Source of the DNA: Bacillota bacterium
GTDB lineage: Bacteria; Bacillota; Ch66; Ch109
Assembly (NCBI GenBank): GCA_050952625.1
Contig: JBMNLH010000001.1
Coordinates: 1,600,001 to 1,664,000, forward strand
Reading direction: 5' to 3'
DNA length: 64,000 bases
Each line of letters opens with the position of its first letter. Within the stretch, counting starts at the first letter, position 1. Shown in pieces: positions 1 to 64,000 of the stretch. The position numbers and the translations under genes are program-made. Under the pieces are notes generated by a model, which was not told the DNA's origin, ran no database searches, and saw only the letters and a program-made list of their open reading frames with translations.

Positions 1-883
1 CAATCTGCCCTCTTTGCTGTTCCACCATCCGTTTGAGGAGAATGTAGAGAATAGTGGCGGCCACGATTAAAAAGAGGAGCGGCATGGTCGTCACCATCGA
101 CTGCATTGACTGCAGTTCCTGTTTCAGGATCACTTCACTGACTTGGTCCTCCCGGGCATAGATGCTCTCCAAACCACATGATTTAAGCCTCGGCTTCAAC
201 TGGCTCTCCACTTCGGGATAGGTGTAGCCGGCAGCCAGGGTAAAGGCAAGATCGTTTAAGGATTCTTCCCCGTATAGTTTTTGCATCACGTCCAGCGGGA
301 GATAGGCCACTCCGAAGGTCGCCGGGTCCGGGTAGATATCCATCGGTGTCCGCATGGCATAGATAAATTCCGGGCTTTGGGCCGTCCCGGTCACCGTTAG
401 TTCCACTTGGTTGCCGGCGATGATCACCGGCAGTTTATCGCCCAATTGGAGGGCGTTGGCTGCCAGGAAACCGGGATCAAGCAGAATCCCCCGGGTGCCC
501 GCAGACGGCAAGTTTCCCTCAACAATCCGCACATCGTTTAACCGATCCGTTTGCTCCGGCCTAATCGACACCAGCCGCAGGTAAACATTCTCCTCCCGGT
601 CCGAAAACAATACCTGAGCGTCTTTAACCAGACGGCCTTCCAGTTGGGCTACCCCTTCGACAGCCGCCAAGCGGTCCGCTTGGGTCTGGGAGATCCCCCG
701 AACCTGAGCAAAACCGTCTGCAAATCGGTACTCCGCATAAAAATTGTTCCGGGCGTCATTAAGCCCTTCAAAGACGACGGACATCGAGGTATAAAGCATT
801 AAGCCTATTGCAATAACGGTAATGCAGGCTAGATAGGCTGCTTTGTTCTCGGTTAGATCTCGCCACATTTTTCTCCACAGCAT
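1..883 (-). CDS. ABC transporter permease, FtsX/MacB-like (5' part; runs off window)
   Basis: Manual translation from ATG at 883 (TAATG overlap with the upstream ATPase stop) gives [34 protein letters not shown]..., a typical FtsX-family N-terminus with a TM helix. Not in the ORF track because it is truncated. Confidence 0.8.
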   Translation of the reverse strand, partial: MLWRKMWRDLTENKAAYLACITVIAIGLMLYTSMSVVFEGLNDARNNFYAEYRFADGFAQVRGISQTQADRLAAVEGVAQLEGRLVKDAQVLFSDREENVYLRLVSIRPEQTDRLNDVRIVEGNLPSAGTRGILLDPGFLAANALQLGDKLPVIIAGNQVELTVTGTAQSPEFIYAMRTPMDIYPDPATFGVAYLPLDVMQKLYGEESLNDLAFTLAAGYTYPEVESQLKPRLKSCGLESIYAREDQVSEVILKQELQSMQSMVTTMPLLFLIVAATILYILLKRMVEQQRGQI

Positions 884-1587
884 TACCAACTCACCTCTTC
901 CGCGGCTTTGGGTTGGTCAATTACGCGGACGCTGGCGATCTCCCCGTCTTTCATTCTAAATACCCGATCAGCCATATCGGCGATGCTGGCATTATGGGTG
1001 ATAACGATTACAGTCTTCTGGTATTTAAGATTAAAATTACGCAACAGTTTTAATATCTGAATCCCGGTGCTCAGGTCCAAGGCCCCGGTTGGCTCATCGC
1101 ATAAGAGCAGTTCTGGGTTTTTGGCTACTGCTCTCGCTACCGCTACCCGCTGCTGTTCCCCGCCCGACAACTGGGCTGGGAAATGGTTCGCTCGCTCCGC
1201 TAGGCCCACTTCCGCCAGGACCTCGGCCGCGGCCAAAGGATTCGTCGTTATTTCCGTCGCTAACTCCACGTTTTCGTAGGCGGTTAAATTAGGCATTAAA
1301 TTATAAAATTGAAAAATAAAACCGACGGCGTTTCGTCGATAGCGAGTCATTACACTTTCTTCGGCGTTATGGAGCGGCATTCCCTGATAGAAAAGCTCAC
1401 CTTCACTGACTTGATCCATCCCGCCCATTAAGTTTAGCAAAGTACTCTTACCGGAACCGCTCGGACCAAGCACCACCACAAACTCACCTTGATAGATTTC
1501 AAAGCTGACCCGTTTCAAGGCATCCACGCGCACCTGCCCCATCTGGTACCATTTACTGACCTGCTTACCTTCAAGGATTACCTTCAC
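883..1587 (-). CDS. ABC transporter ATP-binding protein (LolD/MacB-like)
   Basis: Walker A GPSGSGKS, signature LSGGEQQR, Walker [10 protein letters not shown]-loop ITHN. Confidence 0.95.
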
Positions 1588-1660
1588 CGTCCCACCACCT
1601 TTTAACCATCAAAAATGAGGATTCCTTTGGATAAAATATCTGGATAAGACATCATACTAG

Positions 1661-2248
1661 TTAGTGTGTTTGCTTTCCTAACAAACCGTAAAAAAACAAC
1701 AGGGTTAAATCATGCCGATCCTTATTAGAGAGCTCCATATTGATCAGTTCATTTTTAAACATTTTCATATATAAAACAACGGCGTTATTAGATAAGTCAG
1801 GATTTACATATCCTTCCTGCTTGCCTTGCTCAATAAGCTTTATCATTAGAGGCACGGTTCGGGTTTGAAAAAACTGTTCTAAAAGATCCTGAACAAATGG
1901 TTCCTTCCATATAGAAGACCGCAGAAATTCCTCACTGTAAACGGTAATAGCATCCATTTTATTTAAAAACATATTTTCAAATTTGTTAATAAATGGAATC
2001 CGGTCATCAAACAGCTTCTCGTACTTCTGCATTTCGTTTTCCATTAAAAAAAAGATGACCTGTTTAACTAGGTTTTCCTTGCTGCCAAAATAATTATAGA
2101 TACTTACCGGTGAAACCGCCGCTTTTTTGGCAATTGAGACAATGCTTACCGAATTTATTCCATGAGTACAAAAAAGTTGCGTCGCTGCTTGAATAATCGC
2201 GTTGATCTTCTTTTGCCGACGTAGTTCAAAACCGTTCAAGTTGCTCAC
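1661..2248 (-). CDS. TetR/AcrR family transcriptional regulator
   Basis: N-terminal HTH IAKKAAVSPVSIYNYFGSKENL; sits upstream of the ABC exporter. Confidence 0.9.
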   Translation of the reverse strand: MSNLNGFELRRQKKINAIIQAATQLFCTHGINSVSIVSIAKKAAVSPVSIYNYFGSKENLVKQVIFFLMENEMQKYEKLFDDRIPFINKFENMFLNKMDAITVYSEEFLRSSIWKEPFVQDLLEQFFQTRTVPLMIKLIEQGKQEGYVNPDLSNNAVVLYMKMFKNELINMELSNKDRHDLTLLFFYGLLGKQTH

Positions 2249-2269
2249 CTCAAAATATCTTAATGCTTT

Positions 2270-2300
2270 TTATGAAATATTTCAATGCAATATTTCATAA
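2270..2300. promoter_or_regulatory. Probable TetR operator (12 bp inverted repeat)
   Basis: TTATGAAATATT-N7-AATATTTCATAA about 20 bp upstream of the TetR start. Confidence 0.6.
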
Positions 2301-2384
2301 TTCCACATGAAGATACTTGTGGATAAGGAGAATATGTCCAGTCTGGCTACCTATAACAAGTTAACCCGACAATTGGCGTAAGAA

Positions 2385-2467
2385 GTGAACTCGTTCAGCT
2401 TCGCTGAACATCCGAGGCTTCAGATTGAGACTCTACTCCACCTGAAGAGTCTTTTGATTTGGATAAA
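2385..2467 (-). mobile_element. IS200/IS605-like non-autonomous palindromic element (family A), internally deleted copy
   Basis: Matches the other family A copies. On the minus strand it reads TTTAT-CCAAATCAAAAGACT...TTCAGGTGGAGTAGAGTCTC..TCTGAAG...GTTCAGCGAAGCTGAACGAGTTCAC. Confidence 0.7.
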
Positions 2468-2613
2468 TCCTCTGTGATTAAATACAAAAAACCGGTCACG
2501 CATCAGGAAACTTTTCCTTTTGTAACCGGCCTTTTTATCGTGTGGGAAACGGGGACAAGTTCAATGTCCATTATCCCAGAAAAATGTTATACTGGTTAAG
2601 AAGAGTGGTAAAT

Positions 2614-2690
2614 ATGCCCAGGATAGCTTGAAAAAAGCGAAAGCGGTATCTATCATCTAATGTTCAGGGACATCAACCGACAAAATATTT
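2614..2690 (+). pseudogene. N-terminal stump of a REP-associated tyrosine transposase (RAYT, Y1 HUH family)
   Basis: Reads MPRIA*K, then after a frameshift SESGIYHLMFRDINRQNI, matching the Firmicute RAYT start MPRxARxKSxSGIYHxMxRGINRQxIF. A REP-like GGGGACAAGTTCAATGTCC lies at 2551-2569. Confidence 0.65.
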
Positions 2691-3971
2691 TAGCGGATGT
2701 TCCGGTGTTTAAAGGTTTTAGTTTTGTTGGCGTAGTCAGCCACGACCTGGCCTTGGCCGATTAGTTTATACTTGTAGATTACTAGACCATCTAGGCCGAC
2801 CGGGCCGCGGGCGTGGATTTTACTCGTGCTGATGCCGACTTCCGCCCCAAAACCATACCGAAAACCATCACTGAATCGGGTGGAACAGTTCCAGAAAACG
2901 TTCCCGGAATCGACCAGATTCATAAACTCGGCTGCATTTTCTTGACTATGAGTAATAATGGCGTCGGTATGCCCGGAGCCATAAGTGTTAATATGATCTA
3001 TTGCTTCCTGAAGACTGTTGACCACCTTAATCGACAACTTATAATCCAGGTACTCGGTCCGCCAATCCTCTTCCGTAGCCAGGCCCACCTCGATAATCTT
3101 TTGCGTTTCCGCACAGCCGACCAGTTCCACCTGCCGCAGAATCCATTTCTGCTTTCAACTGGGGTAAGAATTGAGGGGCGATGGCTCGGTGTACCAACAA
3201 GGTCTCGGTGGCGTTGCAGACGGCGACGTATTGTGTTTTAGCATCAATGACTAACTCCAAAGCCATCTTCAGATCGGCCGCGGCATCCACGTAACAGTGA
3301 CAGATTCCATCGGCGTGGCCCAAAACAGCAATGCTGGTGTTCTCCATAATGTAGCGCACAAACTCATTCGAACCCCGGGGAACGATCAGATCCAGGTATT
3401 GATCTAGTTTCAACATTTCCTTTACGTCGTCCCGGGTTTCCAGAAGCTGGATCCAACCAGCCGGGATCCCGGCTTGGGCGGTGGCCTCCCGGATAATCTC
3501 GGCCAGGATCCGATTGGTTTCCTTGGCCTCACTCCCGCCCTTTAACAGCACAGCGTTCCCACTCTTGAGAGCCAAGGTAGAAATCTGAACCAAGGCATCC
3601 GGCCGAGATTCAAAAATAATCCCGATAACCCCAATCGGGCAGCTGACCTTGTAAAGTACCAGCCCATCATCCAGTTCTGTGGCTGCCAGGGTTGTCCCCA
3701 CTGGGTCCGGTAGTTGGATCAAGCTGTTGATGCCGCTGATTACCTCGTTTATTTTAGACTGATCAAAATTTAATCTCTTTAAGAGGGGCATCGCCAGTTG
3801 CTCGTCTTTACTTCTGGCCAGATCTATCGTATTGGCCTGAATAATCTCTGCCTGCCGCTCGCTTAATAACCGGGCGATCTCGCTCAAAGCCTGATTTTTA
3901 ACCGCCACCGGGGTGGCTGCTAGCTGGATTGAAGCCTTTTTGGCTAAGGAGGCCATTTCCTTAATACTCAT
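2690..3971 (-). CDS. proA: Gamma-glutamyl phosphate reductase, split by one frameshift near 3135
   Basis: Motifs GVIGIIFESRP, LKGGSEA, VCNATETLLVH, TEYL, HINTYGSGHTDAI, FSDGFRYGFGAEVGIST, HARGPVGL across ORFs 3039-3971 and 2690-3130. Confidence 0.9.
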
Positions 3972-4093
3972 GCTCTAATCACCTGTTCTTTTCAAAGATT
4001 ACTAACCCCATGATACTATAGAACTGATTTTTGGCAAGACTGAAAACACAGACAACCTAAAGAACAATGGGACGGTTTAACTGTCCCGATTTA

Positions 4094-4153
4094 TCCGAAA
4101 ATCATTTTGTTTCGTGTCATTTCAAGCGAAGCGAAGAATCTTTCCCACGCTGT
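4094..4153 (-). repeat. Family B composite repeat, right half (inverted)
   Basis: TGTCATTTCAAGCGAAGCGAAGAATCTTTCCCACGCTG. Its reverse complement matches 27341-27390 and 36777-36858. Confidence 0.65.
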
Positions 4154-4316
4154 GAAATACTGATCCTTTCTCCCTGTCACACTAATAAACTAATAAACAG
4201 GGCATTTTTTGAGACACTAAGCCTAGCTCCCTGTCCCACATCTAGATTGCCAAAGATTGTGAAACGTTGTATAACTCTATTATAAGTTAAATTCTTTTTA
4301 AGAAGGGGAGAATACC

Positions 4317-7300
4317 ATGCGACTCCCGAATTATAAAATAATTGAAAAGGTAGTCGAAAACCAGCAGGCGGCTATTTTCAAGGCTTACCATAAAAACGAC
4401 CCGGACCGGGTCCTAATCCTTAAAGTCTTGAAAACAACCTTCCTGTCTGAATACCAGATAGCTCAATTTAGACAGAGGGTTGAACATCTCAGGGTGCTAA
4501 ACCATCCCCTGATTATTGCCCCTATCTCATTCGGCGTCACCGACGAGAATTGCTTTATTACCTATGAATTCTTTGATGGCGTGCCGCTTAATCAACTGAC
4601 AAAGCCACAGTTGGGAATCGACTTAAACGCTTTTTTCACCATTGCCTGCAAGCTCGCGCAGGCTATCGATAATGTTCATGAGTCCGGCATTATTCATGGC
4701 GGCATAAAACCGAACAACATCCTGGTAAACCCCAATACCCTTGACATTCGGTTGATCGACTTCATCAGCGCAGTTGATATGAGAGAGATTAGCCATTTTA
4801 TCTATAATTATTCATTTATCAGAGAAACTCTAGCCTATACCTCCCCGGAACAGACTGGCCGCATCAACCACCGGGTTGCTTTTACTTCGGATCTCTATTC
4901 ACTAGGAGTTGTCTTTTTTGAGATGCTGACTGGCCATCTTCCGTTCTTATCCGATGATCCCCTAGAATTGATCCATTTTCATCTGGCTAAAAAGGCTTCG
5001 CTGGTTCATGAATTAAACCCAGCTATTCCCCCAGTTTTAAGTAAAATTATTGCTAAACTAATGTATAAAGAGCCGGAGAAACGCTATCAAACCGGCCGCG
5101 GGCTCTTAGCGGACCTTGTTCGGGCTCAGGACGAGTATTTAGCCACTGGGACGATCCGCGATTTTCCTTTAGAAAGCTCAATCTATCCTCATCAGATTAG
5201 CTTCATCTCCAAAATGGTCGGCCGAGATCGGGAAGCTAAAATAATTCTTGAGGAATATGAGCAAGTTGTTCAGGGGGCATTTCGCTCATTGCTTATCTCT
5301 GGACTATCCGGCATCGGCAAGACCCGCCTCATTCAAGAACTGCAAAAACCGTTGATCCAACACCGGGGCTACTTTACCTCCGGCAAATTCGATGTGTCCC
5401 AGAAGAATATTCCTTATAGTTCGCTTATCCAAGCTTTTAGGAATTTAATCCGGACCTTTCTAACTGAAAGCGATAAACGGGTTGAGCTTTGGAAAAAAAG
5501 AATTTTAGAAGCCGTCGGCCAAAATGGTAAGGTCTTGACCGATGTCATCCCGGAATTGGAGATCTTGATCGGACCGCAACCAGAAGTCAATCAGCTTCCG
5601 CCGGTCGAATCACTCAACCGATTCCATGACTTATTTGGCCGTTTTTTGGCTTGCTTAGCGAGCAAGGAGAATCCGCTTATCTTATTCATCGACGACCTGC
5701 AATGGTGTGACTCAGCCTCTTTTGACTTTTTGGCCAATGTGTTTACCAATCATCTGGAACATCCATACCTTTTCTTTTTGGGCGCATACCGCCATAACGA
5801 GGTAGGGTCCAGCCATCCTCTAGCCAAGCTAATCCGCAGTGCCACTGAAGCTCGCCGGCCATTGAAAGAAATCAAACTGAAACCCTTAGAACCCGAACAT
5901 TGCCATGAAATGGTATCATACATCCTCGATTCTCCCCTAGACAAAACCAAAGCTTTATCTGATTTCATCTGCACACTGAGCGATGGGAACCCGCTCTTTG
6001 TCACGGAAAGCCTGTCCTATCTGTATAACGAAGATCTTCTTTTTCTTGATGCAGACAGGCAATGGCGATGGGACCTGGATAAGATTCATGAATCATGCAT
6101 GCCGACAACTGTAGTCGCTCTTTTTTGTGCCAAGATTGAGAAACTAGTGCCAGACCTAATTACCCTCCTTGAATACTGTGCCTGTAGCGGAAATACCTTT
6201 TCACCGGCAGAGCTAGCATCAAACATGGGGATAACCCTCCGGGATACTTTCGAAATGCTGAAACCGGCTCTGAGTCAGAGGTTGCTGATAGAAAGCAAAA
6301 ACCAGTTGCAGTTTATCCATGACAAGGTCCAGGAAGCGGTCCTGTCCATGATTTCGGCGGAAAGACGCCGGCAGATTCACTGGCGAATTGGCAGCCGTCT
6401 CTTGTCCGCTATTCCGGAGGACCAGATAGACCTCGAAAAAATAGATAACCTTTTCACCATTGTCTCTCATCTTAACCTGGGAAGAGAAAAGCACCTAGAT
6501 AACCAAACGGCGTACCGCCTCTCAGATCTTAACTACCACGCCGGCAACAAAGCCCTTGCTGCCCTCGCGACGGAAGCAGCCAATGATTATTTCAACCTCA
6601 GCCTCGAACTGCTGCCGAGTGACTGCTGGGAAGATAGTCAATATAACCAGACTTTCTTGATCTATAAAAAAGCGGCAAACTGAGCTTATGTGCGGCAATT
6701 ACCAAAAATCGGAAAGGCTGCTCAACTATTTGCTGCAAAATGCTAAGACCGACCTGGATAAGGCAGAGTGTTTGGCAGAACAAACGACTACCCTGTCCTC
6801 CATTGGTAATTTCATCAAGGCGATCGAGACGGCTAACCGGGGACTGGCCTACTTCGGCAAGTCCATCCCCGCCAGTCCAGCGGAAGCGGACCAGAAACGG
6901 CAGGAGTTAATGGTTGATATTGCCGCAAAAAACATTGATGTCTGGGAAACCATCCTGAACATGCCCTTTACCACTGACCGAAAGAGTAAGATCGAGTTGG
7001 CCTTCTATAGTGAACTGATTCCCGACCTATATTTGTCCGGCCTTGTCCCCCAACTCTACCTAGCGGCGACACTTTCCACCCAGCATTGCCTGGCCGGGGG
7101 GATGGATGAATCTGTGATCTATTCTTTCAGCATCATGGGACTTCAGCTAGGAGAACAGGAAGACTTCGCCTCCGCGTTTCGGTACGAGGACCTGGCTCGG
7201 GAACTATCGGCCAAGTACCCCAATACCTTTGGGGCCACTCGGGGAATGAATGGGATCGTTTGGTGCAACATGCACTCCAGAAGTCACCCAAGGGAGATTG

Positions 7301-9948
7301 TTGATTATTGTCTCAAATCGATTCAGTGCGGAAAAAACTGTGGTGACCTGTTTAATGCCGGTCTGTCTTACGGTCCGCTGATGTGGAATCTTCAGGTGCA
7401 AGGGGCGGACCTAACGACAATTGAACACTATGCCAAAGAATGCTTGCAATTTTCTAAGCGTTACCATCTATCCTTTTCCGTCGGCCTGGCCGAGGCAATG
7501 CAGGCGGGTTGGATCGAGCCCATGAAAAAACATTATTCACCGATAGCCATGGAAGAAAAAGTCAAACAGTGGGAACAGGACAACCACATCGCCTCCGCTG
7601 GAAGTTATTATATCCACATGGCTTTAACGCATTATTATTTTGGTGAGTATGAAAAGGCTGAGGAGTACCTGGTCGGCGCCCGTAAGTATTTGTCAGGCCT
7701 GACCGATAACGTGCTAAAAAGACAGTGGCATGTCTTCCGGGTTTTAAACGCACTAAAACTATATGATAAGGGCTTTCGCTTTAAGAATATCCATGAGTTA
7801 TTGGCCGAAATCCGGCCAATCATTGAAAAAGTCAAGCTGTGGGCTAGTTTAGGACCTTTATTGAAACCCTACCTAGCTTTTATGTATGCTGAATTGGAAA
7901 GAGTTACTGGTATTTTTAATGAGGCCAGAGGTCTCTACCTTGATGCCATAGAGATGGCTAATAGGCTAAGTTATACCTTTCTGGAAGGTCACCTAAACGA
8001 ATGTCTGGGGGAATTCCTGCTGCAGGCCGGTCGAGGGCCGGAAAAGGTATTTTTTAACGAAGCAGCGCGTTTATACAAGAAATGTCACGCAACCCGAAAA
8101 GAATATCAGCTGATTGAGAAATATCCTGAGTATTTTGAAGAAGAAAAAACAGCCTACTCAGACCTTGAGGCGGATTATCCGAAACGTATTCTGTACGACC
8201 TGGACGTGGAATACCTTACCAAGGCATCTCTGGCTATTTCTGCGGAAATAGAACCGGAGGCCCTGATTAAAAAGATTATGAACCTGGTTATCGAAAGCTC
8301 CGGAGCGCAGCACGGCTATCTGTTGATCGAAGAAAACGGTAATCTGTTCATCCGAGCCACAAGCCACGTCTCAGAAAAGCAGGTCGTCCAGTTAGTTAAC
8401 ATAAAACTGGATGATGCTAAAGATATCTGCAAAGCCATCGTTCGTTATGTATACCGAACCAAAGAGAAGGTAATCCTGAACAATGCTGCCCAAGAAGGGA
8501 TGTTCAAAAACAATCTAGAGGTCCAGCAGCTGCAATTACGCTCAGTCTTTTGTCTGCCGGTGATTGAGCAATCAAGAATGATTGGGATAATCTACCTGGA
8601 AAATCGCTTGTCCGATTCGGTATTTACCGTCAACAATGCGCAGATGACAGAGCTGCTAACCTCCCAGGCTGCCATCTCCCTGGAAAATTCCCGGTTATTG
8701 GAAATAATGAAGAAAGCGGAGGAAAAACTGCGCCTGGCCAAGGAAGCACTAGAGGTCCAGGTGCAAGAACGAACCGCAGAACTGGCTAAAGCCAACCAAC
8801 TGCTGGAAAGAGACAATGCCGAACGCAAGCGGGCTGAGGAAGCCGCGAAAGCAGAACGGCAGCAGTTTTATAAGGTCCTGGAAATGCTTCCGGCTTACTT
8901 GATTCTGCTGACGCCGGATTATCATGTCCCCTTTGCTAATCGACTCTTTAGGGAACGTTTTGGAGCATCTAGCCGCCGTTGTTATGAACATTTGTTTGGA
9001 TATAGTCAGCCCTGTCCTAATTGCGAGACCTTCCAGGTCCTTGCGACCATGGCACCCCATGAGTGGGAATGGAACGGCCCGGACGGCCGTATTTACCATG
9101 TTTTTGACTTTCCTTTTACTGACGTGGATGGGTCCACCCTGATCCTGGAGATGGGTATTGACATTACTGATCATAAAAAGGCAGAAGAAGAGATTCAAAA
9201 GCTAAACCGGGAACTGGAGCAGCGCGTTAACGAACGGACCGCCCAATTGGCCGCCGCTAACGAGGAACTGCACACCAGTGAGGCGCAATTACAGGAAGCC
9301 TTATTCGAAAAAGAGGTACTGCTCAAAGAGATCCATCATCGGGTTAAAAATAACCTCCAGATCATTCACAGCATGCTCAATCTTCAACTGCCTTATATCA
9401 AAGATGAGCAAGCCATTGAACTATTCAAGGAAAGCCAAAACCGAGTCTTCTCAATGGCCCTGATTCACGAGAAAATGTATCAATCTAAGTCGTTGGCCAA
9501 GATCGACTTGGCCGAATATATCCGTAACCTGACCACCAACTTGTTCCTATCGTATGGAGTGAGTGAGAGAGTGATCAAACCTAGAATATACGTTGAGAAC
9601 CTAACGTTTAACATTGATACAATGATCCCCTGTGCCTTAATCATTAATGAACTCGTTACGAATTCGCTAAAATACGCCTTTCCGAATACCTCCAGAGGTC
9701 TAAATAATAAGTCTGAGGTTCGCATTGAACTCCGTCATGGTGCTGATAATAAATACATATTGACCGTCAGCGACAATGGTGTTGGGCTACCGGAGGGCTT
9801 CCAGATTCAGGACTGTGAGTCGCTGGGACTAAAACTTGTCAGGGTGCTGGTAAAACAGCTCAAGGGGAGTATTAACCTTAATTCAAGCAATGGAACCGAG
9901 TTTACGATAAAGTTTAGGGAACTAGCAAGGAAGGGGAGTATGAAATAA
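4317..9948 (+). CDS. Multidomain sensor: Ser/Thr kinase-like + AAA ATPase + helical region + GAF + PAS + HisKA_2-type histidine kinase (~1875 aa; frameshift near 6670)
   Basis: YTSPEQTGRIN..SDLYSLG (kinase C-lobe), GLSGIGKT and LILFIDDLQW (AAA), IIYLENRL (GAF), EIHHRVKNNLQ and NELVTNSLKYAF (HisKA_2/HATPase). The two ORFs are 4 bp apart. Confidence 0.88.
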
Positions 9949-11900
9949 TGTCTGGTGCCAGAATACTAATTGTTGAAGACGAAGGTATTGAAGCCCTTGA
10001 TTTGCAACAAAGAGTAACCGGCATGGGTTACACCGTTCTAGATATTGTATCTACTGGAGAAGAGGCCATAGAAAAAGCAGGGGAAACCTTACCAGACCTG
10101 GTGTTGATGGATATCATGCTTCCTGGAGAAATTGATGGAGTGACCGCCGCTGAACAGATCCGATCTCGCTTTAATCTTCCAGTTATTTATATTACCGCCT
10201 ATGCTGATGAAGATACTCTGCAGCGGGCTAAGGTAACCGAGCCGTACGGTTATATTGTCAAACCTTTCCGGGAAAGAGAATTACAAATAACCATTGACAT
10301 GGCCCTACACAAACACGAAATGGGAAAGAAGTTGAGAGAGAGTGCCAAATGGTTTTCCACAACACTCAAAAGTATTGGCGATGCGGTAATCGCCACCGAT
10401 AAAAAAGGTCGAATAACCTTTATGAATCCGGTGGCCGAGAGGTTAATGGGTTGGAAGTTGGAAGAAGTTAAATCTAAAAAACTGACTGAAGTATTCAACA
10501 TCATCAATATGTACTCACGCCAACCGGCTGAAAACCCGGTTACCCGGGTCCTCCTGGAAGGCGTTACTATTGGCTTGGCCAACCATACCCTATTGATCGC
10601 GAAAGATGGGACAGAAATTCCAATAGATGATAGTGCCGCGCCGATTAAAGACGACCAGGGGAATATTGTCGGGGTAGTCCTGGTATTTCATGATGTAACC
10701 GAGCGTATCCAAACAGAAGCAGCCCTACGCGAGAGCGAAGAACGCTATCGCACCCTAGCGGAAGAACTCCGCGAGGCGGATAACCGCAAGAACGAATTTT
10801 TGGCGATCCTCTCCCACGAACTACGCAACCCGCTCGCCGCTATTCAAAACAGCTTGAACATCCTTGACCGCACTAAACCTGGCAGTGACCAGGCTCTGCT
10901 AGCTAAAAGTATTATTGACCGGCAGGTAAGGCAGCTTTCGCATCTGGTCGATGATTTGCTCGACATTACCCGTATTACTCAAAAAAAGATCAAGTTGCAG
11001 CGACAGCGGCTTGAGCTTAATGAACTCGTGCGACGGACTCTGGAAGACCATCGATCACTTTTCGAGAAAAGCGGCGTACGTTTAGAAGCCGAATTGGCTC
11101 CAACGCCGATTTTCTCGAACGCTGATGGAGCCCGTCTAGCGCAAGTGGTTGGAAACTTACTGATGAATGCGGCCAAGTTTACCGACTATGGCGGACATAC
11201 TCGAGTGTGCCTCGAGAGCGATGCCACCCAGCAACAAGCAATAATTCGGGTAATCGATACTGGAATTGGGCTAGCCCCGGAAACACTCCCCCGCCTCTTC
11301 CGGCCATTCATGCAGGCAGAAACAACCCTTGACCGCAGCCGGGGCGGACTTGGCCTTGGGTTAGCCCTGAGCAAGGGACTGGTTGAGCTCCACGGCGGCA
11401 AACTAAAGGCTAACAGTGCCGGAATCGGTAAAGGGGCCGAATTTGTTGTCTGCCTTCCTTTAGAAGAAACCGCTTCCAATGAAGAACAGCCATCTATTAC
11501 TCTAGAGATTGCACACCCCAACCGACGACGGGTACTGATCATCGATGACATTGTCGATGTAGCGGATACCCTTCGTGACTTGATCAAACTCAATGACCAT
11601 GAAGTGGCCGTTGCTTACAATGGCCCTGAGGGACTAGCCAAGGCTCGGGAATTTCAGCCCGAGGTTTTGCTGTGCGATATCGGGCTGCCTAAAATGAATG
11701 GCTACGATATTGCGAAAGCTATTCGTCAGGACGAAACACTCAAAGGTATATTCCTGGTGGCTTTAACCGGTTATGCTATGCCGGAGGATCTGCAGCGAGC
11801 AACTGAGGCCGGTTTTGATTACCATTTGGCCAAGCCAGTTGATCTGGATGAATTAAATCGAATGCTGACTGAGATACCCAATAATCTAAAAACTTTTTAA
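9948..11900 (+). CDS. Hybrid histidine kinase REC-PAS-HisKA-HATPase-REC
   Basis: ILIVEDE/DLVLMDI receiver, PAS, SHELRNPL, NLLMNAAKFT, GGLGLGL, C-terminal receiver. TAATG coupling to the upstream gene. Confidence 0.93.
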   Translation: MSGARILIVEDEGIEALDLQQRVTGMGYTVLDIVSTGEEAIEKAGETLPDLVLMDIMLPGEIDGVTAAEQIRSRFNLPVIYITAYADEDTLQRAKVTEPYGYIVKPFRERELQITIDMALHKHEMGKKLRESAKWFSTTLKSIGDAVIATDKKGRITFMNPVAERLMGWKLEEVKSKKLTEVFNIINMYSRQPAENPVTRVLLEGVTIGLANHTLLIAKDGTEIPIDDSAAPIKDDQGNIVGVVLVFHDVTERIQTEAALRESEERYRTLAEELREADNRKNEFLAILSHELRNPLAAIQNSLNILDRTKPGSDQALLAKSIIDRQVRQLSHLVDDLLDITRITQKKIKLQRQRLELNELVRRTLEDHRSLFEKSGVRLEAELAPTPIFSNADGARLAQVVGNLLMNAAKFTDYGGHTRVCLESDATQQQAIIRVIDTGIGLAPETLPRLFRPFMQAETTLDRSRGGLGLGLALSKGLVELHGGKLKANSAGIGKGAEFVVCLPLEETASNEEQPSITLEIAHPNRRRVLIIDDIVDVADTLRDLIKLNDHEVAVAYNGPEGLAKAREFQPEVLLCDIGLPKMNGYDIAKAIRQDETLKGIFLVALTGYAMPEDLQRATEAGFDYHLAKPVDLDELNRMLTEIPNNLKTF

Positions 11901-12055
11901 AATACAACCGTTTATAAAGCCCTCGCTTTTCTTGGCAAACTCCTTAATCTCACTGAAATGGGTGGTGGCTACGATGGCGGCCTGCTTACTGAAAACCTCC
12001 TCCAGCACGGCGACGGCAAAACCCATTCCTTCTCCTGGCTCAGTCCCCGCCCCCA
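11900..12055 (-). pseudogene. Internal fragment of a MutS2-family ATPase
   Basis: LGAGTEPGEGMGFAVAVLEEV..AAIVATTHFSEIKEFA..GFING resembles the MutS domain V segment DELGAGTDPxEG...ATTH. No rest of the gene is present. Confidence 0.65.
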
Positions 12056-12070
12056 ATCTACAAAAAAATA

Positions 12071-12104
12071 AGGCTGTAATGAACACCAATGTTCACTACA
12101 GCCT
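12071..12104 (-). terminator. Intrinsic terminator hairpin, copy 1 of a direct repeat (copy 2 at 15465-15498)
   Basis: AGGCTGTAATGAACA-CCAA-TGTTCACTACAGCCT with an adjacent A-run (T-run on the minus strand). 30/34 identical to 15465-15498. Confidence 0.7.
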
Positions 12105-12444
12105 CAACAAGAATCCTATTGCGCCAAAAATGGTTGGGCAAAAATGAGCATAAAAAAGCCGTACGTGAGCACGGCAGATTATCATGCTTTATTCCTGAGG
12201 AAGGAGCAAATATATGCCGGTGTTCTCAATAACCGTGTCGCATGGTACAACTAAAAAGCCGGTTAAATTATCCGACCTTAACTAACTCTAGCTCTCAATA
12301 CCAAGCGAACTACCTATTTGGTTACGGTTAGTTGAAAACAACCTCTAACACAAACTCAATCCTTTACTTTTAAACTATATCTATTTTAAATCATTTTCCA
12401 ACATCAAGTCAACCTGTTCTAGAAAGCAAGCGACGGTTCCGTGT

Positions 12445-12560
12445 TTTATCTGATTCACAAGACTTCTGCTTTTGAAAATGAGGGTTACCTTGTTTATACT
12501 TCAGGTGGAGTAGAGTCTCCATCTGAGGCCTCGAGGTTCAGCGAAACTGAACGAGTTCAC
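12445..12560 (+). mobile_element. Family A IS200/IS605-like non-autonomous element
   Basis: TTTAT-CTGATTCACAAGACT...GGGTTACCTTG...TTCAGGTGGAGTAGAGTCTCCATCTGA...GTTCAGCGAAACTGAACGAGTTCAC. Confidence 0.7.
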
Positions 12561-12626
12561 TAGTTAGGACCGTGGCCATTCCTCCGACTCACGTCATTCG
12601 AATGGCCCAGCCTTATGTGTTCCTGA

Positions 12627-14663
12627 TTAAAGTGAATGATTAATGGAATTATATAAAGGTATCTCTATCATCACCTTAAATAAATCGCCGTCAATTTCTA
12701 CCTTAAACTGGCCTCCCTGTAACTTGGTCAGGCTTTGAGCGATGGCTAAACCCAGACCGGAGCCTTCAGTTGTTCTGGAGACATCTCCTCGCACAAAACG
12801 TTCGGTCAACTGGTCCGGAGAAACCTCCAGCGGAACCGCCGAGATATTCTTGATAGTTAATAATCCATATTGATCGATTTTCACGATATCGATATACACC
12901 CTGGTGTTAGGCATGGAATACTTCACCACATTGGACAGCAGGTTTTCGATTATCCGCCACATCTGTTTTCCGTCGGCCCAGACTAATATGTCTTTTTCAG
13001 TGGGCTGAACGCGAATGTCCAGTTGGGCTTGCTTGATTTTTTCCTCGTACTCGCCACAGGCCTGGAAGACAAGTTCCTGCAGATCCACTTTTTCTGCCGT
13101 GACCGCCAAATTGCCGCTAGAGGCCTTGCTCGCTTCAATCAGATCATCAATCAGTTGCTTTAATCTTTCAGACTTTTCTTCCAAAATCCCCACATATTCA
13201 GCCGCCGGTTCACTATTTAGCTCCTCCATCTTGAGCAAATCAACATAATTAATAATGGAGGTGAGCGGTGTTTTTAAGTCATGCGAAACATTGGTAATCA
13301 GATCTGTTTTCATCCGTTCTCCCTTAATGGCTTCGGCAACGGCTTTTTTCAGCCCCGCCTGAATGCTTTGGATATCCTCGGCAAAACCGGAAAAGGCAAC
13401 TGATATTTTAGTATTGTCCAGCGGATAGTCTAGATTTCCCATGGATATTTCTTTAGCCGCGCCCATTATTTGAGTTAATGACAGAAGGGCTTTGGCCGCA
13501 AAATATACCACAGCGACATTCAAGGGAATTATTAATAGAATCGTAACTAAAATAAAAAATTCATCCTCGCCTACCAAGCCACAGGAAAAAAACAGAATGC
13601 CATTGGCTAACCCATACGCTAAGAGCAGCAACAGGGTCCAAACCTTAAAAGTTTTTCCGTTAAAGCATATTTTGGTGAGGTCTCTTATAATGTTGAATAG
13701 CCGATAGATTAAAGTATTTTTAATTATTTGGCCGCTTTTGATCTGCCTAGTCATGGATAAAACATAGTTTAAACCAATTAGAGCATTCAGACTTAGCACA
13801 ATTATCGATAATACCAATGACTCAATCAAATTATAATAATAAAAAGAACTAGCATAAAAATTCAACGGAAAATTTGCCAGGGAAAATAGGATCACAAAGA
13901 ATACCCCGACAGAATGAACGTCTGAATAGATCTTATCAACGAAGGAAAGAACTATCTCCCCACCCTGTTCACGTCGCCCTGCAACGCCAACAAGATAGAT
14001 AATAGCTAGTACCATCAAGAATGCCGCGGCTATTAATAAGTTTTTGTAAGCCAAAACCTTGTCGATCATTAGTTTGATTTTAGTATAGCCTATATACTCA
14101 TCATAAAAACCATCTCCCGGGGTTAATGGTTCGATGACTGCTGTATAAACCTCAAACGGAGTACCGGCCAGCATTCGTCTGATAGCATTAGCATACTGGG
14201 GATAATCAGTATTCGCTTTCCCCTGGTCATAATAGGCGAACGTCGCTTGTTTTTGAATTAAAGCCGCCGCCTCAGTTGCCGTTCCTTCCGTTACGTTGGT
14301 AATCTCCTCACCAGTTTGGGTGTTTTTCAGGTAATAGGCGAAATTAACGGTAGCGGACAGCCTGTCCTGGATGCGCTGCAAACGATTCAAATTATCTAAT
14401 ATAATCATTTTCTCTTCGGCAGAGGCCTTAATGTTTTCTTCACTTTTTAATTCCACGTTCAGCTCAACCGTATTATGAATTAACCGGGCATATTCCATCC
14501 TGAATGAATTAGTGTCAAAATAGTTGTTGCTTCTGATAATCTCCGAATTTTGTAATAAAAACAGAGCACTGCCAAAACTAACCACAAAACACAGCCAGGC
14601 TAGTACAACAGCCGTCACCTTTACCCCAGTTGAGTATTTAATATTTTTCAATTTTGTAGCCAA
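12627..14663 (-). CDS. Membrane sensor histidine kinase
   Basis: Multiple TM segments, HAMP, SHDLKTPLT, NLLSNVVKYS, GSGLGLAI. Confidence 0.93.
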   Translation of the reverse strand: MATKLKNIKYSTGVKVTAVVLAWLCFVVSFGSALFLLQNSEIIRSNNYFDTNSFRMEYARLIHNTVELNVELKSEENIKASAEEKMIILDNLNRLQRIQDRLSATVNFAYYLKNTQTGEEITNVTEGTATEAAALIQKQATFAYYDQGKANTDYPQYANAIRRMLAGTPFEVYTAVIEPLTPGDGFYDEYIGYTKIKLMIDKVLAYKNLLIAAAFLMVLAIIYLVGVAGRREQGGEIVLSFVDKIYSDVHSVGVFFVILFSLANFPLNFYASSFYYYNLIESLVLSIIVLSLNALIGLNYVLSMTRQIKSGQIIKNTLIYRLFNIIRDLTKICFNGKTFKVWTLLLLLAYGLANGILFFSCGLVGEDEFFILVTILLIIPLNVAVVYFAAKALLSLTQIMGAAKEISMGNLDYPLDNTKISVAFSGFAEDIQSIQAGLKKAVAEAIKGERMKTDLITNVSHDLKTPLTSIINYVDLLKMEELNSEPAAEYVGILEEKSERLKQLIDDLIEASKASSGNLAVTAEKVDLQELVFQACGEYEEKIKQAQLDIRVQPTEKDILVWADGKQMWRIIENLLSNVVKYSMPNTRVYIDIVKIDQYGLLTIKNISAVPLEVSPDQLTERFVRGDVSRTTEGSGLGLAIAQSLTKLQGGQFKVEIDGDLFKVMIEIPLYNSINHSL

Positions 14664-15333
14664 TCCCCCACACCACCTTTAAATATTTTGGCTCTTTCGG
14701 ATTAATCTCGATCTTTTCTCTGATCCGCCGAATGTGTACCGCGACCGTATTTTCTGCGGAATAGGACGGCTCTCGCCAGACATTTTCATAGATTTGTTGG
14801 ATCGAAAAAACATGCCCCATGTTTCGCATCAGGAACAGCATAATCCCGTATTCGGTTGCGGTTAGCTTAACGGGCTCCCCATCAACCCGCAGATCCTTGG
14901 CTTCTGGATCAAGTTCTAAACTACCCGTTGTTAAAACTCCGCTTTTCCGAGCGATACTACCCAGGGCCGTGTAACGGCGCATCTGCGATTTGACTCGGGC
15001 CATCAACTCTAATGGATTGAAAGGTTTGGTCACATAATCATCAGCCCCGAAGTTTAAGCCAATTATTTTATCCGTATCCTCTGATTTGGCCGATAATATA
15101 ATTATCGGTAGGTTTTGCTCTTCGCGAATCTTCAGGGTTGTGGCAAGGCCATCCAGTTCCGGCATCATTATATCCAACAGGATCAGATGAATTGTCTGTT
15201 CCGATAAAGCCTGTAAGGCCTGCGTCCCGGTGTAAGCCTTAACTACCCTATAATTCTCCATCATTAAGAACTTTTCCAATGCATCGACAATGGCTTGGTC
15301 ATCATCACATACCAAAACATTTAGTTTATCCAT
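14638..15333 (-). CDS. OmpR-family response regulator
   Basis: VLVCDDD, LDIMMP, KPFNP, winged-helix end VWGIGYK. Overlaps the kinase start. Confidence 0.95.
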   Translation of the reverse strand: MDKLNVLVCDDDQAIVDALEKFLMMENYRVVKAYTGTQALQALSEQTIHLILLDIMMPELDGLATTLKIREEQNLPIIILSAKSEDTDKIIGLNFGADDYVTKPFNPLELMARVKSQMRRYTALGSIARKSGVLTTGSLELDPEAKDLRVDGEPVKLTATEYGIMLFLMRNMGHVFSIQQIYENVWREPSYSAENTVAVHIRRIREKIEINPKEPKYLKVVWGIGYKIEKY

Positions 15334-15464
15334 TTACATTCCCCTCCCCTGTTGACAATTTGTCGTTCATTTTAAATCACCTGCCTTTTCGCCTATTTTA
15401 GGCGGCAGGTTTTACAAAACACCGGATAAAAATCTTAAAATTATCTTAAAAATCTGCACAAAAA

Positions 15465-15498
15465 AGGCCGTAATGAACACCAAAGTCCATTACAGCCT
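15465..15498 (-). terminator. Intrinsic terminator hairpin, copy 2
   Basis: AGGCCGTAATGAACACCAAAGTCCATTACAGCCT plus an A-run, downstream of the P-II gene. Confidence 0.7.
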
Positions 15499-15586
15499 GA
15501 CTATCTCAGGAGAAAAAGAACTATCAGGGATTGTAGGAACTTAACTATCCTGCAAAAAACGGCCGGGAGAACCGTCCCCGTGGCTG

Positions 15587-16252
15587 TTAATACAAGCCGT
15601 AGGTTTTGTTGATATCAAGGATAAAGATGATGCCATGTCCCGGTTTATCGATCTTTAGGGTTTCTCTAATTGTGGCAACAATACCCTCGGTCAGGTTTTC
15701 CTCCGCTAAGATCAGCACGATATCCTTTTCTGGTTCAACGACCATTGAGAAAAGCTTGCTGTTCTCATGAATTCCGGAACCTCTGGCGTGAATTATCGTG
15801 GCCCCTCTAGAGCCGGCTTTTTCAGCAGCCTCGACCGCCGTTTCCCCCATCCCTCTATCAACAACCGTAAAAATAGCATTATACATTGGGTTGGTTCCAC
15901 CTCCACTAGCTTTAAGTTTATTATCGATACAGTTTCTAGCACCAATAATGTTAGCCACAGAAGTAGTAAAAGCTATCCCATGATTCGGTCTGGCAAAATT
16001 AAACCTTTTATTCAAGTCTTCAAGTGCCTTATCAACCGTTTGTCTCTCCGCTATGGTTAGCACTATTTCTTTTCTAATATCGTATAGGCCTAGAAGTTCT
16101 AATAAATGATTTTTTATGGTTCCTTTCCCTAAAAAAATGGTCCCACCAGAAACGCCATTCTGTTTCGCCGTTTTAATTACTTTGCTGCCTAACCCAAAAT
16201 TGACAACGACGCATAATAGTTCGTACGTTTTTCCACTAGCTGGGCTCTCCAT
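15587..16252 (-). CDS. Tandem P-II-like regulator (DUF1538-associated)
   Basis: Two P-II-like repeats (GGTIFLGKGT; GATIIHARGSG ... EPEKDIV ... GHGIIF). Confidence 0.85.
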   Translation of the reverse strand: MESPASGKTYELLCVVVNFGLGSKVIKTAKQNGVSGGTIFLGKGTIKNHLLELLGLYDIRKEIVLTIAERQTVDKALEDLNKRFNFARPNHGIAFTTSVANIIGARNCIDNKLKASGGGTNPMYNAIFTVVDRGMGETAVEAAEKAGSRGATIIHARGSGIHENSKLFSMVVEPEKDIVLILAEENLTEGIVATIRETLKIDKPGHGIIFILDINKTYGLY

Positions 16253-17732
16253 CTTCTTCTAGACCCCCTTTAACTGTTTTTAATTTAAAAATTAAGCCTA
16301 AAACCTGCAAGGCAATTAAAGGAGTTAAAGCTACCATAGCAATTACCCCAAACCCATCAATTAATACATTAGCTCCTTCCATCGATTCCGCTGCCCCCTG
16401 GGCAAAGGCTAAGATAAAAGTTGCGGTCATTGGGCCCGAAGCAACTCCGCCTGAGTCAAAAGCAATCCCGACGAAGAGTTTTGGCACTATATAAGTTAAG
16501 GCAATCGACACTAAATAACCAGGCAATAAATAATGCCATAACTGAATCTGGGGAACAACTATTCTTAACATGGATAGAGCAACCGCAAAGGCAACCCCGA
16601 TTGATAAGGTAAATAATATAACATTTCTTTTAACATATCCACTGGTAACATTCTCTATTTGTTCTGTTAAAACGTAAACCGCTGGCTCAGCTAATATTAC
16701 AACTAATCCAAGGATGAAACCAGTAAGGATAAGCACCCAGTTATTATCTAAAGCGGCGACACCATAACCGACAGCACTGCCAATTTCCATAAAACCGGCA
16801 TTGACACCGGTTAGAAATAGAACCAGTCCGAGAAAAGTATAGATAAGTCCTTTCGATATCTTTAGCAATTTCTTTTTCTGTAGTTTAAAAACAATAATAT
16901 TAAAAATATAAAACAACGAAAGGATGGGGAGTAAGGCTAATAAAACTTCTAGCATCATTGTCGGGGCTTTTTGAAGAAACGGGCCAATAATCGAAGTTGA
17001 TAAGGTTGTATCATACGCTAGATCACCACTGTATCCTTCTGGCCTGGTTAAAACGCCCATCAAAATGACTGTAATTATCACTCCGGCCGAGGCGATTGCT
17101 ACTAGTCCAAAACTATCCTCCTCTGATTCTTTCCCTTTTTTTAAGGAGGATACCCCTATCCCTAGGGCCAGGATAAACGGAACAGTCATGGCACCAGTTG
17201 TTGCTCCCGAAGCATCAAATGAGATGGCTAAGAATTCTGACGAGGAAAATAAAGCGAAAACAAAAATAACAAAATAAAGGCCCGTTAAAACCTTATTTAA
17301 CGGTTTATTAAAAACTATTCTTAATAAGCCCAAAGATATCATTGCTGCAATTCCAATCGATACTACAATAATCAGACTTGGTTTAGATATTATTCCATCT
17401 GTAACATTACTCACTTGCCCGGCCAGCACATGCAAATCAGGTTCAGCAATCGAAATAAGAAAACCGAGGATTAGACCAGCGATGCCGATAATCCAGACCT
17501 TATTACTTTTAGCCAGTGATGTCCCCATTAAGTTTCCGATCGGCCCTATACCTATCTCAGTGCCAAATAAAAAAATAGATAGTCCGATGACGATTAAGAC
17601 GGCCCCGAGGAGAAATCTTAATATTTGATAGCTTTCAAGAGGAGTAATAGTAATATTTAGTATTAAAACTATTATTGTAATTGGCAGCACCGCCAAAGCG
17701 ACTTCTTTAAATTTCTCCACGAGTATATTCAA
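16236..17732 (-). CDS. DUF1538 double-domain membrane protein (putative transporter)
   Basis: Two copies of the AEP and FD(A/S)SG(A/G)..GxMT motifs; highly hydrophobic; paired with P-II. Confidence 0.85.
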   Translation of the reverse strand: MNILVEKFKEVALAVLPITIIVLILNITITPLESYQILRFLLGAVLIVIGLSIFLFGTEIGIGPIGNLMGTSLAKSNKVWIIGIAGLILGFLISIAEPDLHVLAGQVSNVTDGIISKPSLIIVVSIGIAAMISLGLLRIVFNKPLNKVLTGLYFVIFVFALFSSSEFLAISFDASGATTGAMTVPFILALGIGVSSLKKGKESEEDSFGLVAIASAGVIITVILMGVLTRPEGYSGDLAYDTTLSTSIIGPFLQKAPTMMLEVLLALLPILSLFYIFNIIVFKLQKKKLLKISKGLIYTFLGLVLFLTGVNAGFMEIGSAVGYGVAALDNNWVLILTGFILGLVVILAEPAVYVLTEQIENVTSGYVKRNVILFTLSIGVAFAVALSMLRIVVPQIQLWHYLLPGYLVSIALTYIVPKLFVGIAFDSGGVASGPMTATFILAFAQGAAESMEGANVLIDGFGVIAMVALTPLIALQVLGLIFKLKTVKGGLEEDGEPS

Positions 17733-17845
17733 ATATTCTCACTCCCTTTCATTGTATTAGTATAACACAGGCAAGTTTCTTTCGCTGCAGTATTGCCAGT
17801 CAACGTCCAACAGACCGCTGTTTTCCCCAAAATATCATTTTTCGG

Positions 17846-17925
17846 GGCGGGATAATAACCAAAGAAAATCCCGACCGCCGTCGCAAAACTAAGGGCCACA
17901 ACTATTAACCAAGGCACAGATAAAA
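17846..17925 (-). pseudogene. C-terminal stump of a MacB-like ABC permease
   Basis: WLIVVALSFATAVGIFFGYYPA is the hallmark last TM helix of MacB/FtsX permeases. No upstream gene body. Confidence 0.6.
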
Positions 17926-17944
17926 CACCTTACAGCCCGTAACT

Positions 17945-18080
17945 TCTATGAGCCATTATACGTTAATCATAACAACGAACTTGACCACTGGCATCTTCAA
18001 TTGAAGGCATGCGTCAGCAACCGGTCCGTCAGGAGGTCGCTCAACAATCCGTGCTTCAAAATGTGTCACATGAATTTAAA
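17945..18080 (+). pseudogene. Fragment of a HAMP-HisKA sensor kinase (CssS-like)
   Basis: Manual translation ASSIEGMRQQPVRQEVAQQSVLQNVSHEFK resembles the HAMP end plus the H-box QNxSHELKTP. Confidence 0.55.
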
Positions 18081-18295
18081 GGCCGGTTTGCGATTTAATC
18101 AAAAACATTTATAATAGTAGATAGATATTTTTACTGAAATAAAATTTCAAGTAGAAGAGTCTAATATAATTCTTTCACTGCTATACTACTACTATACTTG
18201 ATATATACTAATTTTTTTACTGCAAGGCCTTAACGAAGTCATAATTATAACAAAATATATTTAAATTTATAAACCATGCGAGGTGAAAGATCCAA

Positions 18296-18697
18296 TTGAA
18301 AACTGACCCAATTAAAGGCGGCCCTATGGAGAAGCTATATGCCATCATAGCCATTATTATCGGTGTATTTGTACTGATTGCCCTGTTTGGTCAGTTGATT
18401 ATGATCAAAGAACCAATCCCCCAGGGCACGATCGTTTATGTAAATGAAGAAACGAAAATTTATTATGCTCCCCCCTACATTTTAGGGGATAAATATCCAG
18501 AAGATTTGGATGTAAGTAACTTAAAATCAATGACTGTTTCCGAGGCTGAGAGTAATAATTATCAAGCAGATAACAAGTGTGAAGAAATGGGTTATTTTAG
18601 GGAACAGTATTCCCTAAAGGATACGATCCTGATTAAGATTGGCCTGATCGAACTGCCCCCTAGTCGGTGGAACCCGGATGGGTCCTGGAATTGGTAG
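18296..18697 (+). CDS. Hypothetical membrane-anchored protein
   Basis: 133 aa ORF with an N-terminal TM helix and upstream GAGGTG; no recognised domain. Confidence 0.7.
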   Translation: MKTDPIKGGPMEKLYAIIAIIIGVFVLIALFGQLIMIKEPIPQGTIVYVNEETKIYYAPPYILGDKYPEDLDVSNLKSMTVSEAESNNYQADNKCEEMGYFREQYSLKDTILIKIGLIELPPSRWNPDGSWNW

Positions 18698-18811
18698 ATG
18701 CGGTAATAATATCTTCATAATAATTGACTATCTGGTTGACCTCACCAGAGCCGGACTGACACCATGTCACTGCCGACAGCGACGACCAACCAATATTGAA
18801 TCCAGATAATA

Positions 18812-18847
18812 AAGGAAGCAAGGGAACTACCTGTCCCTTGCTTCCTT
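18812..18847. repeat. Family C REP-like palindrome / bidirectional terminator
   Basis: Perfect 14 bp inverted repeat AAGGAAGCAAGGGA-N8-TCCCTTGCTTCCTT between convergent genes. Confidence 0.6.
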
Positions 18848-18866
18848 GTCTGTCTACTCATTCATA

Positions 18867-21800
18867 CTATCCATGCAAAAGATTGTATAAAACCTGAGCC
18901 ATTTCTGCCCGTGAAGAAGTGGCCAGAGGCCTCAGCAATCCATTGCTCCCACTTACTGTGCCCGTTTCGACAAATAGCTTGATCGCTGGTTTCGCCCAGG
19001 AAGCAATTCCATCGGCATCACTGAAGCTTTCCAGGTTCTTGTCACCGTTTCCCTCTGGCAGTTCCTCAATGACCTTTAGGGCATTGTAGAGCATGGTAAA
19101 CATCTCCTGCCGAGTAATAAAACGTTCTGGGGCGTACATATTGTCCCCGATCCCGCTTACTATCTTTAGATTTTTGGCGGCAGCCAGGTAATTAGTGTAA
19201 TAGGTATTTCCGGCATCAGCAAAGTTGATCGTCGGGTTTTGCTCAGGATCAATTCCGTAGGCTTTCATCATCATCACTACAAACTGTCCTCGGGTCATCT
19301 GCTGAGTTGGGCCGAATCTGCCCGATTCAACTCCCTTGACTATATCCCGGGCTGCCAGGAATCCAATCGCATTACTGTACCAGTCTGTATCTTTCACGTC
19401 CTCGAAGCTGACGTCATTGTAACCAATCGCATACTTGGAAAAATGAGTTGTCTCGAAATCAACCGTATTGGTAGCCGGATTGAAAGCACCCCGGACCGCA
19501 ATCAAGTTCTGATTGTTGTCAATGTAGTAAACGACAATCGCCTCTTCCTTCTCACCTGGTTTTGGTGTATACGGAATGCTGAGGCGAGCCTTTCCGCCTT
19601 CAAAACTGGAGATTTCTGTGTCCCCAGCCTTAACTGAGAAGTTGTAAACTGGACGATCAGCAACAACCGCCAGGGCTTGCGGGGATAACGAACCCGCATC
19701 AACACTGGCTACGCTGATGCTGACATCCCCAGTCGAAGCCGCATTATTGATAGTCTGAAGTACCTTGTTGTCAAAGGTGACGGTTGCCAGGGCTGTATTG
19801 ACCGTGACGTTGGCTTGCGTTTCAGTCGCCAAGTTCATAATTGATGTTTTGGGAATTGCGATCTCCACCGCTTTTGCTTCTGGGGCTGCTTCAACTTTTA
19901 TTTCCACGACCGCCTTCTGTCCAGCAGCCTCCGCTGTTTTGGCCTGAGTAATCATGGCTTCCATAGCTGTTGTGCTTACGGGAGCGGTAGCTTTACCGGT
20001 AGCACTATCCAGAGCGGCAGTCGTACTGGTTGACGCTGTTGTCGTTCCATCCGTTGTTGTGGGAGGGTTTGTCGTTGTTGGGGGAGTTGTTGGGGTAGCG
20101 GGTGCTCCGCTACTACTGCTACCTCCGCCGCTGCTGCCTCCACCGCTAGTAACTGATACCAGGCCGGCAATCGCATTGTTAATAGCTACTGTCTTTTCCA
20201 CCATCTCGTCCAGGGTTGTTTCCGGCAGTGCCAAGGCAGTTGTTAAGATCACCCAACTGGCCGTGGTGTAGTTAGCCTGCACCTTGGCATCCGCCGCCGC
20301 CTTCGCTGCGATTAAGTCACCAACCGCTCCGTCAACCAGGTAGTAAGTTAAAAGGCACGTCCCAAAGCGATAATCTTCATCCCTAACTTCTATCATTAAC
20401 TGATAGCCTTGATCAGGACCAGTTCCCGGTACGCGGTATTTGTCGTCAAAAGTGCTCAAGTCAACAGAAAAGGAAAAACGGTTGTCACTCCTAATCACCT
20501 CCGGTCCAATACCCTCAACTATTACCCCTTCGTAATCGCCGTCCTGCATGGCCGCATGGCTTCTTATAGCAACCTCAAAACCAGTGATCGCTTTGCCTTT
20601 AGCTTCTATACTGCCGCTAACCTGCAGCACCGGATATGACAGAGAGATCTGTGCTTCTTCCTCGGGGGATTCACATTCCACAATAATTTCAGGGTCAATA
20701 GGGCCTCCGCCGCCACCTTCAGTGCTGACCACCACATAACAGCCAACCGTTGCATTACCGTCAACCGAAGCGGCTGTTATGAGAGCTGGCCCTTCCGCAA
20801 CGGCGGTCAATAGACCTTGGTCACTGACCGTGACTGCGTCGGGATTATTGCTTTGCCAGGTAACTTCCCGATTAGTTGCGTCCGCCGGATGGGCAAGGGC
20901 TTCGAGCTGACAGGTATCTCCCACCTTTAGTTCCAGGCCGGTTGCCAATTCCTGCGTTTCCGTTAGAATCAGATCAATCCACTCCACCAAAACATCGGAG
21001 GAACCCGGAGAACGTTCATCTCTTAGTGCCTGCAGGGTTTGAACGCCTCGGTTGTGTTCAGCCCAGGCCATTTGAAGCTGAACCGTGTTCAGCGCATAGT
21101 CCATCACCATGCAGTTGTCCAATTTTTCCTTATACTCAGCAGATTCGGTCTCAAAATCTTCATCGCTCAGCGAACGCAGGTAGTCAGCGTTTCGCTGGAT
21201 CTCATCCGCCACAATCATTGCATTATAGTAGGCACCGCTCGTTCCCTCCAACTGCTCGATAAATCGTGGAATGTCGGACTTATTGAGAGAAATAGATTCC
21301 CGGTAAAGTTTTAAAATGGTGTCGTTTTGTGATAAATAACTTTGGGAATCGGTGATTTCCTTGCCAATCAATTCTCCTAAATTTTGATAGGCTTCCTGAT
21401 TCCCGTACACCCCTAGCTCTCTAAGCAACTGATCAAGCTGACCAGCATCGTACTGGCAATTACGCTGCCCGGTAGTTATCTGGAGCAGGAACTGGAGTTC
21501 CTGGGCACGCAAATCACTCAAATCAGTTTTTATCTGGTTAAATACCGTCGCTTTTTGCTCTGCCGCTGCCGCGTCAATTAAACTGTTGACATAGTCCTCA
21601 TTCACAATCGGCATATTTTCGCCATAATTTTCCGGGTTGTAATAAGTAAAATAGGGACTGGTCTTGTACAGGTTCTTCAAGGACACATAGGCACCAGCCA
21701 TGAAGGTCGCGCTATTTTGCAGATTGGTGTAAAGCGAGTCATACCCGGCAGCCGCGGCTTTTAGCTCCGATTCGAACAGCGCGGATTCGGTTTGAAAATC

Positions 21801-23493
21801 ATCGATGTTCTTCTCGATAATAGTCTGCTGACCCTCCATCCCAGCCAGCAATTGATAATCGTTTTCCCACCATCCCGTGGTTAGCATGCTTTCGAGGTTA
21901 CTCTGGATTGTACCATAGCTAATCCCGTTCAACACATAACTTTTTAGATCTCCGCCAACATAAGCAACATAGACACTCTCCAGGCCGTTGATTTCCTGCT
22001 CAACACTGTCAAACTGGGGCCCGCAGCGTCTCATCCGCGATCAAAGCCTCCACGTCCTGGATATACTGCTGGAGGAGTTCGATAGATTTATCCCAGTTAT
22101 CAACCAGGTCCTGGCCGCTGGAATCAATAACCGATTTTGTCTCACTGTACGGATGATAGTAAGAAAAATAAGCCGCCGGGTCGATGGGCGTGGTCAGATC
22201 AATTGCTCCATAAGGAGCATCTGCATAACACGAAACCCACAGGTCGTTCTCGATGATTTTCTGTTCGGCAGTTGGATGATTGGTTAATGCCCCCCCATCA
22301 TCGTAATCCAGCAGGGCATAGATGTCATGCTTGCGTTGGAGCACCTCCGCCAGAATACCCTCAAATCCTGATTTGATACTGGTCGCCTCCGACTCAACTT
22401 GAGCTCTCTTGGCCGCAATTTCTTCTTCAGTCATTTCTTCATCAGGAGCGGGGATACCATAATTTACTGCCTCCGTGCTCCAAGCAAAAGTAGCCGCCAC
22501 ATTCTCTGCCAACGCAGTTTCTTTTTGTTTAATCAGCTGCTCCTTTTCCTCTTCTTTCTGCTGTTCCAGAATGCGCAGAGTTTCCATCGATGAAGACAAT
22601 TGTCCTAGCTGGCTGTTGATCTCGTTGATAATTGCCTTGTCGGTTCTTTCCAGGATATCCAGCATTTCCTGCATAATGGCCAAGACTTCACCGACATCCG
22701 GGTCCTCCCGCAACTTGCCGTACATGTCCACCGCCCGATCTTTAAGGAAGAAAATGCATTCGGCAATGGCCTCGCTGACCTTACTAGCGGAAGGAGTGAT
22801 GGCCGGAATCATGATATTGTCGATAATTATATCCTTGATTAAAATTTCCGAACCGGCTTTGAAGGCGTTTCCTACCTGTTTGGCCTTGATGTCCGCGAGT
22901 TTTTCGTAGATTGCCTGCCCAGCGGCGTATTCCTGATCTATGTCCTGTGTCAGCTGCAAGGCCGCTTCGTACTGCGAACTCTGTTTAACCTCGACCGAAA
23001 AGTTGCCCAGTTCAGATTTAACATCGTTTAGACTCTTATCGCCCACCATCAGCGTGTTGTAGCCGTTGCCGGTAAAGAACGCCGCTAGCCCGGGATATTC
23101 CCGCGCCCCAATGGCCGCTTCCCAGGCTTCGCCGGCTGCCTTCCACCCTGAGACCTCGTTTTTCCAATCAACCATTGCCTGGCTCCCGGCTGATCCAAAC
23201 TGGTCAGCTCGATAGGCTGGGGCAAAAGCATAGTTACGCGAAACAGTTCTTCGGTCCGTTTCATCCAGCATGTTCCACATATTAGCGTTAAAGGCTGACC
23301 CCATCTGATCAGAGCGGTACTGGGTTCCATTATACTCAAAAACGACATAATACCTAAGACCGTCGCCGACAGTACTAACTACTCGAGCCTGTCCCGACTC
23401 TGCCCCCAGAGCAGTCGACGGGTTAATTAAAACAGGACTCAGGCTAGTGAAAAGCAAAAACAATCCTAAACAAATGGATAAAAATTTTTTCAT
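18867..23493 (-). CDS. Large secreted S-layer-homology protein (~1540 aa): signal peptide, long helical N-region, Ig-like (Big_2), FIVAR-like, Gly/Thr linker, 3 SLH; frameshift near 22020
   Basis: Start MKKFLSICLG at 23493 after GGGGGG. Big_2 motif PADATNREVTWQSNNPDAVTV. SLH motifs MTRGQF, ITRQEM, SSRAEMA. ORFs 22009-23604 and 18867-22034 overlap. Confidence 0.82.
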
Positions 23494-23649
23494 TTGAACC
23501 CCCCCATCTTTAATATAACGTCTATTTCTCAATATAACAGTATCGCCAAATTTTACATACCCCCCTTCGTAGGTACCTAGTGTATAGTAAAAAAACAGGT
23601 TCAAGAAAAATAGATCTTTTCCAATACTGGTTGATTAGAACCATAAAAA

Positions 23650-23967
23650 TCATCCCTTGACAAAGTATAATTTCCGGCCAAACTCTTCGATAAAAAGACC
23701 AAGCAATTCTTCAAAGTTAGTGTTTGGCGCGAAAACTCCCTGGTAGCTTCCTTGTTGAGAAAATATTTCAAGTTCCATTACTTTAGCTTTTTTTTGATTC
23801 AGACTAATAGAGATTATATCGGAGTCGTTGATAACGATTTGATTAAGTTCTCCGCCTTCTGGAATATCTTGGATTAATGGCGTTAATCTTATTTGCTTTT
23901 TCGCCAAAATCAATATATATGGGTGAGTTTTAAAAAAGCCAGATTTTAATTTTAATAAATAGGACAT
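23650..23967 (-). CDS. Hypothetical protein
   Basis: 105 aa ORF with upstream GAGGTGG SD; no recognised domain. Confidence 0.6.
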   Translation of the reverse strand: MSYLLKLKSGFFKTHPYILILAKKQIRLTPLIQDIPEGGELNQIVINDSDIISISLNQKKAKVMELEIFSQQGSYQGVFAPNTNFEELLGLFIEEFGRKLYFVKG

Positions 23968-24108
23968 AACGCCACCTCTGGATAAATCATATCAACCTAA
24001 CCTGAAAAGCAAAATGCCTTTGCCGGATGTGGCAATGCCAAATCTTTGGCACGATTTGTGACAAACCGTTTGCGCTTGTAGTTATGCTCTGGCAGAATAT
24101 ATTATGGG

Positions 24109-25656
24109 GTGATCCTAATGAACTTTGGCGAAAAACTTGATTTTCTAATGAACATCACTAATACGACGAACAGTGCTCTAGCTCTTTCAGTTTCTCTGGA
24201 TTCCTCTTTTATTAGCCGTTTACGCCGAGGAGTACGTGTCCCGGCTAAAAAAGAAAACTATCTCAAGGCTATGGCCACCTATTTTGCTCGTCATTGTCAA
24301 GCTGAATATCAAAAAGTTGCCTTAGCCGGGCTGCTAAAAATTGACCATACAAATCTACCAACAGATATAGAAAAAACGGCAGAGCTGATTTACGAATGGT
24401 TTTTACAAAAAAGCCGGGATGAGCAAAAATCAGTAGAAAGTCTGGTTGATGGTTTAAGGCAGTTTAAATTTAAAAAGCCCCTACCAACTGATGTTCCCGA
24501 TTCTTTGAACATTACTGAACCTGGTAACGTTAAGAACCCGGTATTCTATGGAACAAAAGGCAAGCAGGAAGCAGTCATTCACTTTTTATCTCTTGTCTTG
24601 AAAAACAAAAGACCTCAAACACTGCTTCTATACAGCGATGAGGACTTAGACTGGTTAACTCTAGACCCGGAGTTTACTGTAAAATGGTCGGTCCTTTTAT
24701 CACAGGTAATTATGGGTGGCAATAGGATTAAAATAATCCATGTAATAAACCGCAGTCTTGACGAGATGTTGCATGGAATTGAAAAATGGCTCCCAATTTA
24801 CATGACCGGGGCCATTGAACCATATTATTATCCGAAAAGTCGTGATCGAGTATTTAGACGCACTCTTTTTATAGCCCCTGATACAGCGGCTGTTGTTTCA
24901 TCCTCCGTAGGCAATAAGACAAAAGAAGCGGCCAATTTTCTTTTTACCGATAATAAGACGATTGCTGCGCTTACCCAAGAGTATAACGACTACTTAGCCC
25001 TATGTCGTCCGCTGATGCAAATCTTTACACCGTTCAACAATGCAGGTTGCCTTGATACCCTAGCCGAATTTGAGGAAGAAGAAGCTGACAGCATCATAAA
25101 AACTGACTCACTTTCCAGTATCACCATGCCGCCATCGGTAGTTGAAAGTATTCATCAACGATTACCTAAAGACCAAAGAGACCAAATCCTAACTTACCAC
25201 CAAACAAGGAGTAAGAACTTCCAACAGAAACTAAAAAATTATAATTTCACTGAAATAATTACTATGCCTGACATACAATCTATACAAAGGCACAAGGTTA
25301 AAATTGGCTTATCCGATCTGCTGATTGACACTGAACTCTTCTATACACCAGAGGAATTTCGTCGTCATCTCCAAAATATTATTCAGTTACTTCAATCCTA
25401 TGCTAACTTTAAAGTTTATCTGGTTCCCCGTGTGAAAACAACCGGTGCCCTGATTTATGTTAAAGAGGACGTCGGTATCTTGATAGCCAAAACCTCTTCG
25501 CCGCCGGTGGTTTTTGCGATAAACGAAAGCAATATGACTGCTGCATTTTGGGATTATATGAACTTGATGTTAAGTAAGACAGCAAAAAAGAAGCAAGAAA
25601 AAAGGCAAACTATTTGCGAGTCGGAAAAAATCATCGATGAATTAAATTATGAGTAA
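24109..25656 (+). CDS. XRE-type HTH transcriptional regulator with large duplicated C-terminal region
   Basis: N-terminal FGEKLDFLMNITNTTNSALALSVSLDSSFISRLRRG HTH; divergent from the S-layer gene. Confidence 0.75.
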   Translation: MILMNFGEKLDFLMNITNTTNSALALSVSLDSSFISRLRRGVRVPAKKENYLKAMATYFARHCQAEYQKVALAGLLKIDHTNLPTDIEKTAELIYEWFLQKSRDEQKSVESLVDGLRQFKFKKPLPTDVPDSLNITEPGNVKNPVFYGTKGKQEAVIHFLSLVLKNKRPQTLLLYSDEDLDWLTLDPEFTVKWSVLLSQVIMGGNRIKIIHVINRSLDEMLHGIEKWLPIYMTGAIEPYYYPKSRDRVFRRTLFIAPDTAAVVSSSVGNKTKEAANFLFTDNKTIAALTQEYNDYLALCRPLMQIFTPFNNAGCLDTLAEFEEEEADSIIKTDSLSSITMPPSVVESIHQRLPKDQRDQILTYHQTRSKNFQQKLKNYNFTEIITMPDIQSIQRHKVKIGLSDLLIDTELFYTPEEFRRHLQNIIQLLQSYANFKVYLVPRVKTTGALIYVKEDVGILIAKTSSPPVVFAINESNMTAAFWDYMNLMLSKTAKKKQEKRQTICESEKIIDELNYE

Positions 25657-25897
25657 AAAACGGCACAAAACGCAAGATTATCAATAGTCTATAATTACCC
25701 GCCAAAATAGGCTGATTCACAGCTATACTATTGCATTCTCTAAGCCTGAATCTGCCAAAAAGAAATGGAAGATCGGGATAAATCCATCCCGGGTTCGAAC
25801 CCTTGTTTTATGGTCACTCACAAAACAAGCCGCCCCACAAGCCATAAAATGGCCTAGGGCGGCTTTGCAGTGGTTTTTTAATATAACATAGTGCCCA

Positions 25898-27002
25898 CTA
25901 TTCAGCCAACTGCTGAAGCAGTTCGGCTGAAGGTTCGTTAGGGATCACCGCGATTGTTTGTCCATTATACCCAAAGATATTCTGGTTATCATTAGTAATT
26001 TCCCCGATCACCGCCGCTAACCCTTGCTTACTGCGAATAGCAGCTAATACCTCGTCAACGTCACTCGGGGCAACCTGCAGCAACATACGGGCCTGGGTTT
26101 CACAAATCATTATTTCTTCCGGACTAATATCAGTTACTCGCACTGGTGCTTTGGACAATTCAACCCTGGCCCCCAGGCCGCCAAAACGGGCTGATTCGCA
26201 GACAGCGGCCCCGATCCCAGCGGCTCCTAAGTCAGAACAAGCTTTAATTTTTCCAGTCGCAAAGGCCGCCAAGGTAGCTTCCATCGTCTGCCGTTCTTCT
26301 TTAAAAAGAGCAATGGCTGGCTGCATTGTTGATACTAATCCAGCCCTATATAGAGTATCATTGCCATCGGTCCCGGTTTCCCCAATGATGATAATTTTAT
26401 CGCCGGCAGATTTCGCGGGCTTAGTTAAAGGTTTATCTGTCACCAGTTTGCCAATCACCGCTACGACGATGGCCGGCACAATATCGCTAAAAGAGGTGGA
26501 GAAACCGCCTCCAACCACAAAAACGCCCATCGTCTCACACATATCCGCCATGCCTTTAAGCATTAAATTAATCCTATCCTGACTGGTCATGACCTGGCAG
26601 TTGCCGCACGTACATTTACCTTCAAACCCACAAGGGCCAACAATAACTTCTTGTTCCAGCGGGCGGGTACCAATAAAATCAAGGAGGAACATTGGTCTAG
26701 CCCCCATGGCTACTACATCTCGCATGGCCCCCGCCAGCCCCGGTAGCGGCTGCATCATAAGGACGAGGTACCCCTGGGGAACAATGACTTTCCATCTTGG
26801 CAACCACAAAACAATTCTTATCCGGGATATTAAATACCGCTGCATCATCATTGGCATCAGGACCTACCAATAATGCTCCAGGCCATGTTTGGGCAACCTT
26901 TTGATTTAATTCTTTAAAAATTCCAAAGTCAATCGCCTTATCGATATTGTGATGCAGGTGAACAAACAGAGCGTGCATGAGTGCCTTTTCAACTTTATTC
27001 AT
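25898..27002 (-). CDS. AIR synthase-related (half-PurL-like) protein, frameshift near 26730
   Basis: DDAAV, KMESHCSP, PYDAAATGAGG, RDVVAMGARP, TGTDG, DLGAAGI, CETQARM are PurL/PurM-superfamily motifs. About 367 aa total. Confidence 0.75.
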
Positions 27003-27164
27003 CCTTCAATCCTCCTAATAAAATATGGTTAGTTATGCCCTGGCACTTAGAGATTCAATCATTTTAAGACCATGCTATATTTTAACACAGATCGGACTGA
27101 TTCTTTCTAATTATAGTATTTTAGCCGGTGTATTACCAGATTATTTCGCAGCCGGTCTCAGTAA

Positions 27165-27279
27165 GTGAACTCATCCAGCATCGCCGAACATCAGGGCTTC
27201 AGGTGGAGACTCAACTCCACCTGAAGTTTGAACAAGGTAACACCCGCTTAGAAGTAAGGGTGCTTTGAACTCAGATATA
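27165..27279 (-). mobile_element. Family A IS200/IS605-like non-autonomous element
   Basis: On the minus strand: CTGAGTTCAAAGCACCCTTACTTCTAAGCGGGTGTTACCTTGTTCAAACTTCAGGTGGAG...GAGTTCAC. Confidence 0.7.
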
Positions 27280-27340
27280 ACAAGTTGGCAGACGAAAAAG
27301 CAAAGGAATATTTATTAGTGTTTCGGAAAAATATAATAGA

Positions 27341-27390
27341 GAAGGATTCTTCGCTTCGCCCAGTATGACACGATACTAAAACCTATTTTT
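27341..27390 (+). repeat. Family B composite repeat, right half
   Basis: GAAGGATTCTTCGCTTCGCCCAGTATGACACGATACTAAAACCTATTTT matches 36786-36856. Confidence 0.65.
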
Positions 27391-27422
27391 AATAAAATTT
27401 AAATTAACGGGAGGTATCAACG

Positions 27423-27863
27423 ATGACTCAACTTACGCCTTACAACAGAAATCGGCACCCACACAGTCTTTTTGATGCAGAAAGCTTCTTTGACCGCTTT
27501 TTCAATGATGCATTCCTGCCATCTCTCTATCTGAACACTAGTCAGATGAGAGTCGATGTTAAAGAGAATGAAAGGGAATATATTGTTGAGGCGGATCTGC
27601 CCGGGATCAAGAAAGAGGAGATCGGAATTGATTTGCACGATAATCTGCTAACCATCTCGGTCGCTAGAAACGAGACAGTCGACGAAGAAAATGAGCGATA
27701 TATCAGAAAAGAAAGAAAATACGGCTCCATGTCTCGATCATTTACTGTAGCAAATGTGAATGAAGAGGCGATAAAAGCCCAGTTTGACAATGGAGTACTC
27801 AAGGTGATCCTTCCCAAGCTAAAACAAGAAAACACTAAAATCAAGAGAATCGAGATTCATTAA
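27423..27863 (+). CDS. Hsp20/alpha-crystallin small heat-shock protein
   Basis: RVDVKE, ADLPG, ERKYGSMSRSF, A.FDNGVLKVILPK; SD GGGAGG. Confidence 0.95.
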   Translation: MTQLTPYNRNRHPHSLFDAESFFDRFFNDAFLPSLYLNTSQMRVDVKENEREYIVEADLPGIKKEEIGIDLHDNLLTISVARNETVDEENERYIRKERKYGSMSRSFTVANVNEEAIKAQFDNGVLKVILPKLKQENTKIKRIEIH

Positions 27864-27992
27864 GTCGAAAATCTATTAGCCATTTATGTCCTAAGGTACA
27901 ACCACAAAGGAAAATAACTGAAATAACGTAGTATTTGCGTTTAAGAAAAGGCTTAAGTAAAAGCGGGTGTGACCATCACTCGCTTTACTGTT

Positions 27993-28102
27993 TAACCGCC
28001 CAATGTCCAAAAGACACAACCACTAATGAAAAATAGCGGACATATGTCATCTTATTAATTTTTTAGCTTCGCTGAGTATCGAGGTTTCAGATGGAGACTC
28101 TA
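27993..28102 (+). repeat. Family B left half (27993-28051) followed by a partial family A copy (28065-28102)
   Basis: TAACCGCCCAATGTCC...CACAACCACTAATGAAAAATAGCGGACATATGTCATC, then AGCTTCGCTGAGTATCGAGGTTTCAGATGGAGACTC. Confidence 0.6.
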
Positions 28103-28318
28103 TAGCTGTTTCATCGACCATTCTAGACGGATTACTGAAATTATTTTTTGTATTTATTTACATTTCGACAAAGTTTTTCAAAGGAATTTTTAAAATAATG
28201 TCAAATTATTTAAGACAATTAAGTATCTTCAGGAAACAACAGCAGTGCGGAGAATATCTAGCCAAGAACGTTTCAATATATGCTGGAAAAACTCTCTGGA
28301 ACGAAAGGAGAGTCGAAA

Positions 28319-30315
28319 ATGATAAATCAAACCCCAGATTATCTAACAGCAAACTCCATTATCGTAACATTACTTAAACGCAAACAAATAGAAAAGACCC
28401 TGGCTTTTCAGGCTGAGCTATTATCTAACGTACATGATGCCCTCACTGCTACCGACGAAAATTTCAATATCACCTATTGGAACAAAGGATCCGAAGAGCT
28501 ATTTGGCTGGACGGCTCAAGAAGCCCTGGGAAAACCCATTTTCGATTTATTTGGTAAAAATCAAGATGCTATAAACCAAATACTTATAAAAGGAAACTAT
28601 GAGGGTGAAATGTATTTTCGCCGTAAAGACGAGACATATATATTAGCTGAGATTCGTGCAAAAGCTATCCGCAGTCCGGAAGGTCAATTCAAGGGCGTTA
28701 TGACATCTAGCCGCGATATTACTGAACGCAAGCAGGCAGAAAAAGCACTGCAGGAAAGTGAAAAAAAATTCCGCACCCTCGTGGATCAAGCGGCTCAAAT
28801 GCTCTTTCTTCACGATGATGAGGGACACATTATTGACGTTAACCAAAAAACTGTTGCTCAGTTAGGTTATACCCGCGAGGAACTATTACAGATGCATGTT
28901 TTCGATTTGGACCCGGATGCTGACCAAAGAGACGATAAAAATTGGCTTTGGAAAAATTGGCCAACCGCGGGGAGGCAATCACCTTTGAAACTCGTCAACG
29001 GCGTAAGGACGGTTCTATCTACCCGGCCGAGGTAACTGCCTCTAAGATTGTTTTAAATGACACCACCTATGTGTTATGTTTGGTCCAAGACATAACCGAA
29101 CGCAAGCAGTTCGAAAAAGCATTGATCGATAACGAGATAAAATTTCGCGACCTGGCGGAGACCCTTCAATTAACTGATCGACGCAAAGATAAATTTTTAG
29201 CCATTCTCTCCCATGAGATCCGGAATCCGCTAGCGGCAATGAGAATGGCCTTGTCTCTCTTCGAACAAGACTCGTTGGATGGAGAACAAGCGAAAAAGGC
29301 TAAAGAAATCTTGAACCGTCAGGTTACTCACCTCTCTAGCCTAATAGATGATTTGCTTGATATTCCCAGAATTACCCAAAACAAAATTGTCCTGCAAAAA
29401 AAACAGTTAGAACTTAACGAGCTTGTTACTAAGACGGTTAAGAGTTTCCAGTTTCTCTTTCAAGAAAAGGGCATTCAACTGGAAATTAAATTAGCCCCAA
29501 CTTGCTTATATGTGGAAGCTGACGAAATCCGTCTAACCCAAGTGGTGGAAAACCTACTGCACAATGCGGCTAAATTTACAGCGAATAACGGAATTACTCA
29601 AGTAACCATATTCAAAGATAATTTACAGCAAAATGCGATCATTCAAGTTAAAGATAGCGGTATTGGGATGGAACCTGAGATGCTATCCCATATTTTCGAA
29701 CCCTTTATCCAAGCAGATACTTCGCTGGATCGCAGTGCCAGCGGTCTTGGACTTGGCCTGGCTCTAGTCAAGGATCTAGTCGAGTTGCATGATGGTAAAG
29801 TGACTGCTCACAGTGAGGGTTTAGGCAAAGGGTCCCGAATTCATTGTCTCACTTCCCCTAGTTAGCACTGTACAAGCCGAACAAGTGGCAATTGAAACAG
29901 ATAGAATCTTACCACCCAACACACAGCGCAGGAGACGAGTGTTAATTATCGATGATAATCGAGATATAGCTGAAATTCTCAGTTGCTTGCTCGAAAAAGA
30001 AGGCCATGAAGTGATGGTGGCGTATAACGGTACTCAAGGAATAGCCAATGCAAGACAATTCCGGCCTGAGGTGTTAATCTGCGACATCGATTGCCGGGTT
30101 TGGATGGCTATCAAGTAGCTCAAACCTTTAGGACTGATGAGGAACTGAAAGATGTCATCCGTATTTCTTTAACGGGATATACCCAACCCGAAGAACTCCA
30201 GCGCGCCCAAGAGGCCGGATTTCAATATCAACTATCGAAGCCGGTAGATCTAGAAACCCTAATCCAGGCACTGAACCAAATTGAGCCAGCCACTTCGGCG
30301 TCAAGTAATTCCTAA
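28319..30315 (+). pseudogene. Hybrid histidine kinase PAS-PAS-HisKA-HATPase-REC broken by three frameshifts (pseudogene or assembly errors)
   Basis: ORFs 28280-29035, 28942-29865, 29885-30118 and 30091-30315 give consecutive domains; SHEIRNPL, NLLHNAAKFT, SGLGLGL. Confidence 0.8.
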
Positions 30316-30406
30316 TTTATTGCCCATAACTCCGTAACCAAATTAGAATAAATGTTAATAACTTTGCTCATTGTCTTGTTTAATAACCTTTTAAAGAAAC
30401 AAAGAT

Positions 30407-31674
30407 CTAAAAAATTTCTTTTATCTTATTATTTATACTTTCTATCATGTGTGGATCAGCCCCTGGAACTATTGCATCAGTGAGCCCATATTTTTGTTTT
30501 AGTTTTAAGATTCGATAAACACTTTGATCTATCCGTTCCGGTGCAATCACCCCGTTTTCCGCCGCCATTTGAATAGCCTTAATTACTGCCTCTTGTTTAG
30601 CAAAATCATGACAGACCAAGATAATATCACTGCCTGCCTGGATTGATTTTACCGCGGCTTCGCCTATGTCATAATTGTTGACTATTGCCCCCATGGTCAT
30701 ATCATCAGTAATGACAACTCCGTCAAACTTCATGTTTTTTCTTAAGACATCAGAAATGATGATTTGAGAAAAAGAAGCCGGGTGGTTCGGATCAATTTTC
30801 GGCAGTTGGATATGAGCAATCATAATCGCATCCGCCCCACTCTTTATTACCTCAGCAAAAGGAATGAGTTCAAAACTGTTTAACCGATCCAAATCGTTGT
30901 TTACGGTAGGCAACCCAATATGCGAATCGACTGAAGTATCGCCATGGCCAGGAAAATGCTTGACGACCGAAATTATATTTTGTGACTGGATGCCTTTCAT
31001 GGTTTGTATGCCTAACTTGCTGACAACATCGGCCTTGCTTCCAAAAGACCGATCCCCGATCACTGGGTTTTTAGGATTGCTGTTAATATCTAAAACCGGG
31101 GCGAAATTTAGATTGAGGCCAAGGAGTTTTAGTTCTTCCCCTAAAATGCTGCCCACTCGATAGGAAAGCTGGTTATTGTTAAGCTGGCCCATCTTTTTGC
31201 TGGTCGGTAGTTTCAGAAACTCCTCAGGCAGCCGAGAAATCCGGCCGCCTTCTTCATCAATGGCTAGGAATAACGGTATTGGGTTAACAGAGTTTGTTTC
31301 TTTCAATGAGTTAATTAAAGCCAACATTTGCTTGGAATCCCTGATATTCCGTTTAAACAGCACCAAGCCGGCTACATGATATTCTTTAATCATCTTTTGG
31401 GCATAGTCATCATTTTCGTATCCCTCAACCCCCACCATCACTAATTGACCAATCTTTTCCTCAAGACTCATTTCCTTGATCTGAGCTTGGATGGGATCGA
31501 AATTTTGGCTATTGCCGTCAGAGTGACTGCCTGATGGATTATTTAGATTATTTTGCCCCGATGTGTTGATAGGTTGCCGTTAGGGTTTTCTAGATTAATA
31601 CCCTGAGCCGCAATGTACCCGATGACCAGGGAAAAGACAAGCAAAGATAGAAAAATGAAATGTTTTTTTGACAT
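30407..31674 (-). CDS. nagZ: GH3 beta-N-acetylhexosaminidase with N-terminal membrane anchor (frameshift near 31575)
   Basis: IDEEGGRISRL, KHFPGHG, DSH, ITDDMTM. Upstream ATG at 31674 with GGAGG gives MSKKHFIFLSLLVFSLVIG in a different frame. Confidence 0.85.
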
Positions 31675-31804
31675 TGACTTGTTTTCCTCCTAACCCTACT
31701 AACCACCCATGCCCAAGGACCCAACCACCAATGAAAATAACATCGGGAACGAACACATAGACCTAAGTTCAACATATAACTATAGTATAACAGGACTTTC
31801 TTTA

Positions 31805-31833
31805 TTGACAAAAGTTTTTCCTTAAGCTAGTAT
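31805..31833 (+). promoter_or_regulatory. SigmaA promoter of the trpB2 leader
   Basis: TTGACA-17 bp-TAGTAT. Confidence 0.7.
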
Positions 31834-31865
31834 AGGAAATATAGTATTAATAAAAATATAGAATA

Positions 31866-32122
31866 AACCATTGATTGAGAGTAGTAACATAAACCACTTT
31901 ATCTTAAGAGAGCCGCAGGTGGTGAGATTGCGGCGGTAAAGCTTATGCGAATGGACTCATGAGGGCGAGGCAGAAATTTTTTTAGAGTATGCTAGCCGGG
32001 AGACTTCACCCGTTATCCAGGAAGCGTGTATGTTAGTACACGAAATGAGTGGCGTTTTACGCAATTTGGGTGGTACCGCAGAGATAACAGTCTTTGTCCG
32101 ATAGAGGGCAAAGACTTTTTTT
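31866..32122 (+). ncRNA. T-box riboswitch, Trp specifier
   Basis: Stem I motifs AGTA, AGAGAGC, GGTGAGA; specifier GAA-TGG (31952-31954); T-box AATTTGGGTGGTACCGCAG (32063-32081); terminator AGTCTTTGTCC..GGGCAAAGAC followed by a T-run. Confidence 0.9.
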
Positions 32123-32146
32123 ATCTAAGTAATCCAAAAGAAAGGA

Positions 32147-33526
32147 ATGAAGACAATGGCAGACATCCCTTACAAGATTTTTTTAACCGAAGAGGAAATT
32201 CCAAAATACTGGTATAATTTGAAAGCCGTTATGAGAGAACTGCCCGCACCTTTTCTTAATCCGGGTACACTAAAACCCTGTACCGTCGAGGAACTTAATC
32301 ACGTATTCTGCTCCGAACTAGTCAGGCAGGAACTAAACACGACTGATCAGTACATCGAGATTCCGGAAGAAATCCGCAGCTTTTATAAAATGTATCGTCC
32401 GTCTCCCCTGGTCAGGGCTTACTGCTTAGAAAAGCAGTTGGATACCCCGGCGGAAATCTACTACAAGTTTGAGGGTACCAACACCTCTGGTTCCCACAAG
32501 TTAAACTCAGCCGCGGCTCAAGTTTATTTTGCCAAAAAACAAGGACTCACCAACCTGACTACTGAAACTGGGGCCGGTCAATGGGGTACAGCCTTGGCCA
32601 TGGCCTGCGCCTATTACAATATCCCTTTAACTGTCTATATGGTCAAAGTATCAGTAGAACAAAAGCCCTACCGGAAAGCAGTTATCGAAACCTACGGCGG
32701 AAAAATTCTGGCCTCCCCTTCTGACACAACAGAAGTAGGCCGAAAAATATTAGCCGAAAACCCGGGTACCGGCGGTTCTTTAGGCTGTGCCATCTCGGAA
32801 GCCATTGAAGTAGCTTTAAAGACCGAAGGATGCCGCTATGTCCTAGGCAGCGTGTTGGACCATGTTCTGCTGCACCAATCAATAATCGGCAATGAGACCA
32901 AGGTTGCTTGTGATAAATACAACATCAAGCCGGATATCATTATCGGTTGCGCTGGCGGCGGTTCCAACCTTGGCGGTTTAATCGCCCCCTTTATGGGCGA
33001 AAAGATTAAGGGTAAAAATAACATTCAGTTCATTGCGGTCGAACCGGCCTCCTGTCCATCCCTAACTAGAGGAAAATATGCCTATGATTTCGGCGATACC
33101 GGGAAAACAACCCCACTGATGAAAATGTACACCTTAGGCTCCGGCTTTATTCCCTCACCGAATCACGCCGGTGGGCTTAGGTACCACGGCATGAGCCCAA
33201 TTGTCTCTAGGCTCTATCATGACGGTTACCTGGAAGCGCGGGCGGTCGAGCAGACCAAGGTGTTTGATGCCGCTACCCTGTTTGCCCGCTGCGAGGGCAT
33301 TCTGCCGGCTCCTGAATCCGCTCACGCCTTAAAGGTAGCGATGGATGAAGCCCTTAAGTGCAAAGAGACCGGCGAAAAGAAGACCATCCTCTTTGGGTTG
33401 ACCGGCACTGGTTACTTCGATCTAGCTGCCTACATCAGCTATAACGAAGGCAGCATGACCGACTATATCCCCTCAGATGAGGAGCTGGAAAAAGGGTTTG
33501 CCACCCTGCCTAAGGTAGGGGTCTAA
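32147..33526 (+). CDS. trpB2: TrpB-like PLP enzyme (tryptophan synthase beta, TrpB2 type)
   Basis: GSHKLN PLP lysine, TETGAGQWG, GGGSN, HAGGLRYHG, PAPESAHA, and the long N-terminal extension typical of TrpB2. Confidence 0.92.
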   Translation: MKTMADIPYKIFLTEEEIPKYWYNLKAVMRELPAPFLNPGTLKPCTVEELNHVFCSELVRQELNTTDQYIEIPEEIRSFYKMYRPSPLVRAYCLEKQLDTPAEIYYKFEGTNTSGSHKLNSAAAQVYFAKKQGLTNLTTETGAGQWGTALAMACAYYNIPLTVYMVKVSVEQKPYRKAVIETYGGKILASPSDTTEVGRKILAENPGTGGSLGCAISEAIEVALKTEGCRYVLGSVLDHVLLHQSIIGNETKVACDKYNIKPDIIIGCAGGGSNLGGLIAPFMGEKIKGKNNIQFIAVEPASCPSLTRGKYAYDFGDTGKTTPLMKMYTLGSGFIPSPNHAGGLRYHGMSPIVSRLYHDGYLEARAVEQTKVFDAATLFARCEGILPAPESAHALKVAMDEALKCKETGEKKTILFGLTGTGYFDLAAYISYNEGSMTDYIPSDEELEKGFATLPKVGV

Positions 33527-33533
33527 CCGATAA

Positions 33534-33745
33534 TTGATTTAATTCGCAATACCCCCGCTACTATAAGTGGGGGTTACCTTGCATAATCAGAAAGTATAAG
33601 TGACTTTCTGATTATAAGTAAGTGCAACTAAAGCTTCCGCCTGCACCAAAGGCTTGGCGTAAGCCAAGTTTTCTTTATTTAAACTTCAGGTAGCGTAGAG
33701 TCTCCATCTGAAGCCCCGATGTTCAGCGTAGCTGAACAAGTTCAC
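33534..33745 (+). mobile_element. Family A element carrying a nested ~96 bp insert (33582-33677)
   Basis: TTGAT...CCCCGCTACTATAAGTGGGGGTTACCTTG-[insert]-TTTAAACTTCAGGTAGCGTAGAGTCTCCATCTGAAG...AAGTTCAC. Closely similar to 63457-63667. Confidence 0.75.
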
Positions 33746-34012
33746 TTCAGACATCAGAACATGAAAAAGTAGATCGCCTGGGTTATAAGGGTTCTTTTGA
33801 ACTCAGATCAATTCAAACCACCTTGAGCTTTATTACCCACCTGTTATTTCAGGCAGAATTACTGTATAACGGATAAGCTCTAGGTGGTCTTGTCTTAATA
33901 AGAAAAAATGTGAATTGAAAAATGCTTAACAAGCAACAATATCCTTAGTTGTGCACAATACCTTCTTATTCTCAAACCGCCATTGGGTAAGTTTTGAGGA
34001 GGGTTTTGGATA

Positions 34013-36631
34013 TTGTTACCCCATAGTGCTAAACTGGAAGACCTGCTTCAGGAACTACAACCCGATCTTAATCAGGGTCTGACTTCCGAGCAAGTCAGCC
34101 GTCGTTTAGCGGAATACGGTGAAAATAAACTCAAAGAAAAGAAGAAAAAAAGTAACGTCCAAAGGTTTTTTAACCAGTTCAAGGACGTGATGATTATCAT
34201 CCTGCTGGGAGCGGCCTTCATCTCTTTCATTGTTGCTGTATATGAGGGCATCCCCTCCGGTTTTTTTGAACCAGCTTTAATCTTACTGATTGTGGTGCTC
34301 AACGCTCTGATGGGTGTTCTCCAAGAAAGCAAAGCCGAAAAAGCCCTGGAGGCCCTGAAAAGCTTATCTGCCCAACATGCCCGGGTCCTCAGGGATGGTA
34401 AAGAAACAATAATTAAGGCGACTAGCCTTGTTCCCGGCGATATTATTTTTCTGGAAGCGGGCGACTTCATTCCCGCTGATGCTCGACTGCTGCATTCGGC
34501 TAGTTTGAAATCGGAAGAATCCGCCTTAACCGGTGAATCAGTCCCCTCCGAAAAAGATGCCGCCGCTGTAGTAGCCGCCAATGCTCCTTTGGGTGACCGG
34601 CATAATATGATTTATAGCGGCTGCAGTGTTACCTATGGACATGCAAAAGCAGTAGTTACAGCCACCGGCATGAACACGGAAATGGGCAAAATTGCCAGCC
34701 TATTAGAACAAACTCAGGATATGCAAACTCCGTTACAGGAAAGGTTAGCCGATCTTGGCAGATCTCTCGGTCTGATCGGCCTGTCTGCTTGTGCGGTTAT
34801 TCTGGTCATTGGCATTATGGCTGGGATGCGGGTCATGGAAATCTTTATGATTGCTGTATCCCTAGCGGTCTCGGCTATCCCTGAGGGTTTACCAGCGATC
34901 GTAACTATTGTCTTATCCATCGGGGTTCAGCGAATGGTTATGAAAAATGCGATCATCCGGCGGCTGCCGGCAGTGGAAACGCTTGGCAGTGCCTCAGTTA
35001 TTTGCTCGGATAAAACCGGCACCCTGACCCAAAACCGGATGACTTTAGTCAAAGCTTATGCAGACGACCAGGACCAGATTGAAGCGATCAACACCAACAA
35101 CAGTCCTAGCATCAGGAAATTATTGCTGTATGGCCTGCTCTGCTCAGACGCCACCGTGGAATTTGATGGCCAAACCGAGCGTCATATCGGGGATCCAACC
35201 GAGACCGCGATTGTGCTGGCCGCCCACCGCAACGGTCTAACTAAGGATACCTCGAATCGCCAATATCCTCGCTTATTGGAAATCCCTTTTGATTCAGACC
35301 GTAAATTAATGACCTCGATAAATCTGATTGATAATAAAAATATAGTTATTGTTAAAGGGGCCTTTGATGTCCTGGCCGCCAAATGTATCAAGGGAGATAT
35401 TGGGCGGGCGAAGAAATACAATGATCAATTTAGCCGGGAAGCCTTGCGGGTTATTGCCATCGGCTACAAAGAAATTGAGGCCATTCCGGAAAAACCCACC
35501 TCCGAAGAACTGGAAAATGGTTTGACCTTTATGGGGCTGGTAGGCATGATTGACCCGCCGCGACCGGAAGCGCGAGCCGCCGTCAATATCTGCCGAAAAG
35601 CGGGGATTAAACCGGTGATGATTACCGGGGATCATGTGATCACCGCCTCAGCGATTGCTAAGGATTTAGGTATTTTACAAGATGGTGATGCCGCTATTTC
35701 AGGCCCCGAGCTGGCAGCGATGTCTGAAACAGAATTAAATAACCGGGTTCGCAACATCTCCGTTTACGCCCGCGTCTCCCCGGAGGACAAAATCCGGATT
35801 GTCCGCGCCTGGCAGCGGCAAGGGGATATCGTTTCAATGACTGGCGACGGAGTAAACGACGCTCCGGCCCTGAAAGCGGCTGATATCGGTTGTGCGATGG
35901 GCATCACCGGCACGGATGTCGCCAAAAACGCGGCGGACATGACTTTGACCGATGATAATTTTGCGACCATTGTTGAGGCGGTCAAGGAAGGCCGGGGCAT
36001 ATATGATAATATTAAAAAAGTAGTCGGCTTTTTGCTCGGGACAAATATCGGTGAAATCTTGACCGTGTTCCTGGCGATGGTTTCGTGGCAGAAAGCACCT
36101 TTGTTGGCGATTCATCTTTTATGGATTAATCTAGTGACAGACAGTTTCCCAGCCATTGCCCTAGGTATGGAGCCAGTGGAAGAAGACGTAATGGAACGCA
36201 AACCAAAACCAAAAAATGAGAGCATTTTTGCCCACGGGCTGGGAGTACGTATTCTGTTACAGGGGGTTATGTTCGCAGCCTTAACACTGTTCGGATTTTG
36301 GTACGGCGAACAGAAAACTGGTCAGCTAGCGGGCGGTCAAACAATGGCTTTCATTGTATTAGCCCTTACCCAGGTAATCCATTCTTTCAATATGCGTTCT
36401 AATCATTCTCTGTTCAAGATCGGAATCTGGAGCAACAAAAACTTGAATATTGCGGCCTTGATATCAATCGCTCTGATAATGATGGTGTTGTTTATTACAC
36501 CGGTCACTATTGTTTTTGGTTTGATCAGGTTACCGGCTTCCATGTATTTAGTCGCATTAGGGCTGGCTATTGTGCCCATCATTGTCTTAGAACTGTCGAA
36601 AGCCGGCGGGCTGATTAAACACGACCAATAA
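34013..36631 (+). CDS. Cation-translocating P-type ATPase (Ca2+-type, P2A)
   Basis: [51 protein letters not shown]. Confidence 0.95.
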
Positions 36632-36700
36632 AACCAAAACCCGTTCTGCTAGTACGCCACAGAACGGTTTCTTGATGTCCTTTTAGGAAATCGCCTGGCT

Positions 36701-36858
36701 TAACCACGCATGCCCGCTAAGAACAACCACGGATGAAAACAGCGGACATATGTCATCCTGAACGATGATCTTACTGCTCAGCGGGGAAGGATTCCTCGCT
36801 TCGCTCAGAATAATGGTTTTATTCATAGCAAAGACACGATACTAAAACTATTTTCGTG
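36701..36858 (+). repeat. Family B composite repeat, near full-length (~157 bp)
   Basis: TAACCACGCATGCCCGCTAAGAACAACCACGGATGAAAA...TGTCATCCTGAACG...GGATTCCTCGCTTCGCTCAGAAT...GACACGATACTAAAACTATTTTCGTG. Confidence 0.7.
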
Positions 36859-36864
36859 TTTATG

Positions 36865-37686
36865 CTACTTTAAGACAAAGTAGCCGATAACTAAAATACC
36901 TAAAACGATCCGATACCAACCAAAGGCTGTAAAGTCGTTAGTTTTAATGTACCCCAATAAGAAGCGAATGGCGATTACCGAAACAATAAAAGCCACAATC
37001 ATGCCGGTCAATAAAACGGCGATTTCCAGGCCAGTAAAACTAAACCCAAATTTGACTAGTTTTAAGCCACTGGCACCAAACATCACTGGGATTGACAAAA
37101 AAAATGAATACTCTGCTGCGATATGACGTGATGTCCCTAGGATAATCGCCCCAAGGATCGTGGAACCTGAACGCGAGGTTCCCGGAATTAAAGATAAGAC
37201 TTGGAACAAACCGATAAAGAAAGCTGTTCTATAAGATAAATCACTAAAACTGCTAACTTTAGGGGCTCTACCCTTATTCCGATTTTCAATGACAATAAAG
37301 AGTATTCCGTAGACTATCAACATAATCGCGACAGTTTGATAGTTGTAAAATTGTTCATTCAACCAATCATCAAATAAAAATCCTAAGACCGCAGCCGGGA
37401 TCACACCCACAATCACTTTATACCAAATCCCAAAAGTTTCCTTCTTTTCATACTGTGATTTCTTCAGCGAAAAAGGGTTTAACTTATGAAAGTAAAGCAG
37501 GACCACCGCCATGATCGCGCCCAATTGAATGACCACGAAGAACATTTCTTTAAAAGCGTCTGAGGCACTTAACTGGATGAATTCCTCCACCAAAATCATG
37601 TGACCGGTACTACTTATCGGCAACCACTCAGTAATTCCTTCAACGACTCCTAAAAAGACTGCCTTTAAAAGTTCAATAAAAAGCAT
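36865..37686 (-). CDS. uppP: Undecaprenyl-diphosphate phosphatase
   Basis: [17 protein letters not shown] and PGTSRSG motifs (BacA family). Confidence 0.95.
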
Positions 37687-37690
37687 ACTG

Positions 37691-37763
37691 TTTACCTCTA
37701 TATCCTAAAATTACCCTCTATATCCTAGAATCACCCTATATATCCTCGAATCCCCTCTATGCC
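37691..37763. repeat. 20 bp tandem repeat (about 3.5 units) in the uppP 5' region
   Basis: TTTACCTCTATATCCTAAAA / TTACCCTCTATATCCTAGAA / TCACCCTATATATCCTCGAA / TCCCCTCTATGCC. Confidence 0.8.
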
Positions 37764-37897
37764 CGCTAGGCACAACCTCCGATGAAAATAATTGTTTAAG
37801 CCTCACCCCTCACGCCTTAGACCCTACCTCTTGCTAACACTAAATCTATGAATATCACATCCGATTCTTTCTTTCAACTCATAAGCATGCTTTTCAT

Positions 37898-38617
37898 TTA
37901 TAAATTAATTTTGCGGTTTAAAAGAAAGCCCGTACTGATAAATAATAAACCAATCAAGACGATGATAATCAGCCAGTCAGTGGTAGTCATAAAGGCTACC
38001 GATCCGTGTAGGTAATAGCGAGCAGAGACACTAAGAATATCTCCAAGATAATCAACAACCTTGGCCAGAACAATAAAACAACCAAAGGCAATTAAGATAC
38101 CGTGTTTAAACGTCGCAAAAATGCTTTTAGCTAGGGCTAATGATAAATAAACCATCAATATGAATATGATGTAACCCCCAAGAATAAAGCCCAGGCCCTT
38201 TAAAACTTCCAAGCCGATTTCCCAGGTTAAAGAGGGTAATTGCCAATTTAGAGCAATCATATCTACATATATAGCATCAAAATAGGCGACAATTCCCACG
38301 ATAGTCATCACCGCTACACATTCCAGGAATATCGCGAGCAACTTGGCCCCTAAAAGTTGATACCCACTCAACGGTAAGGTTAATTCCGTAAAACCTTCAT
38401 CAGAAAATAAAGTCCGATATAATCTTCCTAGATGGTCGACTACCAAGGCCGCGCTTAGAGTAAACACTAGGGCAATCAGGATAACGGAGATATAATTAGG
38501 ACTCTCTTGACTTATAATCCGGCTAAAGAGATCTATATCAGCTAACACAAAGACGAGAATACCGGCCAGGAAAAACTTCCATCTTCTGAGCCATTCATAT
38601 TTGATGAAGTTAAGCAT
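37898..38617 (-). CDS. ABC-2 type permease
   Basis: About 6 TM helices; LFSDEG..LTLP motif; probable start MLNFIKYE overlapping the ATPase stop (start approximate). Confidence 0.8.
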   Translation of the reverse strand: MLNFIKYEWLRRWKFFLAGILVFVLADIDLFSRIISQESPNYISVILIALVFTLSAALVVDHLGRLYRTLFSDEGFTELTLPLSGYQLLGAKLLAIFLECVAVMTIVGIVAYFDAIYVDMIALNWQLPSLTWEIGLEVLKGLGFILGGYIIFILMVYLSLALAKSIFATFKHGILIAFGCFIVLAKVVDYLGDILSVSARYYLHGSVAFMTTTDWLIIIVLIGLLFISTGFLLNRKINL

Positions 38618-39308
38618 TTTCATAGACCTCCTTATAAAGTTCTTCAATAGACATTTTGCGGTTAAGGCGCAGGTCTTCTGCATCTCCGGCCAAAGCAATT
38701 TGGCCGTTTTTTAAGAAAATCACATTATCCAGAATACTCTCAATTTCTCGGATAATATGAGTAGAGATTAGAATCGTGCTTTCTTCCCGAACTGACTCGA
38801 GAATCATTTGAAGGACTTTTTCACGGGAAATCGGATCCAGGCCGTTTAACGGTTCATCTAAGAGATATAACCTAGCTTGTCTCGACATGGCCAAGACTAC
38901 CTTCAACCGTCCCAGCATCCCCGATGATAATGAGGTTATCTTCTGACTGACGTTTAGGCCCATAAACTCTACTCGTTCGGTAGCATGCTTCAAGTCAAAG
39001 TCTCGGTAAAAATCCTGATAATAACTCAAACACCTGCCAATAGTCATCCACTTAGGCAAGTGGTTAGTCGTCGGCAAAAAGGAAACTACTTGTTTGGTCA
39101 TAACCCCTATGTGATGGCCGTTTACTACAATATTCCCGGCAGTCGGCTGGGTTACACCAGCGATCAATTTCATCAGGGTGGTTTTCCCACTAGCATTCGG
39201 CCCTAGCAGTCCGTAAATTTTTCCTTCCTCTAAAGAAAAATCAAGATTATCGAGGACAGTTTTCGTCATATACTTTTTCGTTAGTCCATTAACCTTTAAT
39301 AGTTCCAT
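38610..39308 (-). CDS. ABC transporter ATP-binding protein (YtrB-like)
   Basis: GPNASGKT, LSSGM, LLDEP, STH. Confidence 0.93.
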   Translation of the reverse strand: MELLKVNGLTKKYMTKTVLDNLDFSLEEGKIYGLLGPNASGKTTLMKLIAGVTQPTAGNIVVNGHHIGVMTKQVVSFLPTTNHLPKWMTIGRCLSYYQDFYRDFDLKHATERVEFMGLNVSQKITSLSSGMLGRLKVVLAMSRQARLYLLDEPLNGLDPISREKVLQMILESVREESTILISTHIIREIESILDNVIFLKNGQIALAGDAEDLRLNRKMSIEELYKEVYENA

Positions 39309-39670
39309 TCAGGCTTCACCTCCATATATTCTTTCAAGGCTACTAAAGTTGTTTCAGAATCATAGCCTAATTCCCGCATACCTTGAACAAAGCTTTCTAA
39401 TATCTCATAAGCCATCTCCTGTTTAATCCTTTGGACAATCTCCTCGTCCTCGGTGATAAAAGAACCTATTCCCCGCTGGGTAAAAACTACTTCTTCCCGT
39501 TCTAGTTCCTGATAAACCCGCTGGATTGTATTAACATTTACTTGCAGCTCACTGGCTAATGCTCTGACTGATGGCATTTTATCCCCCCGTTGCAAACGCC
39601 CTGAAATAATATCTTTTTTAATCCTATCCATAATTTGTAGGTAAATAGGTATCTTGGTATCAAAATCCAC
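39296..39670 (-). CDS. GntR family regulator, YtrA subfamily
   Basis: PIYLQI, PSVRALA..VNVNTIQRVY..LE, RGIGSF; short C-terminal domain. Confidence 0.92.
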   Translation of the reverse strand: MDFDTKIPIYLQIMDRIKKDIISGRLQRGDKMPSVRALASELQVNVNTIQRVYQELEREEVVFTQRGIGSFITEDEEIVQRIKQEMAYEILESFVQGMRELGYDSETTLVALKEYMEVKPEWNY

Positions 39671-39704
39671 TTAATCACCCCCTCAAATGCGTTGTAAGCG
39701 TCAT

Positions 39705-39763
39705 GGTGTTATGTTGTTCTAGTGTTATAGTTAAATAATACACAGATGCGGCAAATGTGTCAA
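39705..39763 (-). promoter_or_regulatory. SigmaA promoter plus probable YtrA operator
   Basis: On the minus strand TTGACA-17 bp-TATTAT, overlapping the imperfect palindrome GTGTATTATTTAACTATAACAC. Confidence 0.65.
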
Positions 39764-39842
39764 CACGCAATAGAACATAAGCACAAAAAAAAGAGGCGTT
39801 AAACCTCATCACTTATAATGATCACAGAATAAACTTTGAGTA

Positions 39843-40337
39843 TTATTTGATGACATAAGCTGGATATAGCTTCTTATAGATTAAATAGATGTTAATAACG
39901 GCAATAAAGAAATAGATGACTCTGATGGTCATGTAAGGCACGTCTAGGCCTAAAGCAATCCCGTTGATGTCTCCGCCCACGAAAAAGGATAACAATGATA
40001 TATACACGGGGTCAAGTATCAGAAAAAGAAAGGTTACATAATAAATATAATTTTTTACTGGCTGTTTGTTCAATTTAAGTATTTTTGGCGAAAGGGCAAA
40101 TAGGATGTATCCGATTAACACGGTAACCACGCTGCTGAGGCCAGAAAACGCCGCCAGCTTTACCCCTCCGATTGACAGAGGTTGTGTAACCATTACCTCT
40201 ATACCTAACGGAAGCAAACGAATACCTTCGTATATTCCGAATAACTGGGCTTGAATAATATGAACTCCTTCATGAATAACCAAATAGGTTATCCCGGCTA
40301 AGACAAAATACAAATATCTTCGTAATTGTATATGCAT
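39843..40337 (-). CDS. Membrane protein with HExxH motif (M50-like)
   Basis: IHEGVH in the first TM segment, GGD near the C-terminus. Likely start is ATG 40337, not 40406. Confidence 0.65.
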   Translation of the reverse strand: MHIQLRRYLYFVLAGITYLVIHEGVHIIQAQLFGIYEGIRLLPLGIEVMVTQPLSIGGVKLAAFSGLSSVVTVLIGYILFALSPKILKLNKQPVKNYIYYVTFLFLILDPVYISLLSFFVGGDINGIALGLDVPYMTIRVIYFFIAVINIYLIYKKLYPAYVIK

Positions 40338-40353
40338 GCTTTCATACCTTTTC

Positions 40354-40671
40354 TTACCGCACCAACCATCGGTAGTCCTGTCTGCAATCCACGATATAGT
40401 CAACATACACCGTTCGATCCTTGATCTGATACAAAACTAAATACCATTTTTCAACAAACAGCTTATGGTATTTATTGAGCGGTATAAATTCAGTATTAAG
40501 AAACGGACACCGCTCCGGCATTGTTGAAAGGGAACGAATGGCGTCCATCAAGTCGTTTTTCACCTTGCGGGCGGCAGAAGGACTTTTCTGTGCCAGAAAA
40601 CGGATATGGCCCGCCAGCATCTGACGGGCACGGTCGGAAACAATGACCTTATATTGAGGTTTCTTTTCCAT
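40354..40671 (-). CDS. RelE/ParE family toxin
   Basis: YKVIVSDRA, SLSTMPERCP, YLVLYQI, VYVDYIVDCRQD; directly after the antitoxin (start approximate). Confidence 0.85.
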   Translation of the reverse strand: MEKKPQYKVIVSDRARQMLAGHIRFLAQKSPSAARKVKNDLMDAIRSLSTMPERCPFLNTEFIPLNKYHKLFVEKWYLVLYQIKDRTVYVDYIVDCRQDYRWLVR

Positions 40672-40939
40672 GTTCCACCTCGTTAATAATACCGTCAAGG
40701 TATTTGTCCAATTCATCCGGTGTAACTCCCGCTCGTCCTGCCAGACGGTCTTCCTCGACAGCCAACAGTTCTTCCCGTAGTTTTAGCATTTTTTCACGCC
40801 GGGAAAATGCCTCTATATCCATCACCACAAGATCACCCTCGCCGTTTTTCGTAAGGTACACAGGCTCACCAGTGGACTTGCATAAAGCTGCAATTTCATT
40901 ATAATTCTGCCTGATGCTAGCGGACGGTTTAATCAGCAT
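40649..40939 (-). CDS. Phd/YefM family antitoxin
   Basis: IKPSASIRQNYNEI..EPVYLTKNGEGDLVVM. Confidence 0.9.
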   Translation of the reverse strand: MLIKPSASIRQNYNEIAALCKSTGEPVYLTKNGEGDLVVMDIEAFSRREKMLKLREELLAVEEDRLAGRAGVTPDELDKYLDGIINEVEHGKETSI

Positions 40940-41016
40940 GGTATCAGATCCTCTCGTAGCAACATTCTAATTATATTATACTTTTTTCATGCTATGAAAT
41001 CAACCAATCTATATTT

Positions 41017-43218
41017 TTAAGGTTTGTAGCCTGAATTGTTCATCGAAAAGATAACCTCTCCGTCGGATCGCGTAAGAGTAGCGTTCGCAATACCACAGGC
41101 CTTTAAATGTTTGTAAAGGTTTTGATACTGCAGTGTCTGGATATCACTGTAATTTCCATAGTATTTAAGGATTTCGTCCGCCAGTCCAGGGATACTCCGG
41201 CCGGATACTGGCGTCACGCAGAAATCGCGGATAGACGAACCAAAGTCACCCCCATCCCGCGCCGGCTCGTATTTCTCCAGCACATAATTGCCGTTTTCAT
41301 CCTTTTTATAGGTGATGGCTTTCGGAACAACGCATGCGGTTGTTCTGTCCAGAACATTACCATAAAGCCGGTAGGTGGAACTGTAGGTAGTGACGAAAAC
41401 CTTTAAAAATCCATTCTCTTCATAGCTGCCAAAGATCCTGGGGGCAACAACGGTAAAACCTCGCCCCGGTGCCGAATTCTGCTGAATCTCCGTAGCGTAA
41501 ACCATTTTTTCTAGGGGATCGTCACCATCATAAGTAAAATCAGGCAGTTTGATCTCTGCCCTGATCGACAGGGCCGCGTACCACTCCGATGGGGACAGTG
41601 ATTCATCAGTTACGTTATTGCGCACTCCCAGAAGCTCCTTGCACAGCCGCATCATGAGCTGCCCCCGCAGGCCGTCCGCGTTTCCCGCCTCAAACTGCGA
41701 CAGCATATACTGCAAGGCCTCTTCTCCTCCATATTTTTTAATCTTTTCATAATCAAGCGGATGCGCGTCAATGTAAGCTTGGGGATTAGAAGACTCTTTC
41801 GGCGAGGACATAATGATCGCAAGGTTTTCTTCTACCAGTTTCTCCACCTCAACCTCTTTGTTCAGTAAAGCTTTGACTGATGACTCTAAACCCCCGTCTT
41901 CTATTACTCCACCGGTCCAGAGAGTTCCAATCAGCTCTACTGCACCGTTTTGCCGAGCGATTACTAACAGAGGGCTGCCCATGCTGCAGGTTTCCTTGAG
42001 CCATCCATCCTCATCAACCTGCATACCGCCGGCCAGAACTACTTTACTCAAATCTTCTGGCAGTAGCCGGTATTCCAGAGCATAAACATCAATCGGTGTC
42101 TCAGCTAGTGCCTCAAAGGTTTCTACCAATTCCAGGCGGGTAATTTTACGATCAATAATGTTTACCTCTGGGTTTAATTCATAGTTGGCAATGTCCCGAT
42201 CAATTATGGCCTGGGCCAAACTGGTGACTTGGGCTAAATTATCTGCTTCTTTATCTTTGGGATTGGCCGCAAAAGCAACCGCTGCCAGGCATACCGCGAC
42301 AACCGCCAGGATTATGACCCAAAAGGCCGGTTTCCGGTAATTCAGGACATTGATAATCCGCGTCTTGACATGACTTTCGCCAAAAGCCAGCGGATTGACC
42401 GTCAATAGATCAGTTCTTTTCAAGGACAACGACAGCAGTGAACCGGAGTAGCCATCCTTTATGCTTTCCCCCAGCCGGCTCAGCACGCTTTCGTCGCAGG
42501 ACATCTCCATATCTCGGCTCATGAGCCGGAAAGACAACCACATCAATGGATTAAACCAATGGAGAATGAGGGCCAGAAAAGCCAAAGGCTTAATCAGATA
42601 ATCCCGCCGGCGGATGTGCGTGCGCTCATGCTCCAAGATATAAGCCAGGTCAACCGCCCCGACACCTACCGGTACATAGATTTTTGGCCGCATAAAGCCG
42701 CACACAAAGGCGGTACTGATAGCGTCAGTTTCATAAACATTGCCCTCTACACGGGTCGCGGTTTGCAGCCTTCTTTTGGTCCTAACATAAGAAACAACAC
42801 TATAAATCAACAATGCCAGAACCCCGGCAATCCAAATAAGACTAAAAACTTCCGTCCACATCGGCAGGGGATTTCCGCTGGCAGTTGGAACGGCTGGCAG
42901 CAAAGAGGCGTTTGCCATACGATCAACGTTGTCAAGTTCGGGCGATATCGCGGGTGTCTCCATGAAGCGAAGATTATCCGGGATGTATTCCGTCATACTA
43001 ACATTTTGCGGGGTGTTGATCAACGACAAAAAGCTAAAGTCCGAAGTGAAAGAAACTGGACAAATCAGCCGAAAAAATACCGCCGCCCATAAAATATACG
43101 AAAAGACCTTGGGAGCTTTCCTAAGCAGCAGACGAACCAGCATCACGCCCAGAGCCACAAAGGAGGCAGTGATGCTCATGTTGAGGATGGTTGGAAATAA
43201 ATCTTGCAGAATGTTCAT
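41017..43218 (-). CDS. BlaR1/M56 family metallopeptidase with non-PBP extracellular domains
   Basis: ILEHERTHIRRRD (HExxH), HWFNPL, EMSCDE, AFGES; follows BlaI. Confidence 0.9.
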   Translation of the reverse strand: MNILQDLFPTILNMSITASFVALGVMLVRLLLRKAPKVFSYILWAAVFFRLICPVSFTSDFSFLSLINTPQNVSMTEYIPDNLRFMETPAISPELDNVDRMANASLLPAVPTASGNPLPMWTEVFSLIWIAGVLALLIYSVVSYVRTKRRLQTATRVEGNVYETDAISTAFVCGFMRPKIYVPVGVGAVDLAYILEHERTHIRRRDYLIKPLAFLALILHWFNPLMWLSFRLMSRDMEMSCDESVLSRLGESIKDGYSGSLLSLSLKRTDLLTVNPLAFGESHVKTRIINVLNYRKPAFWVIILAVVAVCLAAVAFAANPKDKEADNLAQVTSLAQAIIDRDIANYELNPEVNIIDRKITRLELVETFEALAETPIDVYALEYRLLPEDLSKVVLAGGMQVDEDGWLKETCSMGSPLLVIARQNGAVELIGTLWTGGVIEDGGLESSVKALLNKEVEVEKLVEENLAIIMSSPKESSNPQAYIDAHPLDYEKIKKYGGEEALQYMLSQFEAGNADGLRGQLMMRLCKELLGVRNNVTDESLSPSEWYAALSIRAEIKLPDFTYDGDDPLEKMVYATEIQQNSAPGRGFTVVAPRIFGSYEENGFLKVFVTTYSSTYRLYGNVLDRTTACVVPKAITYKKDENGNYVLEKYEPARDGGDFGSSIRDFCVTPVSGRSIPGLADEILKYYGNYSDIQTLQYQNLYKHLKACGIANATLTRSDGEVIFSMNNSGYKP

Positions 43219-43574
43219 TTGGCCGCCTCCTCAATGATTCGTTTCAGTTCCTCAGCTTCCTGGATGGACAGCTTACGGTTATCCAGGAAGGCGGTCAGGA
43301 ATTTGGGCAGCGATCCGTCAAAGGCTTTTTCCAGTACCGCTCTGCTCTCGTACCGCTGTACATCCTCGCGTTTGACAAGAGCAGTAACCATCGCCTCCTT
43401 ATTCTGCAGGATGCCGCGCTCACAAAGCTTTTTTAAGACGGTATAGGTAGTGGACTTCTTCCAGCCAAGCTTGTCAGCGCACAACCGCACCAACTCGGTG
43501 GAATTGATAGGCTCGTTGTCCCAGATAAGACTGACAAACTTGTACTCAGCATCAAACAGCTTGAATTGTTCCAT
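43215..43574 (-). CDS. BlaI/MecI/CopY family repressor
   Basis: W..STTYTVLKKLCERG, FDGSLPKFL. Likely start MEQFKL at 43574 after AAGGAGG. Confidence 0.9.
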   Translation of the reverse strand: MEQFKLFDAEYKFVSLIWDNEPINSTELVRLCADKLGWKKSTTYTVLKKLCERGILQNKEAMVTALVKREDVQRYESRAVLEKAFDGSLPKFLTAFLDNRKLSIQEAEELKRIIEEAAK

Positions 43575-43592
43575 ATGGTCCGGCCTCCTTAG

Positions 43593-43634
43593 GTTTATTG
43601 CAGTAGACTTCACTATTAGTCTATTGCAATAGAC
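43593..43634. promoter_or_regulatory. Two BlaI-type operator palindromes
   Basis: Perfect GTCTATTGCAATAGAC (43619-43634) and imperfect GTTTATTGCAGTAGAC (43593-43608) just upstream of blaI. Confidence 0.7.
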
Positions 43635-43723
43635 CCGAGTTGTCAATAATCTTTGGCATTTTTTTATTGACATATTAGAAAAACGCCCGATACCTCGGAC
43701 GTTAATGATAACCTTAACTGTAG

Positions 43724-44158
43724 TTATTTTGATTCTAAGTACAGATTTCTCGGAATTGAGTTGCAGGAGGACGAAGAACTAACTTCCCATTTACTGAGTC
43801 TAAAAACCACAAATGAATGATAGAAATCCTGGATTGCGCGATCCCTCCAAGACTTAAGAAATCCGCGGCTGGGATGGTTGGCAATCTCATCTTTCAGCTT
43901 GTTATCGTCAACTATTTCTAATACGCCATTTACCCGCAGCTGAATGTTTTTATTAAAATCATTAAAGCAAAGCTCAACCTTGGGATTTTGGCTAACCTGC
44001 TGATATATATCCTTCGTAACCGTCGAATGGAATATTATCCCAGATTCGTCGGCCTTAAAAAGCAACAAAGCTCTTACCCGGGGTTGGTCACCTTCCATGG
44101 TGGCTAAATGAAAGGCCGGATGACTATTCATCAAATCAAACATTTCTTGTCTGGTCAT
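43724..44158 (-). CDS. Pyridoxamine 5'-phosphate oxidase-like FMN-binding protein
   Basis: LATMEGDQPRVR, K..YQQVSQNPKVELCF, QLRVNG. Confidence 0.85.
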   Translation of the reverse strand: MTRQEMFDLMNSHPAFHLATMEGDQPRVRALLLFKADESGIIFHSTVTKDIYQQVSQNPKVELCFNDFNKNIQLRVNGVLEIVDDNKLKDEIANHPSRGFLKSWRDRAIQDFYHSFVVFRLSKWEVSSSSSCNSIPRNLYLESK

Positions 44159-44256
44159 TTTTCGTCCTCCTGAATACTAATATATCTCTCCCTGAGACAA
44201 GTATAATCCAAGCGGCATAACAATACGCCCAGAATAATGCCTAAGCTCGCTCTTGG

Positions 44257-45495
44257 TTATTTACCACAACATTTTTTATACTTTTTACCGCTGCCGCAGG
44301 GGCAAGGATCATTGCGGCCAACCTTGGTCCTTGTTTTTAGATCAATCACCTTGGAATCTGTTTGCCCTAATTGAAAAGGCTCAGTGGGTAATGGTCTTAA
44401 GTGTTTCTTTTCTTCCTGAAATAGCTCATTAGGAGTATGCCCCTTTAACACCCATTGCCGGGTATTGTTATGCAGATCCGTGATCTTGCTGGTTAATTGC
44501 CGCACGAAATCAAATGACGGAAACTCAAACCAAGAATTTAAGTACTCAATTATGGCTGTTGATTTGGCATCCAGATTTATTAAATTGATCAATTGTAAAG
44601 CAATTTCATCAGTTTCTTCATTATTTAGCTCATAGTACTGCAACAAAAAACTGATAAGGTCGTTCATCGCCGGAGATCGGTCGATATAATCCGGTTCACC
44701 AGCCTTAAGCAATTGCTGTTTGGTAAACGGATAATAATCAACGTTATCTCGCATACTATGTTCCTCAATAATCTTCTTAGCATCAAAAACTCGATGGTCA
44801 CAAAACCCAAATGACGACCATCGAACTTGTCCATAATGATCCATAGCTACAGACATGACATTAATATACTCGCGAAAATCTATATCCTGTCCGGTAAGCT
44901 GCGAAATTTTCCAATTGATGAACCATGGACTCGCAACACCATAATAATAAAGCATGCCATGGGTTAAGAGGACCCACTCCGTATTGCGCCGGACTATTTT
45001 TTCCAATTCGGGGGTATCGACTTGCCAAAAAGTATCTACCAGTTCCTGAGGGAGGCATAGAACCTTTTGATCATTATTATTCACACCAGGAAAAACAAGG
45101 CTGTACCCCAATAGAGCTTCGGCAGCTCTAGTCTTCATATCATAACCGGTGATAACACCGGAATTCTGCGCAATTAATTTAATCAGACCATACCTTCCTT
45201 GATCCAAGTAAGATAAAACCTCTTTAAATTTCATCGGAATCAATCTGACAAGCTCAGCAGCCAGTTCCGCTTTTCTCAGAGAACTAAGATTATTAAAGCT
45301 AAGCTTCTTACGGATATTATCCATTTCATCTTTGGTTAACCTATTAATCGCATCGGAAAGATCGCAGGGAATCCTGTTGAATTTCTTCCAAAGCCGTCGC
45401 TCTTGCTTGTCCCGCATTTTTTGGCTATAGGCTTTTGCGCTTTCTAAAGCATTTAGTAAGGTATCTTTTGTTTTTTGATCAATTCTTTCATCCAT
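44257..45495 (-). CDS. SEC-C motif protein
   Basis: C-terminal [20 protein letters not shown]; NNTRQW..KGHTP motif. Confidence 0.85.
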
Positions 45496-45573
45496 ATTAA
45501 TCCTTCTTTATATTTCATTTACATTAATCAGCTCTCGCCGCCGCGTAAAAGAACAATTCCTTTTCTTCCTGTC

Positions 45574-48500
45574 CTAGCTATTCACTATCTTTACCGCATT
45601 ATCTTTGATCTTAGCCACCAGCTCGACAATCCGTTTTTGTTTGAAACCATCAAAGAGCTTGACAAAACTTTGCGGTTTGTCAAAAGGTGGTTTCATTAGC
45701 TCGGAGACATTCTCGATATAACCGTTTTGCACAATATAATCAATGATCTTTTTCACAAAAACAATTTGGGCCTGAGAGAGAGACTGGTCATTAATAAATT
45801 CCGAAAAGGCCGCGCACGCCGCTTCATATTCCAGTTTGGCAATTTTCCGTACCAGCAGACCAAATGGCGTATCCTGATACTCCCGCTGATAATCCGCAGC
45901 GGTACCAAGCTCTCCAGTGAAAATATGCTCCAAGTCTTGGTAGTCTAAAGCAGTAAGCGGTATATTATGCCGCAATTTAAAGATCGCCAGATGGTCACGG
46001 TTTCTCTCAATATAACGGTTAACCTTGAGCTTATAGTCCTCAAAATCATAGGCTGGGCCTAGGCTATCCCCCTCTCTGATTTCAAGAACATGATCGTTAA
46101 GGTTTGTATAGATCGGGGTTCTTCCCCTATCATCAACAATAAACTTAATCAGACCGCGCAGTCCTATGCGCACCTGATCCAAGTTCAAAATATCAGAGCT
46201 TTGCCAAAACTCATCGGTCTGAATGGTGTTGATCAGCTCCAGTTTTTCTTTAATCTGCGGGATAGTGGCCCGCTGGGCCAACATAGCGCAGACGTTGATT
46301 AGCTGCTTTTTACTCTTTTGGAAATGAGGCATCCCCTCGATCTGAGCCAGCATCATCCCATACATAAAGTTGTCAAATCGTTTGGCATACTCGTCCGGGT
46401 CATCAAGATACACAATCGGGGCCAAAAAAGTGATCAGGTTATGTTTATCCACATCAGAAAGGCAGACAAAAGCCGTCGTCTGTTTATACTTTTCAATGTG
46501 CTGCAATTGCATTTTTACCGCTACCAGCTCGGTGTTCAGCGCGTTAATCTGCTGCAGGACCGTTTCAACCAGCCCGGTCCGCATTACCTGGTACGGCTCA
46601 TTAATAAAGGCAGACTGCTGAAGATGATGAATCAAGCGGACTCGTTTCGCAAAGATCGCCTCAGTGAGGCTCAGGGTTTCACTGCCCAGCAAGCCCTCTT
46701 TGTGTTCCCGAAAAAATTCGAAATTTCCCAGATAGTCAAAAATAATAAAGTGGGTTTTGTCCTGTCCGGCCCCAAACAAGTTGGGGCATAGTCTAGTGCC
46801 GCGGCCAATCATCTGCCAGAACTTAGTCTTAGAGCGTACCCGTTTAAAAAAGACCAAGTTAACAATCTCCGGGACATCAATGCCGGTATCCAACATATCT
46901 ACCGAAACGGCGATATGCGGATCTTTTTCCGCTATCTTAAAGTCATCAATGATTGTTTGGGCATAGCTGTCGTCGCAAATTACCCGTTTGGCAAAACGGC
47001 CCCGGTATTGCGGATATAGTTTATCAAACCGCTCGATAATATACTCGGCGTGCTTTTTATTTTGGGCGAAAATGATGGTTTTCCCTAAACGGTCACCACC
47101 AGCGACCTTAATCCCCTTAGTCATTAAATCTTCCAGGACCATGTCCACCGTGGCCTGATTAAAAATAAATTCATTTAACGCTGGGGAAGGAATAAACTCT
47201 GGCATCGCCCCGTCTTCATCGGTAAAATCTTCTTCATAGCGGGCCTTATCTTCTTCGGATAGTTCATCATAGGTAATACCTTGCTCCAAAAACTTAGTTG
47301 TAACCTCAATGTTATAGTAAGGCACTAAAACGTGGTCTTGCTCGACTGCGGTTTCGTAGTCATAGGCATAGGTAGGGACACCGTTTTCCATCTCAAAAAA
47401 GTCATAAGTATTGCGATCAACGTCGGTCTTAGGAGTGGCGGTTAAACCAACCAATAGACAATCAAAATACTCAAAGATAACGCGGTATTTTTTAAAGATG
47501 CTGCGATGGGCTTCATCCACGATAATCAAATCAAAATGGGCCGGGGTAAATAACCGCTGGCCCTCGCTCTTCGCTGTATCAATGGCGTTTAGCATCGTCG
47601 GATAGGTGGAGAAGACAATGCGGGCGGATTTATCATCCTTGTTACTTAGCAGGTTACACAGAGACATATCTGGGAGGTAGTTTTTAAAGGCATCCTTGGC
47701 CTGGATAACCAAGGCGGTTCGGTCCGCTAAAAACAAAGTATTCGTGATATATCCTCCCCGGGATAAGACATCAGTCAAACTAGCGGCTGTTCTGGTTTTA
47801 CCCGTCCCGGTGGCCATCACCAGCAAGGCTTTGCGATGGCCGGTCATAATGGCTTCCGTCACCGCTCGGATGGCTTCCTTCTGGTAGTAGCGATCAGTAA
47901 TTTTATCGTCAATCAGGATTTCACTTAGAATTTTCCGTTCGCGCCGGCGGTTCATCAGTTTTTCCAAGTCGGGTTTAGAAAACACGCCGCTAACCTTCCG
48001 TTGGGGTGAGGTTAGGTCATCCCACAGATAGGTTTCAAAGCCATTGGTAGTAAACATCATCGGCCGCCGGCCGGTCATTTTCTCTAAGCAGTCTGCGTAC
48101 AGCTTGACCTGTTGCGTGCCAATCTTCGGGTCCTTGGCGGTTCGCTTGGCTTCGATAACAGCCAGGGGCAACCCGTCTTTGCCGTAAAGCACATAATCAG
48201 CATAACCTTTGCCCTCGTAATTGGGCATGCCGTCAAGTTCCACTTCTTCCTGCACATCATCGCCAAAAACCCAGCCCAGGAGTTTTAAGTCCACATCGAT
48301 ATACTTTTTGCGGGTCAGGAATTCTGAAATATTCTCTGGCGCAAACTGGCGTTCTTCTTTGTTATGTTCTTTATTTGCGGTCAATTGTTCGCTCATGGCC
48401 GCAATCTGGGCGCGCAGGGCTTCAATCTCAGAATCCTTTTGTTCAATCAGGCTGTTTTTTTCTTTGATTTTGGCCTCATCAATAATGACCTTTTCTGCCG

Positions 48501-48921
48501 GGATCTTTCCTTCATCAAAACGGCGTTCTTCATAGTTTGACCCATAACAATAATCAATCCACTGGACGAATTCAAACAAAGAGGCCAGGGACAGAACCGC
48601 ATCACTGCGGCTGATCGCTTTCTCCGTATGTACCGCCAAGTTGCCCAGCTTAATGATATAAGGCAGCTTACTCCAGGTTTGGTTATCCAGCGCAAATCTA
48701 AAAGAAGGTTCGTGAATTAATGACTGCAAATTATCCTTATAAGGCAAAGTGATAGTGTTATCAGCCGAATAGACCCATTTCACCGCCAGCTCAAAGGCCT
48801 TACGGCTACCCACTGCCGCCATGGCCGGAGAGGTGGCGAGTACCCGTTCCGCTTCCAGGCAAGCATTAGCAAACAAGGTATATTCGGTTTGTCCCTGAAG
48901 GAATGCGAAGTTTGCCGACAT
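45574..48921 (-). CDS. hsdR: Type I restriction endonuclease subunit R
   Basis: Nuclease ADY..VIEAK, Walker A MATGTGKT, DEAH, GLTATP, QMIGRGTR. Confidence 0.95.
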   Translation of the reverse strand: MSANFAFLQGQTEYTLFANACLEAERVLATSPAMAAVGSRKAFELAVKWVYSADNTITLPYKDNLQSLIHEPSFRFALDNQTWSKLPYIIKLGNLAVHTEKAISRSDAVLSLASLFEFVQWIDYCYGSNYEERRFDEGKIPAEKVIIDEAKIKEKNSLIEQKDSEIEALRAQIAAMSEQLTANKEHNKEERQFAPENISEFLTRKKYIDVDLKLLGWVFGDDVQEEVELDGMPNYEGKGYADYVLYGKDGLPLAVIEAKRTAKDPKIGTQQVKLYADCLEKMTGRRPMMFTTNGFETYLWDDLTSPQRKVSGVFSKPDLEKLMNRRRERKILSEILIDDKITDRYYQKEAIRAVTEAIMTGHRKALLVMATGTGKTRTAASLTDVLSRGGYITNTLFLADRTALVIQAKDAFKNYLPDMSLCNLLSNKDDKSARIVFSTYPTMLNAIDTAKSEGQRLFTPAHFDLIIVDEAHRSIFKKYRVIFEYFDCLLVGLTATPKTDVDRNTYDFFEMENGVPTYAYDYETAVEQDHVLVPYYNIEVTTKFLEQGITYDELSEEDKARYEEDFTDEDGAMPEFIPSPALNEFIFNQATVDMVLEDLMTKGIKVAGGDRLGKTIIFAQNKKHAEYIIERFDKLYPQYRGRFAKRVICDDSYAQTIIDDFKIAEKDPHIAVSVDMLDTGIDVPEIVNLVFFKRVRSKTKFWQMIGRGTRLCPNLFGAGQDKTHFIIFDYLGNFEFFREHKEGLLGSETLSLTEAIFAKRVRLIHHLQQSAFINEPYQVMRTGLVETVLQQINALNTELVAVKMQLQHIEKYKQTTAFVCLSDVDKHNLITFLAPIVYLDDPDEYAKRFDNFMYGMMLAQIEGMPHFQKSKKQLINVCAMLAQRATIPQIKEKLELINTIQTDEFWQSSDILNLDQVRIGLRGLIKFIVDDRGRTPIYTNLNDHVLEIREGDSLGPAYDFEDYKLKVNRYIERNRDHLAIFKLRHNIPLTALDYQDLEHIFTGELGTAADYQREYQDTPFGLLVRKIAKLEYEAACAAFSEFINDQSLSQAQIVFVKKIIDYIVQNGYIENVSELMKPPFDKPQSFVKLFDGFKQKRIVELVAKIKDNAVKIVNS

Positions 48922-48937
48922 TCAATTCACCTCGCGG

Positions 48938-50041
48938 TCAATCAAAATACTCGCTCATTAGGCTGTCAAACAGGTATTGAGTTTCGTCGATTGCTTTTTT
49001 TACCAGGGCTTTCTGTTCTTCGATTTTGGTGACAATGGTAGCGAATTGGTTTTGGAGAGCCAAAGGGGCAATTGGAATTCTCAAATTTTTGATTAAGGAA
49101 AATTCGATATTATCAGCAGTAACAGCCCTTACATTTTTTATGATGCTACCTTGCATTAATATAAAAAAATATAATAAATATTCCGGTAAAACATTTTCAT
49201 TAGTAACAAATGCCTTCATATCTTGATTAATAGCGATATCAACTGTATTAATTGCAACTGGCAGCATCTTTTTCAAAATACCACTTCTAATAACCATTAA
49301 GACGGAATAAGAAGGTATTAATTTAGTTGAACTATTTTCTATTGCATATTCATTTATATGGTCAATGCTATCGTTAATCCAAATAGTTTTCATATCTTTG
49401 GGAGTAACCCAAGGAATGTTACCAATATAATACTCACTACGACTTTTCGCGGGAGTACCACCACCTATTATTCTAGCACACACATTGTCAACTATATCTA
49501 CCTCCCACCCCTTTTCATTGGTGATAGGATCCCCAAACATATCGCAAAAGATGGATTTGATAAGGTTATCCAGCTCCGCTAGCTGCTGTTTACGCAGGGC
49601 AAGCAGTTCTGCGGCGGTGTCTAAGGTTTTGGCGATTTCCTTTTGGGTCTCGAGGGGCGGAATAGGTATAACAAGTTTTTTAAGCCATTTAAAATGTCTA
49701 TTATATCCAGTATTGGGGATTTGTTTATTTATAAAATAATAATATAGGTATTTGTAATCTAAATTTTCTCTTTTGCTTTTTAATAATTTAACCCCATCTG
49801 CTCCTAAGAAAAAAGGAGTGTCTATATACTTTATTATTCTTGTATGATCTCCAAAAACTATTACAGGAACATTACTATATAAACCATCGTGATTGTTCCG
49901 ATAGCCAGCAATAAGATTTTGCCCTTGGTCAATTATAGGGTATAACCCTTGTTCTAAATAATCTTCTTTTTTAATCTTAGTCGCATTTTTAGTGTCATCT
50001 AGAATTACTTCTTCAAAATCAAGAACTTCCCACTTACCCAC
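48938..50041 (-). CDS. hsdS: Type I R-M specificity subunit S
   Basis: Two TRDs with conserved IPIPPLETQ/IPIAPLALQ helices; AT-rich variable regions; lies between hsdM and hsdR. Confidence 0.92.
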   Translation of the reverse strand: MGKWEVLDFEEVILDDTKNATKIKKEDYLEQGLYPIIDQGQNLIAGYRNNHDGLYSNVPVIVFGDHTRIIKYIDTPFFLGADGVKLLKSKRENLDYKYLYYYFINKQIPNTGYNRHFKWLKKLVIPIPPLETQKEIAKTLDTAAELLALRKQQLAELDNLIKSIFCDMFGDPITNEKGWEVDIVDNVCARIIGGGTPAKSRSEYYIGNIPWVTPKDMKTIWINDSIDHINEYAIENSSTKLIPSYSVLMVIRSGILKKMLPVAINTVDIAINQDMKAFVTNENVLPEYLLYFFILMQGSIIKNVRAVTADNIEFSLIKNLRIPIAPLALQNQFATIVTKIEEQKALVKKAIDETQYLFDSLMSEYFD

Positions 50042-51503
50042 CGATAAGCCCCCTCAACTCCTCCATCTTGGAGGCAATATCAAGATTTAGCTTATCCAGG
50101 CGGGCCATTATCTCCATCGGCGGATCATAAACCACCTTTTCATAGACAATCTCTTTATAACGGTTAATGGATAAATCATAGCCATTGGCTTTTATGGCCG
50201 ACTTCTCCACAAAAAAGCTCTGCTCGGTTGGTTTGCGTTCAGCTTCTCCCCCTAGGTTGTGAAAACGGGTAATAATATCAGGAATATCATTATCCTCAAT
50301 GGGCGAACGTTTGTCATCCAAAGAAAAGCCATCCGCTTTCATATCGTAGAACCAAACCTTATCAGTGCCGCCGGCTCCGGTTTTAGTAAAAACCAGAACG
50401 GCAGTACTGACCCCGGCATACGGTTTAAAAACACCGCTGGGCATGGAGATAACCGCCTGCAGTTGATGATTTTCCACCAACTCTTGGCGCAAGGCTTTAT
50501 GGGCCTTGGTCGTGCCGAACAAAACCCCATCTGGCACAATACAGGCGCAGCGTCCACCTTTCCGAAGCATCCGCAAAAAAAGGGCGACAAATAAAAGCTC
50601 TGTCTTTTTGGTGTTGCAAACGGCCTTCAAATTATCATGGATACTTTCGGCATCAACCGTCCCGGTAAATGGCGGATTAGCCAGGACAATATCATAAGCG
50701 GCAGCTATGCTGTTCTGCTTGGAAACGCTGTCCACATAGTCAATCCGAGGCTGAGTAATGGAATGGAGCATTAGGTTCATAGCGGACAGACGTAACATGG
50801 TTCGATCGGTATCAAAACCGGTGAACATTTCCCCCGTAAAATGCTCCCATTGTTCACTGGTCATCTCCGCTTCGTAGCGTTCACGGATAAACTCGGCTGA
50901 GGAGACCAAGAAACCAGCGGTCCCGCAAGCCGGGTCACAAATTCGATCGTTTGGAGTAGGAGCCAGCAGCCGGACCATCATATCGCGGATATGCTTGGGG
51001 GTTCTAAACTGACCGTTTTGCCCGGCTGTGGCCAGCTTGCTTAGCATATACTCATAAAGGTCGCCCTGCATGTCTAAATCTTGGATATCATGTTCATACA
51101 GTTCATCTAGGCCGGTAATTATCTTTTGCAATACTTGGGGGGTTGGGATTAAAAACATTGCATCCTGCATATAGCGAGTAAAGGCGGACGCATTTTTCCC
51201 GTTCATAGTTTTGATAAAGGGAAATACCTTTGTGCCGACAATATCGTATATCTCACGCGAATCTTTGGTTTTAAACTTGCTCCAGCGCATAGCCTGTCCC
51301 GCTTCATCCGGTGGAAAAATTTTAGGCATTGCTTCACCGCTTAGTGCTTCGAACCTCTCGTTCTCCAGTTCCTTTTCATCCAGAGAACGAATGAACATTA
51401 AATAAGTAAGCTGTTCGATAACGGTTAAGGGATTGGTAATCCCACCCGCCCACATATCGGTCCAGATTTTATCAACTTTGTTGCGAATTTCTCCGGTCAG
51501 CAT
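50034..51503 (-). CDS. hsdM: Type I R-M N6-adenine methyltransferase subunit M
   Basis: GQFRTP, DPACGTAGFL, NPPF. Confidence 0.95.
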   Translation of the reverse strand: MLTGEIRNKVDKIWTDMWAGGITNPLTVIEQLTYLMFIRSLDEKELENERFEALSGEAMPKIFPPDEAGQAMRWSKFKTKDSREIYDIVGTKVFPFIKTMNGKNASAFTRYMQDAMFLIPTPQVLQKIITGLDELYEHDIQDLDMQGDLYEYMLSKLATAGQNGQFRTPKHIRDMMVRLLAPTPNDRICDPACGTAGFLVSSAEFIRERYEAEMTSEQWEHFTGEMFTGFDTDRTMLRLSAMNLMLHSITQPRIDYVDSVSKQNSIAAAYDIVLANPPFTGTVDAESIHDNLKAVCNTKKTELLFVALFLRMLRKGGRCACIVPDGVLFGTTKAHKALRQELVENHQLQAVISMPSGVFKPYAGVSTAVLVFTKTGAGGTDKVWFYDMKADGFSLDDKRSPIEDNDIPDIITRFHNLGGEAERKPTEQSFFVEKSAIKANGYDLSINRYKEIVYEKVVYDPPMEIMARLDKLNLDIASKMEELRGLIGG

Positions 51504-51690
51504 TTATCTGCTCCTGTCCTGGTAATATAATAATTTACCAAATTTCCGGGCTAAATGACATTTATTAGCCTAAACGACCTAAGAAAACAATAGAATAAGA
51601 AAACTTTGCTATTGAATACATTGTATTCTTTGAATTACCTTAAAACAATAGAAAAACGCCAAATTATATCAATCAAGCGTTTTCGCTACT

Positions 51691-51743
51691 ATCGCCAGCC
51701 TCATTTCCAATCTTATCGGAAGAGCAGCGTTGGCCATTTGGTT
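51691..51743 (-). repeat. Duplicate of the 3' end of the serine hydrolase gene (52680-52732)
   Basis: 53 bp with 3 mismatches by manual alignment. Confidence 0.9.
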
Positions 51744-51764
51744 ATAGAATATCTTTTGGTTAGG

Positions 51765-52367
51765 TTATGGTATGTGGAAATCCTCAATAGGATCTAAAGG
51801 ACTAAAATAACCCTTAATACAATTCGGATTCCTTACGCAAATTTGGATATGGTTTTTTTCTCTAAAACCAGCATTTGGGTATAATTCATCACCTTCAATA
51901 AATAGGCCTCTCACTGAATCATATTCCCTATGCCCTTCATCTTTGTTAAAAGCATGAACCATTTCTATTACTGCACAATCAAGGTGCCTTAATAGTAGAT
52001 CCGTTGAAGAACCAACCCTTTTATTCTCAGGTAATTTTCCACCGGTTTTATCAATAGCTTCTTTAAGAATCTTATATCCCCTTTTTAAGATCTGCAGCGA
52101 ATTATATTCCATTAGATTAAGGCAATATCCTAAATCAATAATTGCGCCTATAACCGCAACATCTTTAATCTTACCCCTATGTTTCAATTCTTCGGCATAT
52201 TCAAACGCTCTATTGGGATTATTTTCCCAAAAATATATGCCGTGACCTAACCAATCGTAAGAATTTTGACTCTTTGTTAAACGCTCATTAAGATATATTA
52301 TTCGGTTATAAACAGTTAAGTCACATCCGTGAAAACCGAGTACGAAATTAGGCAATGTCGAATACAT
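51765..52367 (-). CDS. Putative ADP-ribosyltransferase-fold (PARP/DUF3990-like) protein, candidate toxin
   Basis: GFHGC (H13), WLGHGIYFWE (Y45) and HIQICVRN have the motif spacing of H-Y-[E/Q] ART folds. Confidence 0.65.
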   Translation of the reverse strand: MYSTLPNFVLGFHGCDLTVYNRIIYLNERLTKSQNSYDWLGHGIYFWENNPNRAFEYAEELKHRGKIKDVAVIGAIIDLGYCLNLMEYNSLQILKRGYKILKEAIDKTGGKLPENKRVGSSTDLLLRHLDCAVIEMVHAFNKDEGHREYDSVRGLFIEGDELYPNAGFREKNHIQICVRNPNCIKGYFSPLDPIEDFHIP

Positions 52368-52375
52368 ATGAACTC

Positions 52376-52525
52376 CTACCTATAATGGGATTCTAGTTTA
52401 CCTGTAGAATCACAAATACCGGCTTTAACCAATATTTTAATAGCATCTTCTTTTTTGCTTTCGGCTATTTTTTTTTGGTATTTTTCCATCTGGGCTAACA
52501 GTTCTTTTAATTCTTTATTAGACAC
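52376..52525 (-). CDS. Small 49 aa protein (not in ORF track), candidate antitoxin
   Basis: GTG start after GGTGAT; MSNKELKELLAQMEKYQKKIAESKKEDAIKILVKAGICDSTGKLESHYR*. Its TAG overlaps the AGGAG SD of the ART gene. Confidence 0.7.
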   Translation of the reverse strand: MSNKELKELLAQMEKYQKKIAESKKEDAIKILVKAGICDSTGKLESHYR

Positions 52526-52583
52526 AACGATCACCATCCATATTACATCAATGGGCTTTATACCTATATTATATCAAATCTGC

Positions 52584-52628
52584 GTCCATATTTTATCAAC
52601 TTTGTTGCGAATATCTCCGGTCAGCATT
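52584..52628 (-). repeat. Duplicate of the hsdM 5' end (51460-51504)
   Basis: 45 bp with 2 mismatches; reads MLTGDIRNKVDKIWTQI* versus hsdM MLTGEIRNKVDKIWTD. Confidence 0.9.
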
Positions 52629-52666
52629 GATCTTGCTTAATTGTTGATCCCCTTTCGTGGGGCATA

Positions 52667-53710
52667 TTAATTCACCGACATCGCCAGCCTCATTGCCAAT
52701 CTTATGGGAAGAGCAGCGTTGGCCATCTGGTTTACATCACCAACCAAAAACAAATCCTTTAAAGGATAATAAAAAGCAAAAGAACCGGTTGATCCAGAAT
52801 GACCAATTAACTCACCTTTTCCCATAAAGAGGGTGGCCAATCCATTTAAAGGAATTTGCATATATCCCCCACCATAGTAAATCGGCCCCATAGTAACTTG
52901 CAATTTATGATAGGTTGACAATTTCTGAAAAATTACCTTGTTAAACAATCTCCCGGTAAAGAAAGCCTTAATAAAAATCATCAATTCACTAGCTGTAGTA
53001 ATACAGCCTCCACTTGCCCGGCTGCTCAAAACTAACTTAGGCCGATGGATAGCCTTATTTTTATAATAAATATTAGGTATATAATCATTTTCGCTTTCGG
53101 GAAGATATGTATTTTTAAGCTCTAATGGTTCAAAAATATACTGCCGGTATGCTTCCGACAATCTTAAATTACTTGCTTTTTCAATTACTTCACCCAGCAG
53201 ATCAAAGTTTATATCGGCATAGTAAGCCCTTTGCCCGGTACGCGGAGCAAAATGAGGTTTTAATTTCTTTACTTCGGCCATCAATTCATCGAAAGTGAGA
53301 TAAAGATCCTCTTTAATAGCCCGGTTCTTAAGACTGTTTTTCCCTTCTTCATACACATCAGGCAACCCACTGATCTGAAACAGCAAATCGGATATGGTTA
53401 ATTCAAACGTGTATTCCTTTCCACCATAAACATGAAGCCCGCTTAATACAGAATTATCAAAGTACCTGGTGATCTTTTCGTCAAGTGACAGCTTTCCCTG
53501 CTCAAGTAAGATCAAGATGCAGGTGGTGGTAAACAGCTTGGTGATGCTCGCCATCAGCAGAGGAGAATCTATATTCTTGCCGCTATACCCCATGTTAAAA
53601 GACAAATCACCACTTGTGTTTTCTATAAATAATACTGCCTCATTGATTTGCTTCGAGCTTGTTAGTTTAGCAAAAATCTTTTCGAATTTTTGCGTTCTAC
53701 TTACTCCCAT
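52667..53710 (-). CDS. Serine hydrolase, beta-lactamase family (cytoplasmic)
   Basis: SxxK ASITK, Y.D.NFDLLG, GHSGSTG; no signal peptide. Confidence 0.88.
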   Translation of the reverse strand: MGVSRTQKFEKIFAKLTSSKQINEAVLFIENTSGDLSFNMGYSGKNIDSPLLMASITKLFTTTCILILLEQGKLSLDEKITRYFDNSVLSGLHVYGGKEYTFELTISDLLFQISGLPDVYEEGKNSLKNRAIKEDLYLTFDELMAEVKKLKPHFAPRTGQRAYYADINFDLLGEVIEKASNLRLSEAYRQYIFEPLELKNTYLPESENDYIPNIYYKNKAIHRPKLVLSSRASGGCITTASELMIFIKAFFTGRLFNKVIFQKLSTYHKLQVTMGPIYYGGGYMQIPLNGLATLFMGKGELIGHSGSTGSFAFYYPLKDLFLVGDVNQMANAALPIRLAMRLAMSVN

Positions 53711-53874
53711 TAGTTTCTCCTTTCCTTAAATATTTGTTACTTCCATTATACTAAATTCTGGAGATATTTTTACTCTTAGACCAGTAATATTAAGGCTCAG
53801 CGGTATTTTTTTAATGCAATAACTGATTCCGCATAAACCCACACAGAATCAACACACACAGACTAAACACAATA

Positions 53875-53933
53875 TTGACAATCCGAGGATGCGGTGGTAT
53901 ATTGTTATTTAGTTAGTTACTTGACTAACTAAC
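53875..53933 (+). promoter_or_regulatory. SigmaA promoter plus GntR operator
   Basis: TTGACA-17 bp-TATATT with an extended TG, followed by the palindrome TAGTTAGT-N6-ACTAACTA. Confidence 0.75.
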
Positions 53934-53952
53934 CATGTAACCAACAAAGGAA

Positions 53953-54354
53953 GTGGCGCAGTTGACCGGACACTTTAGCAACGAGCGGCCAATCTTTATC
54001 CAGCTTGCTGAAATGCTGGAGGACGCGATCCTGAGTGGTGTATATAACGAGGATGACCAAGTCCCCTCCATCACGGAGTTTTCCGTTGCTTATAAAATGA
54101 ACCCGGCCACCGCACTCAAGGGAGTCAACATCCTTGTAGACGCCGGTCTGCTGTATAAAAAGCGAGGGCTGGGGATGTTTGTTGCAAAGGGTGCGCGGGA
54201 AAAGCTGATAGAGAGGCGAAAGGAACGCTTTTATCATGCTTTTGTTGAACCGATGATTCTTGAAGCGATACGACTCAGCATTAACGAAGCAGAGCTTTTC
54301 GAAATGGTGAAAAGAGGGTTAAGTGAACATTTGACAAGGCGGAAAGAGGGTTGA
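53953..54354 (+). CDS. GntR family regulator, YtrA subfamily
   Basis: PIFIQLA, PSITEFS..MNPATALKG, KKRGLGMFV. Confidence 0.9.
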   Translation: MAQLTGHFSNERPIFIQLAEMLEDAILSGVYNEDDQVPSITEFSVAYKMNPATALKGVNILVDAGLLYKKRGLGMFVAKGAREKLIERRKERFYHAFVEPMILEAIRLSINEAELFEMVKRGLSEHLTRRKEG

Positions 54355-55220
54355 GTAACATGGGAATTAAAATCCAAAATGTCACCAAAAGCTTTGGTGC
54401 TACCCGCGCGCTTAACGGCGTCAGCCTCAATATTGCCGAGGGACAAATATATGGACTATTGGGAAATAACGGTGCGGGCAAAACAACACTTCTGAACATT
54501 ATCGCAAATCGCTTGTACACTGATAGTGGCGAGGTGTTGATCGACGACGAACCAATTTCAGACAACGACCGCGCGCTGGGCAAGGTGTTTTCGATCGGTG
54601 AACAAAACCTTTACCCCGATGAGATGCGAGTCCACAGGGCTTTGGCCGTAACAAAGCTGTTCTACCCGGGCTTTGATCTTCAATATGCAAACGAGCTAGC
54701 GCGACAATTCGGGCTGGACACCAAAAAAAAGATCACCGCATTGTCTACCGGTTACGCCTCAATCTTCCGGTTTGTCCTCGCTCTTTCGGTGAACACACCA
54801 TATCTGCTGCTAGACGAGCCAATGCTGGGACTTGACGCAATGCATCGCGACATGTTTTGCAAGCTTCTGATTAAGAAATACAGCGAAAACCCCTGCACCA
54901 TTGTGATCTCAACTCACCTGATCCAAGAGGTGGCAAATCTCATTGAGCATACGATCATCATTAAAAATGGACATATCCTCAAGGATATGCCACGTGAGGA
55001 ACTGCTTGACAGCGGCTATACCGTCTCCGGTCCGGCGGAACTGGTGACCATCTATATTAGCGGGCGCGAGGTATTGTCGGTCAATAGTCTTGGCAGACTG
55101 AAAACAGCCTGTGTTCAAGGTAAAGCCGAACCAGCCGACCTGCCTGCTGGACTGGAGCTTGGCAGGCTGAGCTTGCAGGACTATTTTATCAGTCTGATGA
55201 ACGAGGAGGATTACAAATGA
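54351..55220 (+). CDS. ABC transporter ATP-binding protein
   Basis: GNNGAGKT, LSTGY, LLDEP, STH. Confidence 0.92.
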   Translation: MSNMGIKIQNVTKSFGATRALNGVSLNIAEGQIYGLLGNNGAGKTTLLNIIANRLYTDSGEVLIDDEPISDNDRALGKVFSIGEQNLYPDEMRVHRALAVTKLFYPGFDLQYANELARQFGLDTKKKITALSTGYASIFRFVLALSVNTPYLLLDEPMLGLDAMHRDMFCKLLIKKYSENPCTIVISTHLIQEVANLIEHTIIIKNGHILKDMPREELLDSGYTVSGPAELVTIYISGREVLSVNSLGRLKTACVQGKAEPADLPAGLELGRLSLQDYFISLMNEEDYK

Positions 55221-55966
55221 ACACGATGAATATAAGACCGGCTTTCCAATACAGATTCCTTGATACGTTAAAGGGTGTAGGAATCTTCTATGCCATCATG
55301 GCTGTACTCATGGCAGGTATCAGCTGCCTTGTTTTTTATGCGGTAAGTAAGGGCGGTAAAGTGTCGGTTAGCTTTTTCGCCTTTGAATTCGCCGCAGCCA
55401 TCACGCTGTTTGTTATGGGTATCACAACGATACGGGAGGATATGCGGCTCATGCTGCAAAACGGTATCGGGCGACGCACCATCTTTGTGACAGAGCTTCT
55501 TGTGGCACTATCTGTCTCTTTGCTCCTCGCTATTGCCGGCGAGCTGCTAATTGCCGTCGGGCAGGTTGTTATAACGAGCCGGTCGGAGTTCTTTATCACC
55601 GACCTCTTTCAGATAATCTACGCCAATGGGATCAACTACAACCTGACTTTGGGTGCCCGTTTTGAAAGCATTGTCCTTGCGTTCGGTTTATATACGTTCG
55701 TATATCTCGCTGGGATGTTCATCTCTCTGCTCTTCTACCGATTGAACAAAATCTGGACCCTGATCGTCGCTATCGGGGCACCGCTGCTCCTAATCATGGG
55801 ACTGCGGATAGCACTAACACCCGGAAGTTTTCTTGCATTAGCACTTGGTACGATGCTCGAATTCGCTCTAAGCAGTCCGTGGGCACTGTTTCTTTGCTTC
55901 CTACTGGCTGCTGTGCTCATAAGTTTCCTTAACTTGATCGCGATAAGACGCGCGCCGATAAAATAG
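55217..55966 (+). CDS. ABC transporter permease
   Basis: About 6 TM helices, QNGIGRRT motif; ATGA overlap with the ATPase. Confidence 0.8.
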   Translation: MNTMNIRPAFQYRFLDTLKGVGIFYAIMAVLMAGISCLVFYAVSKGGKVSVSFFAFEFAAAITLFVMGITTIREDMRLMLQNGIGRRTIFVTELLVALSVSLLLAIAGELLIAVGQVVITSRSEFFITDLFQIIYANGINYNLTLGARFESIVLAFGLYTFVYLAGMFISLLFYRLNKIWTLIVAIGAPLLLIMGLRIALTPGSFLALALGTMLEFALSSPWALFLCFLLAAVLISFLNLIAIRRAPIK

Positions 55967-55978
55967 ATAGGGGTATCA

Positions 55979-56058
55979 GGAGTTACCTTGTTCAAACTTC
56001 AGGTAGAGCAGAGTCTCCACCTGAATTTCCATTTTTCAGCGAAGCTGGACAAGTTCAC
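55979..56058 (+). mobile_element. Family A element, right portion
   Basis: GGAGTTACCTTGTTCAAACTTCAGGTAGAGCAGAGTCTCCACCTGAA...TTCAGCGAAGCTGGACAAGTTCAC. Confidence 0.7.
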
Positions 56059-56444
56059 TGTATCTTTACTCTAAATATGCTGCCTTCCCGGTGATATCCT
56101 TTTTTTATATAAAACCCGTCTGAATTCGACATTACAATGATAGTTTGCCCAGGATAGTCCAGGCAGACTTGCTCAATAAGTTTTTGCCCAATTTTTTGCC
56201 CCCGAAATCTTACGTCAACAAGCAAATCACAAATGTAGATATAAAAACCACCATCATTAATAGAGCGTGAATACCCACATAAGGTTTCTTCCTCATAGGC
56301 TACATAGGTTATTGAGTTGACTAAGGCAGATTTATATTTTTCCGAAACTTCAGTAGTTAAATAGTACTCCCATCCTTGGCCCTCTGCTTCGATTAATTTC
56401 ATTATAGCAGCCTCATCTTCTTTGGTATACTTTCGTATTTCCAT
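56055..56444 (-). CDS. GNAT family N-acetyltransferase
   Basis: DLLVDVRFRGQKIG (motif A), FYIKKGY; probable start MEIRKY at 56444 after GGAG. Confidence 0.85.
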   Translation of the reverse strand: MEIRKYTKEDEAAIMKLIEAEGQGWEYYLTTEVSEKYKSALVNSITYVAYEEETLCGYSRSINDGGFYIYICDLLVDVRFRGQKIGQKLIEQVCLDYPGQTIIVMSNSDGFYIKKGYHREGSIFRVKIQ

Positions 56445-56670
56445 TTTCACCGCTCCTACGAAATATAATCTTCCTAAAGGCTTATAGCCTAATTTTAGCA
56501 TAATTGGGCTGAGAATAGCATTTGAGTCATGTCTTTTTGATAAAAAGACGGTCTTAGTCATAGCTAAATAAAACCTTATTGCGTTAAACTTTTTAGGCAT
56601 ATTTAGGTTAGGTTGAATGAAAAGAATCTTTTAAGCACTAAGAGCAGTATTCGAATTACGTAATGAGAGG

Positions 56671-57780
56671 TTGATGAAAATGAAAAAATCGCTAATTGTT
56701 TTGCTAGTCTTAGTTTCAGCACTATTAATAGCCAGTACGTCGATCTTTGCCTCCCAACCGTTGACGATTAATCTAAACGGGACCGTGGTATCTGCTCCTT
56801 CAGACACCAGGATAGTGGAAGGCCAAGTGATGGTTCCCCTGCGCTGGGCCGCTGAACAGCTGGGGGCCAGTTCGATTGAATGGGAGCCGGAGAAACGTAA
56901 TGTAACGATTAAAACAAACCAAGATGCCGGTACTTATCAAAATGTACTGGTCGCTTTACCCGACGTTCAGCTTTTCCTTCCCCTACCCAATAACTGGACA
57001 ATAGAAAGGACTAAGCATGGTTTTGACTTGAAAGACGCTCAGGGCAATACCCTTGGCAGCATTGACCAACAAGATGGGTATTATCTCCCCAACCACAGCG
57101 AGACTCTGAGTGACCAAAAGATTACGGTCAGCCAAGGGGAAAGCCACCTGCTGGTGCTGTCACGTTCGTACCCGGCGGCTTCGGGGGTAGCTGCAAACTG
57201 GCAGGAAGTTCACGCACTGCTGCCGTTTAAGGAGCAGATCTGGATTGACCTCTGCGTTAGAGTTAGTCCCGAACATGATGTTGAGCATCTAAAAACGATA
57301 TTGGAAAAGGCAATAACCGGAGTCGTTTATTATCAACCGGAAAGGCCACTGCCCCCAACGGAAACTGGTCGAAGTCAGCCGGCAGAGATAACAGAGTGGG
57401 AACCAACAATATATACAACTGTTAACAACCTTGACGGCGTCTCAATGAAGGTTAAGGAAGGAACCGCTTCTTCTACCAGTTTGACAGTAGGGTTTGAGAA
57501 TAACTCCAGCAGTCAGTGTATCTACGGCGAGCACTATTGGCTGGAGAAGAAAATCAACGGAAGCTGGTATCAGGTTCCGGTCGTTATCGATGGCAACTAC
57601 GGGTTTAACGATATTGGCTATAATTTAGCCGCTGGAGCCAAAGGCGAATGGGCAGTTGATTGGAACTGGCTCTATGGCAGCCTGGATACCGGTGAATACC
57701 GCCTTGTCAAAGATATCCTTAATTTTAGAGGTCCCGGGGAATATGATACTTACTATTTAACTGGGGAGTTTACAATTTAA
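56671..57780 (+). CDS. Secreted protein: copper-amine-oxidase-N stalk domain plus C-terminal Ig-like domain
   Basis: Signal peptide; VMVPLRWAAEQLGA..EW (stalk); YGEHYWLEKK..GSW, W.WLYGSL..GEYRLVK (Ig-like). Confidence 0.75.
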   Translation: MMKMKKSLIVLLVLVSALLIASTSIFASQPLTINLNGTVVSAPSDTRIVEGQVMVPLRWAAEQLGASSIEWEPEKRNVTIKTNQDAGTYQNVLVALPDVQLFLPLPNNWTIERTKHGFDLKDAQGNTLGSIDQQDGYYLPNHSETLSDQKITVSQGESHLLVLSRSYPAASGVAANWQEVHALLPFKEQIWIDLCVRVSPEHDVEHLKTILEKAITGVVYYQPERPLPPTETGRSQPAEITEWEPTIYTTVNNLDGVSMKVKEGTASSTSLTVGFENNSSSQCIYGEHYWLEKKINGSWYQVPVVIDGNYGFNDIGYNLAAGAKGEWAVDWNWLYGSLDTGEYRLVKDILNFRGPGEYDTYYLTGEFTI

Positions 57781-57826
57781 TAACAGTATATATAACCAAT
57801 TACGCAGATTACGCAAAAAGGAAAGG

Positions 57827-57871
57827 ACGCCTCATTAACGTGCTACTGTAGAATAAGAGCACCAGAGGCGT
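57827..57871. repeat. Two-tier hairpin, copy 1 (copy 2 at 59542-59589)
   Basis: ACGCCTC..GTGCT..AGCACCAGAGGCGT arms conserved in both copies. Confidence 0.6.
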
Positions 57872-57922
57872 CCCCAATTATTAATGAGCTCATCTCAACT
57901 AGTCTGAAGCAAGGGTCTTTTA

Positions 57923-58441
57923 TCAGCGAATAGCGGTACAAGCGGGAATGTGGGTCCTAAGGCCCGCATCTTTCTTTTTTAGCGGTTTAAAAACGGATAT
58001 AACGATCATGGTTAGCATGATTAGAATCTGTAATGAGATAAATAAAAGAACCTGTCTGCCATCAGAAAATCCCCCTTGGAAGCCGAAGGCATTCACCTTG
58101 TCAATTACTGAAAAAATCTGACCAATAGTTCCTAAACCAATACATGGGATAAGCGAAAACGTAAAAATCCATTTAAGCATTACCCATCTGTGTTTAATAA
58201 ACCCCCAATTTGTCATTAACCCATAAATTAAACCCTGAAGCAGCGTAAATATAGCTATCGGTAAGATGATTTTTTTATACAGCTCGGGAATTAAAGAGAC
58301 GGTTATTAAAAAGTTAGTTTCACTTAGATTAAAAAAACAGATAACCGCTAGAGCACCTATGCAAACTGTTCCCCCGAACCAGATGCTTGCCGATATAATA
58401 TGTAAAATGCGCAGCCATTTCATGCCTTTAGCTTTCATAAA
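57923..58441 (-). CDS. Four-TM membrane protein (DUF2269-like)
   Basis: LHIISASIWFGG, T.WGF.KHRWVMLK, ISVFKP; start approximate. Confidence 0.7.
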   Translation of the reverse strand, partial: FMKAKGMKWLRILHIISASIWFGGTVCIGALAVICFFNLSETNFLITVSLIPELYKKIILPIAIFTLLQGLIYGLMTNWGFIKHRWVMLKWIFTFSLIPCIGLGTIGQIFSVIDKVNAFGFQGGFSDGRQVLLFISLQILIMLTMIVISVFKPLKKKDAGLRTHIPACTAIR

Positions 58442-58647
58442 ACCCCTTCCTTTCTCAATAGACAAACTTTTTACCCGTTTATCCCCCGGTTATATGGTAT
58501 CCCCACAAATATAAAAATAAGAATATAGGCTATGGGTTATGGGCTTTGCTTATCCTTGTCGAAAGGATCGTTCATCTATTAAGGTTGACGCAGCCAATCC
58601 GTCAACTTATCGTCTGCTGATACTGACTGCAGCCACCCTCACGTGAC

Positions 58648-58935
58648 TTAATCAACCTCACGCAGCAGCTTTTCCATAGCCTTTATTCGTTCTTTCATCT
58701 CGGATAGATCATTAACTATTATCTGTTGATCTTCGGCTATTTTTTGCTGTACAGTAATAGCCTCCTCCGCCAGCTTGCGGTATCTCTCATCTCTGGCAAG
58801 TTCAGCTTTAGTCGCAGTTTTGATTTGCCAACTCTTGAACCCTTGCCATATCACCGAGACAAACATGATGGTGAATAAAGTTAAAACAACCAGGACAAAA
58901 CCCTTTTCTATAAACTCTAATTGGAGATAATTCAT
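58648..58935 (-). CDS. Small membrane-anchored coiled-coil protein (ArsR-associated)
   Basis: TM helix, then YRKLAEEA...MEKLLREVD; abuts the ArsR gene. Confidence 0.75.
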   Translation of the reverse strand: MNYLQLEFIEKGFVLVVLTLFTIMFVSVIWQGFKSWQIKTATKAELARDERYRKLAEEAITVQQKIAEDQQIIVNDLSEMKERIKAMEKLLREVD

Positions 58936-59268
58936 TCAATTCCCTCCCTTTTCATTACTAGCATCCGCCGCGGTATCGCCGGGTTTAGTAACAGTCAGTG
59001 TTTTTACCGCTTCGGTAATACTTTCCGGGTTTAAGTAAAGGGCAAACGGTTTTGCTTCGTAATAGTTCATGGCTTTGCCGTCTTCAGACAACTCCAGTTT
59101 GCTCGTTACCAATCCGGCCTTCTCTAAGCGTTTCAAGTGCATATAGAGCAACGGTCTGCTGATCATAACCTCACGAGCGAGTTGACTCACATGGATCCGC
59201 CGGCCAGTCAGCAAAGCAATAATTTTTAATCGAAGGGGATTGGCCAATGCTTCCAGTATTTTGAGCAA
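58936..59268 (-). CDS. ArsR/SmtB family regulator
   Basis: ALANPLRLKII, SQLAREVMISRPLLYMHLKRLEKAGLV. Confidence 0.9.
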   Translation of the reverse strand: MLKILEALANPLRLKIIALLTGRRIHVSQLAREVMISRPLLYMHLKRLEKAGLVTSKLELSEDGKAMNYYEAKPFALYLNPESITEAVKTLTVTKPGDTAADASNEKGGN

Positions 59269-59351
59269 TTCATCTCCGGTAGGTGACCTTGGTTCTAAAT
59301 TGTGGTTATCATTTATTTCTCATTCCCCCTTTTCAAGAACGTTTAAATAGG

Positions 59352-59391
59352 ATCCTAACACCTGTAATAATTATATTACAGGTGTTAGGAT
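59352..59391. promoter_or_regulatory. Perfect 18 bp inverted repeat, probable ArsR operator
   Basis: ATCCTAACACCTGTAATA-ATTA-TATTACAGGTGTTAGGAT upstream of arsR. Confidence 0.7.
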
Positions 59392-59606
59392 GTTTCAAGT
59401 GAGTATAGTGTTGGCTTTCAATGTTTTGGGTTAGATATAACGTGCCTATGTATATTGCTAAAACTGTAAATGCTTCTATATGAGGAGCGTTTCATTTTTA
59501 TTGAAGATATAGACTGTTTCATCACAGCCGCAAATAAAAAAACGCCTCCATTTAGTGTGCTGATGTACCAACAGAAGCACCAGAGGCGTTTCTCGCTTCT
59601 CATATA

Positions 59607-59711
59607 AACCACCCATGTCCCAAGATCACAACCACCGATGAAAATCGCAAACATATGTCATTCTGAGCGTTAGCGATGGATCTTACTTCTCAGCGTGGAA
59701 AGGATTCTTCG
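59607..59711 (+). repeat. Family B composite repeat, left two-thirds
   Basis: AACCACCCATGTCCC..CACAACCACCGATGAAAATCGCAAACATATGTCATTCTGAGCG..GGATCTTACT.CTCAGCGTGGAAAGGATTCTTCG. Confidence 0.7.
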
Positions 59712-59730
59712 ATGCAGCAAAATATACCGG

Positions 59731-60024
59731 TTATAATAAAAACTCAAACTGCCTTTTACCATATAGTATCCGCCTTATCTCAACCTTCTTTTCCTTAACG
59801 ATATAAAACACCAGGTATCTATGCACCACCATAACACGATAACCTTTTGCACGAAGCAATGGGTCCTTTATCAGCGGATAGCGCAGCGGCATATGCTCAA
59901 GAGATCCGATGCTTTCTATAATGTCATCATAGAGTTTTAGTGCCGCCTGCTGCGATAACTCGCCGACAATTTCCTGTAAATCTTGCTTGGCCAAAGGGAA
60001 AATCAGCAGCTTATATTTTTCCAC
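59731..60024 (-). CDS. RelE/ParE family toxin
   Basis: AKQDLQEI, SLEHMPLRYP, GYRVMVVHRYLVFY, RILYGKR. Confidence 0.88.
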   Translation of the reverse strand: MEKYKLLIFPLAKQDLQEIVGELSQQAALKLYDDIIESIGSLEHMPLRYPLIKDPLLRAKGYRVMVVHRYLVFYIVKEKKVEIRRILYGKRQFEFLL

Positions 60025-60292
60025 GGACGTTTTTCCTCAGTTCTTTCGCCACATCGAAAAATTCCTCACCGACAGCCCCGTTTGCAATTTCCGCCTCCGA
60101 CTCAAATAACTTACGGTATAGTTCGATGAGGGCTTGCTGCCGTTCGTAGGTTTCAATACTCATGACCACCATGTCGCCAGTGCCATTTTTCGTGATGAAC
60201 ACCGGTTCACGTTCCCTTCGGCAGAACTCGGATATTTCGTTAGCGTTATTGCGCAAGTCTGAAATAGGGCGGATGCTAGGCATAGTTTTCAC
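60011..60292 (-). CDS. Phd/YefM family antitoxin
   Basis: IRPISDLRNNANEIS..EPVFITKNGTGDMVVMS. Confidence 0.9.
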   Translation of the reverse strand: MKTMPSIRPISDLRNNANEISEFCRREREPVFITKNGTGDMVVMSIETYERQQALIELYRKLFESEAEIANGAVGEEFFDVAKELRKNVRGKI

Positions 60293-60389
60293 TCCCCATC
60301 TGCAATATTTATGATTTAATTATAGCATGATTTGGGGACATATATAAGCGTAATTCCGCCCCATAATAGACAAACAATTACTAAGTAGA

Positions 60390-60553
60390 TTATGCGTTAG
60401 TCAATCTCTTGGTTATGGGCTTATTCAATCTTTCTAACCATTCCATCACATCAGCTCCTTTCAAAGTTTAGTATTGAATAAAAGAATAAACCTCTCATTA
60501 GCTGCCCAAAGTTGAGAGGTTTTGCAGGTTATGCGTTAGTCGATTTCTTGGTT
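60390..60553. repeat. 25 bp direct repeat pair (60390-60414, 60529-60553) enclosing an AraC-like gene start
   Basis: TTATGCGTTAGTC(A/G)AT(C/T)TCTTGGTT, 23/25 identical; enclosed AAAGGAG plus MEWLERLNK on the minus strand. Confidence 0.75.
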
Positions 60554-60586
60554 GCGCCCCTTTATTTTACTTTTCTGTCCTTATCC

Positions 60587-61611
60587 CTATTTAGCCAGCT
60601 TTTCTTGAAGCATGGTATTAACCACCCCGGGATTAGCCTGCCCCTTAGTGGTTTTCATTAAGTCCGGCAGGCCATGCTCCTCAACTAAGCGTTTCCTACG
60701 GGCGTCAGGTAATTCCGGGATGGAGGCTCGGACCTCTTCAATCCACTCTTCGGTTAGCTCGATCGGGGTTAACTCAGGCTCAATAAAACACCGATAATCC
60801 GGGTTTTCCTTATTACGCATGGACACGGTTATCCCCTTGTTTTCATCCCAGCCGCGGGTTTCCGGATAACCCTTCCCCCGTCCTCCAAAACATCTATCTG
60901 TCTTTCCACTTCATACTCAATTGCTCTTTGCACCGCCCGGAAGGAGTTCATATTCTTGATTTCTGTTTTTGTGCCCAAGGTAGTAGTTCCAACCGGACGA
61001 ACCGAGACGTTGGCATCACAGCGTAACGAACCTTGTTCCATCTTTACATCAGAAACACCGGCGTATTCTAAGTTAGCCTTTAGCTTTTCCAGGTAAGCTT
61101 TAGCTTCCTCGCCGGAGCTTATTTCCGGTTCGGAGACGATTTCAATGAGGGGCATCCCGGACCGGTTGTAGTCCACAAAAGAATAGTGGGAAGTAGTAAT
61201 CGAGCCGCCTGAATGGACTAGTTTGCCGGGATCCTCTTCCATATGAGCCCGGGTGATATTAATTCGTTTGCTCTGGCCATTTACCTCTATATCAAGATAT
61301 CCCTGATAAGCGATAGGCCGAAAGACTTGGGAGATCTGATAGCCCTTAGGTAAGTCAGGATAATAATAGTTCTTTCGATCAAACCAGGTATAAGTACCTA
61401 TTGCACAGTTTAAGACTAAACCGGCTTTAGTAGCTAACTCGACTGCTTTTTTATTTAAGATACCGGTACTACCAGGCAGCCCCAGGCAGACTGGACACAC
61501 CTGGGTATTTGGCTCCTTTCCGAATTCCGTAGAACAACCGCAAAATAATTTCGTATCCGTCTTTAACTCCACGTGAACCTCTAAGCCGATAACGGCTTCG
61601 TATTTACTCAT
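60587..61611 (-). pseudogene. gatB: Asp-tRNA(Asn)/Glu-tRNA(Gln) amidotransferase subunit B, frameshifted and internally deleted
   Basis: [47 protein letters not shown]; about 341 aa with GLP joined directly to LMKTTKGQANP; no gatA/gatC. Confidence 0.8.
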
Positions 61612-61985
61612 CTTGCTCCCCCTATAAAAATGTTTAACACATCTTCAGTTCCTACCCTTAAATCCGTTAAACTTAATTATATTCAATATTATATATTGTG
61701 GCAAATAACTCCACTAGCCTTTTAACGCTGATCACGATGCGGTTGTCTTTAATTTATATCACGTACCCAGTATAGGACTCACTAAGGGGTGAGAGATTTG
61801 GCGCAAAATGTTTATTAAAAACTAATTCATGAAATTCTCAAGCCAGAATTATTTTGCGGCATTGTGAAATCAATACAATTCCGGTAAGATACCTGTATTC
61901 CCAACATCCCATCCCGGTCGCCTTAACCCTGATGCAATTTTAATGTCTTGTCTTGACTGGTGAAGAAGAGAGGCAGCAAAAAAAT

Positions 61986-62116
61986 AAGATTCTTCACTTC
62001 GTTCAAAAATCACGCACAGCCCGCACCATAGTAAACGAATAGAGATAATTTTCATAGCAATAACAAAAAGGCGTGGTTTTCTAGCTTGGTTGTGTCTGGC
62101 GGGCATAGATGGTTAC
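61986..62116. repeat. Degenerate family B pieces (REP half, right end, inverted left end)
   Basis: AAGATTCTTCACTTCGTTCAAAAATCAC; ATTTTCATAGC; GGTTGTGTCTGGCGGGCATAGATGGTTA (reverse complement of the left end). Confidence 0.55.
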
Positions 62117-62223
62117 CACGGATAGATGAACTTCTTCGTGTTGAAAAAAAGATTTTTGAGCAAACTGATAGCAACATATAATAGTAACCTAATTAAATAA
62201 ACATGAGGGATATAATGGGAAAT

Positions 62224-63451
62224 ATGAAACGTATAATAGTGGTTAGGCGGAGGAGCAGCTGGAATGATCGCGGCTATTTCTGCAAGAAGATTGGGGGCGG
62301 ACGTCACCATACTGGAGAAAAATCCGCGGGTAGGTAAGAAAATACTGGCTACCGGAAATGGCCGGTGTAACTTTACTAATATCAATACGGATATTACATA
62401 TTACCATGGCAGTAACCCTAAATTTGCTTACACAGCATTATCTAATTTTACAACAGAGGATACGATTCGGTTTTTTGAAAAATTAGGGATTGCCCATAAA
62501 GTAGAGGATTTGGGGAAGGTCTTCCCGATGTCGGATCAGGCTTCGAGTATTCTCGATGTCCTTTTATATGAATTGAATGACATAGGAATCAATATCGTTT
62601 GTGATGCTTATGTAAAAAATATTACACCTAAAGGTGATCGGTTTAGAATAGAGTTGGCAGATGGGAAAGTATATCATGGGGATAGAGTCATTATTGCTAC
62701 AGGCGGCAAAGCTATGCCTTCCAGCGGTTCTGATGGCAACGGCTATGATTTAGCGGTCAAGCTTGGCCATAATATCATCAATGTTTTTCCGGCTCTAGTT
62801 CAATTAATGTTAGAAGGATCTTTCTTTAAACGGATTGACGGGGTTAAATTCGTGGGGACTGCTGAAATTATCCACAACAATAAGTCCGTTGTTAAAGACC
62901 GAGGAGATATCCTCTTTACAAATTATGGCGTATCCGGGCCGCCAATTTTACAGATAAGCAGAAAAGCAGGAGAACTATTAAATGCAGGAAAAGATGCCTA
63001 TTTAAAACTAACGATTATGGATATGATGAACAAGGAAGATTTAAGAAGATTTCTGAATAAACGTTTCCAAATAGGTTCAAAAAAGCCTATCGAGTTTAGC
63101 CTGGTCGGCCTGATAAATAAAAGATTGATCCCGGTAGTGCTAATAGAAGCGGGTATCAATGATATAAAGCGTCCTGTTGCCAATTTATCGGTGAAAGAGC
63201 AGGAGCGAATTGTAGATATTTTGACTGATTGGAGATTTAAGGTCAGGGGAACCAAGGGTTGGACTAGTGCGCAAGTAACCGCCGGCGGTGTGGATACAAA
63301 GGAAATAAATCAAAATACTATGGAATCTAAATTAGTCAAAGGTTTATTTTTCGCTGGTGAAATACTAGATATAGATGGCCAGTGTGGTGGTTTTAATCTT
63401 CAGTGGGCGTGGTCCTCTGGGTTTATTGCCGGGCAGCATGCAGCTCTATAG
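62224..63451 (+). CDS. NAD(P)/FAD-dependent oxidoreductase, HI0933/BaiN family (frameshift near 62243)
   Basis: Restored start MKRIIVVGGGAAGM; GKKILATGNGRCNFTN, ATGG, VTAGGV, GGFNLQWAWSSG. Confidence 0.9.
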
Positions 63452-63456
63452 TCCAC

Positions 63457-63667
63457 TTTATCTGAATCAAAAGACTCCCACTTCTATAAGTGGGGGTTAC
63501 CTTGCATAATCAGAAAGTATAAGTGGACTTTCTGATTATAAGTAGTGCAACTAGGGCTTCCGCCTTGCACCAAGGGCTTGGCGTAAGCCAAGTTTTTTAT
63601 TTAAACGTCAGGCGGAGCAGAGTCTCCACCTGGAGCCTCGATGTTCAGTGAAGCTGACCGAGTTCAC
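63457..63667 (+). mobile_element. Family A element, most complete copy, with nested insert (63505-63598)
   Basis: TTTAT-CTGAATCAAAAGACTCCCACTTCTATAAGTGGGGGTTACCTTG-[insert]-...GAGTTCAC. Confidence 0.78.
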
Positions 63668-64000
63668 TCAATAACTATGACCGCACTGTTTTGGCCATCT
63701 ATCCAGTTATACAGGAATTCAGCATGGCTGGTAAAATTCCGCACACACATATGGGAACGGGGGAAACGTCCCAATTGTATGGAGATATTCTTTCGTTCCC
63801 GGGTCTACCTTCTCTCCATTCTTTTCTTCATATTCTACCGGCACGCCGTGAATATAGGCCCCGCCGGTGAACCGAATGGCAAAAGGCGCATAACCAGCCA
63901 CATCCGACGTGTTTTTTTTGCAGATATTCAAACCGGTCTACCTTATTAATAACCTTATAACTGCCAAGAGTGGTTTCAAAGGAGCCATCGCCTGATAACC
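63664..64000 (-). CDS. L,D-transpeptidase (YkuD) C-terminal part, two homopolymer frameshifts; 5' end outside window
   Basis: YAPFAIRFTGGAYIHGVP and, after correcting a G5 run, RSHMCVRN (catalytic His/Cys). Confidence 0.75.

Follow-up and report, generated by a model that had tools for sequence, protein, structure and literature searches.

A chaperone-free two-gene relative of the CmdTAC system beside a type I restriction-modification operon in a Bacillota bacterium

The window, a 64,000-nucleotide stretch of contig JBMNLH010000001.1, carries a gene pair that is a chaperone-free two-gene relative of CmdTAC, widely spread and unnamed in all libraries searched. The second gene encodes a 200-aa protein predicted to have an ADP-ribosyltransferase (ART) fold, and the first encodes a candidate antitoxin of about 50 residues. 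The best reading of the pair is a type II-like toxin-antitoxin (TA) or defence module. With a rough probability of 0.6, we regard it as a self-contained, horizontally mobile, two-gene TA-like module with an RNA-targeting CmdT-type ART, an antitoxin of about 50 aa and an abortive or stabilising role; toxicity, neutralisation, RNA target, trigger and defence role are what we infer for it. A previous sequence-only reading had described the locus as a candidate new pair. This stands insofar as PADLOC-DB v2, Pfam and NCBIfam hold no model of its own for it, but its enzyme is a homologue of CmdT, the toxin of the known anti-phage toxin-antitoxin-chaperone (TAC) system CmdTAC (PD-T4-9).

Gene organisation and insertion site

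The features of the locus are listed in Table 1. For the small ORF, the start at GTG 52525 is more likely than that at ATG 52537, and it agrees with the length and the end position given in the sequence-only reading. In the shorter form the N-terminus, (M)SNKELKELL, is like that of most homologues (MSxKE...; alignment A2), and the GGTGATC ahead of the GTG is read as Shine-Dalgarno-like. The C-terminal end is ...LVKAGICDSTGKLESHYR, as had been reported. A gap of 8 nt separates the small ORF from the ART gene, whose ribosome-binding site overlaps the stop codon of the small ORF, so that the proposed translational coupling takes the form of close spacing without overlap. The sequence-only reading also correctly placed the pair directly upstream of hsdM in the same orientation (261 nt away) and described it as AT-rich (GC 0.33-0.35 vs 0.47-0.50 in hsdM). 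No terminator was found by a scan between the ART gene and hsdM. A possible promoter of the pair is TGATATAAT, a consensus match only; a promoter scan of the locus returned promoter-like sites no more often than in shuffles (5 vs 6.2) and did not include TGATATAAT in its list. Contigs from RNA libraries of four studies match the pair without differences, and one of them, covering 52268-52450, spans both ORFs; they may derive from contaminating DNA, and parts of the pair without coverage do not indicate silence. The pair is single-copy, no second copy having been found in its own genome.

Table 1. Features of the gene pair and its surroundings (positions in the window)
Feature	Position	Strand	Remarks
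Candidate antitoxin gene	52376..52537	minus	53 aa from ATG 52537; 49 aa from in-frame GTG 52525
Candidate toxin gene (200-aa ART-fold protein, CmdT homologue)	51765..52367	minus	H13, Y45, Q175
Junction, stop TAG overlapping AGGAG	52373..52378	minus	TAG 52378-52376; AGGAG 52377-52373, 5 nt before ATG (52367) of ART gene
Possible promoter TGATATAAT, extended -10-like match	52568..52576	minus	43 nt upstream of GTG 52525; 3' end of hsdM' remnant
Repeat D1, right copy, remnant of hsdM 5' end	52575..52633	minus	ATG 52627, 17 codons, then stop
Repeat D2, right copy, present 3' end region of beta-lactamase-fold gene	52680..52732	minus	
Repeat D2, left copy, ancestral 3' end of beta-lactamase-fold gene, now detached	51691..51743	minus	21 nt downstream of ART stop
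Type I restriction-modification operon hsdM/hsdS/hsdR	45574..51503	minus	Context; outside module
hsdM	50034-51503	minus	First gene of type I operon downstream of pair
hsdS	48938-50041	minus	After hsdM, same strand
hsdR	45574-48921	minus	After hsdS, same strand

The pair lies within a strain-specific insertion of 935 bp with duplicated gene ends on its flanks, and a genome of the same genus (G001) lacks the pair and retains the empty site. The right copy of D1 and the start of the resident hsdM (51451-51509) share 88% identity, and a 45-nt part of this remnant (52584-52628) shares 93% with the beginning of hsdM in another genome, G004. In G001 the sequence of the left D2 copy runs on unbroken from the beta-lactamase-fold gene. 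The locus is chromosomal, and mobile-element genes are not adjacent to it.

The association of the pair with restriction-modification is local only, and the suggestion that it serves as a back-up to the restriction-modification system finds no echo elsewhere. Genes like hsdM, hsdS or hsdR occur within 6 kb in 0/80 homologous loci, and a tblastn search of these 80 loci with the window's own HsdM, HsdS, HsdR and beta-lactamase-fold protein gave nothing below E 0.86. Nor were homologues seen to recur next to other defence genes, an enrichment that the sequence-only reading had suggested checking: the 149 nearest-neighbour ORFs include no conserved third gene. The 176 Pfam families found among them occur at most five times each, and PADLOC matches are scattered. 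The neighbours are heterogeneous and a defence-island signal is not clear.

Fold of the 200-aa protein

The 200-aa protein contains the motifs FHG (H13), GHGIYFW (Y45) and HIQICV (Q175), which had been pointed out before, and the three residues are invariant in 28/28 aligned homologues. In the AlphaFold2 model (pLDDT 89.6, pTM 0.85) they lie on strands 8-16, 44-48 and 169-178, respectively. Foldseek against PDB gave PARP2, PARP1 and exotoxin A as best matches, with probabilities of 0.96-1.00 for ranks 1-12 and E from 2e-3; TM scores of 0.34-0.41 are modest and identity is 12-18%. Among viral models, ART-PolyVal-like domains were found among the best matches (named rows at E 1.1e-4 and 1.7e-4), the best match of all (1.8e-6) carrying the name ParB/Sulfiredoxin. 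The structural model thus confirmed the expected ART fold, namely a PARP/exotoxin-A-like enzyme with a split beta-sheet. PARP, exotoxin A and diphtheria-toxin domains are its closest structures and share the order of the H-Y-[E] motif; unlike them, it has Q in place of the catalytic E.

No model in Pfam, NCBIfam or PADLOC captures the protein: Pfam PARP gives 20.4 bits, below its cut-off of 26.7, a value narrowly exceeded by two of three other members that were scanned, and the NCBIfam search returned only a chance match at E 0.08. In PDB, nothing was found by sequence below E 0.5.

Two other ART families were considered and rejected. DarTG consists of the DNA ADP-ribosyltransferase DarT and a DarG macrodomain/NADAR antitoxin, and the present pair resembles it in having an ART-fold toxin in a two-gene TA/defence module with a nucleic-acid target, the last inferred for our pair. 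However, its partner is a 50-aa binder and not an enzyme that removes ADP-ribose; neither protein has a Pfam match to DarT (DUF4433), macrodomain or NADAR, and DarT structures are absent among the Foldseek matches listed. Membership in DUF3990 (PF13151) was rejected with no Pfam match at E<=1 and an hhalign probability of 1.9%, the alignment covering only the N-terminal HG...GxGFY stretch. DUF3990 loci also have a small upstream ORF, which there overlaps the gene start (3/5 loci read), but the partner proteins of the two families have unrelated sequences. DUF3990 is placed in the ART clan by Pfam, according to PMC7955679, which mentions it by name only. Some databases label members of the present family 'DUF3990 domain-containing'.

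Kinship to CmdT

Profile comparison shows the 200-aa enzyme to be clearly related to CmdT. Hhalign of its profile (A1) with the ARTs of PD-T4-9-type loci gave a probability of 99.7% and E 5.5e-26 over 157 columns. In 300 other genomes of the phylum, profile A1 found nine distant relatives; in their loci, a small ORF and then an ORF of about 140-150 aa come after the ART gene. The three of these last ORFs that were scanned all score as PD-T4-9_C/SecB-like, and two of the three ARTs at the same loci score as PD-T4-9_A. The PADLOC model PD-T4-9_A matches our protein weakly (E 0.0034 and 0.0071; 15 and 14.5 bits) over residues 9-60 and 35-101 only, and profile A1 reaches only 15-59 bits on CmdT-like proteins.

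The two systems share an enzyme homologous across the whole domain, with the H / GxGxYF / xIQxCV motifs and a similar size; a small helical partner whose L-x2-AG[IL] motif is reminiscent of the N-terminus of CmdA; and sporadic occurrence with carriage on mobile elements. There are also differences. The order is inverted, the partner gene coming first here, whereas the CmdA gene lies downstream of the toxin in CmdTAC. The partner has about 50 aa (49-53) and, unlike CmdA, no long disordered C-terminal chaperone-addiction region, which suggests that the module needs no SecB-like chaperone. Finally, there is no SecB-like third gene comparable to CmdC. Tblastn with seven CmdC-like proteins detected such a chaperone in 0/80 homologous loci; in the window it gave one match of 30 residues (1000-1086, E 0.004), distant from the pair and taken as chance, and the PD-T4-9_C model had no match at E<=1e-8 in the own genome.

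The small protein bears a weak resemblance to the N-terminal region of CmdA. Among 454 ORFs ranked with the small-protein profile, those in the CmdA position took ranks 1, 2, 4, 6, 9, 10, 11, 14 and 15, and the best rank with the reversed profile was 18, where an effect of composition was also visible (p 6e-5). Direct hhalign comparison with CmdA-like proteins was not significant (probability 2%, E 0.024).

No account of a two-gene CmdT relative was found in the literature searched, and the supplements or extended-data figures of the CmdTAC papers may show such homologues. A search for 'CmdT-like' found no papers, and one for NetFlax with ADP-ribosyltransferase only the TAC preprint.

The small partner and its predicted complex

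The small upstream ORF proved to be a constant companion of the enzyme, as the sequence-only reading would lead one to expect. A profile of the small protein detects it directly upstream of the ART homologue in 80/80 loci, including all 45 loci that had not entered profile building, and matched 5/4,748 other frames in those loci as a control. On viral contigs it was present in 43/49 testable loci. The stop codon of the small ORF lies anywhere from 56 nt ahead of the estimated ART start to 30 nt beyond it; in 20 loci it lies 24 nt beyond. The layout is that of type II TA systems, with two co-oriented, closely spaced or overlapping genes conserved as a pair. On plasmids, the small protein is annotated as a CDS by RefSeq.

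The protein is predicted to form two helices and has a conserved C-terminal motif, L-x2-AGI-x4-G-x-L-x3-Y-[RK], right after which it stops. Type II antitoxins commonly, though not universally, have a DNA-binding domain for autoregulation; neither such a domain nor a degron is recognisable here. At E<=0.01, a search of 36 small proteins brought up no DNA-binding Pfam family; the matches were limited to nSTAND_NTPase4 (two members) and GA-like (one member) at E 0.0018-0.0037.

Modelling of the complex supports binding of the small protein to the ART protein, with an ipSAE of 0.78 vs 0.27 for the best control. At least 87% of contacts were common to the runs, and the partner had a pLDDT of at least 84. 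The ipSAE mark was reached by 58/80 solved complexes and 2/110 mismatched pairs, rough figures since own alignments were used. The predicted contacts exclude H13, Y45 and Q175, so inhibition by occlusion of the active site is not indicated. The small protein is therefore a candidate antitoxin that could equally act as a folding or activating partner.

This second role leads to the alternative that survives best, which we consider unlikely all the same: an obligatory folding or activating subunit, forming a constitutive complex that, once a specific target of phage or host is present, modifies it, with no classical TA behaviour. It would agree with an interface away from the catalytic residues and with the lack of a recognisable DNA-binding domain or degron, and CmdA is needed for accumulation of soluble CmdT and reported to aid its folding (PMC11618068). 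The same source describes CmdA as neutralising CmdT as well, and an upstream small gene, close coupling, sporadic spread and plasmid carriage are typical of TA pairs, all of which argues for an antitoxin.

Proposed activity and mechanism

CmdTAC acts by attaching ADP-ribose to N6 of the adenine in GA of single-stranded RNA, and its trigger is a phage capsid protein. According to PMC11618068, CmdT itself is an mRNA ART with the catalytic residue Y41, and its triad is HY-[E,D,Q]. When our enzyme is compared with the H-Y-E clade, H13 and Y45 are invariant and Q175 takes the third position instead of E; we assume transferase activity here because CmdT is reported to vary between E, D and Q at this position. 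The glutamine could also point to an NAD+-consuming toxin, one of the options of the sequence-only reading, inhibited by the small protein and causing arrest through NAD+ depletion, and ART-fold NAD+ glycohydrolase toxins are indeed known from elsewhere. We find such an NADase improbable: the closest characterised relative, CmdT, moves ADP-ribose to RNA in a family that tolerates E, D or Q, and the structural matches are transferases. Given the homology to CmdT, RNA ADP-ribosylation is a better guess than NAD+ depletion.

In the TA-like module that we favour, the free toxin would most likely ADP-ribosylate single-stranded RNA (mRNA) and arrest translation, by analogy with CmdT. The protein of about 50 aa, made just ahead of the enzyme from the same transcript, would keep it inactive by contacting its helical sub-domain (helices 88-108 and 128-143) and the invariant loop 33-39; it looks like the toxin-binding N-terminal part of CmdA without the chaperone-addiction tail. 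The toxin might be released when a labile small protein is lost after host shut-off, or when the small protein is displaced by a phage product, and the outcome would be aborted phage infection or stabilisation of the carrying element.

A more far-reaching version of this scheme is tentative and, on balance, rather doubtful. The pair would represent a chaperone-independent two-gene form of the CmdT family, a large cross-phylum group of mRNA-ADP-ribosylating toxins. Its antitoxin of about 50 aa would be the sensor, losing hold of the toxin when infection displaces or degrades the conserved G-x-L-x3-Y-[RK] tail at its C-terminus, and CmdTAC would have been derived from it by grafting a ChAD tail and a SecB-like chaperone.

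Distribution and mobility

Clustered at 90%, the family comprises 6,761 proteins; clustering at 50% leaves 2,621 clusters (E<=1e-3), a count that takes in CmdT-type proteins. Its members come from many phyla and reside on chromosomes as well as on conjugative plasmids and viral contigs. The members seen are annotated as 'hypothetical protein' or mislabelled DUF3990. The distribution is sporadic and on mobile elements: none of five genomes of the same taxonomic family carries the pair, 70 plasmid records do, 35 of them conjugative, where the pair adjoins tra genes, and the family occurs on 52 viral contigs. Among INPHARED phages there are two records only (one phage filed twice), with a partial match of 52 residues.

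Carriage beside tra genes and on viral contigs, together with the phage ART-PolyVal domains among the structural matches, would also suit a device that mobile elements use for counter-defence or competition, in which the ART modifies a host defence protein or a component of a rival and the small protein serves as adaptor or as immunity factor. AcrIF11 is a precedent for an ART that modifies a host defence protein. This reading is very unlikely in our opinion, since sequence homology is to the CmdT defence toxins and not to known anti-defence ARTs, the present locus is chromosomal with no adjacent mobile-element genes, and the 200-aa single domain has no secretion or delivery domain. That the small ORF, which is short, lysine/glutamate-rich and missed by the ORF track, is a chance frame beside a genuine 200-aa gene can practically be dismissed, considering its recurrence with the conserved motif across many phyla far above the control, its annotation by RefSeq and the binding supported by the complex model.

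Significance

To our knowledge, no class of enzymes other than CmdT has been described that uses ADP-ribosylation of mRNA bases against viruses, and CmdT is known only from within three-gene chaperone systems. A two-gene form with a far wider spread would enlarge the known range of bacterial RNA ADP-ribosylation. The module would also provide a minimal inhibitor of 50 aa for study and an evolutionary test case for TAC systems arising from plain TA pairs; modularity of the ChAD is documented for HigBAC (10.1101/2024.02.24.581848). Recognising the family fills a gap in annotation. If the more far-reaching version of our scheme is true, RNA ADP-ribosylation would be far commoner as a bacterial immune or addiction mechanism than CmdTAC alone suggests.

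The gene pair and its ADP-ribosyltransferase fold

The sequence-only reading had described a 49-aa ORF followed by a 200-aa ORF with FHG, GxGIYFW and HIQICV motifs. All are present on the minus strand of the window, the motifs as FHG (H13), GHGIYFW (Y45) and HIQICV (Q175). The pair is indeed AT-rich (GC 0.33-0.35 vs 0.47-0.50 in hsdM) and lies upstream of hsdM in the same orientation; hsdM, hsdS and hsdR have strong type I restriction-modification (R-M) scores in Pfam and PADLOC. The 49-aa form of the small protein begins (M)SNKELKELL, like most of its homologues in the alignment of small upstream proteins (A2), and is preceded by GGTGATC, in our reading a Shine-Dalgarno-like match. The pair is single-copy, no second copy being found in its own genome. 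In four metatranscriptomic studies of anaerobic-digester and biogas habitats, library contigs match the pair without a single difference, one piece bridging the junction of both ORFs. Since RNA libraries may contain DNA, and the contigs show neither strand nor ends, they hint weakly at transcription of the pair, and at transcription only.

Features of the gene pair and its surroundings (window coordinates)
Feature	Position	Strand	Remarks
Small partner ORF	Start ATG 52537 (53 aa) or GTG 52525 (49 aa); stop TAG 52378-52376	-	Read from sequence
ADP-ribosyltransferase (ART) ORF, 200 aa	52367..51765	-	ATG at 52367
AGGAG	52377-52373	-	Overlaps stop of small ORF, upstream of ART ATG 52367
hsdM	Start 51503	-	261 nt downstream of pair; followed by hsdS, then hsdR (1,115 aa)
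Beta-lactamase-fold gene	52667-53710	-	Upstream neighbour of pair
Repeat D1, 59 nt, 88% identity	51451-51509 / 52575-52633	-	First 17 codons of hsdM
Repeat D2, 53 nt, 94% identity	51691-51743 / 52680-52732	-	3' end of beta-lactamase-fold gene
Matching contig pieces	51913-52378, 51834-52006, 52268-52450 (bridging piece), 51669-51864, 52045-52320, 52573-52736

The 200-aa protein matched Pfam PARP at E 3.8e-4 (20.4 bits, under the 26.7-bit cut-off) and the PADLOC model PD-T4-9_A at E 0.003. There was no meaningful match in NCBIfam, and a profile search of PDB sequences with the ART family returned none. The AlphaFold2 model from a 28-member alignment is confident (pLDDT 89.6, pTM 0.85) and places H13 in strand 8-16, Y45 in strand 44-48 and Q175 in strand 169-178. 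Its first Foldseek matches in the PDB are the catalytic domains of PARP2, PARP1 and exotoxin A (E from 2e-3, TM 0.34-0.41; probability 0.96-1.00 for ranks 1-12), which bears out the proposed ART fold. ART-PolyVal-like domains were among the top matches to viral models (E 1.1e-4 and 1.7e-4 for the named rows); the top one (E 1.8e-6) is named ParB/Sulfiredoxin. H13, Y45, E48, E158, H173, Q175, C177 and other residues are invariant in the 28 aligned members.

The family is very large. Of 6,811 candidates in a 90%-clustered collection, 6,761 proteins reach E<=1e-3; at 50% identity there are 2,621 clusters at E<=1e-3 and 1,537 at E<=1e-10. The 120 members listed have 197-222 aa and are nearly all unnamed or 'hypothetical'. 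A UniRef name and an Atlas cluster put the label DUF3990 on some members; membership was rejected, with no Pfam match at E<=1 and only 1.9% in hhalign. Genuine DUF3990 (PF13151) genes of other genomes (loci L126-L128) are preceded by a small ORF, read as 74-123 aa, in 4-nt overlap with their start and are followed by a 73-87-aa ORF. They are like the pair in layout, but family and partners are unrelated.

Kinship to CmdT

At E<=1e-5, the profile of the 200-aa ART family (A1) matched 10 of 301 genomes of the window's phylum, namely its own and nine distant ones (E 1e-6 to 3e-13). In all nine distant loci, an ART gene read as 146-246 aa (in one locus broken into ORFs of 67 and 117 aa) precedes a small ORF of 64-114 aa and then an ORF of about 140-150 aa. 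Three of these loci were scanned: every ~140-aa protein matches PD-T4-9_C (E 5e-36 to 7e-20), and PD-T4-9_A has matches in two of the ARTs (E 1e-6 and 6e-10) and none in the third. One ~140-aa protein put through Pfam gave a SecB match. Such an arrangement is the CmdT-CmdA-CmdC layout of CmdTAC (PD-T4-9), an anti-phage system of ART toxin, antitoxin and SecB-like chaperone. Profile-profile comparison (hhalign) of the window family with the CmdT-like ARTs gave 99.7% probability (E 5.5e-26, 157 columns), aligning FHGC with (F/Y)HGT, GHGIYFWE with GxGIYFFE and HIQICVRN with QIQ(I/L)CV(K/R). The decisive link of the 200-aa protein to CmdT was provided by the A1 search of the phylum. CmdTAC-type loci are fairly common in the phylum sample (L090-L123; of 401 genomes, 22 have PD-T4-9_C), and several, such as L096 and L114, have stops or split ART genes.

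In the CmdTAC study, CmdT has a predicted exotoxin-A-like fold and a triad of the form HY-[E,D,Q], and defence requires Y41; the enzyme ADP-ribosylates single-stranded RNA at adenine N6 within GA dinucleotides, which blocks translation (PMC11618068). The same study has CmdA aiding CmdT folding and neutralising it; the C-terminal end of CmdA is a ClpXP degron, CmdC stabilises CmdA, and the T4 capsid protein titrates CmdC (PMC11618068).

A conserved small partner

Conservation of the small ORF upstream of homologues was confirmed: among contigs taken from one genome per species, the 80 best loci (identity 49-61%, many phyla) all have a related small ORF directly upstream of the ART gene. The A2 profile, built from 36 small proteins, matched all 80 at E<=1e-3, including the 45 absent from the profile; of the 4,748 other same-strand stop-to-stop frames in these loci it matched 5. 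The small ORF stops between 56 nt before and 30 nt past the estimated ART start (24 nt past in 20 loci). It was also found in 43 of 49 testable IMG/VR loci, several being near-identical copies. Both genes are annotated 'hypothetical protein' in RefSeq plasmids; in Rhizobium johnstonii pRL8 the pair overlaps by 4 nt and adjoins traH/B/F/A. The A2 consensus has a helical N-terminus rich in lysine and glutamate, then (F/L)L-x2-AGI-x4-G-x-L-x3-Y-(R/K), often the protein end, and no DNA-binding or other meaningful Pfam family was matched.

Complex prediction with both alignments scored 0.78 in three runs vs 0.27 for the best control, with at least 87% of contacts common and partner pLDDT at least 84. 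Of 80 solved complexes 58 attain the mark applied, as do 2 of 110 mismatched pairs; these counts are rough since our own alignments were supplied. The small protein is a conserved partner that probably binds the ART. The predicted interface takes in nearly the entire small protein and ART residues 34, 36, 38, 89-113 and 128-146, an invariant loop and two long helices. H13, Y45 and Q175 are absent from the listed contacts, which suggests to us that the partner may block the substrate-binding surface, or stabilise the ART, rather than plug the NAD+ site.

The partner lacks the long C-terminal tail of CmdA. In hhalign, A2 against seven CmdA-position proteins was not significant (probability 2%, E 0.024), with window residues 9-40 aligned to CmdA 10-38, the expected stretch. 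A2 was also used to score the ORFs (40 aa or longer, 454 distinct) of 34 CmdTAC-type loci; the 14 flagged CmdA-position ORFs ranked 1, 2, 4, 6, 9, 10, 11, 14, 15, 25, 30, 67, 112 and 132 (Mann-Whitney p 5e-9; best match E 0.003, 12.9 bits). Ranks 3 and 8 are, by position, apparently further CmdA genes that the filter left unflagged. A reversed A2 profile still gave p 6e-5 (best rank 18), so composition explains part of this signal. The result weakly but consistently points to a partner corresponding to the N-terminal, toxin-binding part of CmdA.

No CmdC-like gene was found in the 80 loci with seven CmdC-like proteins as queries, nor PD-T4-9_C in the window's genome at E<=1e-8. The module is therefore a two-gene form that differs from CmdTAC in having no chaperone and an inverted gene order, partner before toxin. 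In work on HigBAC, removal of the ChAD tail leaves a plain toxin-antitoxin pair, and ChAD tails are graftable (10.1101/2024.02.24.581848). The main texts of the literature searched contained no account of a natural CmdT relative in two-gene form.

Neighbourhood and insertion site

The suggestion that the pair is an abortive back-up to the R-M system found no support beyond co-location in a variable hotspot. None of the 80 loci has hsd-like genes within 6 kb of the ART homologue, and an R-M neighbourhood is not a trait of the family. Among the 149 nearest neighbours, 176 Pfam families are represented, most often Epimerase (5), then Phage_integrase (3) and nSTAND3 (2), and PADLOC matches are scattered. 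Plasmid records with the family number 70, including 35 conjugative.

A search of five further genomes from the same family did not find the pair. In the same-genus genome G001 (78% complete), the neighbouring genes are present at 91-96% identity but the pair is missing. There the beta-lactamase-fold stretch (window 53757-52679) joins window 51743-51616 directly, followed by 65 nt of the hsdR 3' end (window 45638-45574 vs G001 L089 1629-1693, 92% identity), a 92-aa gene missing from the window and a PNPOx gene (window 44261-43716). Because these genes run on without the pair, the 935-bp segment holding it (52678-51744) is, on this comparison, specific to the window's genome. The hsdMSR genes were probably lost in G001 rather than gained here, since 65 nt of hsdR persist there as a remnant.

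Two imperfect direct repeats, D1 and D2, flank the insertion and consist of ends of the neighbouring genes. Upstream of the pair, the D1 copy amounts to a dead 17-codon hsdM' remnant, a 45-nt part of which is 93% identical to hsdM of G004, a genome of another genus, and closer to it than to the resident hsdM. The order is gene end - short spacer - hsdM' - pair - gene end - long spacer - hsdM. As gene ends and hsdM start are duplicated around the pair in this order, the insertion looks to us like a Campbell-type single crossover of a ~1-kb circle carrying the pair and a foreign copy of this junction.

Other features were observed nearby. Between a GNAT gene and the beta-lactamase-fold gene lie genes for a GntR-type regulator, an ABC ATPase and a membrane protein (53757-55979, plus strand). 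In G001 the two flanking genes are neighbours, which makes this stretch another strain-specific insertion in the same hotspot. HsdR (45574-48921, minus) has an N-terminal DUF4145 (residues 23-110) ahead of the usual HSDR_N/ResIII/EcoEI_R_C. Just downstream, a 412-aa protein with a C-terminal SEC-C motif (44257-45495, minus) replaces the 92-aa gene of G001, its PADLOC matches being C-terminal only (PDC-S12, E 2e-9; E1-E2, E 3.5e-6). A BlaR1-type M56 sensor peptidase of 733 aa is grouped with a 152-aa regulator of the penicillinase-repressor family (41017-43673, minus) a few kb from the beta-lactamase-fold gene, and a 120-aa ORF (40354-40716, minus) matches ParE_toxin (Pfam, E 1.4e-7). A short dispersed repeat (about 65-109 nt) has at least four copies in the window (2384-2447, 12484-12561, 27164-27271 and 63604-63668), 78-85% identical to a G001 intergenic piece (L083 924-1030).

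A two-gene relative of CmdTAC

The core of the sequence-only reading, an ART-fold toxin with a minimal protein partner, stands; the tie to the R-M system is not supported beyond co-location. We give a toxin-antitoxin-like ART module a probability of about 0.6, and RNA as its target is a more tentative proposal. In the most likely mechanism, the ART would ADP-ribosylate RNA and so arrest translation, and the 50-aa partner would hold it in check. The family can now be classed as a large, unannotated two-gene relative of CmdTAC that has no chaperone and reverses the gene order. Immunity or addiction modules that ADP-ribosylate RNA may thereby prove far more widely spread than is known so far.
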